A DNA stretch of 64,000 bases from Cyanidioschyzon merolae (taxonomy: Eukaryota): assembly GCA_000091205.1 (NCBI GenBank), contig AP006494.2. The stretch is one strand, 5' to 3'. The notes beneath the pieces were generated by a model. The model was given only the letters and a program-made list of their open reading frames with translations, was not told the origin of the DNA and searched no databases. The position numbers were made by a program, and so were the translations under genes. Positions 1-64,000 of this stretch are shown piece after piece (within the stretch, counting starts at the first letter, position 1; the number at the start of each line of letters is the position of its first letter).

Positions 1-129
1 AGCCGCTTTTGTAGAGGCGCCTTGCGGCACGCGTTACCATATCGGGAGCAAACTGGAAAGTTCCGACGAAAACGCAACACTGAACTGCTCGCGCACTTGC
101 TACAATGATCTATTTCTTCCAAAACTATT

Positions 130-560
130 TAGATGTACAGCGTCAACATTTGAAGTGCAGCCGTAGGTGCTTTCGGATGCATAGGTGGTTGTGGGATGCT
201 CGGCTGGCGTGCCTTATGTCGCCGGGATCAAGATGATTCGCGACGCCCCCTGAACAAGGATTCGACAAACAGCCCGTATGATGATCCAGTTCAGACGTAC
301 AAGCTTGCACGCTGCCCTTTTCGGTACGTGAAGCACATTCGATTCACACATACTTCAAGTTTTCGATCATTGTGTTTCAACGTAAGTAGCGGGCGCAGCA
401 AGTCGCGCCACAGGCCAACCGCGAACAACAACTCGACGTCGCACCTCGCCGACTCGTTCACAAGTTCATGCCCAAACTGCACTGAAATCGTCATGTACAG
501 TGATCGATTCCGTGTGGAAGAGAACTCCTCATCGCTGTGTGACTAGCAACGAAGCGAAAT
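130..560 (-). repeat. Copy R1 of a diverged inverted-repeat pair. Its partner R2 lies at ~11930–12330. Boundaries are approximate and the copy may extend past the window start.
   Basis: The reverse complement of ~290–500 aligns with 11990–12215. One example: ttgaaacacaatgatcgaaaacttgaag (R1, reverse-complemented) against ttgaagcagaacgatcgaaaactggtac (R2). Weaker similarity continues on both sides. Track ORFs 291..494(-) and 11978..12214(+) translate to related peptides (…LKHNDRKLEVC… versus …LKQNDRKLVQC…), but the substitution pattern looks neutral. Confidence 0.5.
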
Positions 561-1516
561 GCCACACCAGCGTGACACGTCTTCCGGGGTATGCTCCCCG
601 ATGTCCTTGCCTCTTCTGTTCGAAGGGAGAGGTCACGGGCTCGGACTTGAGTCCTCACAACGATCGCTTCCAATGCGAGCGAACGCAGACGGATCAGAAT
701 CTCTCGACTCGATCTCCAGCCTAGAGCTCTCGTACGGTACATGTTGCACCGAGCGTCAGCGTCGTGTTCCACACATCCCTTGTCGAGTGGAACAGCATGC
801 GCTCGCACGTGCAGCGGACAGCGTACTCGCACATTGCATCCCCTGCGATGATGCCCCTTAGCATAGAGTAGCGGAAACGGAGGAAGGCATCGACGGGAGC
901 ATTCTGGACTCGTCACGAGCATGTACCGAGCAATGAAACAAGCGCTCACGCACTACAGAACACCACTCAGAATACGAGTCGTAGAGTGTACATGGAGTCT
1001 TTCATCTTAAAGGTGTCTCAATTCCAGGTGCGCGTATTCGGTTACGCTTCTCGCGTTTAGTAGCACATCCATTCGGAGTGCGTTCATTTCCAAACATGCT
1101 CAGTCCAGGGGAAAACTGTGAACATGGAAGTAGGGGATCCTGGAGGCCCGTCACCGCCGGGTGCCGAGTCAACGGAAGCAATCCTCTTCTCGCCGACCTT
1201 TTAGCGAAGAAAAACACCGGAATAGACGGGAAGAGGTGTTTACCCGACCGAACGATGACGATAGTGCAGTCGTACTCAGGGCACGAGTTCGAGGCCAAGT
1301 TGAATTGCTGAGTTCAATCAGAGGCAATAAACACAAGGCGCTTGTCATCCGACACTTGAACGCTGCTCTCTATACCAGACGATATACGCTGATCAAGACG
1401 AGACCTACAGCGTTGAGGCGATCTACCGCAATAGGGCAGCCTCTAACGCTCCAACACCAGAAGCAGAAGCCAAAACCTTCACCCTAACACGTCGACATAC
1501 AAACCAGACAAGCGTT

Positions 1517-1544
1517 TATCTATCTATCTATCTATCTATCTATC
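1517..1544. repeat. (TATC)7 tetranucleotide microsatellite
   Basis: Perfect tatc x7, read directly from the sequence. Confidence 0.95.
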
Positions 1545-1556
1545 GGTGTACACATT

Positions 1557-1592
1557 CGCACCCGCACTCGCACCCGCACTCGCACCCGCACA
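1557..1592. repeat. 12-bp tandem repeat (cgcacccgcact) x3
   Basis: Three adjacent copies; the last has one mismatch. Read directly. Confidence 0.9.
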
Positions 1593-2042
1593 CCCTCTAC
1601 CGTGATCATCGATCGACGTCGATCGGGCATCCGTTGCGTTCGCGTCCAGTGCCGAAGCCGATCACTCGATTCGTCGCCCGATCTGGAGGCAAAGCCACAT
1701 CGCGGTGTCGCGCGGTCGAGACACGCGCACACCTACCGCTACAACGCGAAACGTCCGCGATCCGTTATCGTGCAAACGCGCCGCTCCAGGGCGCCTCCAT
1801 CAATGCAAGGCGCTGCTAGAGACCTGGAGAATGTTTCTTCAACGATTTGGGGTGTAGTGAGCGCTGCTCTATCCCTGCAAGGGCAGCATCTTCGGAAGGC
1901 TACCATTTTAGGTTTCCTTTTACGCGTGCTGCTGACAACTGAACTCGTGAGAGGTGGTCTCTCGCACGCGGTAACAGGCTGGGCAAACGCCAAAGGTAGA
2001 CAATTGCGTAGTGCGTTCCGGAGGGAGCACTGGCGTCGGAAA

Positions 2043-3155
2043 ATGCTCAACGTACCCGCACCTCCCGCTACTACCGCTGTGTACTCAGTGCGTCTTGCGA
2101 CTTGCGTTGTAGGAATTATTAGTTCGCTTCTGGTGTACGCGTACTTGCAAGAACGCATCATGGCGTTGCCGTTGACCACGGACGCCGCCGGCCAGCCGGT
2201 GTTCTTTAGGGACTCGTTGTTCTTGGTACTGCAGAACCGTCTCTACGCTGCACTAGCAGCGGTCTTTGTGCTTTTGTGGCAGGGCGACCGCAGTGGCATG
2301 CGGCCGCAAGCGCCCCTCTACAAATACGCCTCTGTCTCGTTGAGCAACGTGGTTGCGACCTGGGCCCAGTACTCTGCGCTGGCTTGGGTGTCGATGCCTA
2401 CACAGACGCTGGGCAAGTGCGCGAAAATGATTCCAGTACTCGTTTGGGGCTCTATAATGAGCGGGAAACGGTATACGCTGAGCGACTACGGGGTCGCAGC
2501 AGCAGTCGCTGCGGGATGCACGCTTTTTCTACTGGCTGGAAACATTCAAGCGAAATACAGTGCAGAGCAGAACTCGCTCTATGGGCTAGTGCTTATGGTT
2601 GTGTACTTGGCGTTTGACGGGTTCACGTCGACGTTTCAGGAGAAACTTTTCAGGGGGTACCCTATGTCGACGTATAACCAGATGCTGTTCGTCAACTTAA
2701 CCTCTGCCTGCATTAGTTTTTTGGGTGTTGCAAGCAGTGGCCGACTCGCTGCGGACCTGCAGCTCTGCTGGCAGTATCCACGACTGTTCATCGATGCAAG
2801 CGTTTTGAGTGCAGCAGCAGTCATTGCTCAGTTTTTCATCACCTACACGATCAAAGAATTCGGTGCCCTGGTCTACGCGACCGTCATGACGACCCGACAA
2901 ATCTTGACCATCCTCCTAAGCAACCTATTTTTTGCGCACGGACTTACTGTTCAGCAGTGGTGCGGAGCTGCGATCGTGTTCAGTGCTCTATACCTGAAGA
3001 GTTACACACAGCAGATGTCGCGACGAGCGACGAAACCTGCTGCAGCACCCCTCGATAACGATAACGGACCCGCGAGCGAGGAAAGTAAGGCCTTCCACGT
3101 TGCCGCGGTTGCTCTACCCCAGACTGCGCAAGAGTGCAGAGCACTAGCACATTAG
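2043..3155 (+). CDS. Nucleotide-sugar transporter, UAA/SLC35B family (UDP-Gal/HUT1-like)
   Basis: The track ORF 1602..3155 opens at GTG. The ATG at 2043 places about 20 residues ahead of TM1, as in human SLC35B1. A conserved LQERIM motif follows the first hydrophobic helix. There are about 10 predicted TM helices. The C-terminal signature …YATVMTTRQILTILLSNLFFAHGLTVQQWCGAAIVFSALYL matches the SLC35B motif TTRKFFTIL…PISPMQWVG. An alternative ATG lies at 1803. Confidence 0.75.
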   Translation: MLNVPAPPATTAVYSVRLATCVVGIISSLLVYAYLQERIMALPLTTDAAGQPVFFRDSLFLVLQNRLYAALAAVFVLLWQGDRSGMRPQAPLYKYASVSLSNVVATWAQYSALAWVSMPTQTLGKCAKMIPVLVWGSIMSGKRYTLSDYGVAAAVAAGCTLFLLAGNIQAKYSAEQNSLYGLVLMVVYLAFDGFTSTFQEKLFRGYPMSTYNQMLFVNLTSACISFLGVASSGRLAADLQLCWQYPRLFIDASVLSAAAVIAQFFITYTIKEFGALVYATVMTTRQILTILLSNLFFAHGLTVQQWCGAAIVFSALYLKSYTQQMSRRATKPAAAPLDNDNGPASEESKAFHVAAVALPQTAQECRALAH

Positions 3156-3978
3156 TCCAACGAATGCGCATTTCGAGTCGTCGCAGGCGGTGGCGGTGGC
3201 GATGGCGGTGGATCAGCAGCTGAGGAACGTCGGGGATCGAGTAACCCGCTGTGCCACCAGAGGCGTTGTCGACAACGTGAATGTGCTCTTCGATATCTGG
3301 ACTCGATCTAGGCGCCCAAACAGTTCAAGTTGATGTGTTTAAAATGGATAACCAGTGCTTTCGCTGCACCGGGCACTGGATCCGCACTGCAATGCACAGG
3401 CGCTTGCTCGTGAATCGCGCTCCAGTCGATGCAACGCCGAGAGCGCACTGCACATTCGCCTTCAAACGTTCAGGTCCCTGAGGTGACCATCTCGTTATGA
3501 GCCGTGTTTGGTGCTTCCATGGGCGTTGTGATCGTTGCGTATGTGCAACAAAGTGCGCATCGTGCATCATTTTCGACCCGACAGCAGCGCTGCGTCATTG
3601 TTTTACGGGTGGTGTATGCACGAATGCGCAGACGCACTGCGCGACAGGCTGTGCCTCGAAGAGGGCTCGCGACCTGCGCTGCGGTTGTCGATCATGAAAC
3701 GCAGTCTCTACACGATATCGCAAGCTCGCAGCCTCTCTATCCCGTATAGGAGCGCGCATTTCCGGTACCAGCAGTCGCACGAATCCGGCAGCAGAGGTGC
3801 CCGCGAGCACCGCTGCGCCCGGCAAGGTAATCGGATGGAGTACGTCGACCCGGTTCGTTGAACGGACCTGGCGATCCAGGTGGCTGCAGCGGGCGTTCGC
3901 ATCCCAGCACTCGCACCAGCAGCATCGAGCGTGAAATACCTCATGATGCTGGTCCGAGCGCGCGGGGCACGGTGTCGT

Positions 3979-6108
3979 TTAGCGCCCAAAGAGACGATTC
4001 AGGAGGCCGCGGCGAGCATCTCGCCGCTCGGGAAGCTCTGGATACTTAATCTGCTGGAACGCCAAGTCCAGCACAAATGGTTTGCATACCATCGCTCGGA
4101 ACGCTGGCGGCATTCTGGCGATCTCATCTGGCGTTAGCAAGTCGATCGGGTGTTCCTCCAGGTAGCATCGCGATGATAACGGTTTTTCCGCTATCGTTGT
4201 GCGCTCGAGACGCTCTGCGATGCCTGCCTCCGCCAGCGAATAGAACACACTCGCCCGGACTTTGAGCGCCCGAGCCTTCGTATCCGTCTCGGTAAGCGCG
4301 TTATCATCGAGAGCGACCGCGCTCAACAGCTCGCGTCGCTCACGTGATGGCGCTGGTGCAGTCACTGCAACACGCGCCCGCAGCTCGGCTACCAGGCCCA
4401 GTAGCTGCACAGCGAGACCGTAAACTTGAACCAGGCCTTGTTGTGCGCCTGTATCGCCTTGCAGCTGACTTGAACTTGCTTCCCATTCGCTCCAGCAGCG
4501 TTCCATTTGGTGCTGCTTCTGGGCTAGTTGCAGGAAAGCGGCAGCAACCTGCGTCGCCTCAAGCAATTGCTCATCGATCCCAAAGAGATCGCTGATTTCC
4601 TGAACCCAGACGAGCGCCTTGTCATATTGCTGTCGTCGATAGCATCTCTTCAGCAGCAAGAGCGCCTTTCGGTATCGCCAGAATGCGGTCACGAGTCGCA
4701 GTTCGTCATCTGTTGGACGCTCCGCCACCAGCGACTCGAGGTGCCGTTGCACACTTTCGAGCAGGCGCACCGCCTTTTGTGTCCGTTTCGCTTCGTAATG
4801 CTCCGCCTTGGCCAACAGCTCCAGAAGCGAGACTGCCTGCTGCTTCGATGTCGAAGTAGGTATCGCCCCGGTCGTGGCAACGGACGCGGACCCGGAGGTG
4901 CCGTCCCCGGTCAAGGTGCGCTGCGCTGGTCGGCCGCTTTCGAGCCACGCCAGGGTGAGGTGCGGAACGCGTACCTGGTGCCCGCACCAGTCGACTGTTT
5001 GCGTCGGCATCGGCAGTAGTGTTGTCGTCTCTCCTGCCGACAGCGTCGATATCGAATACCTTTCGTGGACGAGTTCCGGCGGCATGTTTTCCAGTTTCGT
5101 TCTCGTAGACAGGAGCTGTGCCTGGAGCCGCTGAACCAGCGCGATATCAGGCCAGGCGTGTGGGTGCGGCACGTTTTCGCTGTCCACTCTGGTTTCGCAG
5201 GCTCGTGCGGTCCTTTCCAGTTCCTGGGCGCGTTGTCGGTACACCTGCTGGATCCGTTGGGTCAACGGCGCCGAAAGCGTCGCCTCGATACCAGCCATGC
5301 AATCGTAAAGCGTCCGATACAGTTGCGCTGCAGTCCCGATCCGGTGGAGTGCCCCCGGCCCCAGACGATGCCGCTCACCATAGAAGAGACTCCATAACCA
5401 GCAAGCATATGCAACGAGCTCCGTCAGTGTCCAGCTCGAGAGCTGACTTCGCGCAGCAACAGCAGCATAGGCAAGACGTTCAGCCAACAGCGCTGCTCGT
5501 CGAAGGCGACGTCGATAGTAGCGCCGAAGTCGCTGTGCTCGACGCTGCTTGGTATCCACCAAGGACGGCAGCTCCGTTGCAATAGGGCGATTGGTGTCAG
5601 CAGCGGTATCTAAACGCGACACCATGGCAAGCAGCTGCTCTTTCGCATCCATGGCTTGTGCCCAGGCACGTTCCGCTTCCAAAACGCCTATCTCTATGAA
5701 CCGCCGATCGTTACCCGCATAGTCGCGAATGATGTTTACGTCGATACGCGCTTGTGCGTACTGTGACGAACGACGAGAGAGTGAGCAGGTATATGCCAAG
5801 CGTACGCGGAGGCTTCGCAGTCGCCTCGTGCAGTACTGGGCGTAACCGCAATAGTCGCTCAGCTCGCCGCCGTGCCGTTCTTGTACCCGGTGCAGGTACC
5901 ACAGGATCGCCCAGGCGCCTTGCAGACCTCTCCCGTGCTCTGGCTGCTGACTCGCTCCCACGAGATCTTTGTTTTTCCGCAGCGCGGGCACTGGAGCAAC
6001 TCGCTTGACACCACTCCGCGCGGTCTGCTGACGTTTCCGCTCCGAGCTGCCGCTCCCGCGTAGACGACGAGACTTGGTCTCCGGTAGTGGTCCAGTCTCG
6101 GACTGCAT
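3979..6108 (-). CDS. SRP68: Signal recognition particle subunit SRP68
   Basis: The N-terminal RNA-binding region …HGGELSDYCGYAQYCTRRLRSLRVRL…VLEAERAWAQAMDAKEQ parallels human SRP68 …HGLRHGDFQRYRGYCSRRQRRLRKTL…VLMDAERAWSYAMQLKQE. The C-terminal end KPFVLDLAFQQIKYPELPE matches SRP68 KPLFFDLALNHVAFPPLED. The track ORF runs to 6276 with a TTG start; ATGs occur at 6264 and 6108. I chose 6108 because the stretch between them is (CAG)n-derived Cys-rich low complexity. Confidence 0.7.
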   Translation of the reverse strand: MQSETGPLPETKSRRLRGSGSSERKRQQTARSGVKRVAPVPALRKNKDLVGASQQPEHGRGLQGAWAILWYLHRVQERHGGELSDYCGYAQYCTRRLRSLRVRLAYTCSLSRRSSQYAQARIDVNIIRDYAGNDRRFIEIGVLEAERAWAQAMDAKEQLLAMVSRLDTAADTNRPIATELPSLVDTKQRRAQRLRRYYRRRLRRAALLAERLAYAAVAARSQLSSWTLTELVAYACWLWSLFYGERHRLGPGALHRIGTAAQLYRTLYDCMAGIEATLSAPLTQRIQQVYRQRAQELERTARACETRVDSENVPHPHAWPDIALVQRLQAQLLSTRTKLENMPPELVHERYSISTLSAGETTTLLPMPTQTVDWCGHQVRVPHLTLAWLESGRPAQRTLTGDGTSGSASVATTGAIPTSTSKQQAVSLLELLAKAEHYEAKRTQKAVRLLESVQRHLESLVAERPTDDELRLVTAFWRYRKALLLLKRCYRRQQYDKALVWVQEISDLFGIDEQLLEATQVAAAFLQLAQKQHQMERCWSEWEASSSQLQGDTGAQQGLVQVYGLAVQLLGLVAELRARVAVTAPAPSRERRELLSAVALDDNALTETDTKARALKVRASVFYSLAEAGIAERLERTTIAEKPLSSRCYLEEHPIDLLTPDEIARMPPAFRAMVCKPFVLDLAFQQIKYPELPERRDARRGLLNRLFGR

Positions 6109-6285
6109 GATCGTTTTCCCTTCAGTACGAGAAGGTGCACTTGTTGCCTGCTGAGGAGCAACGCATACACAGCAGCAGTAGCAGCAGCGTTCTCCGCAGA
6201 GGCGCTCCGGTCGCAACGCCGCGGCCATGGAGACGAGTTGCCAGGTCGCAGCGCCTGCGATCATCGCGCTCTGCAACCTGAACGT

Positions 6286-7503
6286 ATGCTTTCGAATGAA
6301 TACCAGTACAATTTGGAGTTTTTCCAGTATAAGCTACATGCAACTGGCGTACAGGCCATATGCCGTGACGTTTACGGTGGCCAGGACTATCTCCCTACGC
6401 TTCTAGCGGAAAGATATGGCTCGGAAGGCTCGTCTGTCGCAAGCAACGACCCATGTGTGGAGCGGTACTACGTGTTGTGCAGGTCGAAACCGAGCGCCGT
6501 CCACAGAGAGGCTGTTGCCGACGCTGAAGACACCATTGATCGAGTCGATGCACCTCTTGTTGCAGCGGTAGGTGGGTACTTTCTGCTCTCTCCTGGACAC
6601 TACTGGATCCAAGGCGTTCGCGTTGCAGCGGCGCAGCGGGGCAAGGGACTCGGTCTGGGGATCACGTCGGCTGTGGTGCGAGCACTGGAACAACTTGGCA
6701 AGAACTCGCAACAGACGCTACACCTCTGGTCCTGTACGATAACGGACAACAAGCCGATGCGTCGCATCTTTCGAAAACTTGGTTTTGTCGAGTTCCAGAG
6801 GTGTTGGCTGTGGCCGAGTCCCACGTTCATGCAAATCCTCCGGAGGATCGATGAACGCATCGCCTCAGCACCGAACCATGTTCGTGAGACGTTTGCAACA
6901 ATGCTGAAGGCTACCCGCTGGGAAACGCCTGCAGAGGAATCCTCTGAACCCTGCATCATCGACGCATCCACAGATCAGAGGGTCTCTATGCAACCCGAGT
7001 CGTTCTGGGAAACGGTACCCAGTCCGGCCAGTGCCTTTGAGGCGCTCACCCGACACCGGCTCTGTGTTCCACTTTACTACTGGTGCTTACCGCCCGAAGC
7101 ACTCGAGAAGGGTGCGATCTCTGTGGACTGGCTCTGGATAGGCCAATACAAAGGCGAGGACCGTGCTCTCGGTTGGATCTTTGTGTATCGGGAGCCGCTG
7201 ATCCAAACGAGCGATCCAACAGTGGCGGGAGTGATTGCCTCTTCTTGCAAGGTACTGCTGTCAGCTGTACAACATCTGAACCGCATGTTTCCTCGGTTCC
7301 GAACGGTCATGGATACGAGCTTGTTCCCGTCTAATGAGTGCCGTATACCTGAAGGCTTTCGTCGCTGGTCAGCGGCATCCCAAATGGTAAATGTGTATCG
7401 AAAACTAGAGCTGAAAAACGCGGAATCGGAAGCGAGGAGCGATTGCGTCGGGCAACGCCCTGGGGCGTTCGCATGCCTGACACCTCAGTGTGCCGCAGAG
7501 TGA
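6286..7503 (+). CDS. GNAT-family N-acetyltransferase domain protein with a long C-terminal extension
   Basis: Acetyl-CoA-binding motif A …IQGVRVAAAQRGKGLGLGITSAVVRAL… (Q/R-x-x-G-x-G/A). The track ORF begins at TTG 6238; the first in-frame ATG is at 6286. The gene is divergent from SRP68 with about 178 bp between the start codons. Confidence 0.7.
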   Translation: MLSNEYQYNLEFFQYKLHATGVQAICRDVYGGQDYLPTLLAERYGSEGSSVASNDPCVERYYVLCRSKPSAVHREAVADAEDTIDRVDAPLVAAVGGYFLLSPGHYWIQGVRVAAAQRGKGLGLGITSAVVRALEQLGKNSQQTLHLWSCTITDNKPMRRIFRKLGFVEFQRCWLWPSPTFMQILRRIDERIASAPNHVRETFATMLKATRWETPAEESSEPCIIDASTDQRVSMQPESFWETVPSPASAFEALTRHRLCVPLYYWCLPPEALEKGAISVDWLWIGQYKGEDRALGWIFVYREPLIQTSDPTVAGVIASSCKVLLSAVQHLNRMFPRFRTVMDTSLFPSNECRIPEGFRRWSAASQMVNVYRKLELKNAESEARSDCVGQRPGAFACLTPQCAAE

Positions 7504-7545
7504 CGCTGCGGAGCGTACGAGCGTCAAGGTACGCGTCGCCTCGAA

Positions 7546-8093
7546 GGGTATCGAATCGTTACCGACTGGTTCCTGCCGGATATCAAAACCGCTCTAGTAT
7601 GCAGATTCGATCAAGGGTATCGAATCGTTACCGACTGGTTCCTGTCGGATATCAAACCGCTCTAGTATGCAGATTCGATCAAGGGTATCGAATCGTTACC
7701 GACTGGTTCCTGTCGGATATCAAAACCCTCTAGTATGCAGATTCGATCAAGGGTATCGAATCGTTACCGACTGGTTCCTGTCGGATATCAAAACCCTCTA
7801 GTATGCAGATTCGATCAAGGGTATCGAATCGTTACCGACTGGTTCCTGTCGGCTATCAAAACCCTCTAGTATGAAGATTCGATCAAGGGTATCGAATCGT
7901 TACCGAATGGTTCCTGCCGGATATCAAACCGCTCTAGTATGAAGATTCGATCAAGGGTATCGAATCGTTACCGAATGGTTCCTGCCGGATATCAAACCGC
8001 TCTAGTATGCAGATTCGATCAAGGGTATCGAATCGTTACCGACTGGTTCATGGCGGATATCAAACCGCTCTAGTATGCAGATTCGATCCGGGG
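7546..8093. repeat. Tandem satellite: 68-bp unit x ~8, near-identical copies
   Basis: The unit gggtatcgaatcgttaccgactggttcctgtcggatatcaaaaccctctagtatgcagattcgatcaa repeats head-to-tail. Each unit carries two palindromes: gattcgat…atcgaatc across unit junctions and ccgac…gtcgg inside. A few point variants occur (tgtcgg/tgccgg, cagat/aagat). Confidence 0.95.
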
Positions 8094-8901
8094 TGCGCAG
8101 CGAGGCATCCATCGCCAGGACAAGTATGCAATCGCTCCGAATTCGTACCAGCTGGGTACCAATTGCTCTAGTGAGAGGATTTTTGAAGCTCTAGAACGGA
8201 ATCGGAGACGAAGACTCGACGCAAGCAACACGACTTTTACCAAGTGGCGTTGATGCGTTTCTGCTTTCAATATCGGAATCGAATGGTGCCCGTGCGAATG
8301 CCGGTGGCTTTGCTGATTCGAGGAAGCATGCCGCCAGTTTTCCTTAGCTCTCAGGCGAGTTCATCAGGTAAAACCCTCGACAGCTGGACGTCCAACAAAT
8401 ACCATCCCCGGAGACGCCCTTGAGAAAGCGTCGCGGAATCCTCGACAAACACAGGATTGCATACGAGCGCAGGCTCACCAGTTTTCGGCACAACATGCAG
8501 GCCGAGTCGTTCGAGCTGGAACCAAGTTGCTGGTGCCCGTAGAGTACCCCTTTTCCGCGACGCAGTCCAACGTTTGCGCTGCTTTCCGCGAGCCCTATCG
8601 AACAGAATTTCCTGCGCGCATTGCCGGTTAACGCAGGAGTTTGCAGCAACCTCGAACGATCATGAATGACGGACAGCGGTCGACGCAAGCGCAGCCGCTT
8701 GATGAAAAGTGATGCTCTCCCGAACCAACACGCTGTTTTGAAAGCTCAACGTCAGAATGCCCAATGTCGTACAATGGATTGCATCAGTTCACGGTGTACC
8801 TTTTCACAATCGTTTAGTGTGCTCATTAGACATCGACGAGCGACAAGTGATGATCCGTTTGTTGCGCAAACTGCCCAAATCGTAAACGCCAGCAACGCTT
8901 C

Positions 8902-9825
8902 CTACGTCGACGGCGATACATTTTTCACGACACCGACTTCGGCAGGCCGAAGCACCCGATCATGAATGCGATAGCCGGCTTTGAGCACATGCAAAATGGC
9001 CCCGTCGGGTAGCGACGGTGACGGTTTCGCCGCTCCAGACTGCTCTGAGGTAGCGGAATCAGCTACCGGGGCAGGTGCCTCGAACACCGCTTGGTGAACC
9101 TCGGGATTGAAGGGCTCACCAATTTCACCGTACCGCTCAATACCAAATTTTTGCAGGGTTCTCTGCAATTCCCGTTCTGTCGCCGATACTCCCTCATACA
9201 AAGCTGTAAGAAGACTCGCTAATTTCGCTGATTCTGCTGCCGAAACCGCACCGCCTGCGCCAGTGCTATTCGATGATGAACTCACTTCCAACTGCTGCCG
9301 CGGGACCGCTGCCAATGCTCGATTCAAGTTATCCGCAACATCCAGTAGCTCTTTCGCAAACGAAGAGATACTGTATTTCCGGGCTGCTTCGACGTCCCGC
9401 CGAGCAATCATACGCACGTTCTCCATCTCGGCGAGCAGCCGAATCGCACGATCCCGTAGTGTCGCAATCTCCTGTTCCTTCTCCTGTAACAGACCTTCGA
9501 GTCTCTGCACTCGTTCTTGTGCATCGGGAGTTCCAGTGCTTTGTTGCGTGTTTTGATCTCCGGAAGCGCCAGGGGTCGGCTTTGCCGTCGCCGGGCCCTG
9601 CGACCCGGTGTCAGCACCGTTCGTGCCGGCTGCTGATCCGCCTTTTGCCGTTTCATCGTAACCGAAAACTTGATCCGCAGTGGATTTACGAGAATCCGAA
9701 CAAATCCTCCGCCAATGAACAGTACCAGAACGGTGCTCGAACCCTAGTGCCGAGCCACGCCGCGTTCGCACGCTGCCGAGGCGCCCGATGAGCGCCACAG
9801 CGAACCTCGAACGCTGTCCAAGCAT
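8902..9825 (-). CDS. GRPE: GrpE (Mge1) nucleotide-exchange factor for mitochondrial Hsp70
   Basis: …LRDRAIRLLAEMENVRMIARRDVEAARKYSISSFAKELLDVADNLNRAL… and the C-terminal …FNPEVHQAVFEAPAP…HVLKAGYRIHDRVLRPAEVGV are classic GrpE blocks. The N-terminus is Arg-rich (MLGQRSRFAVALIGRLGSVRTRRG) and looks like a presequence. The track start 9858 is GTG; the ATG is at 9825. Confidence 0.85.
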   Translation of the reverse strand: MLGQRSRFAVALIGRLGSVRTRRGSALGFEHRSGTVHWRRICSDSRKSTADQVFGYDETAKGGSAAGTNGADTGSQGPATAKPTPGASGDQNTQQSTGTPDAQERVQRLEGLLQEKEQEIATLRDRAIRLLAEMENVRMIARRDVEAARKYSISSFAKELLDVADNLNRALAAVPRQQLEVSSSSNSTGAGGAVSAAESAKLASLLTALYEGVSATERELQRTLQKFGIERYGEIGEPFNPEVHQAVFEAPAPVADSATSEQSGAAKPSPSLPDGAILHVLKAGYRIHDRVLRPAEVGVVKNVSPST

Positions 9826-10025
9826 CCTCCGCGAAACGCACCAAACTCCGAAAGCCACGAGTCAAGCCGCACAGTTTAGACTTCCAGTTCTCTGGTATGC
9901 TCTTCGAGGTCAGTTTTCAGCACACCGTAGCAGAGGATCACCTGGCTTTACGAGACGCTTTCGATGCGCTTCGACTATAAAGGAGGCGATCCGGACGCCG
10001 CGGCCGCTCCTCGCGACGGTCACCA

Positions 10026-10051
10026 GCGCTGCTGCTGCTGTTGCTGCTGCT

Positions 10052-10086
<35 letters not shown>

Positions 10087-10088
10087 CG
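10026..10088. repeat. (GCT)n trinucleotide microsatellite with GTT interruptions
   Basis: gctgctgctgttgctgctgctgtt… read directly. It generates the spurious poly-Cys ORF 9964..10176. Confidence 0.95.
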
Positions 10089-11929
10089 AGGCGTCTCGCT
10101 GGTATCCGGTCAGAGCAGGGAGGTGAGCGCTACTCGGACGGGCATATCATGCCGTATATGGCAGTTTAGACCTTAGCGCTGCTGAAGAAACACTGCAGTG
10201 CGGAGCAGTAAGCGGACAAGGACATGAGCGACGTTCTATGACTTTTTTCGCCGCGGCTCCGATGACGACGACTGCAGCGGTGCGTCCCGGATGAAGCGGC
10301 AGGCATAGAGGGCGATTGCTGAAAAATGTGCGTCACAAAGAGTTCTCCAGTTGGAATCGTTGTGATATGTACAGATCGCGGGCAGTGGTGCCAGGAGTAA
10401 CGATGGATCGCGTTGGAAGCATTTTGGAGTCGAAGAGGCGATGGCAGATTTGGATCAACGTTACGAGAAATTTGGAGTTTTGTCGCAAGGCAAAGTTTGA
10501 CACCATGCAGGTTGTTTGTGGCATCTAGAGTTGCCACATATATAGATGAAAGACGCATGCTTTAGCCAGAGTGCTTGAAAGCACTTGAAACTGTTCCACT
10601 GGCACGCACGACGATGAAGGTTCACTGTTGTTCTGTTGGTTGGTGTCCGTCGCTCAAGAGCTGCGTGCAATGGACTCACTTGTAAACACATCCGTTCAGG
10701 AGCAAGCATCTATTGTGTGAATAGGTGCATCACGATGCTATCTGCCGGGTTGCACTGTACTTGCGCCTCTGAGGGCTCTGCGACCGTTTGCGCTGTTCAG
10801 GCGCTTTCATGTTGACGCAGTTTCACTTCGCCGAGACGCCTGAATGGTTTTGTATGCTACGTGCACCATTCATCAAACTACATGGTCCAAATATGCGTAT
10901 ACCGTACGATTTGTCGAGTCGTAGACAAGCACCAGTCTTGCTGGGCAACCCGATATGTGCTTATGCGCTCGCGGATATGGCGGGCGTCCGCTTTCTCTCT
11001 CGCTCTCGCTCAGTCATGCGGTTGTCGTACAGGGATTGATACGACAAGTGCGTGGAGCACGCTTTGACATCGATGATCCGACAGTTGTATCGCAGGAAAT
11101 CAGCCTTCAAGCTCATGAATCGCCCTGACGCCTGCAGTCGTGGCCGATGTGACCAGTACCTGCGAGCGTACATGGCCCGCTGCATGAATCCATGAAAGGT
11201 GCGCTTCGAGTCACTGACGAATACAGGAGCAGCGTACCCGGCAGTCGCTGACTCCTGCGTACATCGCGCATTGTCTTGTAGAGCACTTCGTCTACTGGGA
11301 ACGCGATGTCACTGTGCCGGGACGCAGAAAGTCCAGCCTGCAAAAGTTGGTACCTGGACACGGTCGAGGCCTCCGCCGAAATCTCCCATATCTTCAAGAT
11401 TTTGCGGGGCACAAGCTCGCGAGTCCAGTCTCTACGCCAGGCTGCCCACGAGCAGGAGAAACCGAAACAAAGCATCCCCAGCGCTTCGTCACATTGTGCA
11501 TTAAACGGAGGCTGGCAGGTTATCGCTCACCAGCGGATGCCCGCGAGTGACGGTCCCGTGCACCCGGTGGCAGATCCCGGAGCAATACTCCTCAGAGCGT
11601 CGAGCGAAACCGGTATCCGAATCAAATAGAACGCGTCTTCGAACTCGGTGTACAAGTTGCTGTTCTTGTCGATAGAGAATTTGCGGAACCCGATGTTGCC
11701 TCTGATAAAACGAGTAACCGATAAAAAATCCAGTCAGGACAGCAACGCAAGATAATTGATTCGTCTACGCTCCCTTCGTGCTAAGCGGTGACGCACGCTT
11801 TCTTGTTCGCGATCCCTGCGATGACTGCGGCCCGAGTCCAAATTCATCTTCCATGTCAACGAATGAGACGTGAGTATCTTGGAGTATTCACGGTGATACG
11901 GATCAGGGTGCTGTCGAATGTAGTTCCGT

Positions 11930-12330
11930 GAATAGCTTCCAAGTGAGGATGATTTAGGATCCGAACGGAACCGATCATTGCAAGTAAGATATCTAGTGAA
12001 CATTCCTCATGAGCCTATGAAGAAGCTGTCCAGCATCGACTTCCAGAAGTTTTCGTCCCCGATCCAGTGGCACGAATCGCTGCGTCCAAGCATTGCCTTG
12101 AAGCAGAACGATCGAAAACTGGTACAATGCGGGATTCGAACATGCTACGTATACGAAAAGGGGAGCACTGGAGGCTTGCACGTAAGCGCTGGAAAACGAC
12201 ACCAGTTCTTCTAAGCGCTTTTGTTCGCTTGCGTCGGGAATCATCTGGATGCCGGTGACGGCGCGCATTCCAGCGGCATAGCGTCATTCGAGTCACTCCA
12301 AAACGACGACCTAGCATCCAAAGTCTACAT
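11930..12330 (+). repeat. Copy R2 of the diverged inverted-repeat pair (partner of 130–560)
   Basis: See R1. About 70–75% nucleotide identity over several hundred bp, in inverted orientation. Confidence 0.5.
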
Positions 12331-12667
12331 ACGCATCCACGAATTCTCATTACTGCATGTCGAATGTCAAGGCAGTTCATCGCAACAAATTCGGAAAAAG
12401 GATCGCAAGGCAGGAGCAGCGCGACTCGTTCGGTGTTCCGTTCTAATCTGACGCAGGCATTATAGTGCGCTTGGGGTTCAAGAGCTCCTGGTGTGCAGCG
12501 CTCACGACGCTTTCGCTGGGACTGGAGCGTTCCATTCACAGTCTGCACGTTTCGTGCACGCGGAGCAAGACGGAGTTCAGTTCACTGTAGACGCTACTTT
12601 GGCGATTGGGACGGTGTGAAACTGCCTGCACCCGTGTTTCTGCCTCCGAAGCTTCCCACTGGTGAAA

Positions 12668-14218
12668 ATGCAAGCAGCGGCCGCTCTGAGCTCCAGCCAG
12701 AACGGTCCCACGGAAGCGCAAGGGGTTCTCGTCGGGCACCCTGTGCTCCAGGAGGCGCCCATTGAGGCGTCTGTGGAGAGTCAGCTGGAGCAGCTAGCAA
12801 AACGGGAAGATGTCACTGCAAGCCGCGTCTACTACGCTGCGAGAAGCGCAGTGGTGCACATCAGTTCCATGGAGTCGTTGCGAGCAGCGGCTCGTCGAGG
12901 ATTCCGGAAACTATGGCCACCGTTTCCCTACGGCCCCGAGTCACCGGACGACGAGGACGATACCGAGGACGAGGATGCGTCGGCAGCACGTGCTGCCGAA
13001 CCCTCTGAACCTGAGCCAAAGCGTGGACTCCCAGAGCCGCCTCTCGCTAGTCCACACGAACGTCCGGAGGAGGAATGGATCCTTCGGGGAACTGGAACAG
13101 GGTTCTGTTTCGACGCTGACCTCCACATCGTCACCAATGCGCACGTCGTTGCGGGCGCCTCACGGTACTGGGTACGGTTCATCAGCGGTGATCAGGTTCC
13201 AGCACAGGTGCTGGGCCTCGACTCAGAGCATGATATTGCGGTTTTGCAACCGCGCTGGGAGGGCGCATCCAGCGACCAGAGTGCCCCACTCCGTGAGCTA
13301 GCGGCGCTACCATCCGATGCACCACGAACGCTTTCCAACGCGGTGGCTAGCCGCTGGTCGCAGGGTGCGAACCTTACAGTGCGCAAGCGCCTCCTCGAAA
13401 CCATTCAACCGCTCCGTTTCGGTGACTCTACCAAGTTACTCGTGGGTCAGCGCGTATTCGCGATCGGAAACCCGTTTTCCCTAGAACACACGCTGACTGC
13501 CGGCATCTTGTCGGGTGTCGGTCGTGAGGTTGCCTCCCGCCGATCTGGAGGTATTCCCATGTTTGGACTCTTGCAGACCGATGCTGCGCTCAATGCCGGT
13601 AACTCGGGTGGTCCACTGCTCGACTCAAATGGCTGTGTCATTGGGATGAACTGTGCGATTGCGAGTCCTAGTGGAGCCTTTGCGGGTGTCGGGTTCGCGA
13701 TACCGATTCATACCGTTCGACGAGTTGCAGAGGAGATCCTGACGCGTGGCCGCGCTTCTCGCCCGGGTCTGGGCGTCACTTTCGCGCCGACTGCACTCAC
13801 GCGTCGACTGGGTATTCGTCGCGGTGTGCTCATTTTAAACGTGCTCCCAGATGGACCAGCTGCAAGGGCGGGGCTGCGGCCCACCAGGCGGCTAGAGCGA
13901 CTCTATCTCGGTGATGTGATTCTCAGCGTCGATAACCATCCGGTGAACGACGCCGTTGATGTGATGCGCATCCTGCAACAGAAACGCGTTGGTGACACAG
14001 TGAAACTCGCTGTGGCGAATGCATCTGAGATACTCGCGCTGCAGGGCGGTACCCAAGCATGGTCAGACAAGTTGCCACCGGCAATGAACCGAGCGCATCC
14101 ATCGCCTTCGGAGGAAGAGGCCATTCGGGAAAAGTGGAAAGGGCTTCGGGTTCGTGAGGTTACCGTCCAGCTCGCAGACATTCCGAGAAGAGCGTGGCGT
14201 ATCGCTTCGAAACTCTGA
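12668..14218 (+). CDS. DegP/HtrA-type trypsin-like serine protease with a C-terminal PDZ domain
   Basis: Catalytic triad context: His in …HIVTNAHVV…, Asp in …DIAVLQ…, Ser in …GNSGGPLLD…. A PDZ-like region follows (…GVLILNVLPDGPAARAGLRPT…GDVILSVDNHPV…). The N-terminal extension may be an organelle-targeting sequence. The track start is GTG 12662; the ATG is at 12668. Confidence 0.85.
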   Translation: MQAAAALSSSQNGPTEAQGVLVGHPVLQEAPIEASVESQLEQLAKREDVTASRVYYAARSAVVHISSMESLRAAARRGFRKLWPPFPYGPESPDDEDDTEDEDASAARAAEPSEPEPKRGLPEPPLASPHERPEEEWILRGTGTGFCFDADLHIVTNAHVVAGASRYWVRFISGDQVPAQVLGLDSEHDIAVLQPRWEGASSDQSAPLRELAALPSDAPRTLSNAVASRWSQGANLTVRKRLLETIQPLRFGDSTKLLVGQRVFAIGNPFSLEHTLTAGILSGVGREVASRRSGGIPMFGLLQTDAALNAGNSGGPLLDSNGCVIGMNCAIASPSGAFAGVGFAIPIHTVRRVAEEILTRGRASRPGLGVTFAPTALTRRLGIRRGVLILNVLPDGPAARAGLRPTRRLERLYLGDVILSVDNHPVNDAVDVMRILQQKRVGDTVKLAVANASEILALQGGTQAWSDKLPPAMNRAHPSPSEEEAIREKWKGLRVREVTVQLADIPRRAWRIASKL

Positions 14219-14924
14219 AATGTCCGTGAGTCGCCGCTTGTACGGCATGCCTCCATGGGGTCCAGCGGCACCAGTTGCGGGCCCTGGTTACGTGAACGTA
14301 CCGAGAGGCTTTTTTGTCAGACACGGGAGGGTCACTATGCGAACGATACGTTACTCATGAATATGTTCATAAACCCCTGGTCCAGTTGTATGCGATTGCA
14401 GGGTACGTTCGTATTCGGATGAGGCCAACGAGCGACTCCAGCAGGCGACATCGTGCGCTGCGCACCCGGTGTTGTCGTCGACTCGGTCGGTGAGGATTCG
14501 CTGCTGAGGCCCCGCGGTATCGCGCTCTCAACAACCAGCACAAGCTTCGCACGCTGAGCGACAAAAGCGCAGTGCCTCAGCTCTAGAACCTAGATCCTAT
14601 GTGCTCTGTTTCAGTACTGCGTTTCGTGAAAGATGCGTTGAAGAGACGTACCTGAAGGCTCCACCTGGTTTCCACAAAAAAAAAGCGACGCTGGTCCCGG
14701 AAACGCCCTGAATACTGCTGCTGTACGATTCCATCGAACAGGTGCTGGTTGCTCGCCTTGAGCATCGAATGCAGAGGACGCAGGAACACTCGAGGAGTCG
14801 CTCGTGAAAGCGTTCTCTAGGGAGAGCGCTCCGACGCCACGACCAAAATAGACGTTACAGTCAGTGCACCGAATAAAACAGGAAACCGTATTCGTTGAAC
14901 CGAAGGCTGCCACTTGCACGCAAG

Positions 14925-15254
14925 ATGCCTCGTGGTGTCGATAAGGAACACTTACCCACCAAAGTCTGCGAGGTGTGTGGACGTCCGTTTACGTGGCGAA
15001 AAAAGTGGGCTCGATGCTGGAACCAGGTTTCGGTGTGCTCCAAGCGTTGTCAACAAGAGCGACGACACCAGAAACGACAAGAAAAAGCGTCAGACGCGGA
15101 TGGAAGCGTTTCCACGTTTTCGAGTGTCGCTTCGCAGGGTGCACGAGCACTGGCGCTTGCTGCACTGCGGTTTGCGATCGTGGTGGGGTGTCGACAAGGG
15201 TCCAGCGCTGGGCGAACACTTGGCTGGTGTCCTTGGCGACTGGGCATTCATTGA
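14925..15254 (+). CDS. Small DUF2256-type zinc-ribbon protein
   Basis: …[35 protein letters not shown]… matches the DUF2256 signature (LPxKxCxxCGRPFxWRKKW…W…V…CSxRC). The track ORF begins at TTG 14895; the ATG is at 14925. The tail is basic and low-complexity. Confidence 0.5.
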
Positions 15255-15407
15255 GAAGGTGCAGGGGAGACACACACGTTGTGACGGAAAACGTTTTGCG
15301 TCTGCTAAAAAGTTTTAGCGTTCGGGAAACCGGGCGCATCGTGATCGAGTGCAGCGAGAACACCGAACAACCCGCAAACCCTTGCATATGCGAATCTGTC
15401 TTAGCGT

Positions 15408-18011
15408 TCAGGAACTGGTCTCCGCATCCGTCGGTTCGGTATCCGTCGAGTCGGGCGTTGGCTGTCGTTGGACAAGCGCAACTTTCGTGGTGGAACCTGC
15501 CGATTCAGGTGCCAGGTTCTGGTCGCCACTCGGGGGGTTTGTAGCCTCCTCGTGCGAAATTGTGCGACTCTTTTTCTCCGAGAGAATGATCAAGCGCTTA
15601 TTGCGCTCAATGGTGTTCTCGATCGGACATTTTTCCAAACTGATTTTGGGAAGCGATCGATTCGTCTCCACAGGTTCGTTCGATGCTGTTACAGTTACCT
15701 GAACGGCTGGTGTGCCTCGTGGCTGACCGGTCTCCAGGCGGTAAGCACCTGCTATAGCTTGTGGCCCTGTTGATGGCTGCTGCACCGTCGCTGCAACCGA
15801 CAGCGACGGTGCCCATGAAGCATCAGCAGCAGTTGTAGCAGCAGCCAAGGTGTCCGCATCGGCAATGCCCTCTCGACGGTCCAGCCCGGCTGCGGATCGC
15901 AGCAGAGGATTCACCTGGTTCGGAGGCCCGGGATCTTTGGTCATTAGTTTCGAGGCTACGCTTGGCAACTGATGAGCCCGTGACATTCCTGCACTGATCT
16001 GCTCAGTGCCGGGGACTGCTGCTTCCGCAGATCCTCCTCCTCCTCCTCCTCCAGCATCTAATCGGTGCAATGTTTCTGCCCACGGTTCAGGTTGCGTCGG
16101 CACCATGCCCATTACGCCCGGAGCCTGCCCCGAAAAGGCACGCTCACCAAGAGTACGTGTTTCAGGGTAGGCTGCGTCTCGTCGCGACGTCACCTGCGCA
16201 GGTATCTGAGCATGAGCCGGATACGTGCGATGCAGCGGCGGGAAAGTATCCTGACGGCGGCTATCCGGTGGATAAGACAGGCCTTGCGCAGCCGGCGCTG
16301 ACGGCAGTATCGCCTGGCCGGTTGTTTTGGGAGCGCTCCGCCCGGGGGCACTGGTGACTGCCTCACCAGCCTGAAGCGTTGAACACATAGCCCGATATCG
16401 TTCCAGGTAGCTGATATTATGGGGATTCAGACTCATGGCGCGATGGTAAGCACTGCACGCATCAGCAAATTGTCCATAGTTCTCGTAGAGGATGCCGAGG
16501 TCAAACCAGACCTCCGCAAGTCCAGGATTCAAGCGAATAGCCCGCATATACGCATCAGCAGCATCCGAATACTGTTGAGCCTGGTAGTAGAGCACACCAA
16601 TTGAGCACCAGTAACTTGCGTTATTCGGCTCCCGTAATACTGCTTGCTGGTACGCGTTGCAGGCCTCTAAATGCTGCTCACTGAGGGCATAGGCGCGACC
16701 CAACAAATACCAACTATGTGCCCGATTCGGATCGAGTTGAACGCAGCGCCGAAGATGCTCAAGCGCAATGGGTACCTCATTCAGCAAGATGAGCGTCCAA
16801 GAGAGCTGCTGCAGTGCATCGACATCTCCGGGGTCTGCGATGAGCGCATTTTCGAAGGCCTTACGCGCTTCTGCTAAATTTTGGCAAAGCATGTATACGT
16901 GGCCAATCTCGCACCAGGTTCGCCCATCTGATAACGCGGATAGTTCTTCGTCGAGAACCAGGTCGAGGAGCGCGCGGCGAGCGCGGAAGAGGCGCTGTCT
17001 CTCCAGGGTTTCGTACTCTTTCTGAGCCATTCCGAGCACCATTTTTGTGGCAGCAGATTCACGCTGTCGCCCATTGTTTGACCCTGATGGTAGCAGCGGT
17101 CCATTGCCACGAGCTGCGCTCGTATCCGTAGTGAAGGAAGTTGCTCGTCGATTGGCAGTGCTCAGTGGTGCGGTCTCGTTGCCGATACGCAGTGTACTCG
17201 GTTGATCATTTTCGACAGCGTTGCCACTGTGCCGAGTTTTCTTCGTCATAAGAAGCGCTGCGCTACGTTCTTCGACGCGGTATTCAAGAGCCTGTGTGAA
17301 CAGGGCCAAGGCTGCATCATAATCTCGAGCCGCACATTTCAAGGTCGCCAGGTAGAATAAAGCAACATCTCGGAATTCGTCATTAACGGGCAAAAGTCTT
17401 TGGGTGACTTTGTATGCCTCAGCGGCTTCTTCGAGCTGCCCGTATAGCTGATACAGAATGCCTATGCCAGTCCACACGAGGGGATCCTTGGCGCTTTCGG
17501 GATCAAGCTCCATGCAGCGTTGGTAGGCCGCAAATGCACCCGGAATCTTGTGGCGCAGAAGGAGCGCTTTTGCGAGAGCCAACCAGCCCAGACGAAAGCG
17601 TGGGCAGGTTTCCAGGAGGAGCTCTAGTCGTTGCTGGGTTTCCTCCAGATGACCGCGCCGGTAATCAATGAGACAGAGACGAACCAGGGCAAGCTGGGCC
17701 CCAATGTCGGTTTCCAGCATTCTCAGTCGTTCTGGAGACGTGCCCGAAAGGATCGGCTTCGCGATCTGACTGTACATTACTCGAGCTTTCTCAAAATCAC
17801 CAAGGCATTCGAAAAGCAACCCTGTATCCAAGAAAACAAACTGGTTGTTTTCAAGCCGCGACGGATAACAGGACCTGTTCCAGAAATTCCGGCCTGTGGC
17901 AGCGGTACCAGTGCTCGTGGGCTCCCGTTCACTCGCGCTCCCCAGTTCCGGAGATACCCTGTTCAGAGACGGAATCGTATTCGACCACTCTCCCGGCTTA
18001 GGTGCGTCCAT
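15408..18011 (-). CDS. TPR-repeat transcriptional corepressor, Cyc8/Ssn6-like
   Basis: A TPR block …SWYLLGRAYALSEQHLEACNAYQQAVLREPNNASYWCSIGVLYYQAQQYSDAADAYMRAIRLNPGLAEVWFDLGILYENYGQFADACSAYHRAMSLNPHN parallels yeast Cyc8 …FWCSIGVLYYQ…DALDAYTRAIRLNP…EVWYDLGTLYE…. No JmjC domain is present, which excludes UTX. The start is ATG. An internal poly-Gly comes from a (GGA)n tract at ~16031–16051. Confidence 0.8.
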   Translation of the reverse strand: MDAPKPGEWSNTIPSLNRVSPELGSASEREPTSTGTAATGRNFWNRSCYPSRLENNQFVFLDTGLLFECLGDFEKARVMYSQIAKPILSGTSPERLRMLETDIGAQLALVRLCLIDYRRGHLEETQQRLELLLETCPRFRLGWLALAKALLLRHKIPGAFAAYQRCMELDPESAKDPLVWTGIGILYQLYGQLEEAAEAYKVTQRLLPVNDEFRDVALFYLATLKCAARDYDAALALFTQALEYRVEERSAALLMTKKTRHSGNAVENDQPSTLRIGNETAPLSTANRRATSFTTDTSAARGNGPLLPSGSNNGRQRESAATKMVLGMAQKEYETLERQRLFRARRALLDLVLDEELSALSDGRTWCEIGHVYMLCQNLAEARKAFENALIADPGDVDALQQLSWTLILLNEVPIALEHLRRCVQLDPNRAHSWYLLGRAYALSEQHLEACNAYQQAVLREPNNASYWCSIGVLYYQAQQYSDAADAYMRAIRLNPGLAEVWFDLGILYENYGQFADACSAYHRAMSLNPHNISYLERYRAMCSTLQAGEAVTSAPGRSAPKTTGQAILPSAPAAQGLSYPPDSRRQDTFPPLHRTYPAHAQIPAQVTSRRDAAYPETRTLGERAFSGQAPGVMGMVPTQPEPWAETLHRLDAGGGGGGGSAEAAVPGTEQISAGMSRAHQLPSVASKLMTKDPGPPNQVNPLLRSAAGLDRREGIADADTLAAATTAADASWAPSLSVAATVQQPSTGPQAIAGAYRLETGQPRGTPAVQVTVTASNEPVETNRSLPKISLEKCPIENTIERNKRLIILSEKKSRTISHEEATNPPSGDQNLAPESAGSTTKVALVQRQPTPDSTDTEPTDAETSS

Positions 18012-20974
18012 GTTCAGTCGCTGGAATGCTGGAATCGTTCCGCACCAAAAGCACCTCTACGAAACCCGATGGAACCCTCCGAAACACCGAGCGCTGTCGC
18101 TACAACGGCCCTGCAGCCAAGCTGATGCAACAAAGCTCCCACAATATGCGCTCTGGCAGCGCACGCAACCCAGAAGTGACAAAAGTATACAGCTCCTTCG
18201 AGTCGAGTCGCCAGATAAAGTCTCCAACTTCGAGTCGCGAAAACTTCACAGATTCTTTTTCAGAGACAAGGAACAGTCAAGTCTATGAGCATAAAACCGT
18301 CTTCGCAACTTTTTGTGAAGAATTTCAAAAGCGGTATAATCACAGCGCTTCAACAGAGTGCTGCGAGTGCAAACACGTTGCAGCACGCAAGCAACCTGCA
18401 CCGGTGCTCCCAGTCCGCAAACGCTCCCAGGCGAAGATGACCTCCTGCTCCCCTCAGCTGTCGATTTCCTACCAAAACAAAGAGAGCAAACACGCTCTGC
18501 GTGCTGCCGTCCCCAAAACCTGGCGCACACGCTCGCAAACTTCCGGGTACGCACCGCGCGCAAAACAGTGCACGCCAGCGTCCGCTTCAAGAACGCTCCG
18601 TTTCCACACCTCTACTGTACGAATAGAAGTTAAGCCACTGCTCCAGTGTAAAGTCAAACCTCAGCACCACTGTCGGTATCAATATAGATGATACAGAACA
18701 ACAAGCGCTTTTCGTTGTACGTCCCAAAAAGGACCTTTCCCAAAAGTCTCCAGTGAGCAACGCTTCAACTGTTACATGCGAGCTGGATACACATGGAACG
18801 CAGCGCTCGATTCACCGCGAGGCGAACGCTGCCGCGCGGCGCGCAATCTTCGCACCCGCGATGCCTTGACGCGCGCCATCTTACGAGAGCGTCGAAATCG
18901 CCCTTCAAAAACGTGACCATTTGGATGAGACGTGACATCTACGGTGATCCCGCGGATACATCGATCTGTAACGATGCACACGGCGGCAGCGTCGATGACG
19001 GCAACGTCGATAACGACGGCGATGACGGCAACGTCGATGTTGGATGCCAGCGGCGTACGCGTTCTCGACATTCACGCTAAAATATGGGAAGTAGGCGCCA
19101 CAAAGCAAATTTTTCTGGTTGCGCATAGGCTACTGGAATCAGCGGAGAGCACTGTGTTTATGTTCGGGCGCTTCCAGATTCTCTCATACTTAGAGAATCG
19201 ATAACCTTTGGAACAGAGGAACTTGTGGATCGAGAGAGAGCATCCCTGCTGCAGAGCGCAGTGTGCACAACGCGGACGTGTCGAGAGAGACCGCCGCATC
19301 GGTAGTCCCCGCAGCCGCAACTGAGTATAGACGTGTGAGTCCTGTGGCAGGTGATCGCGCCCGTTCGTAATGCTTACCATTGTGATACCCTTCTGGAGAC
19401 TGTGGCGAGCGTCGGATGACCGCTTGGTTCCCAGGCTTGGCGCAGTGCGGCGACATGGAGTTTCGCTCTGGGATCATTCGGGGCATAGTCCATCTTCTCG
19501 GTAAGCGCTACGTGAGACCGAAATAGGATGCAACGTTTGGACAGGCGAGGGAGCTTCGAGGTTCTTGATCATGAACCTTTGACGCGAGCATGAACGCAGT
19601 GTTTCTGGTCTGGCCGTCGTGCGTTCACGTGCACAATATGGCCGGTTCGCTATTTTGTTCATTATATGCGCTGTTCCCCGCCGATTTACCTAGTGGACGT
19701 AACGCGCGACTTGTTCATTATCTTTTTTATTTTACCGCCGGTCCTCTGCGCGCTTTCGACTGTGCAGATTGAGCACCGTCCCGAATGGCGACGACTGCGT
19801 TCATCCTGCGCCTTTCCAAACTAGCTACCATACGCGATGCGGCATTGCTCGCTAGACACAGCTCTCCCTGCAGCTGAATGCCCCGATACCACGTGATTCG
19901 TATTTTGTCTTCCAGTCTACATCAAATAGACTCTTTTCGAGCTTGGAGCGACCGCCGTCCTCCTTGAGCACCAACGATATACCCATTGGCGAATATGCAG
20001 CACCGGCAGCGGGTGCCGGGCACTGCCGAGCACCCAGCTGCGGCACAACGCGACTCTGCAACCAATCAGTACAGAGATGCCTCGCTGATTTCACATGCCT
20101 CCGCTTCTACTTCGAGACACTGCACTTGTGTATGAATGCCCGGTGCTTCCAGGCATTCGAGATTCTTCTAGATTCCAGGGCACCAATCTGCATCTTGATG
20201 AATCTGAATGGACACTTTCATCCGGTGCTGCACGCATGCACGAATGGACACGTGTCCATGCGTGCACAGACAGCACGCATGGACAGCACGCATCCGCATG
20301 CTGCAGTGCCGCTTATGAACTGCGTTGAGCTTGTAGCACCTGGGTATGCTCTTTTACGTTAGGAGCTGCTCGCTTAGAGAAACTCTACCAAGGTAACCAT
20401 TCTGGGCATCTGGGTTTTTTTATGTCGCTTCGAGAGACGGTTTTATGCTCTGGCCAAGTACGACATGACGAATGCTTGGTGTTCCATCGAGTGGGAAGCG
20501 CGCTTTGTGCAGCGTGTACAGCAACGGCGCGCTTCTTCGTCGTAGTTTCGGCGCTCGTCAAGCATGACGAACGTCCGCACACTCTAACGTACCGTTTGCG
20601 CGCATCTGCCGCGTATAGCTATAAACCGTGTGCTGACGACGAAATAGTCCCGCTGGTGGCAGCGACTCGGCAGCGACCTCTGCAGCGTGCGCCGCACTGC
20701 CCGTGCGGAGCCTGCGTTCGCGCCCCGCCGCTGGGATTGCTGTTCAGTGCGTAGTCAGCAAGCAAGAAATAGACGGCCTCGCACGTCCACACTTGCCGGA
20801 CGTTTGCGAGCTACTGGGCCTGCAGCTTGCTAAAAACACTCTGATGGTCGGTTTGAGTGACTTTTGATCTCGTACCAAAGGCACATCCATTGCCTAGAGC
20901 TTTGGGGTGCGTTCCGGCCCCGATAAGCGCCAAGGCGTTTACAGCGAGCGGGACGCGGCAAGCGGGTGTGCTCA

Positions 20975-22573
20975 ATGACCTCTGCAGGTTCCCGAGCTAG
21001 CACCGATGAGGATGTAGGTTTGGAGCGACTCCTGGGACCGGTGCAACGTACCTGTTACGACGCATGGCTGTCCAAATGCCTTGCTGCGCGGTGCGGCTTC
21101 TTCGAGGACGCCTACATCGCGCTACTGGATCCGATCCAGAGGCTGGCAGCTGATTCGGCAACATCGTGCCCGCAACGGCGTGGAGAGCGGCAGCGGTTGC
21201 CGTGTCAGCACGGCGGTTTGTCAGCAGCGATTTCGGACGGCAGCCAGCGGCACGCATCGATACCCACTGTCGACCGAGGTGGCAAGCCAAGCGGAAGCAG
21301 CGCGCCGCACCCAGGCCGTGGCAAGGCGTTCCGAGAAGCTGCTGGCCCAGATTTCGCGTCATCGTCATATTCAGCGTGCGGCGATGTAGACGACGGCGAG
21401 GGCACGCATTTGAATGCCGCGGGGCATCAAACGCTGGTAGGAGGCCAGCGAAACGGGCATAACGGCGCTGGGACTGCGCAACTGCTGAGCCTAGGCCAAC
21501 GAGTACCGCGGTCGTTGCGTGTAAATAGCAGTGGCTTGGACGCGGTGCTCCTGCACGGCACGTACGCTCGGGTCATGGCGCTGCGTCACATCATGGACAC
21601 AGTCCTCGAGCGCCTGCGGTTGAAAGCGGGCGCGAGCCACCAGCCACCGATGCTGCAGTTGCTCTCGCTCGGCGCTGGACTCGATAGTATGCCATTCTGG
21701 TTACTAGAGCGGTCGCGTCAGGCAAGCGTGGCGGCGTCTTCATCACACCGAGAAGTGCCGCTGCCGCAGGTTCGCTACCATGAACTGGATACCGAGCAGG
21801 TGGCGTCGCTCAAGGCGTTGTGCATTCGACGGCAGGCAGCGCTCGCTCGCGCCATCCAAGCACCTGTCGCCGACGTGCAGGCACGCGGTGCGGGAAGCGC
21901 GGACGCATACGCGGGAGTCGCCGTCGCTGGCGCGCAGGCACCCGATGTTGCATCCAAGGTGCAGGTGGTGCTCGAAACCCCGGTGTATGCGCTGATCGCG
22001 GCGGACCTCTGCAGCGGCCGCTCCGTTCTCGGTGCTGCTCTCGAGCGCCTGCAGCGACATGGAGGCATGCGGCGCGAACCGAGCTTCACGCTCATTCTCC
22101 TGGAGTGCGTTCTGGCGTACCTGTCGCCGGCGGATACCGTGAATGTCCTAGAGGCATTGCGCGAGCAGTTCGCGAACCACCCGGCACTGCTGGTGTGCTA
22201 CGATCCGATCGGCCTGGACGACGCGTTCGGTCGCCACATGCAACAACGCCTAGAAGAACGCGGTGCTCCGCTGCAAGGTCTGAATTGCCGCGCGACCCTG
22301 GATGAGGCTGTTCGCAACCTTGAGTCGTTGTTTGCACCTGGAGCGGCATCGAAGCATCCGGGCCGCGGCATGGATATGATGGAGGTCTACCAGCGACTCC
22401 GGGACGACGCTTGCGAACGGAGCAGGATCGAGCGCATCGTTGCACTCGATGAAGTCGAAGAGCTGCGCCTCTTGATGCGTCACTATGGACTGATTTGGGT
22501 GAGTAATGAGCATGCAGAAGTATTTGACTTTTTCAAACCTAGCAGATTCCAAGGCTCAGCGGTCGACGCCTAG
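20975..22573 (+). CDS. LCMT1: Leucine carboxyl methyltransferase (PP2A methyltransferase), LCMT1/Ppm1
   Basis: The N-terminus …RTCYDAWLSKCLAARCGFFEDAYI… parallels LCMT1 …[24 protein letters not shown]…. …LLSLGAGLDSMPF… is the SAM-binding motif (VNLGAGMDT). …FTLILLECVLAYLSPADTVNVL… and …RIERIVALDEVEELRLLMRHYGLIW… match the LCMT1 C-terminus. It carries an insertion of roughly 120 aa at ~21140–21540. The track start is GTG 20966; the ATG is at 20975. Confidence 0.85.
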   Translation: MTSAGSRASTDEDVGLERLLGPVQRTCYDAWLSKCLAARCGFFEDAYIALLDPIQRLAADSATSCPQRRGERQRLPCQHGGLSAAISDGSQRHASIPTVDRGGKPSGSSAPHPGRGKAFREAAGPDFASSSYSACGDVDDGEGTHLNAAGHQTLVGGQRNGHNGAGTAQLLSLGQRVPRSLRVNSSGLDAVLLHGTYARVMALRHIMDTVLERLRLKAGASHQPPMLQLLSLGAGLDSMPFWLLERSRQASVAASSSHREVPLPQVRYHELDTEQVASLKALCIRRQAALARAIQAPVADVQARGAGSADAYAGVAVAGAQAPDVASKVQVVLETPVYALIAADLCSGRSVLGAALERLQRHGGMRREPSFTLILLECVLAYLSPADTVNVLEALREQFANHPALLVCYDPIGLDDAFGRHMQQRLEERGAPLQGLNCRATLDEAVRNLESLFAPGAASKHPGRGMDMMEVYQRLRDDACERSRIERIVALDEVEELRLLMRHYGLIWVSNEHAEVFDFFKPSRFQGSAVDA

Positions 22574-22662
22574 CCGGCAACAGCGGTATTCACAAGCGGC
22601 AGCTGCGGCTCGACACCGTGGACTACGCGCAAGCGGCCTTGTGCGGGCAATGCTCTACCCAC

Positions 22663-22686
22663 AGCAGTAGCAGCAGCAGTAGCAGC

Positions 22687-22746
<60 letters not shown>
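22663..22746. repeat. (CAG)n trinucleotide microsatellite with TAG interruptions, ~85 bp
   Basis: Read directly. It lies just 3' of the LCMT1 stop codon and creates spurious poly-Leu/poly-Cys ORFs on the minus strand. Confidence 0.95.
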
Positions 22747-22747
<1 letters not shown>

Positions 22748-24346
22748 TCCGATCGTAGACGACATGTCTAGCGATCTCAAGCCGTCCTCCGTGGTGAGGC
22801 GGAAGCAGCGATGCAGGCCTGCGCCTCGCAAAGACTCCGGTAATGACCATGCTGCACAGCATCCTGGATACCTGGTGACGCAGAGGCGGTCGCTGCTGCT
22901 CCGGGAATGCACCATAGCGAACACGCGCACAGCCGTTCGCAGCGGCGCTGGTCGAATACAACGCCCACCTGCACGGAAATAACACGCTGGAGAAGCACCA
23001 GATGGAGTTACCAACAGGCTGCGAATTCGCGGTATCCGTTGTCGTCGTCGCACCTGAGACGTGTTCTGCTCATTGGCATGCCCGAACGGAAGCATCCGGA
23101 CTCGATTTCGTTTCTCCAGTGCACACCGCAGCTGTGAGATCGTTCCCAGCAGTCCATGAAGCTCGTCAGTCTTCGCATCCGCAGCAGTGCTTTAGGCTAG
23201 CAGGTCTCAGCGCAAAAGGCGCTGCGCGTTATGCTCCACTCGGCGTCGTTCTAGGCTGCGCGTTGGCGTCAACTGTCGTCGATGTCGGTGCATCGTGCGG
23301 CGTCGCGATGTCAGCCTGTGGCACCCGCCTTGCACCCGTTAGCTTCATTCGAATTCACGCGTGTCTGGGACACAGCTTTGTAGGCAGCGGCGACGAGTCC
23401 GGTGGCGCTTCGGCACTGCCAGCAGCAAGCTGCGGTGCCGATGCCATTCCTCCCCATGGCGCCAGACGCATCGCTCGTGAGTGCGAGCTTGCACCAGACC
23501 GGGTTGGGGACTGCTTTTCCTTCTGCCTGCTGTTTTGCTCTATGCATTTTCCGCGTTATTCACTGAGCAAGACTAGAAACCTCAAGCTCAGCACTCAACG
23601 TCGCGGGCATAAACTTTCGCGTCCAGAGCCCATGGAACTATGCTTGTTGCGGGGAGCGCGCATTGGCCTTCCGCGCGGCGCTCACGTCCTCCAAAACCAG
23701 AACCTCTTTCCGTAACTCGCTTCTTCGCAAGAAAGGTTGCAAGCATGGTGAACTTTCAAGTACAAGTCAAACAGGCCCGTACTGCTCCATGGAATTCGTG
23801 CGATTCCACAATCTCAACGTGTCGGCAGCTGCGGTTCACCCCAGGTGCTCTCACGGTAACTTGGAAAGACCCAGCGCTGTGCAACGTTGAGCTTCACTTC
23901 GACGCTAGACGCAAGGCCAGCAAGAACTCGCGTTCCGCGAACTCACTTGTCTACCTAGCTGCGTGTCGCTGGTTCCGCGAGGCTAGAAACACTTTCTCAT
24001 TCTCGAACTTGAGCTGCGAACGTTTTGCGTTACCCAGTTTAGCGCTTGTCCGCGCGGAGCTCAACGCGGTTACACAAGAGCCCCGTGACGCCCAAGTCCT
24101 TTCAAAGTGTGCTCCGATTGAGGCTTCCTAGCGATCCGAGAAATGACACATAATCTTCCAGCGCATATCTGCAGAAACGGTGCAGCAGTTGCAGACGGTG
24201 GGTGTCGCCACGAGTGCAGCGCTGTTGTAACTAGACATTATGAGACAGAAAGACATATCCACCTCGTACGCCACTTCACACAGGCCTCTGCGCTTTTCAC
24301 CAAGTTTTCGTAGATCCGTTTAACCCAGTTCGAACTTCGATTTACC

Positions 24347-27300
24347 ATGACCAGCGGTCAGGGCGGGGGCGGTTCAGCTACACCGGAAGAGTCTTCGGTT
24401 GTCGGAACGCTGCAAACCGCATCGAACGATGCGGTTCAGAGAACGCTGGATCGAGCAACAAAGCGAACTCGTAGGACGGACGCCGCAAACGCCGCTGCAG
24501 CACCGCAAGCACCCACTCGCATAGTGCGGGAAGCTCGTCGTGCAGCACTGGAAGCTCTGAAGCGATTGAACGTGGCGGATGTTGAGGTCGCTGAAGAAAG
24601 CCCAGACACGAAGCCTCCGCGTCGCACTGTTCCAACCACAGCCCTGCAGGAGAATCCGCGCGCACTCTCGCCCGCAGCGGACCTCGAGAAGGATATAGAG
24701 TGGGAGTCTGCTTGGACAGAGGGTGCGGCAGAGCAGCCATCTCCTGTGCAAACAAAAGACCAGCTAGAAGTTGTTCTCGAGCTCGACGAAGAGGGTACAG
24801 ATAGCGCGAGCGGGGTGTCCCGTTCGCAAGCTGACTCCACTGGCTCAGACGCTGATCATAGGGCTGCGAAGCGCCGGCGAGGATCACTTGCAACCAAGCG
24901 AAAAATGACCAAGACATTTTCCGCTGCAGAGCGTGCCAATGCTTTACGCATACATCGCATACATCTTCTATGTATGCTGGCGTCGTCGCTCACTTTCGAT
25001 CGACTTTCCAGTGCGGCAACTATCCAGGCCCGCGCACTCTCCCTAGTTCCATGCGAGGTAATCGAGCGTTTTGACCGAATCCCTGAAGATGCCCTTAGGG
25101 AGACTTCGTCTAGTCTTGCAGAGGCTTTGACGTATTTTGTGGTCTGGTTTGCGTCGAACTACCGGCAGTCATCGTTCCCCTGTGAGGTATGCTGCCCCGA
25201 CGAATCAGGATATTCAGTGCCAGTTCCACGCACACCACATACCCGTCTAGAGCACGCTATGCTGCATGGCTTGGGTGGTGAACAAGAGCTGGTTGCTCTT
25301 GCATGCGCCATGCTACGAGCGTTGCTCGGTCGTTTGAACTTTCAGTCGCAAGCGCGGCCTGAGGGCAAGCGCGTGCAGTCCGCCCCAGTTCCCGATGGCA
25401 GCACTGTGCTGCTGAAGAGATACGGACTCGTGCGATTCGTTGCAGGCCCAAATATAATTGGCCGCAAACCCGAGCACTTGGAACTTGTCGATCAGGGATC
25501 TGGTTTACCGACTTGGCAAGCACGACTTTCGGCCATCCTGGAGCATTGGTTTCCTCCAGCTCCAGCCGATGTGCCTCCATCGAAAAAGCAATGTCCATTG
25601 GAACCACCACTCAATCGGAAACGACCCGGTAAGCCACTGCGGAACTCTCGATCGTCGCACGGTCTACAGCAGAAGCATGCGATGCAGGCACATGGAGTCG
25701 AAGCGCAGCCGCCCGCGGTACACTCGAAGGCGTCGACTTTGGATGCAGACACTGGAGAAGCCTCGTTGCCGCGACGCGCCCTTGAATCGCCGCAAGTGCG
25801 GCAACGTGACGTTCATCATCAGCAGCAGCAAGCTGGACGCGGCCTCTCGACAAGCAAAACCCAAAGAACGCGCCAGAACTGGCTTACGCGCGACAGCAAA
25901 CGTACCGCAAGTGCGCTCGAGTCCGCTGAGCGCTACTCCAATCCAAGAGGCAATACGCGTTCGACATACTTATGGGCGTATCAGATTCAATCGGCTTTTC
26001 TCGCGCCGTGGAGAGTGGGCGTGAACATATCTCCGCAGGTTGCCCATCGTCGCACAGCCGAGTCGAGCGATCGGAGCTCGCAGGCCAGAAAGACGGGTAG
26101 ATTATGGTCCTTGTCTGTTCCTGGTCGATGGAATCTCACGAACGCGGATCCTTACCGAGTGCCGCAATACTGGCTGGAGGTATGGGATCCGACTCAACAG
26201 CACTGGATCCATCTCGATCCGATGCGATGCTTGGTCGACGACCCGCTAGCCGTCACGGTGCTGCCTTGGTGGACCCGTACGACGCGGCCTCTGCCCCGGT
26301 CCGCGGCAACTGGCCAGCGGGATCGGCACCTGAATCCGTCTAAGACAAGATCCCTGAAAGGAGACGTTTCCAACGAACCACGGGAAGAAGACGACGGTGA
26401 CGGTAATCGTATCCAACGACCGAAGCGACGCTCATCAAGGCTGCGTCCCGATGCAACATACAATGAGATGGATGGGCGCAGTGGAGATCGCTCACAGAGC
26501 GAGAGCGACACGGCGTCGAGCGAGCTCGAGACTCCCGAGCTCCCCACGAATCGATGGAAACGGGAGCGTGCCGAACGAGTTGTCCCGTATATCTTCGCGC
26601 TGGAGCATGGATTTGGACGTGACGTCACCCGCCGCTACACAACCCGGTTCCAACCTGTACTCGAGGCTCGCAGTCTTGACGGTCATCGCTACTGGACCGA
26701 GGAGGTGCTCCCAATGCTGAGCCCCTTTCAGCCACGCACACACCTGATTGAAACAGAGCACGACGCTATCGACGACGACGCGTTCAGGGAACGCAGCACG
26801 CTCTGGAATGCACTGGACAATTTGGAGCAAAATGAATTTTGGGGATTACATGAAGCGGAACCCATTCCTCGATCCATTTCTGCGCTGAAAAATCACCCCG
26901 CTTTTGTGCTTGAGGAACATTTGAAAAAGTATGAGGCGATTCATCCGAAGCTTGCCATCGGAAACATCCAACGCATCCAGCCAAACGGACGGATTCAAAC
27001 TATACCTGTCTACCGTCGACGAGATGTTCACCTGTTGCATACCCGGGAGCGCTGGTTTCGTGAATGCCGAATCGTTCGGGAGAGCGAGCTGCCCTACAAA
27101 ATCGTGCAATCGTTCATGTCCCGTTTTCGACAACGTCGTGAAGAACGACGTAGAGAACGGCGCCAGCAAGCACCTGAAGAGCTCGAGGATTCGTCGACTG
27201 CCACCGCAGGTCCGACGGAACTATTCGGTATTTGGCAGACGGACCCCATGCCGCGACCTCGAGCTGAAAATGGTATTGTCCCTCGATGTGGCCTGCGGGG

Positions 27301-27889
27301 CAATATCGAGCTCTGGACGCCGAATCACCTGCCTCTGGGAACAACGCATGTCGACTTGCCTTTCGCTGCCATGTTTGCGCGCCGTCTCGGCTTTGACTTC
27401 GTACCAGCGATGGTCGGTTTTGAGGTACGAGCATGCGGCTTCGTTCCAGCTATTCGCGGTGTCGTCGTCTGCACCGAAAACGCTGCAGCGCTTACGGATG
27501 CATGTGAAGCAGAGATCAAGCGGCGACGAGAACGAGCCGAAAAAAGGATGCGAGAGGACGCGCTGCGACGCTGGCGACAACTCATTCGGACTATTGTAGC
27601 GAAAGAGCGTTTGAGGAAACGATATGGCGGATTTCAGGTCCAGGACACGAATGCAACGTTCTCCAGTCGCAAAGCGGGCAAGCAGACGTCTTCATCGTCT
27701 GCCGCGGAACCCGCGAAACGAGAACGCGTGCCTGCCGCAACCGCTGCAGGAGCAGACGACGACGCTGATCAGCGTGCCGCCCATGAACACGAGTGGGTCT
27801 TTGTGGGCGCTTCGAATTCCCAGGATGCTCTCGGGCGCAAGCAGTGTGCACTCTGTGGTCTCTGCGTCACCTACGAGTCTCTGTTGTGA
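24347..27889 (+). CDS. XPC: XPC/Rad4 nucleotide-excision-repair DNA-damage recognition protein
   Basis: A transglutaminase-like region (…WLEVWDPTQQHWIHLDP…) and the C-terminal BHD region …GIVPRCGLRGNIELWTPNHLPLGTTHVDLPFAAMFARRLGFDFVPAMVGFE… parallel Rad4/XPC (…NxxGNIEL…P.GxVHL.L…A.KLGIDYA.AVxGF). The ATG is at 24347. Large low-complexity inserts are present. Confidence 0.8.
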   Translation: MTSGQGGGGSATPEESSVVGTLQTASNDAVQRTLDRATKRTRRTDAANAAAAPQAPTRIVREARRAALEALKRLNVADVEVAEESPDTKPPRRTVPTTALQENPRALSPAADLEKDIEWESAWTEGAAEQPSPVQTKDQLEVVLELDEEGTDSASGVSRSQADSTGSDADHRAAKRRRGSLATKRKMTKTFSAAERANALRIHRIHLLCMLASSLTFDRLSSAATIQARALSLVPCEVIERFDRIPEDALRETSSSLAEALTYFVVWFASNYRQSSFPCEVCCPDESGYSVPVPRTPHTRLEHAMLHGLGGEQELVALACAMLRALLGRLNFQSQARPEGKRVQSAPVPDGSTVLLKRYGLVRFVAGPNIIGRKPEHLELVDQGSGLPTWQARLSAILEHWFPPAPADVPPSKKQCPLEPPLNRKRPGKPLRNSRSSHGLQQKHAMQAHGVEAQPPAVHSKASTLDADTGEASLPRRALESPQVRQRDVHHQQQQAGRGLSTSKTQRTRQNWLTRDSKRTASALESAERYSNPRGNTRSTYLWAYQIQSAFLAPWRVGVNISPQVAHRRTAESSDRSSQARKTGRLWSLSVPGRWNLTNADPYRVPQYWLEVWDPTQQHWIHLDPMRCLVDDPLAVTVLPWWTRTTRPLPRSAATGQRDRHLNPSKTRSLKGDVSNEPREEDDGDGNRIQRPKRRSSRLRPDATYNEMDGRSGDRSQSESDTASSELETPELPTNRWKRERAERVVPYIFALEHGFGRDVTRRYTTRFQPVLEARSLDGHRYWTEEVLPMLSPFQPRTHLIETEHDAIDDDAFRERSTLWNALDNLEQNEFWGLHEAEPIPRSISALKNHPAFVLEEHLKKYEAIHPKLAIGNIQRIQPNGRIQTIPVYRRRDVHLLHTRERWFRECRIVRESELPYKIVQSFMSRFRQRREERRRERRQQAPEELEDSSTATAGPTELFGIWQTDPMPRPRAENGIVPRCGLRGNIELWTPNHLPLGTTHVDLPFAAMFARRLGFDFVPAMVGFEVRACGFVPAIRGVVVCTENAAALTDACEAEIKRRRERAEKRMREDALRRWRQLIRTIVAKERLRKRYGGFQVQDTNATFSSRKAGKQTSSSSAAEPAKRERVPAATAAGADDDADQRAAHEHEWVFVGASNSQDALGRKQCALCGLCVTYESLL

Positions 27890-29872
27890 TCATTGGGATC
27901 GTTCGAAACGGAGCGGCGTTTGCGGAACGCACGGTTTGTCGAGCGTCCGGTTCACGACAGATGCCAGGAACGCGTGCGTCGCAAGGCGTACGCGAGAAAC
28001 GTGCTTTCCGGCCAGAAGGGTTCGAGTTTTTTATGCTGTACGATGGATGCATTGAGCGTAAGAGTTTCTGTACCATGGGTTTTGTGAATGGCCCTGGCCC
28101 AAGTTAGTCAGCATCAAATAGAACGTGAACGCTCATTTTGGTGCACATGCTATTGTTCCCAGTGCCAGCAAAAGCATCCTCTGCAGGCTGATTTTTTTGC
28201 GTATGCTTCCGTTCTCTTCTCGATAGTCTTCGGATTTGAATACGTGAGTCTCTCCTTTGTTTCAAGCTGCTTTGCAAACAGAAATTGGATGTGCATAGCA
28301 ATGTAAATGATCCGATTCCACAATTAAGCTATTCTCGAGGCATTTCATGGAGATGCAAAACTTGCGATCGACGCCTCGTTTGCCATAGTCATCAGGTGTG
28401 TAGAGAACCTCGGTGCGACCTCCGCACCAGCAGTGACACTTGATTGTGGTCAGGCGTTTGCATCTATGTAGTCCGAGCCTCCTGTTCCGAGCGCTGCTCT
28501 GCGGCACGCGAGCGTTTGCTTCAACGCTTGGTACATGCCCTCGACGGGTGCAGCGAGCTCCCGTCCATGCCCTAGCTCAACGCCGCGCCCACTACCGTTT
28601 TATAAAGATGTCGGGCATGTTATGGACGTTCCACGTGACACATACGCGGACGAAAGCACACGCAAGCGAAAGCAGTCCCGTTCGCCAGCGGATTTGTGAA
28701 CCGCCAGAGCATCGATGGAGTATTCAGGCTCGAGATCAAGTCGAGACAAATTTCGATCAGCCAACGCTCTTTTCCTATAAAGTTTTGACGCAAGCTACCC
28801 TCATAGCAGTTGCCACGACAAGTGAATTCCGAGTCCAAAACGCTCTTCCATCCAAACAGAAGAGACGGACGCTCGTGATACCATATCGTATGAAGGGGTC
28901 TCATGCTGGTCCTATCGAATGCTGCTTCGTCGACGGATACAAACTGAGGACGACTTGCGTTTCGAATGTCACTGATTCCTTGAATTTACATATTCAGGGA
29001 ACATTCGGCGTGCGCTTGTTAACAGGTCATCCGGAGACGACGATCAACTTTTCTTCGTCGTCAGTCCGGCGGTGCAAATCGGGAAGCCCACTTGTCACCC
29101 TGAAATACACAGATCAAAAACATGACGAATGCGTGATGTGCGCACGCTGCATGTGAGGAAACGAGAGGCGTGGGTGCTTGTCATCGACTGTCGCGGCTGG
29201 GCATCCCGGGAAACGTTGCAAGAACTGAAAATCAGGACCAAATCGCGTATTTCCGTATTCCATTTTCGTCGGATACTCGTGTAGGCGGATGCAATGTTCC
29301 TTGCGAATTCACAATGCAAGCACATAACCACGTAAGCAAACCGCCACACTTGTATGCATAAAGGCCCGTATGCTAGCATGCAAAGGTGACGCTAAGTTCG
29401 GCACAACTGCCGGTCAGTGCGCCTGCAGCGTACCCCCGGAGGATGTCCACGAAGCGCGTTGACGAGTGCTGTTCACTACGCGCATGCTTCGCAACCTCAC
29501 AGATATGAATATTTACCGTTCGCGGCTTGGTTTCGCGCAAAACAGCTTTAGGCAGACGAACATTGCGGTTTACTGACAGAGACATATCGATTGGAAAGCG
29601 TCTAGTGAGTCCTGATGATCGCGCTCACCATCGGTCTGGAGCCGCTGAATCAGAGCACGTGCTCTCATCAACGGGAATCCGTTGCTTTTCCTGGTGCTTG
29701 CGCGCCATGCGTCCACCGTTCAGTAGCGCGTCTGGCCGGGCGTGTTGCCTGCCGGCTTTCGTAGACGAAAACGCATACTGGGCGTGCACCAAAATCCACA
29801 GCAGGTACGGACATACGAATCCATACAAGAGACCTGGGCGCCTGTCCTCGCGAGCGTATGGTGCATGCCATT

Positions 29873-30502
29873 TTACGTCACTTGTTTAAGCGTAAATACC
29901 TGTTCGCAAAGTGGGCAAACTGCGGGTTGATCTTTCCGCACTTCGAGCCAGTAGAGGTCGTGATCATTGGGTGCAGCGGGACCCGTGCAACCCACGATAC
30001 GGCTGTTGTAGGCGCTCTCGACCATAACCGGAGCATCCATGGTCCCGAAAGGCCCGCGGATAACTTCGTTGTGTTTGAAAAGGTCGGGGTACTCCAGCTC
30101 CAAACGCTCCAGTCCGGTTGCTTGATCCTCCGCGGTGGGCATCGCTCCAGGCGGCGCTCCCCGAACCGGCGGCTGCAAGTCCGTGGCTTCATCATTTGAT
30201 GTGTCCATAGCTGCCGAGGCACGCGGCGGCGACAGCGAGGCACTCGAACCGCTGGCTTTGGTCGCGATGCTCGCGCAGCAGGGCACGCTCGGCTGTAGCG
30301 CTGACCGCCTCGTACGCCCACCAGGAACTAAAAGTCCACTGCTACGCCACCAGAACCAATACCCTTGCGGAAATGTCTTATCCTTATGTACGGGTACGTC
30401 AAGGATCTCAAGGTTGCGCCAACGCGTGCTCGTGCTCGTTGCGCGCGCTAATGTGCGCCTTAAGAGCGCATCCAAGCCACCGCACACCAAGAACCGTTGC
30501 AT
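29873..30502 (-). CDS. COX5B: Cytochrome c oxidase subunit Vb (zinc-binding; yeast Cox4 type)
   Basis: …AEDQATGLERLELE…NSRIVGCTGPAAPNDHDLYWLEVRKDQPAVCPLCEQVFTLKQV parallels human COX5B …DEEQATGLEREV…[38 protein letters not shown]. The ATG is at 30502. The N-terminal extension (~130 aa) is unusually long for a presequence, so the true 5' end may differ. Confidence 0.8.
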   Translation of the reverse strand: MQRFLVCGGLDALLRRTLARATSTSTRWRNLEILDVPVHKDKTFPQGYWFWWRSSGLLVPGGRTRRSALQPSVPCCASIATKASGSSASLSPPRASAAMDTSNDEATDLQPPVRGAPPGAMPTAEDQATGLERLELEYPDLFKHNEVIRGPFGTMDAPVMVESAYNSRIVGCTGPAAPNDHDLYWLEVRKDQPAVCPLCEQVFTLKQVT

Positions 30503-30699
30503 GCTGGCGTGTCCTCTATTCGAAACAGCTTACCACTGCGAACAGCACCGTTGAAAGCCCACGACGTCGGAACAGCTTACAAGGTTTCGTCGCAGTCCGT
30601 GCTGGTCTACCAAAGTCTCAGGGGGTGCTCTGTGTATCTATGTGGAATGCTCACGACTGACGTTCGAGCGAACATTGCCCTGCCGTCGCGATGGCGATC

Positions 30700-31015
30700 G
30701 GGCGGAGGAACGGCACGGCGGCGGCGCAGCATGCGACGCGTCTATGCACGTATGCGATGCATCTATGCACGTATGTGTGTGCGTCTATGCATGCGTGCTG
30801 TGCATCTATGCACGTATGCGATGCATCTATGCACGTATGTGTGTGCTTCTATGCACGTATGCGGCGCGTCTATGCATGCGTGCGATGCATCTATGCACGT
30901 GCGTGCTGTGCATCTATGCACGTATGCGATGCATCTAGGCACGTATGCGACGCGTCTATGCACGTATGTGTGTACATCTATGCGTGCGTGCTGTGCGTGT
31001 GCGTGTGTGGGCGTT
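30700..31015. repeat. Degenerate 21–22-bp minisatellite (~13 units; consensus near gcatctatgcacgtatgcgat)
   Basis: Read directly: repeated ctatgcacgtatg(c/t)g… blocks. The track ORFs 30497..31144(+), 30642..30938 and 30691..31056 are repeat translations (…MHVCDASMHVC…). Confidence 0.9.
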
Positions 31016-33141
31016 CCAGACTATGCGGTGCGTTTGCTGGTCGATATCGCGAGTGAATGGGGCGCTCGTGATCGCCCCTGTGCTGTGTGCAGTCGTGGAG
31101 GTTGTGCAGAGAGCGACGTAAGCGCAACAACTGGGAGCAGGTAGTCAACGGTGATGATAAACAAGATGAACAAGAAGAAGATAATGATGACGACCATCAT
31201 CATCTACGACCGCGTGCTTTCTTTTGCATCATTTCTCGTCAGCGTCGATGCTGGCTGCTTGGCTTTTCTCGCGAACTATTGTGTGTTACGATGAGGCAAA
31301 GTCGTGCTGTCCTGGTGCGGCGCTAGCAGCATCGTTGCGTCGATCAGGCCTCGATACCTCTGTGGAGCGCATTGTTCTGCGTTTGGTGGAATCTGGACAT
31401 GTATGCGTGTGCGCAGGGAGGCTCTGGACTTTGGATGAAAAACTCCGTGACCACGAGAGGCGGAATGAGATTCTCGCCTGGAGCACCGTACTAGTACTGA
31501 ACGGTTCAGCATTGCTGCAAAGCTGGTGCGCCACATATTGATGTATATTGGAAACGGTCATCGTGGCCGCTCAGTGGCTGATAACCATGTACCATTATTC
31601 GATAGTACTGCGTTTAAAAGAAACGTTTAGTAAATGAGTCTTTTTTTCGATAAACGGTGTCCCTCAAAAGTCGATTGCGTTCCCGAGAGCGTCCAGCTTG
31701 AATCCCTGGACAAGGCCAGCGATCGTCTCCGCGGTATCCAGGTTCACGAGGTACGCGCTGTGCGCCTGCATCATCAGGAGACCACGTTGGGCCTCCTTGG
31801 TTCATCTACATGCCCATATAGCGCTTCAAGAATCCCATCTCCATACGACATCATTGTGTTCGTTTCAAACCTTGTACTTGGGGTAGTTGGCAGCTGCGCG
31901 CGCAAATCGTTCATAGTAACGAGCTGTTCTCCCGAGGCGATCAGCACTTGAACGAGTACTTGTTAACGTCTGTGCTTTTGATGCGGTGCGGTGATTTCGT
32001 CGAGTTTTGCAAGTTGCACTGCGCGTACCGTGCAACGTGTTGTTGGTAACGACCAACAACGTGCTCCGCATCGACGTTGCCCGCAGCTTCTGTTCGCAAG
32101 CGATGCTGACCTGGTACTATCCCTTACTAGGCACACGCACGACCAAGATACTGTTGAAGCCAGACCTCTGCGAGGCGAGCTCGGTGCTGTGCACAAGGCG
32201 GTCGTATCTCGCTGCGGATGGAGCTGTGCAAGAGGAAAAGGCTTAAGCGCCCTTTATCGTTCTTATGAACTCGCAGCGGGCGCTTGGACACCGCTCACCG
32301 GAAGCAGCTCGAGACCAGTTTGGGCCCTGAACGGATACAGGCTCGGTGCATTACACTCGTGACCTTAGCCCGTACTCTTAGGACTGGTGCTGCTCCTGGG
32401 TCACGAACGGTATTCGTTGACAGGCTCGACGCGAGTAGTGCAGCGTTCGCAGACGCTGCGTCCAAGACACAACGAACCCGCTACACCGAGCAGCAGCAAA
32501 CGCACACCTGTAACTTGCGTCAGGGGGCACCGAGGCGCCTGGCACCGAGTGCTGGCATTCGCACAGTCACGTTTCTTGGCACTCCATTGCATTCATAGGC
32601 GAGGGATCCATACGCCATCATGAGCTGTAGAGTGCGTTTACAACTTCAGTATCCATGCACAGCGCCACACCTGCACCGGCCAGAGAGATATAGAGCCATA
32701 CCGCCAAGTAGGCTCTACATAGTTGCAAACCATGGTGACTCGATAGCAAACACGTGGACGTGGCTCCTAGCCAGGCTTTGATTCAACAATGAGCGATCAC
32801 AGCGATATCGTTGAGGTTACGCGCCTCCAGTGACGACCCCGAGTGGTGCACCCGATCTACACGCCGTATCGCTGCCGCTCACGAACAGGATGCCTCTCGA
32901 AAGCTGAGTTCCAACTCATTTGGATGCCGCGCACAAGTCATGATGCCCTTCTTCACGTTTCGATACGTTCAAAGGCTGCATGATACGCGATCTGAACAAA
33001 ACGACTCGATCTTAGCGTGGCTGCGAGCGTCTATTCGTTCTGGACTCGATTGCCTCCCAGCGGACGCGTTCGTTGCTAAAAATGCCAAGTGCAAGCACGG
33101 CTGCGGAGGGTATGCGTAAGCGCCGGACGCTGCGCATGTCA

Positions 33142-34827
33142 CTACATGCGGAGGTCGGTAATAGCGACGGTGCCATTGCTCAATGCAGCTGCGACTTTTG
33201 ATCCGGTTGCATTCCATGCCACCTCGAAGATACCGCCTTGGCAGCGCAGGACTCGAATGAGCTTGCCGCCCTCTCGCAGGCTCCATATCAGCATGTTGCG
33301 ATCGGAGGAACCGGACGCGAGGTACTGGCCACACGGTGAGAATGCAATGGAGAACACGGGCCCAAAGTGACGTGCCAAAGTAAGCGTCGCTTTGGCAGCT
33401 CCGTGCGCAGGCTCCCAGATACGCACTGTGCTGTCGAAAGACGCAGATGCGAGGTAGTGATTGGTGCCCGGGCTCCATCGCACGGTGTAGACCTCTTTGG
33501 TATGGTCAGTGTAGTCCTGAACGAGGTAATCACTACTTGAACTGACATTCTGGCCGTTGGATGTTCTCGACGCAAGCGATACGCTTGTTCCGCTCTGACG
33601 AATAGGTCGCCAGATTTTGACGGTGCAGTCGTCAGAGGCGCTTGCGAGCAGGGTACCCGTCGGGTCCCATTTGATACTATTGACTTCGTCTTGGTGCCCG
33701 CAGAAGACTCGAAGCGGCTTTGGCTCGCCAACGCGCCACACATAAATCATTTTGTCGCTGCCGGATGACGCGAGCGTGTCCTCGCTCTGCCAGTCCACGT
33801 CGAGAACTGGTGCTCGATGAAGCTGTACCTGTTGTTCCATTCGACCAGAGAAAGTGTCCCAAATGGCGACGCTGTGATCCACGCTAGATGTCGCCAGTCG
33901 CTTCCCTGTGGAGTTCCACTTCAACGAAAGGACCGGGCCAACATGAACCGTAAACATTCGTTCCAGTGCGCCCGTGCTGCTCCAGACGCGGGCGGCTCCG
34001 TCGTACGACGCGGTCGCCAGGTGATGACCATCGGACGACCAGTCCAGAGCGGTAACGTCACGGGATGGAGCGCGACGTTGACGCGCATTGCCCGGAGCGA
34101 GCGGCGCTCCACTCGTGCTGTTGACAGTGACCTCATCTGTTCCACTGGACAACGTGGGACTACCCCGTGGTTGACGTTCCTCCGAACTCTGATGACGAAG
34201 CTCGAGCGGCGGCGCGACAGCGGTTCGTCCCGAAGGCCCAGCAGGAACTGCCCAGATACGAGCAGTCGCATCGCCGCTCCCACTTGCGAGCAGGTACTCG
34301 TGGACGGGGTTCCAGGCTATGGCGAAAACTTCCGCAGTGTGCCCGTAAAGAACGGTGACTTCGCTGTCGTGAACGGTGTAAAGTGTCTCGGGCGCTGCTG
34401 CGGTATCGGGACCGGTCGCGCTGCGCCGAGCCGGAGCCTCCACTGCAACCACGTTTCGACGTCGTTTGGGCCTGTTGACCAGCGCCCGATGTACGTCAGC
34501 AAGGTTGACAACTACCGGAGTCCTTGCATCTTTTTTATCCGCAGAACTGACGGTCTCGGGGGCAAGCGCACCGTTTTCCTCGCAGCTTGTGCTACGTTTG
34601 ACGCGCTCTGCGTGCAAGCGCGCAACGTGCGCTTCAATCTCAGCGTAGCTGACGCCTCGCTGCAGAAAACCCAAAAGAGCCCCTGGTGGAACTCCAGTAG
34701 CATCAAAGTCGTTTTCCAGCACAAGCGCCTCGTGACCAAAAGTAAAGGCCGAGTGGGTGTAACCACTCTCCAATAGGTAGCGAAAGACTAGGTAGTTGAC
34801 CTCCTCGGACGTGATAGTGTTCGACAT
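33142..34827 (-). CDS. LisH + WD40 repeat protein, TBL1/TBLR1 (Sif2/HOS15)-like corepressor subunit
   Basis: The N-terminal LisH motif …[26 protein letters not shown]… parallels TBL1 …[26 protein letters not shown]…. Eight WD40 repeats follow (…[15 protein letters not shown]…, …[14 protein letters not shown]…, …[14 protein letters not shown]…, …[14 protein letters not shown]…). The track start 34917 is GTG; the ATG at 34827 falls immediately before the LisH motif. Confidence 0.8.
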   Translation of the reverse strand: [561 protein letters not shown]

Positions 34828-35122
34828 GCCGAGGTGTGCAACCCGGCGTCGGGCGTCCCTGTCCGAGCCCCTCTGCGGATATGAAGCTTGTGCCCCAAAG
34901 AAAGTAGAGTTTTCCACGAAAGTGTTCGAAAGCTTCCCAACAGCAGCTCACAAACGAACGCAGTTGCCTAGCAACAGCAGAGACAGCGGCAGGTGCGCGC
35001 CAGCGAGCAGTTGGGTGCGGGATATATCTGTACAATAAGGACATATCAAATGCAATCATCTGCGGCGCATCCACTGCGACGGATACCGGCTTTCGCCCTG
35101 CAGTTTGGGTTGCGGTGAAGGT

Positions 35123-36469
35123 ATGGACCCAGGCAAGTCCACGGGGGCAACAAGTGGGACGCTTTCAGCCGTGCTTGTTTTGAAGGACGGTACCGACAAG
35201 GTGTTTAACCTGCACGGGTTCCGAGTGTGTGGAGCGCGCAACTGTAAGCAGCTTTTTTGTGGTCGTCTGGGGCGTTGTCCTTTCCACGCTGCGCAGTTTC
35301 TTGCTGCAGACGACTGGCAACGTGACCAGCTGGACTTGAGCGAGCCGCGGGCGGCACAAGGACCAGAAGCTGTTGATGCGGTTGCTGTTGCGCCACGTGA
35401 GCAGCTGGTGTGCCGTTCTGGCGCAACAGCGAGTACAGCGGTCGGAACTCTACGTCAAAGCGACAAAGGCGAGCTCGCCGGTGCCCCCGGGTCCCGGGGC
35501 AGCGCTGCGGAAACATCTGCGCGGCCGACAGTCGGCGAATATAGCTTATCGCAAGGGCGAGGTGCCGACTACTTGTCAGAGGACGCACGTAGGTGCGCGC
35601 TGAAGAGCGGGGCAGCAGTCATTTTGATCGCAGGTGGCAGAGAAGGACGCGAGGAGGAGCTCTGCGGACCGGCGGCGCTGCGCTTCTGGGAAGCGTGGCG
35701 GGCAACGAGCCACGCTGAACCGTCTCTAAAGCGGGCTCGTTTTAAACGAGCATGGAGCTTGCAAGAGCACGCTCGGTTTCTCGAGGCTCTACGCATCTAT
35801 GGTAAGGGGAAATGGAAGGATATCGCCGCGTACGTGGGTACCCGCAGCGCAGCCCAGTGTCAGAGCCACGCGCAAAAGTTTTATGATCGTGCGTTCGTGC
35901 AGCTGGGGTCTCAAACAGATAGCGGTGCTTCGTGCCTCGGAACGACGCTGTGCGCTCCGTCGAGGACCTCTCGCAAACGAAGCATTCACGACATGCGCGA
36001 TCCGCACGCGATCCACCTGGAGCTGGCCCGTCAGCGGCAGGCTCAGCAGCATCGAGCAGAGCGGGATGCTCGGCGGACAGCAGCGCAGCGGAGGAAACTG
36101 CTGGACGCCGAGGCAACCCGCATGGAGGCGCAGCTGCGTTCGCACCTGGACGCATTCGTTAGGGAGCACGCCGAGCAGCTGCCCACGAAAAGAATCGCAT
36201 CAAACATGCGTCGCAGTGTCCAAAAATGTATACAGGACTGGAAACATAAGCATCTAGAGGAGGCATCGGAGACTGCAACCGCCAGAGAGGAGTCGTCTGT
36301 TGTGGATGCTGCCTCTGACGATGAACTCGTTCCGCTCGTTTTCATGGTACCCGAGGAGGCGATGCCAGCAGGTTCTCATGTGGTACTGCTGCGAAAACCG
36401 ATTGTTTTGAAACAAAGCTCCCCGTCTACAAACGTTGCAGCCGAGTCATCGTCGCTGCCGTTTCCCTGA
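35123..36469 (+). CDS. Single Myb/SANT-domain protein of the SHAQKYF class
   Basis: …KRAWSLQEHARFLEALRIYGKGKWKDIAAYVGTRSAAQCQSHAQKFYDR… is a Myb repeat with the diagnostic SHAQK(Y/F)F motif. The track start is TTG 35105; the ATG is at 35123. It is divergent from the TBL1-like gene with ~295 bp between start codons. Confidence 0.75.
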   Translation: MDPGKSTGATSGTLSAVLVLKDGTDKVFNLHGFRVCGARNCKQLFCGRLGRCPFHAAQFLAADDWQRDQLDLSEPRAAQGPEAVDAVAVAPREQLVCRSGATASTAVGTLRQSDKGELAGAPGSRGSAAETSARPTVGEYSLSQGRGADYLSEDARRCALKSGAAVILIAGGREGREEELCGPAALRFWEAWRATSHAEPSLKRARFKRAWSLQEHARFLEALRIYGKGKWKDIAAYVGTRSAAQCQSHAQKFYDRAFVQLGSQTDSGASCLGTTLCAPSRTSRKRSIHDMRDPHAIHLELARQRQAQQHRAERDARRTAAQRRKLLDAEATRMEAQLRSHLDAFVREHAEQLPTKRIASNMRRSVQKCIQDWKHKHLEEASETATAREESSVVDAASDDELVPLVFMVPEEAMPAGSHVVLLRKPIVLKQSSPSTNVAAESSSLPFP

Positions 36470-36877
36470 TTCCGACCATTCGATGTCAGACGGCAAGCGG
36501 CGACAGCCGCGACGCCTATCAGGTCTCGAGCAGGGCGTTGCGGTACCGTGTTCTTGGCGTTGCTGGACAGGATTCGGGGACTCTGGTACCAGCGACGACC
36601 AGCTTGCCCTGGTACGCCCGTGCATCGGCGCGCCAGCGGCAGAGGCGAGATCGCGGGGTGGTGACCGTTCTGTGCCTTGATGTGCTGATTTGTACGTTTT
36701 TGTTGATTAATATTCATAAACGTTACGTCTTGTTCCATGTCGACACCAGCAGAAGCACTCGCCAGCACCGGCACCAGCACTAGCCCTGCGTCCTCGTGCG
36801 CTTTCGAACTTGCACGCGTAACTGTCGCTTCGAACGTGTTCATTTGAAAAACCCGACCCCTGCACCGGTATGACGCC

Positions 36878-38689
36878 ATGCCTCTAGGGCGCACTCGCTC
36901 GGAATCGAGTCCAAACTCGTTGGTCACAGAGAACGAAACCGTTGGAAACCAGCCAGAGGGAAACCGAGGCGGCGTAGCCAGGGTCACGAGGCGAGCGCTG
37001 CGTCGTAGTGCAACGGCCGGCGTTGCGACCAACTCGACCGGGACTGCCGAGTCTGCAAACGCACTCAGCGAGTGCAGCATACCAGGCGAAACGAGCTTCG
37101 AGCACGGGACGCTGCGTGAACCTGGTCAGCGGTCAAGCGACTCCAGCCTGGAGCGTGCGACGCCCACCGCAGCCAGTGACCTTGAGCTCGCCTCGGATAC
37201 GTCTGACGAGAGCGCACTTCGCCGAGAGCGCTCCGAACGACATCGGATACAACGAAGTCATGCCGTTTCTTCTTCTCTAGTGGCTACTGAATACGACGCA
37301 GTGGGTGGCAAGGCCGGAAACACACCACGTTCAACCCTGTCGCCTCAGGCGAGTGCGTCGAGCGTCAGCGACGAGGCTCTGGACGCCGACCTGAGTAAGC
37401 ACGTGGACCTGGGTCGAATTCCGCTGCCGCGAAACTTGCAGCTCATAGCGCAGTCACAAATACTGCATGAGCCGCACCTGGGCTCCATCGTCGACGTGCG
37501 CTATAATGATGAACTTCAGCAGCATGAATACTACATCCATTTCGATGGATGGAATAAACGGCTGGATGAATGGCTAACGATCGAGCATTTCGACCTTTCG
37601 GATTTGTCAGAGCGTCTCAGGGAGCATTATCGTCGCGAGCGAGCATCCCAGGCGAGGCGCCGCTCGCGTTCTAGCGCTACGGCGAGCAGTGGCAAACGTT
37701 TGCGCAAAGCGGAGCATGCCACCGCCGCCGACGTTGCTTCTTCCACTGCTGCTGCTGCTGCTGCTGCCGCTTTGGGTAACGAGTCTCGTGCAGATCAACA
37801 ACAAAAGGCTGCTTCAGGCACTAGTGCTGGCGCAGACCTGCCTGCGGATGTGGTCACTCGGGTGAAAAACCTCCACAGCATCGTCATCGGACGCTGGGAG
37901 ATGGAGACCTGGTACTATTCGCCTCTTCCACCAGAATACCGCAATTTGCGAACACTCTACGTGTGCGAATTCACACTCAAATTCTTCCGTACCCGAGATG
38001 GGCTTGAGCGACATCTCGCACGAAACACGCGATGGTGCCCACCTGGACGGGAGATCTATCGCAAGGACCATCTCGCGGTCTTCGAGGTCGATGGCGCCCG
38101 GAATCATTTCTACTGCCAGAACATCTGCTACATATCCAAGCTGTTCCTGGACCACAAGACCCTCTACTACGACGTGGATCCGTTCCTGTTCTACGTACTA
38201 TGTGAGATTGATGATTGGGGATACCACTTTGTCGGCTATTTCTCCAAAGAAAAGGCCAGCGAGGAGAACTACAACGTTGCCTGCATTCTCACGTTGCCAC
38301 CCTACCAGCGCAAAGGGTACGGCAAATTCCTCATTGCGCTCAGCTATGAACTGAGTCGACGCGAGGGTATCCGTGGTTCGCCCGAGAAACCGCTCAGCGA
38401 CCTCGGATTGCTCGGCTACCGCAGCTACTGGAGTCAGATCCTCATTGATCTACTGATGAAAGCGACTGGTCCGCTGAGCATAGAGGATATTGCCGATCGC
38501 ACAATGATGAAAACCGAAGATATCATTGGCACACTCCGAGCACTGGATCTCGTGCACTACCACGAGGGCCAACACGTCATCGATTTGAGGCGTGTCGAGC
38601 ACATGGATCTCGGTAACCGTGGTATGCCCTTCGATCCTCAGTATCTTCGTTGGTCGCCACCAGTCGAGCGCAAGCGGCGCAAATCATGA
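36878..38689 (+). CDS. MYST-family histone acetyltransferase (Esa1/Tip60/MOF-like) with an N-terminal chromo-barrel
   Basis: Chromo-barrel/tudor-knot …[28 protein letters not shown]…. MYST zinc finger and HAT core …[38 protein letters not shown]…[26 protein letters not shown]…[31 protein letters not shown]…[19 protein letters not shown] is near-identical in pattern to Esa1/KAT5. The ATG is at 36878. Confidence 0.9.
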   Translation: [603 protein letters not shown]

Positions 38690-39287
38690 GTCCTTTCCGA
38701 TTGGTATTCGGCAACGCAGACAGACGGTGTATCGATGATGAGACGGGCGTTTATCGGAAAGTGCGCGGAAGAAGCGCAACACACATACCAGCGACGTGGC
38801 AAGATGATGCCTCGCTGCTGCGCGGGTGTATCGATACCGTTTGGTATGCACCATAGATACCCGCGTGCACTGCACGGCGCCTTTGTTCCGCGAATAAGGC
38901 TCCAGTCTAGACACCGTTCCAAAACGTAAAAAGCTCTGAGCGCCGCATGCTGGTATCACCGCGAATATGCCGGTATCTAGGAGCGTCGCTGCGGTATCGG
39001 CTCGTGTGCAACAATGCCGCAGTGCGGTGGTGTGTTGCCGAGTATCCCCCACTATGAACTGCTCGCATACGACACCTGAAAGCGAAGACCACCAATCCGC
39101 CACAACAGGAAAGCGGGTTCATAGCACAATATACCGAGCTCGGGAGCGGGTCTCAGGCTTGTTCGGTGGCGCCCGCGGTGGTGCGCTTCAGCGTCTCCAT
39201 ACATTCGGAGACAGGGCGACGAACCAGCGACCCCTGGAACCAGCAACAGTCCGCAGATGCACCAAGCGACTGCCCGTTGTTTCCACC

Positions 39288-39737
39288 CTATGCCTGCGTA
39301 TGTCGCTCGAGCTGGCGAAGTCGCCGTCGTCTGGTTTTCAGTAGTGGTGCATACTCTGGTTGCTGGCGCTCCTCGAGCCACGCCGGTTGCCAAACCGCAA
39401 GACTAGCCAGCTCCGTCGTGTCACTGCCAGTGCTGGGCTTATCTGCACCGGAGAGGGAACCTTCTGGCAGCAACTCGCTCAGACGGATCGACTGCAGTAG
39501 CTGCGGATCGAAGGCGGCAAGCGGTACACCAGCGTGTGCCTCCAGCTGCAGCGCAACTTCCAGAAGTGAGCCGGCTCGACAGTGCGGACGGAACGGCAGT
39601 GCCAACACCTCCGTGAGATCTGCAACGTGCCCGAGACACGAACTCGGTAGACGAGCGCGCCTTAGCGTCTCAAATGTCTCCCAGAGTCCGTTCTCTTCGA
39701 GGACACGTGAGCGATCGTCGGTAACGGACCCCGCCAT
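39288..39737 (-). CDS. Hypothetical protein (149 aa), no family recognised
   Basis: Track ORF 39288..39773 (TTG start); the first ATG is at 39737. The composition is protein-like (…LWETFETLRRARLP…). A plus-strand overlapping ORF, 39166..39801, is Ser/Cys-rich and looks like an antisense artifact. Which strand actually codes is uncertain. Confidence 0.35.
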   Translation of the reverse strand: MAGSVTDDRSRVLEENGLWETFETLRRARLPSSCLGHVADLTEVLALPFRPHCRAGSLLEVALQLEAHAGVPLAAFDPQLLQSIRLSELLPEGSLSGADKPSTGSDTTELASLAVWQPAWLEERQQPEYAPLLKTRRRRLRQLERHTQA

Positions 39738-40157
39738 GCTGCTCGACTCGACGTCCGACGCCTTCTCCCGCAAGAGTGTTTCCAGCCAAAACTCAGTTTA
39801 GCTCGATTTCTCTATTTTACCGCACAGTCTGGACGGTTCCGAGCTACTCTACTCGAGTTGTGTAGCGTGAAGAGACGGAAGCGCCGCTTCGGGCCCTGCC
39901 GCCCCAGCCCCGTCAACGCGCTTTCGCACTGGCGTCGATGGAGGCGACGTTGCGCGAGCCGCAGGCACCTTCGACAACGCAGTGCCGCTTCTCCAGCGGT
40001 TGGTTGCAGCGACGACCCCTCTCCTGGTACCGGAACAGCGTCAATCGGGAGCAACTTGCGGACAACGAGGCCAGCTCCTGGCCCTAGTCCATTCAAGGCG
40101 TGCTGCACGCGCTTCTGTCTCGTGCATCTCGTGTGTTGTATAGGACGCTGAGGTGCC

Positions 40158-41043
40158 ATGGCGGAGCCGCTGGCTCTGTTTGCGCTGGATCTGCAGCAGC
40201 CAAGCGCCTTGGTAGCCGCAACCTCAGGTTATTTCACGCAAGAGGAACCAACTGGTACGCGGGACTTGGTGCTGGTCCGCCAGAGTGGGAGCTACGGTGC
40301 GACAATTGAGTGCTGGGCTTATAACGCGGAACTGGGAAAACTACAGCGAGTTCAGGCGACGAGTGCCGCTTTCGCCGAGGCTTCCAACGGGGTCACGTTC
40401 GCGCATATTTGGCACGTTGCTCCGGTACGCAGCTGGAGTGGACCTGATCACTTGCTTGTGGTTTCAGACTCTGGCACGCTGAGCTTGCTGAAATGGTGCG
40501 GCTCGGAGGCCGTATCCGCGGGTAGCATTCGTGCTTCATTGAGGCCGTGGTGCGTCGAGCAGGCTGCTGCCGCTGATGCCGATGTCACATACGACATTGG
40601 CTGGAAATGCGTCAGCAGCGCTGTCTTCAGCAAACCGGGAGCACGAGCGAGTCGCCCCGGTGCTTTCCTAGCAATCGATGAACAAAGTCAAGCCTGTGCA
40701 CTGGCTTCGTTGGACGGATCGATCTGTGCATTTGCGCTTCCGCAGCACACCTCGGAAGCCTCGACTGCATCAAAGGCTGGTCATCGATACTCGGGCAAGA
40801 AACGGAATCCAGCGGGAACCGTACTTTCTCGATCAGCGACGTCTGTGCAGACGAGTCGCGAGAATCCTGTCCGTCGTTCATCTCGACGCCGTAAACGCCC
40901 ACTCGGTGCGGACGCAGCCTCCAGCGTATCGAGTGTGGAAGCTGGGGCGATGCACCCCGGCAGTCAGCGTGCGGCTAGCGACAGGCGTGCCTCGCGTCGA
41001 GACAAGCTGACGGAAGGTACCAGCACCCATTTCACTGATGATA

Positions 41044-41080
<37 letters not shown>

Positions 41081-44000
41081 TGATAGTGATGATGATGATG
41101 ATGATGATGATCATGACGATGATACGAATGCCCGGCTCGGAGACGGTGCTCCATCTGGTGACGCAGACGAAGACGGCCATGAGGATCCCGGTCGAACGAC
41201 GAGAGGCTTCTCCGCCCCCATCGAGTGGTCGACCGAAGATCGAATGGCGCTCGGTGTAGGCACATGCTTCGGACTTGTCGCGCTACCGTGGTCTCGTGCA
41301 GAGAACGAGTCGCTGTTTGTCATGCTCATGGATCGCTCACTATCGACAGCAACAGTGGCGCCCGGACCTGATCGTCGCTTGCTGCTCCTGCTGGTCGACC
41401 GTAACGCTCAAACCGTACACGCCAAGGCGATGAGCAGCCCGCTGGACCCCAGTGCATATGGCATCTATGCGCTCTCTGACGGAATGCTTCTCATTGTATC
41501 GCGCTCCACCGTTGAAGTCTGGTGCTTTCGCGGTACCCCGGAAGCGAACGCGAATGAAGAGCCATCGTCAGGGTTTTCGGCAAATGCGGGGACGTTCTCC
41601 TGCCTCGCGAAGCTTCCACACCGAGCGCTGCTTACCAGGAGGTCCTCGACGAGAGACGGCGCTCATGATATCACGGTGCGTAACGCCTTGTTCGACAGCG
41701 CACACCTCCAGGCAAACGGGGAACCTTCGGGGAGCGTTCTCATAACAGCAGCCGCGCTCTGGGAGGCAGCTTGCTCAAGGGAACAGCTTTGCGTGCTCCT
41801 TGGCGACGAAGATGGCTATCTATTCCGGTTGACGATTGTGCTCAGGCCCGTCGAGGACGGCATCCAAAGCGAAGCACTTTCCGTGCGGATGTTGGGACGC
41901 TTCCACGCACCCGTTAGCGCTCTCTGTTTCCTGGGCGGTGATGACATTGCAGCAGCCGCGGTCTTTGTGACCCTGGAGCAAGGGGATCATGCCGTTGTGC
42001 TCCTCGATAGGCCGCAGCTGCAAGCTGGGAAGCGCGACTCGCTTCCGGTCGCATCCGCGCTGCCGGATACGAGCAGCGACGGCACCTCTGCGTCCAGAAC
42101 GGAGCACCTGGCGGGCCTTGACGACGCCATGAGCAACAGCAACAACACGCTGAGCATTGTCGATACGATACCTGGTCACCATCCGGTGATCATGAGTTTG
42201 CTGTTGCGGACGGATCGCTGCTGCCAAGCTGAAGCAGCACAAACTGGCTGCCTGCCGACCTGGCAGTTACTGGGAGCGTCAGCTACCGCTGATCCCAATG
42301 AAACCCCCCTCCGTATCTTCGTACCAATGCGGGATACAGTAGCACTGGCACAGTCACCGGTGGACGGTCGAGCACAGCGGGTCTTCGCCCTGCCGCCGCT
42401 GCTCCAGCGTTCTACCACGGAACCGGCTGCAACGTTGCCGCCTGAATCAGTCTCCGATACCGCAACTGTTGCTCTCCTGGTGCTCTCGTTTACCCAGCAG
42501 ACGCGAGTGTTTCGCTTCCAGTCCCTGGCGCTTCACGAGGAACACACGCTCGGTTTCGAGCACAACACGAGCACCGTTCATGCAGCACTGCTCTGCAGTG
42601 ACTGGTCGCGTAGCGCTTGCTGCTGGGTTCAGGTTCACAGCCATGGGGTGCGCTTGATCGGTGCGGCGTCCTCGGACTCAAGAAGCGCCTCTGTGGTCGA
42701 CGTGTACACCGCCAGCACGCAGCAGCCCATTGTAGCGGCCGATAGCACTCTATCCCAAGTGCTGCTGCTCCTCGCCGACGGTCAACTGGTCTACCTGGTA
42801 GCTTCCGACACCGATTCGGATTCTGACAAGCAATCCAAAGTCAGAGGTAACGCTTCTCCGCCGGCCATGGAGCTCGGATTCGGGCCCCGGAGTGCTTTAC
42901 AAAGCGCTGCGGCGGCTAATGCGCCCACCGAAGCTCCTCCACGAATACCACCGTCGCCAACGAGTCGTGCTGTGGCCTGCTGCCTGGTGCCGCTGGATAA
43001 TCCATCATGGTCCTCGTATTTGGTTTACGTCGAAGCGGGTGCATCTCCAGTGCTGCGCATCTGTCAGGTGCCGGAGCGAGCGACGCACGCTCCCGTGCAG
43101 TGCCTGTACAGCGTGCTTCTGCCGCAGCTGCCAACCGGGATAGCTGCAGTGCACACCGCAGGCACAGCGTCGCTTGTCGACCTCTGGGCAGGCCTCGAAG
43201 ACGGTACCTTGCTGCGCGTTGAGGCGGTAGATGTGGCCGAGCTCCAGATGACAACAGAGCGAGGCACACCACGTCTGCACAGGTATCACCTCGGAGCGGC
43301 AGCCGGTCTGCGCCTGCGTCGCGTGCTGGTGCCACCAGCGCTCGGCACAGAAGCGTTGCTGGTGTTGGGCTCGAGTTCCTGGTTGATACCACTCTCGTCG
43401 TCGTCGTCGTCGTCGTTATGGACGCATCCGTACCCCATTCACGCTGGGCAGCTACTCGATGCCGCCAGTTTTCCCCTGCCGCAGATGTGCTCCACCGTGG
43501 ATCCCGAGACGCACTCAGAGGCTGTTGCGGTGTTTCCAGCGGCAACAGCGATCGCAGCGCTCAGCGAACAGGGTCGCACGCTCGAGTTTCTCAGCTTTGC
43601 CGCCGACGACTCGAGCTCTAACCTGCTCACCATTCGCCCAGTGTCGAAGCCGCAGCCAGCAGATGCTGCTGCATCAGGAACCACTGTGTCACGGAAGGTT
43701 GTCCGCAAACTCTGCTGGATCTTTCCCAATGAACTTGCCGCCATTGCGATAAGTACAGAAGGCGAACGCGGACCCCAGGTTCAGTTGCAGCTGGTACAGG
43801 TCCCCGGATCAGAACGGGTAGCGTCGCAGCACTTGTCATCGAGCGACATGGAGTCGCATGCTTTCTGGCAGCATTTGCGGCTTGACGGAGGTGTGCGTAT
43901 CGCCGGTGCACCCGCCTGGGGCGGTATACGCGTCACCAGTATGATCAGCGTCGATTTACCGTCATTATCATTACCATCGTCAGATACAAAGAACGAACAG

Positions 44001-45194
44001 CAGCTTCACGCTGCCGGTCGAATGCCTGTTGCCCTGCTGGTTGCCGTTGCACCCCCAGCTGCTGAAGCGGAAACCGCGCCGGAAAGCGGCGATGTAGCGC
44101 GGGCGTTCCTCCTGACGTATCTGGTGGAGCGGCAGGCAGCGAGCGATGCGCCCTGGAAACTCGTCCTGACTGAGCGCTTATCGTTTCCCGAATCCATTGG
44201 TGACCTATCTAGGGTTGGGCGGCACCTCGTGGTTGCCCACGGCAATCGTCTGGCACTCTATACGCACACGCGTTGCGGCTGGCGCCCGTTGACCGTGAGT
44301 AAGCGCGCACTTGCCTCTCCTATCGTCGCACTGACCGCTCACGAAGCACTGTGTCGTATTTTCGTCGCTAGTTTACATCACGGCATTAGTTTATTCAAGT
44401 ACTATGTACAAGAGAATCGACTTGTTCTAGTGGCTGAGGACATGCAGCGGCGCTGGATCCATCGGCTCCAGCTACTCGATGCAGATACCGTTGTTGCCGC
44501 TGACAAGTTCGGCTCCATCGCGGTGCTGCGTCTGCCGGTTGAGTCCAGTGCAGCGATTGAGGGTGATCCCAGTTACGGGCGTCTGGCTGAGCGGTACGGA
44601 GCCAGTCCCGAGTCAGCGCGTTCTTTTGTGGCGCGTCTCATGCCCGAATGCTCGGTCCATGTCGGTAGCGTGGTGACGAGTCTCCATGTTTTCGGCTACG
44701 GAGCCGCCACCGATCCAGATGCAACCCCAGCATCCGCACCCCGATCATGGACAGAAGCGGAAGCAATCCTCTACGGTACCGTGAGTGGAGGATTCGGGAT
44801 GTTGATTCCTTTTCGAACGCGAGCCGAATGGGATATTGTGCAGCGCCTCGAACGAGAGCTGCACTTGTTCTGGGCGAAATGCTGTGCACCCGGGCACACA
44901 ATGGATGCAACGCATACCCGGAACCTGCTGCACGCGTCCGTGCTGCGCTTTCAAGGAAGGATCGAACCGACACGCCATGTTGTCAACGGGCACTTGTGTG
45001 GATTATTTGCCCTCTTGGATCCTGAGACACAGCGGAGCATTGCGGCACGTGTGTTGGGTCTCCAGGAACCGTCGACACCAAGCGAAGAACAGCGAGCGCT
45101 GACGCTCCTGCTCAGCACGTTGCATCGACTGTATGCACGGGTGCTGTGGCCGCTTGGACACGAGGTTCAGGCGGCTCCGTTGCATGCGACGTAA
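40158..45194 (+). CDS. SF3B3/Rse1-like splicing factor (DDB1/CPSF160/SF3B3 beta-propeller family), 1678 aa with large inserts
   Basis: The C-terminal CPSF_A region …QENRLVLVAEDMQRRWIHRLQLLDADTVVAADKFGSIAVLRLP…ILYGTVSGGFGMLIPFRTRAEWDIVQRLERELH…VVNGHLCGLFALLDPETQ parallels human SF3B3 …NENQLIIFADDTYPRWVTTASLLDYDTVAGADKFGNICVVRLP…LVYTTLSGGIGILVPFTSHEDHDFFQHVEMHLR…VIDGDLCEQFNSMEPNKQ. A mid-protein block …LVLSFTQQTRVF…GF…VQVHSHGVRLI is shared across the family. The ATG is at 40158. Inserts include a ~30-residue poly-Asp tract. Confidence 0.8.
41044..41125 (+). repeat. Coding (GAC/GAT)n microsatellite that encodes the poly-Asp tract inside the SF3B3-like gene
   Basis: gacgacgacgacgacgacgacgacgatgacgatgat… read directly. 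It translates to DDNDDDDDDDDDDDDDSDDDDDDDDHDDD. Confidence 0.95.
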
Positions 45195-45864
45195 TGCCGG
45201 TTTCCTAGCGATTTGCATGGACGCGGTCATGCTGGTACCGCGTCAGGCACCTGGTGCACGTCCAGTGCCCAGCATGGATGACGGGATCGCGGCAGTGAAT
45301 CCGACGAAAGCTCTTGGACGGATTTCGATGCAGCCATTCGTCTACGTCGATGGTCCGGCTACTGTCGGAGAATCGCTGGTGGAAATGTTTTGCATTTGCG
45401 CCCGGACGAACCCAGAACAGATCCCTGAACTCTTCTGATAGGCATGGAATCAACGTAATGAATACGCATTCGCTGGGAGCGACTCAAGCATCCTTGCGAA
45501 GCGCTCGGCGTCGAAGCGGGTCCTATCGATTCACGTCCGGAAATGATGCAGCAGCTGCGGTTGGGTATTCTGCGAATTACGATATTAGGCAGCGTGCTGG
45601 CTTGACAGATCCGTGTCCATGGGAACGCGTACCTCAGGTAAATCCAGCCCGCTGCGAACATCAGATACACATAAACTGGACGTGCCGCAAATCGCACAAT
45701 CCGCAAGATCACCTATTCACCCTGAGCGCCTCTAGCATACGGAAAGCACTCGTATCGTCTGGAGCTTGTAACCAACAAGCACTCCAGCAATGAGGTCCAG
45801 CGTACTGCGTCGCGATCGGATTTCGACCGGAGGCTCATTCGCAGAACTTGTCACAGAAACGTCG

Positions 45865-47442
45865 TCACCACTGATGCACCAGTCGATGTCTCTCGGAGAC
45901 AGTGACCTGGGACTTTATGTCGCCGTCCTGCTGTCGGTAAGTCGCCTCTTGTTGCTGGCGATCATTGAATCCACAGAACTCGAATCGCAGCGACTGAGGC
46001 TCTGCTTCTCGTAGAGTAGCCCATAGTTCTCGCAACTGCGGCAGCTCGTCTACGTGATAACAAGGCAGACGTTGTAGCGAGCGTTCCATTTCCTGGATTC
46101 GCTCCTGACGGGTGCGCTGGGCGAATACGCGGTTAGCAACTGGTGCCACGCTCTCCGCCGACACCGGTGTCGATGTTGGTGTATCCTGAACGACCCAAAG
46201 GCCGTTACCGTTGCCACAACCACCCGGACACGCCATGACTTCCACAAAATTCCAGTTACACCGGCCGGTATGCTTATATTGGCGAACGATGTTCTGGATG
46301 TTTCGAAAGCCGTACGCAGTTGCTACCGAGTACCTCAATTGCAGGTCGTCGTCTGCGATGACTGGCCGGAAATTCACGACGAAATCTCCCGAGCTCCGAT
46401 GCTGGTAGAGCAGCAGCTGCCGTAGGTCGGGGTTTCTTTCGCGGACAGCGGCTGGTTCGAGCACGGCGTCGCTCACCCTGTGCTTGAACACGTACTGCGC
46501 AACATAGCGAAATACTTCGACGGCGTAACCCCCGGAGAGGCCTCCAAAAGTAGCCCACCACGCGCCTCGAAACTTTGTCAAAGCCGACACCTGTTGCGAT
46601 ATACGAAGCTGGCGTCGAGCATCGTTCGGCATATGCGGCGGGGCGCGCTCCGCCAGCTCGAGCACCTCTGTCGCCGTCAGCACGAAAACGTGCTCCGAGT
46701 CCTTTGCATCTCGCTGACTCTCCAGCTTCTTGTCATAACATGGTGCGATGCTTACAGTCCAGGCATGCTCCCCGAGTTCATGACGGACCAAGAGCTGCAT
46801 CATCGCTTGTGGTGACTTTGCGGTCGCCAAACACGATACCAAATGGGGTTGTGTTTTCTCTACATAGAATGTCCATCCTGGACAAGCACTTGCAAAAAGC
46901 GGTTGCTGTGCTCCTGAACCATCGTTCTGGTCAGGTTGCAGCCGCTCGACAGCTTGAGCGCAGGTCTCCAGAACCGAGAGGCAACGCCCAACGCTATTCA
47001 GAACGACGGCGAAGGCGCCGAACTTGTCAAAGATAGTTTGGATCCTCTCAAGTACAGACTCGATTTCGGCTAGCTTCCACACCGATGCCAGCGAAGCCAC
47101 AACTGCCGGTGCGACAACGACAGCACCAAACGCGTCCGCGCTCTGGCTGCAGGCCGTCACAAAGTTGTCCACCGAGTGCGTTGCCAAGAGAACGGTTTCT
47201 GCGGAGGTAATGCAACCGCTGCAGGACAGACAGTCGGATAGCGTCACTCGAGCAACCGGTGTGTTCGTCTCGCCGTTCGCATCGTGAGCGTTGTGCGAGT
47301 AAACTGGTGCGGCAACAGAGCCGGGAGGTGGTAGCCCACCCTGGAGCGGCAGGACGCACGCCGTAGAGCTCGGGAGAAAATCGTCAAGGTCTGTAACGCG
47401 CAAGCCCGTCGAGAAGCGTGATTGTTGTGTGTCCCTGGGCAT
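45865..47442 (-). CDS. NARFL: Cytosolic Fe-S cluster assembly factor NARFL/Nar1 (iron-only-hydrogenase-like)
   Basis: The N-terminal ferredoxin-like Cys cluster …TLSDCLSCSGCITSAETVLL…, the H-cluster-like motifs …SACPGWTFYVEKTQPHL…TAKSPQAMM… and the C-terminal …MACPGGCGNGNG… parallel Nar1/NARFL (…ACLSCSGCVTSAE…, …CPGWICYAEKTH…, …MACPGGC…). The track start 47463 is GTG; the ATG is at 47442. Confidence 0.85.
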   Translation of the reverse strand: MPRDTQQSRFSTGLRVTDLDDFLPSSTACVLPLQGGLPPPGSVAAPVYSHNAHDANGETNTPVARVTLSDCLSCSGCITSAETVLLATHSVDNFVTACSQSADAFGAVVVAPAVVASLASVWKLAEIESVLERIQTIFDKFGAFAVVLNSVGRCLSVLETCAQAVERLQPDQNDGSGAQQPLFASACPGWTFYVEKTQPHLVSCLATAKSPQAMMQLLVRHELGEHAWTVSIAPCYDKKLESQRDAKDSEHVFVLTATEVLELAERAPPHMPNDARRQLRISQQVSALTKFRGAWWATFGGLSGGYAVEVFRYVAQYVFKHRVSDAVLEPAAVRERNPDLRQLLLYQHRSSGDFVVNFRPVIADDDLQLRYSVATAYGFRNIQNIVRQYKHTGRCNWNFVEVMACPGGCGNGNGLWVVQDTPTSTPVSAESVAPVANRVFAQRTRQERIQEMERSLQRLPCYHVDELPQLRELWATLREAEPQSLRFEFCGFNDRQQQEATYRQQDGDIKSQVTVSERHRLVHQW

Positions 47443-49216
47443 CAAAGCATCTGTCTGGTGCACTCTGGTTCAGGTCTCCGGGCAAAGCGCGGTTGAGTTT
47501 CCTGTTCCAAGAAAGCGCTGCAGCACCTCGCAAGCGAAACGTGTCGATAAGAGACGGGTACGTTTCTATGCGCGCGGGCGCGGGTGCCTCTCGGAAACCG
47601 CGACAGTGCGAGGCCCCCGGACAAGCCTACCCAGCAAAGAGGACAATCATGGTAGTTGTACTCGGGAATACTGAAGCGTGAAACAGTTTATGGAAGCATT
47701 TGCACAGGGCAAGGTCGCAGCGTGAAACAGGCAATGGAGACACGCGAATAAGGTGGTCTTTCCACTCTGACAACCTCTCTGGTGTTGCACTCCCGCTGCA
47801 CAGTGTAATCGAGGATCGAAATCGCTATGCAAAGAACCACGTAGATCGTAGTCGCATTGCCTGTAGGATAGGTGTATATTCTTTGCTGAAGAATCTAAGC
47901 AAGAATGCATATTTCCCCCTGAGGTCAGAAGTACCGCATTACTGAGGTGGTCGAGGAATACTGAAAGAGAGCGCTATATGCGTTGCGCGCCAAAAACCGA
48001 TATTTTCAAAGTGAGCTTGCGGTCCATGGTAGAAATCGACCCCTTCGTTACCTTGGGGGAAGCAAACACGATTATACTAGACGGGACGGGCGTCTCGGCT
48101 TCCGAAAGGCTTGCTCCTGTGGCCCTGAGAACACTGGGATACAATCGCAAAGTCCTAGTACACTCACGGCCATCTTCTACCGAAATTGCAACGACAGCGT
48201 CCGTGGAACTCAGCGATCCGTATAGAGCACAGGGACGTCGATCCATTTTTTCAGTCGATGAGACTTGCTGCTTCCCCTGATGTCTGGCGACATCCTTCTT
48301 TTCGACAACGTGGCATTTCACCATTCCTGTTGCGTTCAAGGCCTTCCCGATTCCATCGGAGTAGAGCCGCTTTTGGCTCCTCCGCACGCTGCGAGGTTCA
48401 TCGTCATCGAGGGAGCGTTTCTGCTATCGGGAAACGCAACGATCCCGCCACTGGGTGAATCGCTGAGACCTTCGGCACACGGCGACACGCCGGGGCATAT
48501 CGCGTCTTTCTTGCGCAGGTCTTTCTCGATCCCAGAAGGTCCTCACCTAAGGGCATAAAGAAGCGCGTTCTTTTTAAAAAACTTTTTAAGAGATGAGCTG
48601 GAGTGCACGCCTCAGAGTGTGGAGATGGAGACAAACTAGCAGGGTGCCTCGGCGATGGAAAAGCGCGGAAACCTGACATAGTAGGAGATAGCGCACAAGG
48701 CACGAGTTCGAGGAATCCTTGCATTCATGAGTTGAACCAGAGCCGATCATCGCATAGAGTTCGTGACGTCTGTGTCCCTGGGGTCTCGGCACCGTCCCGT
48801 CGGGTAAAACACCTTTTCCCGCTTATACGCCCTCCTATTCTTCTTCTAATTCTTCTCTTACTGGTTGGCGAGAAGTGCATTTTTTCCGTTTTTTCCACCA
48901 GCCAGCGACACCGCGCCTCCAGGATCCCCGACTTGCACACCGATACATTTCCCTTGGATTTTTCTTTCTTCAAATGCACCCGATCTGAACAAATCCCGTA
49001 TAACCCTCGGAAAAAAAGCATGTAATGCCATGCACCTAAAAGTGGAACACAATTGATGTGACTGGCTGGAACGCGTCCACCGCCGTAAGGCGTGTCACGC
49101 ATGCAGGCGTCACGTGACACGGAGCGGCGGCGGCGTCGCGGCGCACTCGCTCGCTACCACAGCGTCTTCGTCGGGATGGATACTCCTCAGCGCTGGTGCC
49201 TTGGTTGCTGTGGAAC

Positions 49217-49513
49217 ATGTCTCTTGTGTCGGAAGGGGTCGCTGTTGGCAAACAGAAGGGGCACCAAGTGACGAAACGGGTGCTCCCAGTGCGGCCTGCA
49301 CAGCGAAAGGGTCAACTGTCAAAGAGGACGCAGTTTGTGCGGGCGCTCATCAGGGAGGTTGTTGGGTTCGCGCCCTACGAGCGACGAATCATGGAGCTAT
49401 TACGGATCGGCAAAGACAAAAGGGCACTCAAGTTTGCGAAGAGACGCCTTGGTACCCAGACCAGGGCCAAGAGGAAGATCTCGGAGCTCGCAGACGCGTT
49501 ACGGAGGCGCTGA
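49217..49513 (+). CDS. RPL36: 60S ribosomal protein eL36 (RPL36)
   Basis: [98 protein letters not shown] aligns along its full length with eukaryotic eL36 (…VGLNKGHKVTK…[63 protein letters not shown]…). The track ORF begins at GTG 49196; the ATG is at 49217. A CT-rich tract lies ~300 bp upstream. Confidence 0.9.
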
Positions 49514-49537
49514 ACGTTCACCACGGGTCGGTGCACG

Positions 49538-50941
49538 TCAAAGGCGCGTCGGCGACTCTTCCGAGGAGCTGAACTCGATCTGACGCCAGAACTTGGGCGT
49601 GGGCGGTGTGCGCGGACCTTTCGTCGTTGTTATCTTGCGTGCCCGTCTGGAGCAGCGCTGAATCTCTCTCTGCATATCTGGGGGATAACTCCCAGCAAGT
49701 GTCGTAAAGAACGCTTTGCACGACGGGCATCGACAAGTGGAATCTTCGTCAGCGGACTTGCGGGCGTTCGGTGACGTGGTAGGTGCAGCTTCGGCGCGTT
49801 GGTAAGTTGTTTGCTGCTGAGCAAGTTCACGCTTCGTGAGCTGTGCGTCCGGTCTGCCAACGTCAGCAGGCTGCGGCTGGTCCTCTGCTGGAATCGCCCT
49901 GGGCACGCGCTCCCCGCCCAGTTCAGTGAAATGCATTTGGGGTTGACGAATTCCGATTGCTCTCGTATTCGCAGTCCCTAATCTAGCTGGCGTCTGATAA
50001 GCAGTAGCGCAGAGCTGGCGCTCAGCTTGTGCAACATGCTCCAAGCATGATCTGGAGCCTGCAGACGCAGATGGAGGATCAGGAGTCGCTCTCGGCGAAC
50101 TATCTGCCATCGGAGCCACCGTAAACCATGTACTGCTTGGCGCTGCGGCTCGGAGCGATGGAAGGGGCGTGTGCTTCGAGACGTCATCACCGTGTGCGGT
50201 AAATTCTCGTAGACATTCTCCATTCATCTCGCCGAATTGCACAGAATCTATTTTGTCGCAGCACAAAGCGTCCGCATCTGGCAGGGAGCATGCCGTCACC
50301 CCGGGTACTCGATACTCACTTTCATACGTTGCCTTCAAGGGATGCACACGTCGCCGGTAACGGCCGGTGCATCCGAACGGCCGTGCTGCGCACTCCAGAG
50401 TCAAACGTTCCTCTTCCTCTTCAGTGCTGTGGCGTACTGGGTCCGCCTCAGACCGACGACATTGTGGCACCGCTGCATCCGTCGCTGCCGCAGCGGAGTC
50501 GCCACGCGTACCACTGCCAGGTGAGTCCGTGCAGGTTATCGAGTGCTGTTCTGAGCAGGCGACTGAACGACGATACTGCCGCTGGCATCCGCGAGACGCT
50601 GCGCTGTAGAGCGGATCTTCGCGCTGCTCCCTCAAAAAGAGCGTCTTTAGGGACTGCACAATAGCATATACACGCTCCAGCTTCGCTTCGATGCACCTCA
50701 ACTTGGTCGCAACCTTCCCGGACGCAATAGTCCGCATCCGTCGAGGGATACCAATCTGCCCGCACTTCCGACGATGCCTAGTAGCTCGCCCGCGCCGGCA
50801 TTCGCGTCCGCAGCATAAACGCTCAGCGTGTCTGGTGCACGTCGAGCCTCGGGCGAACGCAGTGCCCTCAGACAGGGCGTTGGGCTCCCCCGGGGCACTT
50901 TCTCGAGCAAAACCTCTCCCAGTAACCATAGCGTCTTGCAT
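49538..50941 (-). CDS. Hypothetical protein (467-aa ORF), no family recognised
   Basis: An uninterrupted 1.4-kb ORF with an ATG at 50941, too long to be chance at this GC content. It is Arg/Ser/Cys-rich low complexity. Its stop lies 24 bp from the eL36 stop, making the pair convergent. Its ATG overlaps the candidate ATG of the CDT2-like gene (CATG at 50939–50942). The true 5' end may instead be the internal Met at ~50737. Confidence 0.4.
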   Translation of the reverse strand: MQDAMVTGRGFARESAPGEPNALSEGTAFARGSTCTRHAERLCCGRECRRGRATRHRRKCGQIGIPRRMRTIASGKVATKLRCIEAKLERVYAIVQSLKTLFLREQREDPLYSAASRGCQRQYRRSVACSEQHSITCTDSPGSGTRGDSAAAATDAAVPQCRRSEADPVRHSTEEEEERLTLECAARPFGCTGRYRRRVHPLKATYESEYRVPGVTACSLPDADALCCDKIDSVQFGEMNGECLREFTAHGDDVSKHTPLPSLRAAAPSSTWFTVAPMADSSPRATPDPPSASAGSRSCLEHVAQAERQLCATAYQTPARLGTANTRAIGIRQPQMHFTELGGERVPRAIPAEDQPQPADVGRPDAQLTKRELAQQQTTYQRAEAAPTTSPNARKSADEDSTCRCPSCKAFFTTLAGSYPPDMQREIQRCSRRARKITTTKGPRTPPTPKFWRQIEFSSSEESPTRL

Positions 50942-53291
50942 GAAGCCCCCGTTACTCCTTGTTTCCAGTCTGAGCTCCTGGTTTGCACCACAAAACAGAG
51001 CGTCTCGAGCACGTCTTTCACCGAGGGAAAGAAAGCGGTACTTGCGTGGACGCTTTGCCGAAATGGCGCGAACGACGCAGCGGCAACGGCGTGACGCGGC
51101 GCGCTGTACGCCTCGCCACTCGGGGGTGTTTTCAGCGTCTATTCAGTCGATGAAACCGGAAATGTCCAAGTCTATCGTGCGTTTGGTGTCCGATCTAGAA
51201 CGGAACTGTAGAGCACTCGATGCTGCACAGGTGACGCAAACGCTACGGCGAAAGCGTGCACGTTCCCTCTGCCGATATGTCGCTGGCAGCGGCTACCTGC
51301 TACCTACACAGGGACTCGAGCTCGCTGAACTGGACGCTACTGCTCACACGTGGCCTGATCGGGACGAGGCGTACGAAGCACGGCGACCGTGGAGGCATCA
51401 GCTGCAACGGCAGGGGTCGGTCCTCTTTGCTGACTACATGGAGCAAGTCGGGTGGGCTCGCCTGCTCGACCAGTGTCTCTGTGGACGCAGTGCCGCCACA
51501 AGCGAGCCACTGGATGCTGAAGCGCGTGCTGTGCGGGAGCGGCGTAGAGTTCGCTGGCTCCGGAATTTGCCGCTGCAGAGCGCTGCTGAGCGGGCTGTCA
51601 GCAGTGACAGCGCGCAGCAGGCAACTGATGCAACGCTGGCGTACGCGCTTGCCTATCACCCGGGCACCGAGGTTGTTGCCGTTGGCGACCAGGGCGGTCG
51701 CGTGCGGCTGATCGACGTAGACCGTACCGTGCAGATCGCATCGGAAGAAAACGGTCCTATTGGAGTGTCCCGAGAGCGAGCTCTGTACGTGGAATCTGAG
51801 AACCTGGTTGCTTTCTGGAATAGTTGCGAGAGCAACCGGGCAGTGTTTGACGTCGCTTGGCTACCGGGGGCGACGACCAACGCATCCGGACTGGCTGCAG
51901 CTTACGCCTCAGGAGTTGTCGATATCGTGGACGTCTCCACGTGCAGCGCATTAGGTCATAAGAATCGTCAGCGAGGCTGGAATCGAGACTGGCGTTATTT
52001 TCAGGATTACGGAGGAAGCGAGGCGCCTTCGCCACCGGTACGCGTTGCACGGCTGTGCGGACACCATGGCGCAGTGCGAAGCATTGCTCCGCTCCCGGAG
52101 GATGGAGGTCGCATCATCAGCACCTGTGGACGAGACGGGAACATCTTCGTCTACGATCTGCGCAGCTGCAGGCGACTTGCGTCGAGCTCCAGTACGGCGC
52201 TTTCCGGAGATAATAAGACACGTAACGCGCTCCTTCCTGTGCGCGCTGTGCAGCTGGGGCATTTTCGGAACCCTGCGGCTCGTCGACTCGTGGAGCGGGG
52301 CGTAGCTTCCCGGGCTGATCTCCTGGCACCCTCACCTGATCGAGCGATCGCAAGCGTTGTCTGGCTTGGACCTGATCCCAGTGCGCTGTTATCGGCAGGT
52401 GCAACGGATGGATTGCTGAAGGTGTGGGATTTGCGTCAAACATGGTCGACTTGTCCGTTGCTCAGCCCTGAATTCGAAGGTGGCTCGCTCAGAGCACACA
52501 GACGCCTCGCCAAACCGGTGACAACGGTGCAGCTTGCCCCAGGTAACGGCATCGCACATGCGCACCTGCAGCACAGCTGTCGGCGCCTTGCGGTGGCCAC
52601 ACTGCGTCCAGGTGCACCCGAACGTGGCACAGTCTTCATTCTGGACCCGTTGCAGCTCGGAAATGCTCGTCTCTCGAATGGAGTTGTACAGAGCATTCAG
52701 GCACCGCTGTGGTCTCATTATACTCGGGTGCGCCCAAGTCCCGATGGTGCGTACGTTGCCTTTGGGTCCGGTTGCGACCTTATTGTTGCGGATCTGGGGA
52801 ACCTGCCCGCAGCACACTGGGAACTTCCAGCGCAAGTCGCTGGCAGCGATGCGTCGCCCGATCGAGACGATAGGTTCGTTCGCATAGCCTGCACCGGGGA
52901 GGTGACCGCCCTGGACTGGAGCTCACGCTGCGACGGACGCATCGCCAGCGTTGCCGACCTGGAGCCCGTGAAGATTACCCAGTGGACCATGGCCGCCGCC
53001 GCCGCCGCCGCCCTGCACGAGCAACGCTCCCCAAGCGTCATGTCGTACGCATCGCGAGGCGAACGTCGGTATCGAAGCCACGCTGATCGTCATGCCTCAG
53101 GCGATGCAGAACCGAGTCGATCAGGGCGAGGAGCACACGACCAAGCGTCTGAACGCGTTCGCCGTCCGATACCCTGCCAGTGTTGCGAGCAAATCGATGT
53201 GGAGCCTGAGCGATTGGTAACCAGGCTTCCATGTCCACGATGCATGCATGAACGCTTCTGCCCAGTACCAAGGGTAAGACGCTCTCGTTAG
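50940..53291 (+). CDS. WD40 protein resembling CDT2/DTL (denticleless), a CRL4 substrate receptor
   Basis: …[13 protein letters not shown]…[38 protein letters not shown]…[19 protein letters not shown]… parallels human DTL …WNAVFDLAWVPGE…GHQCSLKSVAFS…FCTGGRDGNIMVWDTRC…LVSAGAVDGIIKVWDLRKN…. Upstream, …[11 protein letters not shown]… resembles DTL residues ~10–25 (…VLRNGW..YPLQS…). That would favour a start at the ATG at 51438 rather than 50940. The track ORF opens at 50691. Confidence 0.6.
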   Translation: [783 protein letters not shown]

Positions 53292-56172
53292 CGACCAGCG
53301 CATGTTGGCGTCTTGTCCTCATGAAACGGAGGCATACTCCGAGGCATGCAGACCGGCAGTGGTGCGGGTCGGCGCTCTGGACCCGGGAACCGGCAACGTC
53401 GTCCTGAGCATTGAGCCTCCGTCTACAGACTGATGTCATGAACTGAAGCGGGCACGGTCGGTACTCGTTCGAAACGAGATACTGCAGGATCTGCCACGAG
53501 CACGTGTGAAGCGCTTTTTTCTGGCGCCATCCGAACGATACTCGTTGAGCACATAAGCCGGTGAGTAGTACGCGCCCTAGTTATCTGGAACATGCGTCGT
53601 TCAGCTTGACGAGCTTACGCTGAGGCGCAAGGGCCTGCTTTCGGCGTTGCACTGGTGCGCATCATAAAATGAAGCGCATGCTGCGTTCTTCATCTTTTCG
53701 CACGACGCTTCATCGGAAGCGTGTTGTTGTCATGCGATAACGCATTGCGTAGGTCGAGCGGACGACACTACGCGCGGAGAATGTGGATGATGTCCCGGTG
53801 CTTCGTTGTTTGCGCCTGGAATGCACCACCGGACATCGCTGCTCCGCTGGCACCAGGAGCTCTCGTACAGCACAATGGACACGCTCCCGGGAACCGATTA
53901 TAATCGAGCTATCGGGGATGCTTTGGCAAGTGCAAAACCATGCAGCAATCCATGAAAATCTGTCGCTCGCAGTGATGGAGCCGGGGTCTGCATTCTCAAG
54001 CCAAGACCAGCCTGATCTCTCGTCGTCTTCGTATGCAGATTAGTGCACGGTGTCGCCCGCAAGTGGCTTGGTGACGAGCAGGCCCATTCCTGGACGCCAG
54101 TGCATCAAGGAGTGAAGGATCGGCAGGATCGCGGATCCGTTTGCATTCGATGGCGAAAATGCCTCTCTTTTCGTTTCTTGGTCATCAGAGCAACTTGCCT
54201 GAGCACTGGCGTGTCGGGGATAAACACACAGGAACAACGAATGATGTCATTTCGTAATTGCCTAGCAATTATCCACCACATCCGTACTTGGTGCGATTTA
54301 TAGTGGAATCTAGGCCTGCTGCATTGCTGACTGGTACGCCATTCGTGTCGTACCCTATGCTAGGCTTCTCGTGGCATGTGCGTTTGCCAATGATGTCTTC
54401 ATCAAAAGTCTGTAGCGTTTCAGCCGAATGCCTCCGCGGAGTACGAGACGATTCGTTCGAAACCTGGCTCGATGCATCTTCGCTGAACGCTCCGGAAACA
54501 CGAAACATATCCGGATATTGATGCAGGTGTTCAAGTCTCGGTTCAGATAGCGCTTGCCCGCATTTTCACTGGTACACGAACATCATAGCGAGACTGTGAC
54601 TTTGCACTGCACTGATGGCAGCTGTTCCGTTACCCCACTCGAGACCGTCTCGAGCATGCGTCTCTGTTTCACGCTCTTCTTCCTTACCAGTCAAAGCGCG
54701 CACACTCGTACCCGTGGTGTGTTGTGGTCTTTTTATCGAGTCGTCGAAGGGTGTCACGCAGCATCGACCCCTGCACTTGTCGTCATCGCTCGCGTCGATG
54801 GGCCAGGAGTGCTGCGACTGCGCGCTGAATCATGTCACGTTGCACAGACTGACACAATACAACGCGACTTGTTGATCATTTCTATCTAGAGTTCCTTGAA
54901 AAAGTTGGAGAATGCACGTATCTTGCCTCCAGAGAATCGATGCACTCGTCGACCGGAACGCAGCCACACAGACTCGTGTCAACAATCGTCCGCATCAGCC
55001 GTTTCAACGCTCGTGTCATCTACGGATGAAGCGTTCGAGGAAACTTCCTCTATTCGATACGGTATTCAGAGCGTCGATGAAGGTGTTGACCTGAGTCCAT
55101 GTTAGCCGGGTCCGCTGGTAATATCCAGCCTTCGATCATGCTGACTCCCTCGTCGTGACCCAGATGGACGATGACGGCAATGACGTCTCGGGAGCTTGGA
55201 TCCATGCCCATGACGAACGCTGTCTCTTCATAGACCTTGAACAGGTGAAAATGAGTCGTATTGGTCGACTCTGGCATAGGTTTTATCAAGCCCACGAAGA
55301 CTGATATTGTATCGATCGAGATGGTCCCTGGAAACTTTTCCATTACCTCTAGGTAAACTGAGATATCCCTTGGACACGTTCAGGGGATGCTCTTCGGAAA
55401 AGTTTGTCGAATGCGTTACAGCTGCTCGTAGAGACATTTGTGGCTCGCTGTGGTGCCCATACAGTCCAGTCCATATGTATCTACGGTGATATAATCGACC
55501 ATGTCATGAATTTGAGGGATCAAACACACGAAGCGCTCGTGGAGGCTGAATCCGCTTGGATACGGTGCGGACGTCTGCTTCGCACTCGAGGGCTTTGTTC
55601 AGGAACACAGATTCATAGTGCAGGATGCAAGGAAGATACGCATCACCAGGTTTCAACCAGCGATGACGTACAACGGTCGTCGGTCTCAGCCCGATGGGAA
55701 CTCAATCCGCTTGGACGACGTGCAGCGACACTTGCTCTCGTTCGGAAATCGATTTGGTGCTTGCAACCACATCGCGCTCTTCTGTACTCATAGTCACACA
55801 AAGGATGTCGTCCATCAGTCCCTTGCTTTCAGGGGTCCGTAACGTCTGGGCACGACGACCGCATACTGTGCCTCTTGAAGCGATCGATATTGACCCGCGC
55901 ATGCCTTTGAGGTTTATTCGGTACGTTCGGCAACTGCACAGTAGCTGTTCCGATCGCCGGTATGAAGCAGCGAAGCGGCAAGGTATTCTGAAAAGGCGTG
56001 TGTGCAGACCTCTGACGCTTGGATGAAACCACGTTCCATCTCCTGCACCGAGCATCAACTGGATCGTCGCTAGAGCAATGGATTGGAAACATTGCAGAGG
56101 AATGTGGACAGTCAGTGGCCCTGCTTCCGGAACCCGTACCAACCGCTTGCTTGACGAGATGCGCCAGTACCG

Positions 56173-56544
56173 CTATAGGCAATGTCTCGTCGAACTACGC
56201 TCTTTTCGCTTCGGTGTCATGGAAGCGAACGACTCGTCTATTGATCTGTAAGCGTAACAATACCATTCCACAACAGAGGAGCCGCCTTCCACGGGAGACA
56301 ATAAGGAAGAATACGCTGGTACGAAGAGCAGCTCGATACCAGATTCGGTTGCGCACACCTCGACTGCTTTTGCGCGATCAAAAGCGACAGTGTCCGAAAC
56401 CCGCCCAGAAGCATACCGGAAACAGAAGCCATCCAAGATGACTCCGACGAAGCATGGAGTGTTCAACCACGCTGTCGATTTCGCGATTCCCGGAAAACGA
56501 CACAAAATTATATCGCCGCTAGCGCTGGTGTTTTCGGAATGCAC
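56173..56544 (-). mobile_element. Decayed DDE transposase remnant of the Tc1/mariner–IS630 superfamily (C-terminal catalytic part only)
   Basis: …FVGVILDGFCFRYASGRVSDTVAF…GIELLFVPAYSSLLSPVEGGSSVVEW… follows the DDE_3 pattern …vvmDNAsiH…gi.llfLPPYSPDLNPIE.vWs…. No intact full-length ORF exists and the surrounding frames are broken. It sits in an AT-richer island at ~53.9–57 kb. The element boundaries and TIRs were not identified. Confidence 0.4.
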
Positions 56545-57547
56545 GCTTGTTTTCTCTCGCTACGATCATAGTTTTGGAGCGCCCCGGATACCCATATCCA
56601 GGTCTACCGTCCCTGCCGAATCAAGTCTCATCGATTGAGACGAGATCGCGTTCATCCATCCTATCATGCGCGTTCACGTTTCAGAGCGAAATCGATCCAA
56701 CTGCTCTTCAGTGCACGAGGTTTTCCTCTAGAGACGTACGTTTTTCGTTGCCTATGCGCATTGCTTCATCACCAGTCAGATGAACAGCACAGAGACATTA
56801 CATCCCGTAGCGTCTTTGGTACTGCAGCTTAGAGAACATATGGATTGTCACACATTGAAGAAAACACAGGCGTCTAGCGAGAGCTTGATACCTCGTATGC
56901 CAGGTGCTCTACGTCCAGCATAGGACCGACGAGGAGCGCTCTTCGTCCGCCAGTTGACCGGAGAATGACTGACCTTTAGAAACAAGGCCGTTCTTCGTAA
57001 GCTACCAATGACTGCATCAAGTTTCTCAGCGAGCGTTCTCCAATCAAAATGGTGCATTCCTTCTGTTTTGTGTCTGCGAGAAAAACAGACGTGAACGAGC
57101 CTCACGTTCTCGTACTTGCACGCCAGCAGGCTCTGCACAGAGTCCAGCGCTTCTGCAGGCTACCGAACGTGCATGCGTACAGCATCCGAGGCGCTACTCT
57201 GCGGCCACACCAGGCATACGCCGTTCCATCGCCCGTGAACGATCCTGTGGACCAGTCTTGTGCGCGGACACAAGCGGGCGCTGCAGCAGCCCCTGATAGA
57301 TCAAGTCCCGCAACCCCACAGCGGGGCACTCGATACTCCAGTTGATAGCGACTGCAACACGTCAGCGCACTCAAGTCCGCATCGTATCGCGTGCCCCAGC
57401 AGGCAGCGCTGCTTCAAGGTACCAGGGTATTTGGCTCAGGCTGCATTCTCAGGAAAGTCGTCCATCGTCGCTGTGCAGGTGCTGAGCGCCTGCACGGCGA
57501 TGCGACGCCTCCATAGACCGTCGAGCACGCCGCCCAGACTTTCAAGT

Positions 57548-57570
57548 CTGTGTGTGTGTGTGTCTGTGTT
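57548..57570. repeat. (GT)n dinucleotide microsatellite immediately upstream of the NDK start codon
   Basis: ctgtgtgtgtgtgtgtctgtgtt, read directly, about 25 bp 5' of the ATG at 57594. Confidence 0.9.
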
Positions 57571-57593
57571 TTGGATTCGTGCTGTTTCTACCC

Positions 57594-58055
57594 ATGGAGG
57601 AGACGACTTTCATCATGATCAAGCCAGATGGCGTACAACGACGTTTGGTGGCACCCATCATAGCGCGTTTTGAGAACCGTGGACTAACGCTTGTTGCGAT
57701 CAAAATGGTGAACACCAGCGAGGCCCTGATCGATCAACACTACGCGGAACTGGTGAATAAACCATTTTATCCAGGGCTGAAGCAGTACATGCTCAGCGGT
57801 CCGGTTATTGCAATGGTTTGGAAAGGTAAAGCTGCTGCGGCGCTGGGTAGGGCGATCGTCGGTGCAACCAACCCGAAGGAGTCTGCACCTGGGACGATCC
57901 GTGGCGACTTTTGCAACGACGTAGGGCGAAACGTCATTCACGCCTCAGATAGCGTGGAGAGTGCGAAAAGGGAGATCGCACTCTGGTTCAAACCTGAAGA
58001 ACTGGTGCACTATGTGCCGTGTGACCTGGGCTGGGTCTACGAGAACGTTTCTTAG
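57594..58055 (+). CDS. NDK: Nucleoside diphosphate kinase
   Basis: [39 protein letters not shown]…[30 protein letters not shown]… shows full-length NDK signatures ([17 protein letters not shown] with the active-site His). The track ORF opens at 57552 through the GT-repeat; the ATG is at 57594. Confidence 0.9.
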
Positions 58056-59473
58056 ACGTGGCTCGGTCTGGGAGCAGCGGCTGCCAGGCTTTTTCGCTGG
58101 CGCTTGTTGCCCGGGCAGGTAAAGGATTAGGTGCGAACCGCTCAAATCCTAGGACAGCACCTGTAGGCTAGTAGAACGTCCACGAATAGCTCGACAAGAT
58201 GGATGTCACGGTTTACGGCACCAGCGTGCGCCAGTCAAAGGAACGGCTGCTTTATGCTGGATACCTGCGTTTGCCCGCAAGAGTGCTGGCGCTCTGAACT
58301 TCATTAGCGTACGTAAACTTGGCGTTTGACAATGCCCATGACGCGTCCGTGAGACCGTGTGCATTGCGTAGGCTCCGCGGACCCCTTGAAACGAACAGTA
58401 TGCAAACTGAACCTGCTCAAAGGAGATCACTCCCTCTCGCCTGGTGCCGGTATCGAATGTGCCGAGGCGCTGCGGCGGTACAAGCGCAGGATACGCTCAC
58501 ACCAGCCATTCTAGGCGTCGACCCGACGCGCTTCGAGGTGTCGCAAAGTCGTATGGTATTCGTACAAGGGCGACGATGTGCTCCATAGTCTGTGGCTCCT
58601 CGAATCGATAAAGCTTGTGCGCTATGAAGGACCTTGAGTCCAGGGCTCGTCCATGGTGCTTGCGTCTAACGAAGACCCAAAGTCGCTTGCATGGTGCAGC
58701 GCTAGCATGCGCGTACCGGAGAAACGCAGTTCGATGCATCGATTCTGAACCATAAAGCACAACGGACAAGCCAGCGTGTGCGTCTGGGACCCAAACTGGG
58801 CGCTCGTTAAGCCCGTGCGATACCATGCAACTTCACGCGCAGGTATCCCGAAGAAAAGCCGGCCCCGAGTTCGAGATTGCAGGACGCGCTCTACGCCCTT
58901 GGCATAGGGGGGCTCGTCATCAGCGCACCATGGAAGGCGGTACCCAGACGACAGACGAGGCTCATTCGCAACGGACGTTCGTATTCGCCGCCACTCGGCT
59001 GCAGCTGTCGTGGTCATTGGCCAGCAAACTAAGGAGTCGCTCACTTTCCTGACCCAGAGGTGTACGGCTCCACCGAAGGCATGGTGCGCTGGTAACCGTC
59101 GCTCGGTTGGCAGCGCACGCTTTTGTGCGAGGCCGCGGTCCCCGGACAAGATGTAGACGCGGAGTTGTGCGGCGACCCGGACGACCCCATAGGAAAAGCG
59201 TGCATACGATGCCCATAGTTTGCGTGCAACAAGTCAAGGCAAAATGTGCTTTTCTTATGCGTGCATCCGAGCGCTGCAGAACGTAAGCGGAGCTCGCACT
59301 CCGCTTGCCTCGCTTCAACCACCAGTCGCCAAGCGCGCTCCGTGCCATAGTGAACTTCCGGGAAAGCAGTGCCCCCGCGTCTGAAGCAGCGCTCGACTCA
59401 AGTAAAACAGTTTCTTGTGCTTGACGCTCCCGCACGCGTTCCTTGCGACGCAGAATCGCCAGATGACGCCCGT

Positions 59474-59782
59474 CTAAAACGGAGCTGGACCGAGGCCGGC
59501 AGCCCAGCGCGCTTCCCCCACGGTGTAGGGTGCCTCGAGTTCCAGAAGCTTCTCTCTTCGTTTGTGTGGTTTCGAGACCGAGTGCTCATCAAGAGCATTC
59601 CTGCTAATAAAGTAACGACTACAGACGACGCAGCGAAACTGACCGAGCCCGGGTAGGTCCCAGTCTGCTTCCGTCTCTGCGGCAAACGGGCCCCGTTCGC
59701 GGAGTTCTTTGTGGATCACGTCCAACTCCGGACCGCGTTCACGTCTTTTCCGAGCTCTTTTATTCGATCTCTGCCGACTCAT
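59474..59782 (-). CDS. ZNF593: C2H2 zinc-finger ribosome-biogenesis factor ZNF593/Bud20
   Basis: …RKRRERGPELDVIHKELR…DWDLPGLGQFRCVVCSRYFISRNALDEHSVSKPHKRREKLLELEAPYTVGEARWAAGLG parallels human ZNF593 …RRRPDLDEIHRELR…[58 protein letters not shown]. The ATG is at 59782. Confidence 0.9.
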   Translation of the reverse strand: MSRQRSNKRARKRRERGPELDVIHKELRERGPFAAETEADWDLPGLGQFRCVVCSRYFISRNALDEHSVSKPHKRREKLLELEAPYTVGEARWAAGLGPAPF

Positions 59783-60034
59783 TCCCCAGATAAAAACGCA
59801 GTCAAGTTGAAAGGATATCGAGTTGCAGCAGGTGCAGACGCCCGGTGAGACAACCCCGCAATCATGGACGCCTCCCGTTGACGTTCGACGACGGCGCGAA
59901 CCGGACCTCTCTTCCTGGGTATATTCCAGGCACGTTCCAGAGGTGGAAAGGTAGGAACACTTGCTTCAGGAGTAGCAAGCGCGTACTCGTGGAAAGCTTT
60001 ACAGACCGCATCCTTCGACGCAGATACGTCCACC

Positions 60035-60820
60035 ATGAGTTCTACCGTGGTTCGGCCCCAGGCTAGCCTCGGAACCCGCGGGGAGACACGTCGCCTCATG
60101 CGGGAAGTTGAGCGAGCAGCTCGTTACGGTGAGCTTCGTCGTTGGCGGAAAGAGTGGGTGACAATCGGTAACGTGCGCTGTTACGCCTGGGTGCACATAA
60201 CTGAGGAGGAAACGACGAAACCCGAAGAAAACGGCTCTGAGCGCGAGACAGCCGACGAACAAGCGTCATCGGAAGCAACACCCATGGACGATAACCCGCA
60301 GGCACGTGCAGCAGAAAGCGTTATGACTGCGAATGTTGCGTATACATCACAAAAACGACACCGAGATATGCTGGAACAGTCCAGTGGCGTCGGTGGCCCT
60401 GCAAGACGCGAGCAGAGTCTCTCGTCGTCGGTGTCGTCTACCGTTGGTGGCGACGTTGATATAGCTGAAACTGGCGAAACCTCTGCCCAGCTGTCCGAAA
60501 GAACTACCACAGGCAACGCTCGGATCGCTGCAGGTGTAGAGGAGCTCAACATTGCTTCAGCACCGGATGCACTGGGATTCGGTTTACGATCCGAGACTGC
60601 AGTTTCCGGCTTCGACGATGCCCACCGGCAGCTGCCCGAACACGTCGCCGCGTCAGTGTCCAGCAGTGGACGCTGCCCACGAGTTTCGAGTCAAAGCGAG
60701 GTGCCGAGTCCTAACTCGCCTGAGATGCACCCAATCGCGGAGATCAAATTCGGAGGTAGTTCTGAATCAGGTGCAAAGGACACTGCGAATGACGAGCCCA
60801 TGCTGCTTGATGGCGAATGA
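60035..60820 (+). CDS. Hypothetical acidic Ser-rich protein (261 aa), no family recognised
   Basis: An ATG-initiated ORF divergent from ZNF593, with ~250 bp between start codons. The N-terminus is …RRLMREVERAARYGELRRWRKEWV…; the rest is low complexity. Confidence 0.35.
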   Translation: MSSTVVRPQASLGTRGETRRLMREVERAARYGELRRWRKEWVTIGNVRCYAWVHITEEETTKPEENGSERETADEQASSEATPMDDNPQARAAESVMTANVAYTSQKRHRDMLEQSSGVGGPARREQSLSSSVSSTVGGDVDIAETGETSAQLSERTTTGNARIAAGVEELNIASAPDALGFGLRSETAVSGFDDAHRQLPEHVAASVSSSGRCPRVSSQSEVPSPNSPEMHPIAEIKFGGSSESGAKDTANDEPMLLDGE

Positions 60821-61606
60821 GAACGCATCGGGTGTAGCGTTTCCCGCTGCGACTGCAATGCAAACCGATACAGCCTGGAGCAAAAGAAGCGACCAGCGAT
60901 AAGCGCCGTGCCTGTGAAGCTGGCGAAGCAATACGAGCATTCAACGAGCCGCGGGCAGTTTCAGCGCATCCTAGAGACGGATACCGCAGAGCACAAGCGG
61001 CAGCAGTGCGAGAACCCTATCGAATGTTGCACCACCTGATGCCCTGGTGCTGGATCCAGAATCCAGCGTGAATCCTGGCGATCACTGGACACTCCATTCA
61101 ACTGTCTGGGCAATGCGCAACCTTCGTAGTGAATCGCAGGGCGCTGTCGACGACAGACCCTACGTGACACTGTGCGGTTCATCTGTGTGTCGGCTCGATG
61201 GAAGGCCAAGGTCACTGGATGCACGACAAGATCCATACGGGCATCTTGTTTTAGATGAGGTCTCTGAAACAACAAATGCTGAAGCATGCTTCTCCGTTCT
61301 CGGAGCGCAAAAGAGGTGGTGATGGTGGTGATGGTGGATCGACCCCTGGGTGATGCTGCATGCGACGTTGGTTTCTTGCTACGCTCTAGCAACGTTCTCA
61401 ACGGTGTGTGATGCTGAATCCAGCGGCGAGCTCTCGGAACAGACAAGCATGGACCCGAGTAAGTCTCCAGCCGATAACCCGTCTCGCGGACTCGTGATGC
61501 CACTGTCAAGCGCGAAACGTTCGCCAAGTGATCACGAATCAAGCTCGGAGACGCGCAGCCTGTCAGCCTACCTGGTATACGCAGACAGGTAACTTGATCC
61601 GATCGC

Positions 61607-63055
61607 TCAGCTTGGAGGAACGAGACAGGCCCGAAACGCCTCTTGAATGGCTTGCCGATCCAAATTGCGTCCAATGAAGACCAATCGATTGATTCGAGGA
61701 TCGGTTCCCCAGGGTTCCGAGGCCATACTCTCGAAGAGCATGTGGACGCCCTGGAATATGAACCGCCGATCCGTTCCAGCGATGCTTAAAATCCCTTTCA
61801 TTCGAAAGATATCCTCGCCGCGCTCGCTGAGAAACCCACCGAGCCATTCGTTCAAACGGTCCACGTCGAGGTCGCCAGGTTCACAGATACCAACGGAGCG
61901 AATTGTATGGTCGTGGACATGCGAAGCATGACCGTTCACTGGTGCTGCCTCTCCGTGATCATCATGGTGATCATGGTGATCATGGTGATCATGGTGATCA
62001 TGGTCGTCCTCAGAAGAGGTCTTTTCCATTGCCAGGAAAAAGGGATCTCGCTCGGTAATTCTTTCCAGATCAAAGGCTCGCATGTTAAGGAGTTCGTCAA
62101 TGGGTACCTCTGCGCGGACGCAGCGGATGATTGGGGCCGTCCTATTCAGTGCGCGCAGCGTTTCTTCGGCTTCTCGGAGTTGAGCCGGCGTCACCAGGTC
62201 GATTTTGTTCAAGAGCAAACGATCCGCAAAGGCGATTTGCTCGACAGTTTCCCGTCGTACCCCATGTCTTGGATCCAGATGCATTGCCAGATGCTTGCCG
62301 TCCACGACGGTGATGACGCCGTCCAGGCGCAGAAAGTCGGCAAGCGTTTCGTCCAGAAAGAACGTCTGGACGACGGGCGTGGGGTCCGCCATTCCCGTCG
62401 TCTCGATGAGAATTCCATCGTACTTTGTACTCCGGGTCAACAAACGACGCAGAATCCGAACAAGGTCGCTCCGAACTGTGCAGCAGAGACAACCGTTATT
62501 CATTTCGAAGATTTCATCTCCGCCCTCTAAGAGGATATGGCTTTTCACGAGCTCATCGTCGATACCGACCTCACCAAACTCGTTTTCAATAACCGCGTAT
62601 CGTTTGCCTTGCTGGTTTGCCAGGATGCGGTTGAGAAGCGTCGACTTCCCGGATCCCAGAAAACCAGTCAGGATGCTGACTGGAATTCTCTGGTCGACAA
62701 ACGCGGTCGAATCAGGACGCTCCTGGTTATCCTGGCTCGCATCCGGTGCTGGAGACGGAGCTGGACTCGACGGCGCTGCAGCACTAGCCCGAATACGTAA
62801 GAGATCGGGGCGTAGCTGCTGGCTAGCCAGCCGTAAAGGTGCTGTCGTGAAAACGCAGTTCCGGGTCCAAAGGAAGCTCCCGTGAAAACCCGTAGGAAGT
62901 GGTTGATACGTCCTACGATGAGCGCTTGTTGTTGCGAAGACAAACATGCTGTTCACGGTGTCTGAGCACTGCAGCAGGAAAACGCCGTTGCTCAAGTGCG
63001 AGACAAAGAACGTATCTGTCGATTCGGGGCGAAGCGCCGGCGGCGGTGTCGTCAT
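61607..63055 (-). CDS. COG0523/CobW-domain GTPase, zinc-chaperone type (ZNG1/CBWD-like), with a His-rich tract
   Basis: P-loop …ILTGFLGSGKSTLLNRIL…; a CxCC metal motif …NGCLCCTVRSD…; a CobW C-terminal domain; and a His-rich stretch DHDHHDHHDHHDHHDDH. The track start 63085 is TTG; the ATG is at 63055. An N-terminal extension of ~130 aa has no similarity and may be a targeting sequence or a mis-joined 5' end. Confidence 0.85.
   Translation of the reverse strand: MTTPPPALRPESTDTFFVSHLSNGVFLLQCSDTVNSMFVFATTSAHRRTYQPLPTGFHGSFLWTRNCVFTTAPLRLASQQLRPDLLRIRASAAAPSSPAPSPAPDASQDNQERPDSTAFVDQRIPVSILTGFLGSGKSTLLNRILANQQGKRYAVIENEFGEVGIDDELVKSHILLEGGDEIFEMNNGCLCCTVRSDLVRILRRLLTRSTKYDGILIETTGMADPTPVVQTFFLDETLADFLRLDGVITVVDGKHLAMHLDPRHGVRRETVEQIAFADRLLLNKIDLVTPAQLREAEETLRALNRTAPIIRCVRAEVPIDELLNMRAFDLERITERDPFFLAMEKTSSEDDHDHHDHHDHHDHHDDHGEAAPVNGHASHVHDHTIRSVGICEPGDLDVDRLNEWLGGFLSERGEDIFRMKGILSIAGTDRRFIFQGVHMLFESMASEPWGTDPRINRLVFIGRNLDRQAIQEAFRACLVPPS
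61958..62005 (-). repeat. Coding 9-bp tandem repeat (atcatggtg) x ~5 that encodes the His/Asp-rich metal-binding tract of the COG0523 protein
   Basis: gatcatcatggtgatcatggtgatcatggtgatcatggtgatcatggtc, read directly. The minus strand translates to HDHHDHHDHHDHH. Confidence 0.95.
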
Positions 63056-64000
63056 CGTCGGAGCGACATCTTCGCAGCGCAACAACGGCAGCGTTTGACG
63101 TCGATCTCGATATCCTTAACCCGGGGACGGGTTTCTCTCGTCGTACACCACAAGTTCAAGAATATTCTGTGTATAGGTTCGAGTACTCGACAGTGGGGGC
63201 GTTATCGCAGATGATCCTGGCAGTCTCGACAGAGATTCATGCTGGTAGATATATTCATATTCGAATAAACCGGAACAGGTCCTCGAACATAGGCATACAC
63301 GCAACTGTTCTTTTTTTCAACTGTTATGATCACCGACCATTGCTGGATATTTCTGCGACTGCTTCCTTATTTTCTCTCTTTTTTTCGCTTCCAATACACT
63401 TGTCTCTTATTTCCCTCTGGCTCATTGGTCGGTAAACGAATGATGTTGACGGAAACGGTACATTCTTGATGACGCTGTTTGCAGCGCTTGTCGATGCAGG
63501 TCAGGCACAGATCGTAGTTGCGACTGACGCATCGCTCGCCAGGTTCATCGTTTTTATGTAAAGATTCAGTGTGCGCTTTGCAGCCGTGCCATTTGAATGT
63601 GGTCAGGTATTTCGGTTTGTTCACCGCACTTCCTCATCCAGAGGCTGCACTGTGGTACGTGAGCGCCTGCACCATCGCTCGGCACATGCGCTTGACGGGC
63701 ACTGAAAGACCCACCGTCATGCGCTCCTCCTTTTCCGCGCCATGTACCGCATCCCACGCTCACGGGCTTCTTCTGGGCGATGCGCTTGGCTCGTTTCCAG
63801 TCTGCTGCACACGCAAGCGAACGATGCACTATTCGATGAAGGATTTGCAGAACGCGATGTCGTCCATGATGAAACAAGTGCCGGTAGACAAATCCAAGCT
63901 GAAGAAAAAAGAGACAAATTTCGATTCGTCTACGGTCCCTTCAAGCAAATCGCTGCAACACCGTCTCATGGAACCGATCGTTACGACGGCTCAAGTCCGA

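What the first reader, a model, noticed from the sequence alone, without database searches (positions are those of the whole stretch)
7546..8093. 68-bp tandem satellite (8 units) with two palindromic hairpins per unit, between two convergent gene 3' ends
The copies are near-perfect, so the array was homogenised recently. Each unit contains gattcgat/atcgaatc (8-bp arms spanning unit junctions) and ccgac…gtcgg. The few variants between units (tgtcgg to tgccgg, which breaks the stem) are not compensatory. That argues against a selected structured-RNA array. The alternatives are a satellite, a protein-binding array or a replication-slippage hotspot. It lies in the 1.4 kb between the GNAT stop (7503) and the GrpE stop (8902), a convergent terminator zone.
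Basis: seen in the sequence. Interest (0 to 1): 0.5.

Follow-up and report, generated by a model that had tools for sequence, protein, structure and literature searches.

The report
Strain-variable 68-bp minisatellite, Cyanidioschyzon merolae
This is an ordinary non-coding tandem repeat found at one locus only, between two convergent genes on chromosome 12 of the red alga Cyanidioschyzon merolae; its copy number ranges from 1 to at least 8 among natural strains, so it could serve as a strain marker, but nothing points to a new functional element.

Summary
Eight head-to-tail units of 68 bp (one of 69 bp) lie at 7546-8090. They are 96% alike and are the only copies in the 64-kb window.

The window is C. 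merolae 10D chromosome 12. The flanking ORFs exactly match CML087C (a GNAT-domain protein, stop at 7503) and the mitochondrial GrpE (stop at 8902).

The same locus recurs in about ten metagenome contigs from 10D-like populations, with flanks 98.6-99.4% identical to the window. Those contigs carry 1, 3 or 4 units, or break inside arrays of at least 4-5 units. They hold 17 unit variants in different orders.

The unit occurs nowhere else in the metagenome, viral or prokaryote collections. Syntenic spacers of two related species have no similar sequence.

No base-pair change is compensatory. The 5-bp hairpin is broken in most units and is expected by chance. The 8-bp palindrome is only mildly unusual (2.6% of shuffles). 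There is no Rfam match, no ORF and no conserved coding signal.

Best reading: a young, locus-specific hypervariable minisatellite (VNTR). It grew from a single-copy spacer segment by slippage or unequal homologous recombination. It probably lies inside the CML087C 3' UTR.

It is a new member of a known kind, and of low interest.

The parts
7546..8090 (.). The minisatellite array: 8 head-to-tail units (69, then 7 x 68 bp). Consensus unit: GGGTATCGAATCGTTACCGACTGGTTCCTGTCGGATATCAAACCGCTCTAGTATGCAGATTCGATCAA. Order of unit variants (interspersion map): A B C C D E F G.
   Evidence: TRF score 969 with 96% matches; unit table; variant map; no copies elsewhere in the window.
7604..7626 (.). First of 7 junction palindromes, GATTCGAT-caagggt-ATCGAATC. 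The others start at 7672, 7740, 7808, 7876, 7944 and 8012.
   Evidence: Inverted-repeat pairs I12-I18. The arms are nearly invariant across alleles, with no compensatory change. An 8-bp inverted repeat arises in 2.6% of shuffled units.
7631..7648 (.). Short hairpin CCGAC-tggttcct-GTCGG in unit 2. It is also intact in units 3-5 and broken in units 1, 6, 7 and 8.
   Evidence: Unit sequences. The A-U pair is broken in 10 of 13 distinct windows and the C-G pair in 3 of 13. Inverted repeats of 5 bp or more arise in 79% of shuffles.
7537..7549 (.). Left boundary, ...CCTCGAA|GGGT. The GGGT also begins every unit and begins the right flank (8091-8094, GGGTGCGCAG). This 4-bp microhomology brackets the single-copy form.
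   Evidence: Sequence. Some alleles read ...GATCAA|GGGTGCG at the right edge and others ...GATCCG|GGGTGCG, so exchanges reach into the flank GGGT.
8124..8181 (+). Possible decayed extra unit, about 65% identical and in register with one whole unit, starting 33 bp beyond the array.
   Evidence: Local alignment score of 17, against 10.2 +/- 2.0 in shuffles; 2 of 200 shuffles reach it, and four control regions score 9-11. With stricter scoring it is not significant. Suggestive only.
6286..7503 (+). CML087C, a hypothetical protein with a GNAT acetyltransferase domain (405 aa). Its stop codon lies 43 nt before the array.
   Evidence: Pfam Acetyltransf_1, E = 1.2e-6. Exact match to BAM80704.1 / CYME_CML087C. 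Homology to the relative's protein runs to residue 381 of 405, so the gene is intact.
8902..9825 (-). Mitochondrial GrpE co-chaperone gene (307 aa), convergent with CML087C.
   Evidence: Pfam GrpE, E = 2.8e-41. 100% identical to C. merolae 10D BAM80705.1.
8369..8372 (+). First TAAA on the + strand after the CML087C stop (865 nt downstream, 279 nt past the array). It is the presumptive poly(A) signal, which would place the whole array in the 3' UTR.
   Evidence: TAAA map. UAAA is the poly(A) signal for 93% of primary sites in C. merolae (PMC8831791). The distance from stop to first TAAA has a median of 373 nt for 16 ORFs, against 865 here and 388 with a single unit. Inference; no transcript data.
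8813..8816 (-). First TAAA on the - strand after the GrpE stop (85 nt downstream). GrpE transcripts probably end well short of the array.
   Evidence: Inference.

Best explanation
This is a young, locus-specific, hypervariable minisatellite (VNTR) in the spacer between CML087C and the GrpE gene on chromosome 12 of Cyanidioschyzon merolae 10D.

A 68-bp stretch of unique spacer DNA, bracketed by the short direct repeat GGGT, was duplicated in place. That single-copy form still exists in some natural strains. Once two copies existed, replication slippage and/or unequal homologous recombination and gene conversion between units expanded, contracted and partly homogenised the array. This produced alleles of 1 to at least 8 units with shuffled orders of unit variants. 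The short palindromes in the unit may favour slippage, but they are not under detectable selection.

The array is non-coding and probably neutral. Its most likely side effect is to lengthen the 3' UTR of CML087C from about 0.4 kb to about 0.9 kb.

Shown: the array, its restriction to one locus, allelic variation in number and order of units, absence from related species, and absence of covariation or coding signal.

Inferred: the mutational mechanism, neutrality, and the 3' UTR location.
For: Array anatomy.

Identity of the window: the GNAT, GrpE and TPR proteins exactly match C. merolae 10D entries on an 859,119-bp record. That length equals chromosome 12 of the gap-free Sanger genome (PMC1955436).

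Alleles at the same locus in independent assemblies, with flanks 98.6-99.4% identical to the window:
- HIBG, 4 units.
- HAJC, 4 units, seen in both a JGI and an ENA assembly.
- K, 1 unit, with its own variant, on two haplotypes that differ in the flank.
- LMN, 3 units.
- Five contigs that break inside the array (partial maps HIH....BOPMC..IFMN..FMN and a lone edge unit), plus one contig that stops exactly at the array's edge.

The probe from the left half of the unit found only this locus in 241 million metagenome records; that collection holds 10D-like contigs of up to 110 kb. The one other hit is a chance 19-mer match. The viral collection and the prokaryote genome collection gave nothing. 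ATCGAATC occurs nowhere else in the window, against 2 expected.

The syntenic GNAT-GrpE spacers of a relative with 74%-identical GrpE and of Cyanidiococcus yangmingshanensis have no similarity to this spacer. The first carries its own unrelated 88-131 bp tandem duplications.

No compensatory pairs. Folding is not beyond shuffles for single units. No Rfam or tRNA hits. No ORF longer than 96 aa and no conserved coding signal.

Published background: C. merolae has very efficient homologous recombination. Excision between direct repeats has been shown experimentally in 10D, and meiotic recombination occurs in the genus (PMC13353863).
Against: Copy numbers in the other alleles come from short-read metagenome assemblies, which can collapse or break tandem repeats. 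Six contigs stop inside or exactly at the array. Exact allele sizes are therefore uncertain, and mixed populations can yield chimeric unit orders.

Variable positions are not spread evenly: 9 of 13 fall in columns 21-46 of the 69-column unit alignment. The two outer thirds, including the 8-bp palindrome, are almost invariant across 16 variants. This could reflect constraint on a binding site rather than neutrality.

An 8-bp palindrome in a 68-bp unit is mildly unusual (2.6% of shuffles).

I could not search the complete 16.5-Mb genome directly. No transcript, chromatin or read-level data were available.
Confidence: 0.8

Rival explanations
1. The array is a functional protein-binding array. Each junction palindrome (GATTCGAT n7 ATCGAATC) would be a site for a dimeric DNA-binding protein. 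The array would act as an insulator or termination barrier between the convergent genes, as a replication origin or fork barrier, or as a recombination hotspot, with copy number tuning its strength.
For: The palindrome and the outer parts of the unit are nearly invariant across 16 unit variants, while the centre varies. An 8-bp inverted repeat is found in only 2.6% of shuffled units. The array sits between convergent genes.
Against: The motif ATCGAATC occurs nowhere else in 64 kb, and the unit occurs at no other locus, so a dedicated binding protein would have a single target. Natural alleles with one unit exist. Related species lack the sequence although synteny is conserved. One variant (J) breaks the palindrome arm with no compensating change. 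With only about 13 variable columns, the uneven spread is weak evidence.
Confidence: 0.07
2. The array is a functional RNA element. The units would be transcribed as part of the CML087C 3' UTR or as a separate non-coding RNA, and their hairpins would act in mRNA stability, localisation or 3'-end formation.
For: No UAAA poly(A) signal lies between the CML087C stop and 8369, so the array is probably transcribed. The whole array on the - strand folds better than shuffles (z = -4.3).
Against: No compensatory change at any of 13 pairs, and the short stem is broken in most units. Single units fold no better than shuffles (z = -0.4 to -2.5), and the + strand array gives z = -1.3. The - strand z-score is inflated because shuffling destroys the repeated palindromes. 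No Rfam match even at E <= 10. Copy number is not conserved, and the element is absent from relatives.
Confidence: 0.04
3. The eight copies in the window are an assembly artefact: mis-assembly, or over-expansion of a shorter repeat.
For: Tandem repeats are error-prone in assemblies. Other assemblies show fewer units.
Against: The window matches the finished, gap-free, Sanger/BAC-based 10D genome. A 545-bp array is within reach of single Sanger reads (my own knowledge of read lengths). The eight units carry seven distinct variant types in a unique order, which makes them assemblable. Independent metagenome contigs contain at least 4.4 and at least 5.5 units before breaking.
Confidence: 0.02
4. 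The array derives from a mobile element (a MITE-like unit with 8-bp terminal inverted repeats, or a Helitron- or transposon-borne satellite), or is one site of a dispersed satellite family.
For: Each unit starts with ATCGAATC (after GGGT) and ends with its inverted copy GATTCGAT (before CAA), which resembles short terminal inverted repeats.
Against: No other copy in the window, in the metagenome contigs of the same species, or in the viral or prokaryote collections. No empty-site allele was seen, and every allele keeps at least one unit at the same position. No target-site duplication is evident beyond the GGGT microhomology.
Confidence: 0.02

Closest known systems
Hypervariable minisatellites / VNTR loci of eukaryotes (unit 10-100 bp, arrays of 0.1 to several kb, typed by the order of variant repeats along the array)
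   Same: The unit is 68 bp and the array is 0.07-0.55 kb, head to tail and non-coding. It occupies a single locus. Copy number differs among closely related strains, and unit variants are interspersed in allele-specific orders. One array edge switches between two readings among alleles. There is no conserved function or structure.
   Different: Classical human minisatellites are G+C-rich with a strand asymmetry and are often subtelomeric. This one is 46-48% G+C, below the 55% of the genome, has no skew and lies in a gene-dense interior region. Instability in meiosis or mitosis has not been measured here.
Satellite DNA (centromeric or subtelomeric arrays)
   Same: Tandem head-to-tail organisation, with units homogenised within the array.
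   Different: There is one short array at one euchromatic locus rather than long arrays at many chromosomal sites.
Lineage-specific tandem duplications in the intergenic spacers of Cyanidioschyzon-like genomes. Repeat expansion is reported to have enlarged C. merolae spacers to 1.9 kb on average (PMC9812998).
   Same: Same genomic setting and the same likely mutational process. The window holds a second minisatellite at 30729-31033. The relative's locus L011 holds three 2-copy duplications of 88-131 bp within 17 kb.
   Different: Those examples have only about 2 copies or are much more decayed. This array has 8 near-identical units and documented differences between strains.
Arrays of repeated protein-binding sites (e.g. 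iterons, operator or insulator arrays)
   Same: Regular spacing of a palindromic motif.
   Different: There is no evidence of a binding protein. The motif is unique to this locus, copy number is not conserved, and the array is absent from relatives.

Membership tests
Minisatellite / VNTR | Head-to-tail tandem repeats with a unit of roughly 10-100 bp | tested here: met
   Period 68, 8.0 copies, 96% matches, no indels; unit table.
Minisatellite / VNTR | Copy number differs between individuals or strains at the same locus | tested here: met
   The window has 8 units. Contigs that span the array in flanks 98.6-99.4% identical carry 4, 4, 3 and 1 units, and other contigs reach at least 4.4 and 5.5 units. 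Caveat: these are short-read metagenome assemblies. The 1-unit allele carries a private variant on two haplotypes, which argues against simple collapse.
Minisatellite / VNTR | Unit variants interspersed in allele-specific orders | tested here: met
   16 variants plus 1 more. The orders are ABCCDEFG, HIBG, HAJC, K, LMN, HIH....BOPMC..IFMN and ..FMN.
Minisatellite / VNTR | Measured germline or mitotic instability (new length alleles in pedigrees or clones) | not testable with these tools
   Requires PCR or long reads on clonal lines and meiotic progeny.
Satellite DNA (genome-wide) | Many arrays or very high copy number at several chromosomal sites | tested here: not met
   No other copy in 64 kb. 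Only this locus was found in the metagenome collection, which holds large contigs of the same species. The full 10D genome was not searched directly.
Structured non-coding RNA repeat | Base pairs maintained by compensatory changes; match to a known RNA family | tested here: not met
   0 pairs with a change on both sides; helix 2 is paired in 80% of cells, with one pair broken in 10 of 13 windows. Rfam gives no hits at gathering thresholds or at E <= 10. No tRNA.
CRISPR-like array | Conserved repeats separated by unique spacers of similar length | tested here: not met
   The units abut directly with no unique spacers, and the host is a eukaryote.
MITE / transposon-derived repeat | Multiple dispersed copies with terminal inverted repeats and target-site duplications; empty sites in some genomes | tested here: not met
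   Single locus only. Every allele keeps at least 1 unit, so no empty site exists. Relatives have unrelated spacer sequence rather than an empty site.
Protein-binding site array | A sequence-specific protein occupies each unit | not testable with these tools
   No chromatin or binding data. Indirect evidence only: the palindrome is unique to this locus and is conserved among units.
Coding tandem repeat | An open reading frame through the array, with a period that is a multiple of 3 | tested here: not met
   68 is not a multiple of 3. TAG recurs in every unit on the + strand and several stops recur on the - strand. The longest ORF touching the array is 96 aa.

The most novel reading that the evidence does not exclude
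The array is not neutral. The invariant junction palindromes would form a copy-number-tunable platform, either for a DNA-binding protein or as a hairpin-prone recombination or replication-pause site. That platform would set transcription termination or 3' UTR length for CML087C between the two convergent genes. Natural variation from 1 to at least 8 units would then be a rapidly evolving expression 'dial' in an otherwise extremely streamlined genome.
Probability: 0.06. Interest if true: 0.45.

Novelty: new member of a known kind. Interest (0 to 1): 0.15.

Why it matters
The practical value is modest. C. merolae is a model alga with a finished genome, efficient homologous recombination and a recently described sexual cycle.

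A single-locus minisatellite with 1 to at least 8 units and 17 unit variants would be a cheap, highly informative marker. It could distinguish strains and natural populations, and it could be used to follow recombination or slippage in crosses and in long-term cultures.

It also illustrates how spacers grew in Cyanidioschyzon relative to its sister genera. If the 3' UTR inference is right, it offers a natural allelic series of 3' UTR lengths for one gene.

It does not point to a new class of element.

Tried and rejected
- Rfam, across the whole window at gathering thresholds and across 7300-9000 at E <= 10: nothing. tRNA/tmRNA scan: nothing.
- Bacterial-type promoter and terminator scan of the spacer: at chance level, and not applicable to a eukaryote.
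- Search for the unit elsewhere. The metagenome scan returned only this locus plus one chance 19-mer match in a 55.9-kb viral contig. The second half of the unit gave nothing in the viral collection or the GTDB prokaryote genomes.
- Homology of the spacer to the syntenic spacers of two relatives by blastn (word size 7), and a six-frame translated comparison: nothing significant. There is therefore no hidden conserved gene or element.
- GCTCTAG as a possible general 3'-end motif. It is enriched only because of the array and three nearby copies; elsewhere it is at chance.
- Decayed units in the flanks. With strict scoring nothing was found. With lenient scoring there is one in-register candidate at 8124-8181 (2 of 200 shuffles reach its score). 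I kept it as suggestive only.
- Literature: no paper in the library mentions CML087C. I found no description of this repeat in the C. merolae genome and repeat papers I read, nor in a search for C. merolae with 'minisatellite'.
- The supplement of the poly(A) long-read paper does not list CML087C or CML088C.

Full report
**1. The observation**

Tandem Repeats Finder reports a single strong array at 7544-8088: period 68, 8.0 copies, 96% matches, no indels, score 969. In the phase I used, the units begin at 7546, 7615, 7683, 7751, 7819, 7887, 7955 and 8023, and the array ends at 8090. Unit 1 has one extra A (69 bp). A 19-mer and a 21-mer from the two ends of the unit, each allowed 3 mismatches, hit only these eight places in the 64-kb window, against 0.00-0.03 hits expected.

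The 8-bp palindrome GATTCGAT / ATCGAATC, with a 7-nt spacer, sits at all seven internal junctions. The same arms also pair within each unit, 45-46 nt apart. The second hairpin, CCGAC-n8-GTCGG, is intact only in units 2-5.

In 2000 shuffles of the unit read as a tandem repeat, 2.6% contain an inverted repeat of 8 bp or more and 79% contain one of 5 bp or more. The long palindrome is therefore mildly unusual and the short one is expected by chance.

The array is 46-48% G+C with no strand skew. No reading frame stays open through it: 68 is not a multiple of 3, and the longest ORF touching the array is 96 aa.

**2. Where the window comes from**

The flanking ORFs are eukaryotic:
- a UAA-family nucleotide-sugar transporter;
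- SRP68;
- a GNAT-domain protein, with its stop at 7503 on the + strand;
- a GrpE co-chaperone, with its stop at 8902 on the - strand;
- an HtrA-type protease;
- a TPR protein.

The GrpE protein is 100% identical to Cyanidioschyzon merolae 10D BAM80705.1 / XP_005536741.1. The GNAT ORF is an exact match to CYME_CML087C (BAM80704.1), and the TPR protein is an exact match to BAM80708.1. All three lie on an 859,119-bp record. That length is the length of chromosome 12 in the '100%-complete' Sanger/BAC genome (PMC1955436, Table 1).

The window is therefore C. merolae 10D chromosome 12, or an indistinguishable strain. This makes an assembly artefact unlikely, although I had no reads to check.

**3. 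The same locus in other strains**

The GrpE protein is encoded on 14 contigs from JGI, ENA and Logan metagenome assemblies. A DNA scan of the JGI metagenome collection added two more contigs. Their flanks are 98.6-99.4% identical to the window. They come from 10D-like natural populations of the kind reported from Yellowstone (PMC11662350).

I named the 16 distinct full-length unit variants A to P. The alleles then read:
- window: A B C C D E F G;
- L001: H I B G;
- L002 and L009 (an ENA and a JGI assembly): H A J C;
- L003 and L004: K alone. This is a single unit with a private variant, on two haplotypes that differ in the left flank;
- L006: L M N;
- contigs that break inside the array: L007 (H I H ...), L019 (... 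B O P M C), L020 (... I F M N) and L021 (... F M N);
- L005 stops exactly at the array's edge;
- L022 holds one edge unit carrying a 17th variant.

Short-read assemblies can collapse tandem repeats, so the exact sizes are uncertain. Even so, the different variant orders, the private variants and the partial arrays of at least 4.4 and 5.5 units show real allelic diversity in both number and order of units.

The right edge also differs between alleles...GATCCG|GGGTGCG in some and ...GATCAA|GGGTGCG in others. The exchange register therefore reaches into the flanking GGGT. That same tetranucleotide starts every unit and brackets the single-copy form.

**4. Is the unit found elsewhere?**

The scan of 241 million metagenome records with a 19-mer from the left half of the unit returned only this locus plus one 55.9-kb viral contig. 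That contig shares the 19-mer and nothing else. The other half of the unit gave no hits in the viral collection or in the prokaryote genome collection. ATCGAATC does not occur anywhere else in the window, against 2 expected.

This is therefore not a dispersed, centromeric or subtelomeric satellite, and it does not look like a mobile family.

**5. Related species**

The gene order TPR - HtrA - GrpE - GNAT - SRP68 - UAA is conserved in two relatives. One is an uncultured relative whose GrpE is 74% identical (L011 and L012). The other is Cyanidiococcus yangmingshanensis, whose GrpE is 58% identical (L013).

Their GNAT-GrpE spacers are 897 bp and 753 bp long and show no similarity to this one, either as DNA or in six-frame translation. 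L011 carries its own unrelated tandem duplications: 131 bp x 1.9 directly after its GrpE stop, plus 92 bp x 2 and 88 bp x 2 in neighbouring spacers. The window has a second, older minisatellite at 30729-31033.

Tandem duplication of spacer DNA therefore looks like a recurrent mutational process in this lineage. This fits the published statement that repeat expansion enlarged Cyanidioschyzon spacers to 1.9 kb on average, against 0.93 kb in Cyanidiococcus (PMC9812998).

**6. Structure and function tests**

I aligned 13 distinct junction-centred 68-nt windows (alignment A1) and counted pairs for both hairpins. No pair shows a change on both sides. Helix 1 almost never varies, and its one variant (J) weakens the helix: one pair is lost and another becomes G-U. 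In helix 2, the A-U pair is broken in 10 of 13 windows and the C-G pair in 3 of 13.

Single units fold with z-scores of -0.4 to -2.5 against shuffles, and the + strand array gives z = -1.3. Only the - strand array gives z = -4.3. That value is inflated, because shuffling destroys the repeated palindromes. Rfam and ARAGORN find nothing.

One observation is not fully explained. Of the 13 variable columns, 9 fall in columns 21-46 of the 69-column unit alignment, and the two outer thirds are almost invariant. With so few mutational events, and with CpG-containing hotspots in the centre (my inference), this is weak evidence for constraint. It is nevertheless the main reason I leave some probability on a protein-binding reading.

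**7. Relation to transcripts (inference)**

Long-read mRNA sequencing identified UAAA as the C. merolae poly(A) signal at 93% of primary sites, on average 17 nt before the cleavage site (PMC8831791).

On the + strand there is no TAAA between the CML087C stop (7503) and 8369, and the unit contains no TAAA on either strand. On the - strand the first TAAA after the GrpE stop is at 8816-8813, only 85 nt downstream.

For 16 large ORFs in the window, the median distance from the stop to the first TAAA is 373 nt. For CML087C it is 865 nt, and it would be 388 nt with a single unit.

The array therefore most likely lies inside the CML087C 3' UTR, and its expansion roughly doubled that UTR. No transcript data were available for this gene.

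**8. Mechanism**

The first step is inferred: a duplication of the 68-bp segment between the two GGGT microhomologies. A possible older, decayed copy lies at 8124-8181. It is about 65% identical and in register with a whole unit, and 2 of 200 shuffles reach its score.

The next step is also inferred: expansion, contraction and partial homogenisation by replication slippage and by unequal homologous recombination or gene conversion. These steps are plausible in an organism where homologous recombination is highly efficient, where excision between direct repeats has been shown experimentally in 10D, and where meiosis occurs (PMC13353863).

What is shown directly is the outcome: alleles of 1 to 8 or more units, with reshuffled variant orders, on backgrounds about 99% identical.

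**9. Comparison and verdict**

The feature meets the structural and population criteria of a minisatellite / VNTR. It fails the criteria for a genome-wide satellite, a structured RNA array, a CRISPR-like array, a coding repeat and a MITE family. I found no description of it in the papers I searched.

It is a new member of a well-known kind. It is ordinary in nature and could be modestly useful as a strain marker and as a reporter of recombination or slippage in a model alga. Interest: 0.15.

Noticed in passing
window 30729-31033: A second, more decayed minisatellite with nested periods of 21, 43, 64 and 129 bp (unit about ATGCGATGCATCTATGCACGT; 75-85% matches). A 215-aa ORF (30497-31144, + strand) runs through it, giving a Cys/Met/His/Arg-rich repetitive peptide. 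The ORF is probably a by-product of the 21-bp period rather than a gene.
   Followed up: partly
L011 4759-4940, 6933-7105, 8992-9243: The Cyanidioschyzon-like relative (GrpE 74% identical) has three unrelated tandem duplications within 17 kb, each of about 2 copies at 96-98% identity: 92, 88 and 131 bp. All three lie in intergenic spacers, and one starts 23 bp after its GrpE stop. Tandem duplication of spacer DNA appears to be frequent in this lineage.
   Followed up: partly
window 1-64000 (TAAA map): TAAA, the published C. merolae poly(A) signal, is under-represented: 162 occurrences on both strands against 197 +/- 14 in dinucleotide-preserving shuffles, all 100 of which had at least as many. 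This is consistent with avoidance of premature poly(A) signals in a gene-dense genome.
   Followed up: no
window 6238-6330: SRP68 (- strand) and CML087C (+ strand) are head to head. The gap between their start codons is about 10 bp by the longest ORFs here and 21-174 bp by the gene calls on the metagenome contigs. This is a very compact bidirectional promoter region.
   Followed up: no
window 10028-10085, 22662-22746, 41044-41123: Long trinucleotide runs: GCT x19, CAG x28, and ACG/GAT x12-17. The latter two lie inside large ORFs, so they probably encode homopolymeric amino-acid tracts that could also vary in length between strains.
   Followed up: no
window 7405-7411 (-), 8165-8171 (+), 8188-8194 (+): GCTCTAG, which also occurs in five of the eight array units, appears three more times in the non-repeated flanks of this spacer. 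There are only 7 more copies in the rest of the 64 kb (17 in all, against 6.7 +/- 2.4 expected for the whole window). These may be remnants of older unit copies or chance.
   Followed up: partly
L010 7052-7070 (= L023 13452-13470): A 55.9-kb contig, present in both the metagenome and the viral collections, shares an exact 19-mer with the unit but has no further similarity. This is a chance match and a reminder of the false-hit level of 19-mer scans.
   Followed up: yes
window 7493-7539: Three overlapping short inverted repeats (7-11 bp arms) sit on and just after the CML087C stop codon, immediately before the array. Their significance is unknown and they were not tested against chance.
   Followed up: no

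Follow-up and report, generated by a model that had tools for sequence, protein, structure and literature searches.

A genuine nuclear gene of Cyanidioschyzon merolae, free of introns and already annotated, occupies the open reading frame (ORF) at 14925..15254 (plus strand). Its product belongs to a known family, DUF2256 (PF10013), a photolyase-linked zinc ribbon that is found in bacteria and has been retained in algae and a liverwort. The locus adds little in itself, as the gene had been annotated and its Pfam family assigned beforehand, and the interest lies in the family. In detail, DUF2256 is tied here quantitatively to photolyase/cryptochrome gene clusters, and purifying selection maintains it in phototrophic eukaryotes. 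The whole account, that is, a genuine annotated gene of old origin whose product would act as a small zinc-dependent adaptor in the response to light and UV damage, is held with rather more confidence than doubt.

Reading frame and neighboring genes

The coding sequence is complete, with its ATG at 14925 and its stop codon at 15252..15254, and encodes 109 aa, which include the motif quoted in the sequence-only reading. The product is identical (100% identity over 100% of its length) to XP_005536743.1/BAM80707.1 of C. merolae 10D. The respective GenBank name is "hypothetical protein, conserved," and the UniProt entry M1VD95, placed on an 859,119-bp chromosome, reads "DUF2256 domain-containing protein." The suggestion of the sequence-only reading that this gene had been overlooked is thus wrong. 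An in-frame stop lies ~16 codons before the ATG with no ATG in between, and consequently the protein has no N-terminal presequence.

The gene is placed between two syntenic anchors. Upstream lies a gene for a DegP-like serine protease with Trypsin_2 and PDZ domains (ORF 12662..14218, plus strand), and downstream a convergent gene for an 867-aa TPR-repeat protein (15408..18011, minus strand), in whose product Pfam recognizes TPR families only. The distance of 153 bp between the stop codons of the DUF2256 and TPR genes had been given correctly. Both anchors are the neighbors of DUF2256 at all five orthologous loci (L001–L005). The orthologues have 123 aa in Cyanidiococcus yangmingshanensis (L001) and 108 aa in a third Cyanidioschyzon-type lineage from hot-spring metagenomes (L002–L005). 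The gene order SRP68–GNAT–GrpE–DegP–DUF2256–TPR(−)–...–Rad4 is kept in C. yangmingshanensis and in the metagenome lineage.

The other genes of the window (i.e., the whole stretch of 64,000 nucleotides analyzed) are ordinary eukaryotic nuclear genes, coding for a UAA transporter, SRP68, a GNAT acetyltransferase, GrpE, the DegP-like protease, and Rad4/XPC. A WD40 protein, a Myb protein, a MYST acetyltransferase, a protein of the RSE1/DDB1/CPSF160 family, a Nar1-like protein, and CobW are also encoded there.

The substitutions within the first 50 codons of the three lineages fall predominantly at third positions. The differences at codon positions 1/2/3 were 9/6/29, 7/4/25, and 8/5/21 in the three pairwise comparisons, with pN ranging from 0.09 to 0.13 and pS from 0.69 to 0.92 (i.e., synonymous sites are saturated). 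Based on this excess at third positions and on the low pN against a saturated pS, the DUF2256 frame is under purifying selection. Two longer ORFs overlap this frame, at 14914..15318 (134 aa) and 14975..15544 (189 aa). Despite their length, it is hardly conceivable that one of them is the real gene and the DUF2256 frame stays unexpressed. Neither has a Pfam match at E ≤ 0.01, the stop positions and ORF lengths of the other frames vary by species at the orthologous loci, where frame +2 contains stops, and the substitutions cluster at the third positions of the DUF2256 frame. The earlier judgment that these ORFs are spurious is in agreement with their lack of Pfam matches and of conservation across species. 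Scoring of the three frames by codon usage was too weak to discriminate on 109 codons.

Domain architecture and fold

The first ~56 residues of the protein form a strongly basic C4 zinc ribbon which is followed by a basic helix. The DUF2256 domain covers residues 7–44 (14943..15056, plus strand), where PF10013 is matched over model positions 2–39 of 40 with 70.5 bits (E = 1.3e-19, gathering cutoff 25 bits), well above what chance would give, and the family membership proposed by the sequence-only reading is confirmed. The 56-aa N-terminal fragment by itself scores 72.5 bits. In an alignment of 68 sequences, the columns L10, P11, K13, C15, C18, P21, F22, W24, R25, V35, C38, S39, and C42 are invariant. 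The cysteine pattern CxxC...CSxxC (C15, C18, C38, S39, and C42) is fully present in the C. merolae protein. The core RPF.WRKKW...W is also complete, with P21, F22, W24, and R25 invariant and K26, W28, and W32 conserved in at least 90% of the sequences. The four invariant cysteines, that is, C15 (14967..14969), C18 (14976..14978), C38 (15036..15038), and C42 (15048..15050), all on the plus strand, are the presumed zinc ligands, and the fold model and the clan membership of the family suggest that zinc is bound by them. Residues 1–56 contain 15 K/R against 5 D/E, as counted directly in the sequence.

The alignment-based AlphaFold2 (AF2) model of residues 1–56 has a mean pLDDT of 86.8 and agrees with this architecture. 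It consists of a beta-hairpin (residues 12–14 and 21–23) bearing the first CxxC, a loop with the WRKKW..W residues, and a helix of residues 40–55 which extends from the CSKRC knuckle. This basic helix (15042..15089, plus strand) closes the conserved module, since conservation with the orthologues reaches to about residue 57. A full-length single-sequence AlphaFold model was unusable (mean pLDDT 55, with low confidence in the tail) and was superseded by the model of residues 1–56.

The remaining 53 residues (57–109; 15093..15251, plus strand) compose a fast-evolving tail with one weakly hydrophobic stretch and no recognizable domain. The tail does not align with that of Cyanidiococcus and aligns weakly with that of the metagenome orthologue, and an HMMER scan of 1.84 billion representative proteins showed no aligning homologue beyond Cyanidiales. 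Weak constraint is assumed for it here. Since the region is open in each of the three forward frames, the openness of the tail says little.

In the structural comparison with Foldseek, four YacG chains ranked first (probability 0.80–0.95), and the zinc-ribbon fold of YacG is present in the C. merolae model. In accordance with this result, hhalign aligned the domain with Escherichia coli YacG over 26 columns (75% probability, E = 2.5e-5), with the CxxCG and CSKRCQ motifs in register. Other fold neighbors were the RNA-binding FCS finger, ribosomal protein L24e, and DksA. Weak Pfam matches to zf-HIT and MYND were below their cutoffs, and a sequence search of the PDB with the DUF2256 profile gave no meaningful match. 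The Pfam TRASH clan (CL0175) groups DUF2256 with YacG (DUF329), zf-FCS, MYND, HIT, and L24e (PMC4047054).

Nevertheless, the C. merolae protein is not a member of the YacG family, and YacG is only its nearest solved fold. The Pfam YacG model (PF03884), which scores E. coli YacG at 85.8 bits, has no match in residues 1–56 even at E ≤ 10, and the YacG tail is replaced by the basic helix. In the published complex, the tail which follows the zinc finger of YacG is reportedly the part that contacts GyrB. Judged by its fold, the protein might inhibit a type II topoisomerase in the manner of YacG, with an algal organellar DNA gyrase as a conceivable target, and so pause DNA transactions after damage. 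Such a role is improbable, as argued by the missing match to the YacG model, the basic helix in place of the YacG tail, the lack of an organellar presequence, and the bacterial partners of the family, which are photolyase-family and not gyrase genes.

Eukaryotic relatives and origin of the gene

In the HMMER scan, 1732 proteins matched at E ≤ 1e-3. Among them, the two Cyanidiales orthologues are followed by 150 best-scoring sequences, mostly proteins of 90–460 aa with the motif WE[RK]CWDEV[TS]TCSK[SR]CN. Sequences with a motif of this kind, which is also found in named algae, are hereafter called eukaryote-type. The third-best match belongs to the liverwort Riccia sorocarpa (KAL3682142.1) and is located on a 52-Mb contig. 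The profile search retrieved further named eukaryotes, that is, Chlamydomonas reinhardtii (chromosome 17), Scenedesmus, Haematococcus, Sanguina, two species of Coccomyxa, Tribonema, an ochromonad (Ochromonadaceae), and Tetraparma (GMI19391.1). All named carriers are phototrophs of plastid-bearing lineages, and the contigs with their DUF2256 genes range from 9.6 kb to 52 Mb in length, most of them measuring at least 0.17 Mb. The Chlamydomonas gene (CHLRE_17g733174v5) spans 454 bp for 84 aa and has a GT..AG intron of ~199 nt, which interrupts the zinc-ribbon sequence after WRKV and before WENCW. The named algal and liverwort carriers and this intron establish that DUF2256 is well settled in the nuclear genomes of phototrophic eukaryotes. 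The description of the family as only patchily present in eukaryotes is an understatement, since the best matches are mostly eukaryote-type and green algae, a liverwort, and ochrophytes are among the carriers.

At least 46 of the 148 eukaryote-type proteins contain a second, C-terminal Cys-rich domain for which there is no Pfam model and which is missing from Cyanidiales. The same domain is also found stand-alone in green algae, in Tribonema, and in several Dothideomycete and other ascomycete fungi. PDB sequence searches with its profile gave no meaningful match. The idea that the C. merolae tail is a degenerate remnant of this domain was dropped, as there was only a vague likeness of "R.LGW" to "GGLW." The N-terminal extensions of eukaryotic homologues were also dropped as evidence of plastid targeting, because the Met at the bacterial start is kept in 70 of the 96 extended sequences. 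Many of these extensions may be 5′-UTR read-through in ORFs derived from transcripts.

The base composition of the gene (GC 0.567 and GC3 0.50) is ordinary for the region, where its neighbors range over 0.56–0.62 and 0.54–0.67, respectively, and shows no sign of transfer. The phylogenetic signal of the domain itself is limited. Two HMMs, built from 102 bacterial and 132 eukaryote-type domains, scored the Cyanidiales equally (76–79 vs. 78–80 bits) and were thus uninformative for assigning them to either type. In the neighbor-joining (NJ) tree of 41 columns, the Cyanidiales are located inside the eukaryote-type group and are monophyletic in 497 of the 500 bootstrap replicates. Their neighbor in the replicates was eukaryote-type in 48%, bacterial in 37%, and mixed in 15%, and the 41-residue tree appears to leave their placement undecided between the two types.

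The sequence-only reading had proposed that the gene could be horizontally acquired. In the sense of a recent, lineage-specific event this is contradicted by the synteny in three Cyanidioschyzon-type lineages, the purifying selection, and the ordinary composition. As judged from the comparison of these lineages, the gene evidently predates their split, and the conserved synteny would exclude a recent transfer specific to C. merolae. A recent transfer of a bacterial DUF2256 gene could be supposed because the family is mostly bacterial by number and because the Cyanidiales retain some bacterial-type residues (A29 and R41) and score equally on the two HMMs. Such an event is very improbable, considering the syntenic orthologues with saturated synonymous sites, the ordinary GC and GC3, the top database matches, which are eukaryote-type and include a liverwort and green algae, and the monophyly of the Cyanidiales in nearly all replicates. 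This case also demonstrates that recent horizontal transfer cannot be concluded from the "bacterial-type" Pfam assignment of a eukaryotic gene.

A lineage signature is provided by a fifth cysteine, C31, in the sequence WARCW (codon 15015..15017, plus strand). According to the residue counts by column, Cys is found at this position in all three Cyanidiales and in 103 of the 132 eukaryote-type sequences, but in only 8 of the 102 bacterial ones. Six of these eight are cyanobacterial, four of which came from a search biased towards C31; the other two are from one Verrucomicrobiota and one Bacteroidota. In the retrieval with a bacterial-type query, which is unbiased for C31, the two cyanobacterial loci (Synechococcus, L060, and Leptolyngbya, L079) have the residue, whereas the 78 others lack it (Fisher p ~3e-4, calculated by hand on the 80 loci). 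Every cyanobacterial sequence sampled (n = 6) has C31.

The presence of C31 in both cyanobacteria and the algal sequences and the restriction of the named eukaryotic carriers to phototrophs make an ancient transfer from the cyanobacterium that gave rise to plastids the most economical and likely origin. The confidence in this origin is only moderate, since it depends on one residue and on an undecided tree. An ancient donor other than a cyanobacterium, or repeated transfers that reached different algal groups independently, would be compatible with that tree, with the bacterial "KYCS" of Coccomyxa next to the "TCS" of chlorophycean algae, and with the fifth cysteine in the Verrucomicrobiota and Bacteroidota sequences. 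However, C31 is found in all sampled cyanobacteria and in none of the 78 non-cyanobacterial loci of the unbiased retrieval, and the named eukaryotic carriers are all plastid-bearing. An origin of either kind is regarded as a minor possibility, but one of some weight.

Bacterial neighborhoods, proposed function, and known systems

The family is overwhelmingly bacterial in number, as had been stated in the sequence-only reading, and DUF2256 is among the commonest small-protein domains in bacteria (10.1101/2024.06.19.599710). In the search for the neighboring genes of 80 bacterial DUF2256 loci with 4-kb flanks, 26 loci had a photolyase-family gene within 4 kb, and most of these genes abut DUF2256 on the same strand. 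The claimed bacterial neighborhood of photolyase/cryptochrome genes is thereby borne out. In detail, a gene with DNA_photolyase and FAD_binding_7 domains was found in 19 of the 80 loci and a DPRP gene (photolyase-related, FeS-BCP type) in 11, the 26 loci having either or both. The linkage occurs in Alpha-, Beta-, and Gammaproteobacteria, Bacteroidota, Planctomycetota, Chloroflexota, and Melainabacteria. About two thirds of the 80 loci have no photolyase-family neighbor within 4 kb. By a rough estimate of about two photolyase genes per ~4000 genes, adjacency within 4 kb is expected by chance in ~0.4% of the cases.

All 21 genes with DNA_photolyase and FAD_binding_7 domains are on the strand of DUF2256. 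Those located upstream end 30–57 nt before the codon of the first Cys, that is, at the start codon of DUF2256, which suggests translational coupling of the two genes. For the photolyase-family genes as a whole, the distance of an upstream end from this codon is about 40–45 nt. Some of the downstream partners are true DASH cryptochromes (430–509 bits, cutoff 317). For instance, in Winogradskyella (L045), an Alcaligenaceae metagenome-assembled genome (L062), and Zwartia (L070), a photolyase-like gene, DUF2256, a DASH cryptochrome, and DPRP follow one another in this order and form islands. A fusion of DUF2256 with a photolyase, which the sequence-only reading had also mentioned, was not seen among the ~270 sequences examined. 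In the C. merolae window, there is no photolyase-family gene among the 17 largest ORFs scanned, as expected, since the gene order of a eukaryotic nucleus is not anticipated to carry this signal.

Based on these neighborhoods, a mechanism can be proposed. DUF2256 would bind zinc through C15, C18, C38, and C42, the WRKKW..W loop and the basic helix would contact nucleic acid and/or a protein of the photolyase/cryptochrome family, and the protein would act as a small zinc-dependent adaptor during the response to light and UV damage. For the alga, binding of nucleic acid and/or a photolyase partner and a role in photorepair seem most likely. We infer the light/UV role from the bacterial homologues, which are close enough to photolyase-family genes for likely co-translation, and from the named eukaryotic carriers, which are all phototrophs. 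According to a statement in a review of algal cryptochromes (PMC8591175), which cites Asimgil and Kavakli (2012), five photolyase/cryptochrome-family proteins of C. merolae have been purified. The DUF2256 protein could work with the several members of this family in the alga.

The literature searched by the names and identifiers of the family and by protein accessions contained no functional, experimental, or expression data for any DUF2256 protein, and a paper on the blue-light transcriptome of Vibrio cholerae does not mention the family. Most literature matches to "PF10013" are gene names of Plasmodium.

A general small protein which binds nucleic acid or zinc and whose eukaryotic role is unrelated to photolyases is a possible but less probable explanation. 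Such a protein might be, for example, an RNA- or ribosome-associated factor like the TRASH-clan fingers FCS and L24e, or a transcriptional adaptor. It would be in line with the fold neighbors (the RNA-binding FCS finger, L24e, and DksA), with the large share of bacterial loci without a photolyase-family neighbor, and with the eukaryotic homologues that are fused to unrelated modules, that is, the Pfam-less Cys-rich domain, an F-box, and ZPR1. On the contrary, the bacterial linkage to photolyases is far above the rough chance estimate and recurs across phyla, and the named eukaryotic carriers are without exception phototrophs.

The adaptor role in the light/UV-damage response can be extended, tentatively, to a broader picture. 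DUF2256 might be a conserved accessory subunit or partner of photolyase/cryptochrome-family enzymes. It would have come to eukaryotes with the cyanobacterial ancestor of plastids and persisted in red and green algae, in bryophytes, and in algae whose plastids are of red origin. The Cys-rich fusion partner of stramenopiles might then be a further component of the pathway, and the zinc-ribbon module could recognize DNA lesions or recruit the enzyme. C. merolae, which is amenable to gene modification through homologous recombination, would be a convenient eukaryote for testing this possibility. Should the link prove functional, a conserved component would be added to light-driven DNA repair or blue-light signaling, and a single knockout in either C. 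merolae or Chlamydomonas could test it.

Compared with the bacterial DUF2256 proteins (PF10013; "UCP037205"), which are stand-alone proteins of 45–65 aa, the C. merolae protein has all invariant residues and the N-terminus "MPRGV.K..LP.K.C" in common. It differs in the additional 53-residue non-conserved tail and in C31, a position that is Asp or Val in most bacteria. It also has Val/Thr in place of the bacterial Tyr37. Moreover, the C. merolae copy is monocistronic, nuclear, and placed among ordinary eukaryotic genes without a photolyase-family neighbor.

With the eukaryote-type proteins it shares C31, a non-aromatic residue 37, R46, and a basic helix beyond the last Cys. The Cyanidiales are distinct in having Ala29, Arg41, and Gln43, instead of Glu, Ser, and Asn, respectively, and in lacking both the second Cys-rich domain and an intron, which is present in Chlamydomonas.

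In relation to YacG (PF03884; PDB 4tma), DUF2256 contains an insertion which bears the WRKKW..W loop. The alignment of the two ends at CSKRCQ, after which the basic helix of DUF2256 takes the place of the acidic, Trp-containing tail of YacG (LIDLGEW...), and the genomic partners of DUF2256 are photolyase-family genes. No significant sequence match to DUF2256 was found for the FCS-type zinc fingers (L3MBTL2, PDB 2w0t; plant FLZ/DUF581). In the FCS and FLZ families, the fingers are parts of large eukaryotic proteins, where they serve RNA binding or protein–protein contacts.

Domain architectures of the eukaryote-type proteins

A second Cys-rich domain is located at the C-terminus of at least 46 of the 148 eukaryote-type DUF2256 proteins, that is, mostly unnamed homologs with the motif seen in named algae (P0030, P0048, P0050, and others; alignment A5). 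Its consensus is GQKxCxxCxKxVDLLIRC..W.MVCGKCW..SGGVVDGD..HPxYRYGGLWKNR, and neither a Pfam model nor a PDB relative was found for it. Stand-alone proteins of approximately 100 aa with this domain are encoded by green algae (Micractinium, Chlorella ohadii, Cymbomonas, Myrmecia, and Symbiochloris), by Tribonema, and by several ascomycete fungi, both Dothideomycetes and others (Oleoguttula, Vermiconidia, Salinomyces, Elasticomyces, and Mollisia). Its fusion to DUF2256 points to a functional link between the two domains.

Other architectures were also encountered. The DUF2256 domain is found twice, in tandem, in the proteins P0150 and P0117. In P0059, a ZPR1 zinc-finger plus jelly-roll module is placed between DUF2256 and the second Cys-rich domain, and in P0046 DUF2256 is followed by an F-box; these two arrangements could be assembly chimeras.

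Reading frames and gene neighborhoods

In the GC-rich region 14925..15544 of the window, all three forward frames are open for 110–190 codons. ORF length alone is thus a poor guide to coding there, and an uninterrupted frame across the DUF2256 tail (residues 57–109, after the zinc-ribbon module) is weak evidence for constraint on this part of the protein. The large ORFs 20966..22573 (+), 49538..50941 (−), and 60035..60820 (+) showed no Pfam match; the second of these may be spurious, because it overlaps the WD40 gene 50691..53291 (+) at the 5′ end of the latter.

At a distance of 9 kb downstream from DUF2256, the window encodes a homolog of Rad4/XPC, the damage sensor of nucleotide-excision repair (24347..27889, +), and this linkage is kept in two other Cyanidioschyzon-type lineages, that is, Cyanidiococcus yangmingshanensis and a hot-spring metagenome lineage. 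A gene for an RSE1/DDB1/CPSF160-family protein follows 25 kb downstream of DUF2256 (40158..45194, +). The host being a eukaryote, the nearness of both genes to DUF2256 is probably coincidental.

In the bacterial loci of Winogradskyella (L045), an Alcaligenaceae MAG (L062), and Zwartia (L070), “photolyase islands” extend over about 2400–7000, with every gene on the same strand: a divergent photolyase-like gene comes first, followed by DUF2256, a DASH cryptochrome, and DPRP, the last being a photolyase-related protein of the FeS-BCP type. The upstream photolyase-like genes (approximately 500–520 aa) fall below every NCBIfam subfamily cutoff and, therefore, may represent an unnamed subfamily.

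Gene structure and N-terminal extensions

The DUF2256 gene of Chlamydomonas reinhardtii (chromosome 17; locus L086, 3001..3454) carries a GT..AG intron of approximately 199 nt, located within the zinc-ribbon coding sequence, with WRKV on one side and WENCW on the other.

N-terminal extensions are present in 96 of the 148 eukaryote-type homologs (e.g., P0004, P0030, P0047, P0048, and P0069). Some extensions resemble signal peptides with ASAF-like motifs, comparable to those of diatom plastid targeting; however, 70 of these 96 retain a Met at the bacterial start position, and many of the extensions may therefore be the product of 5′-UTR read-through or alternative starts.
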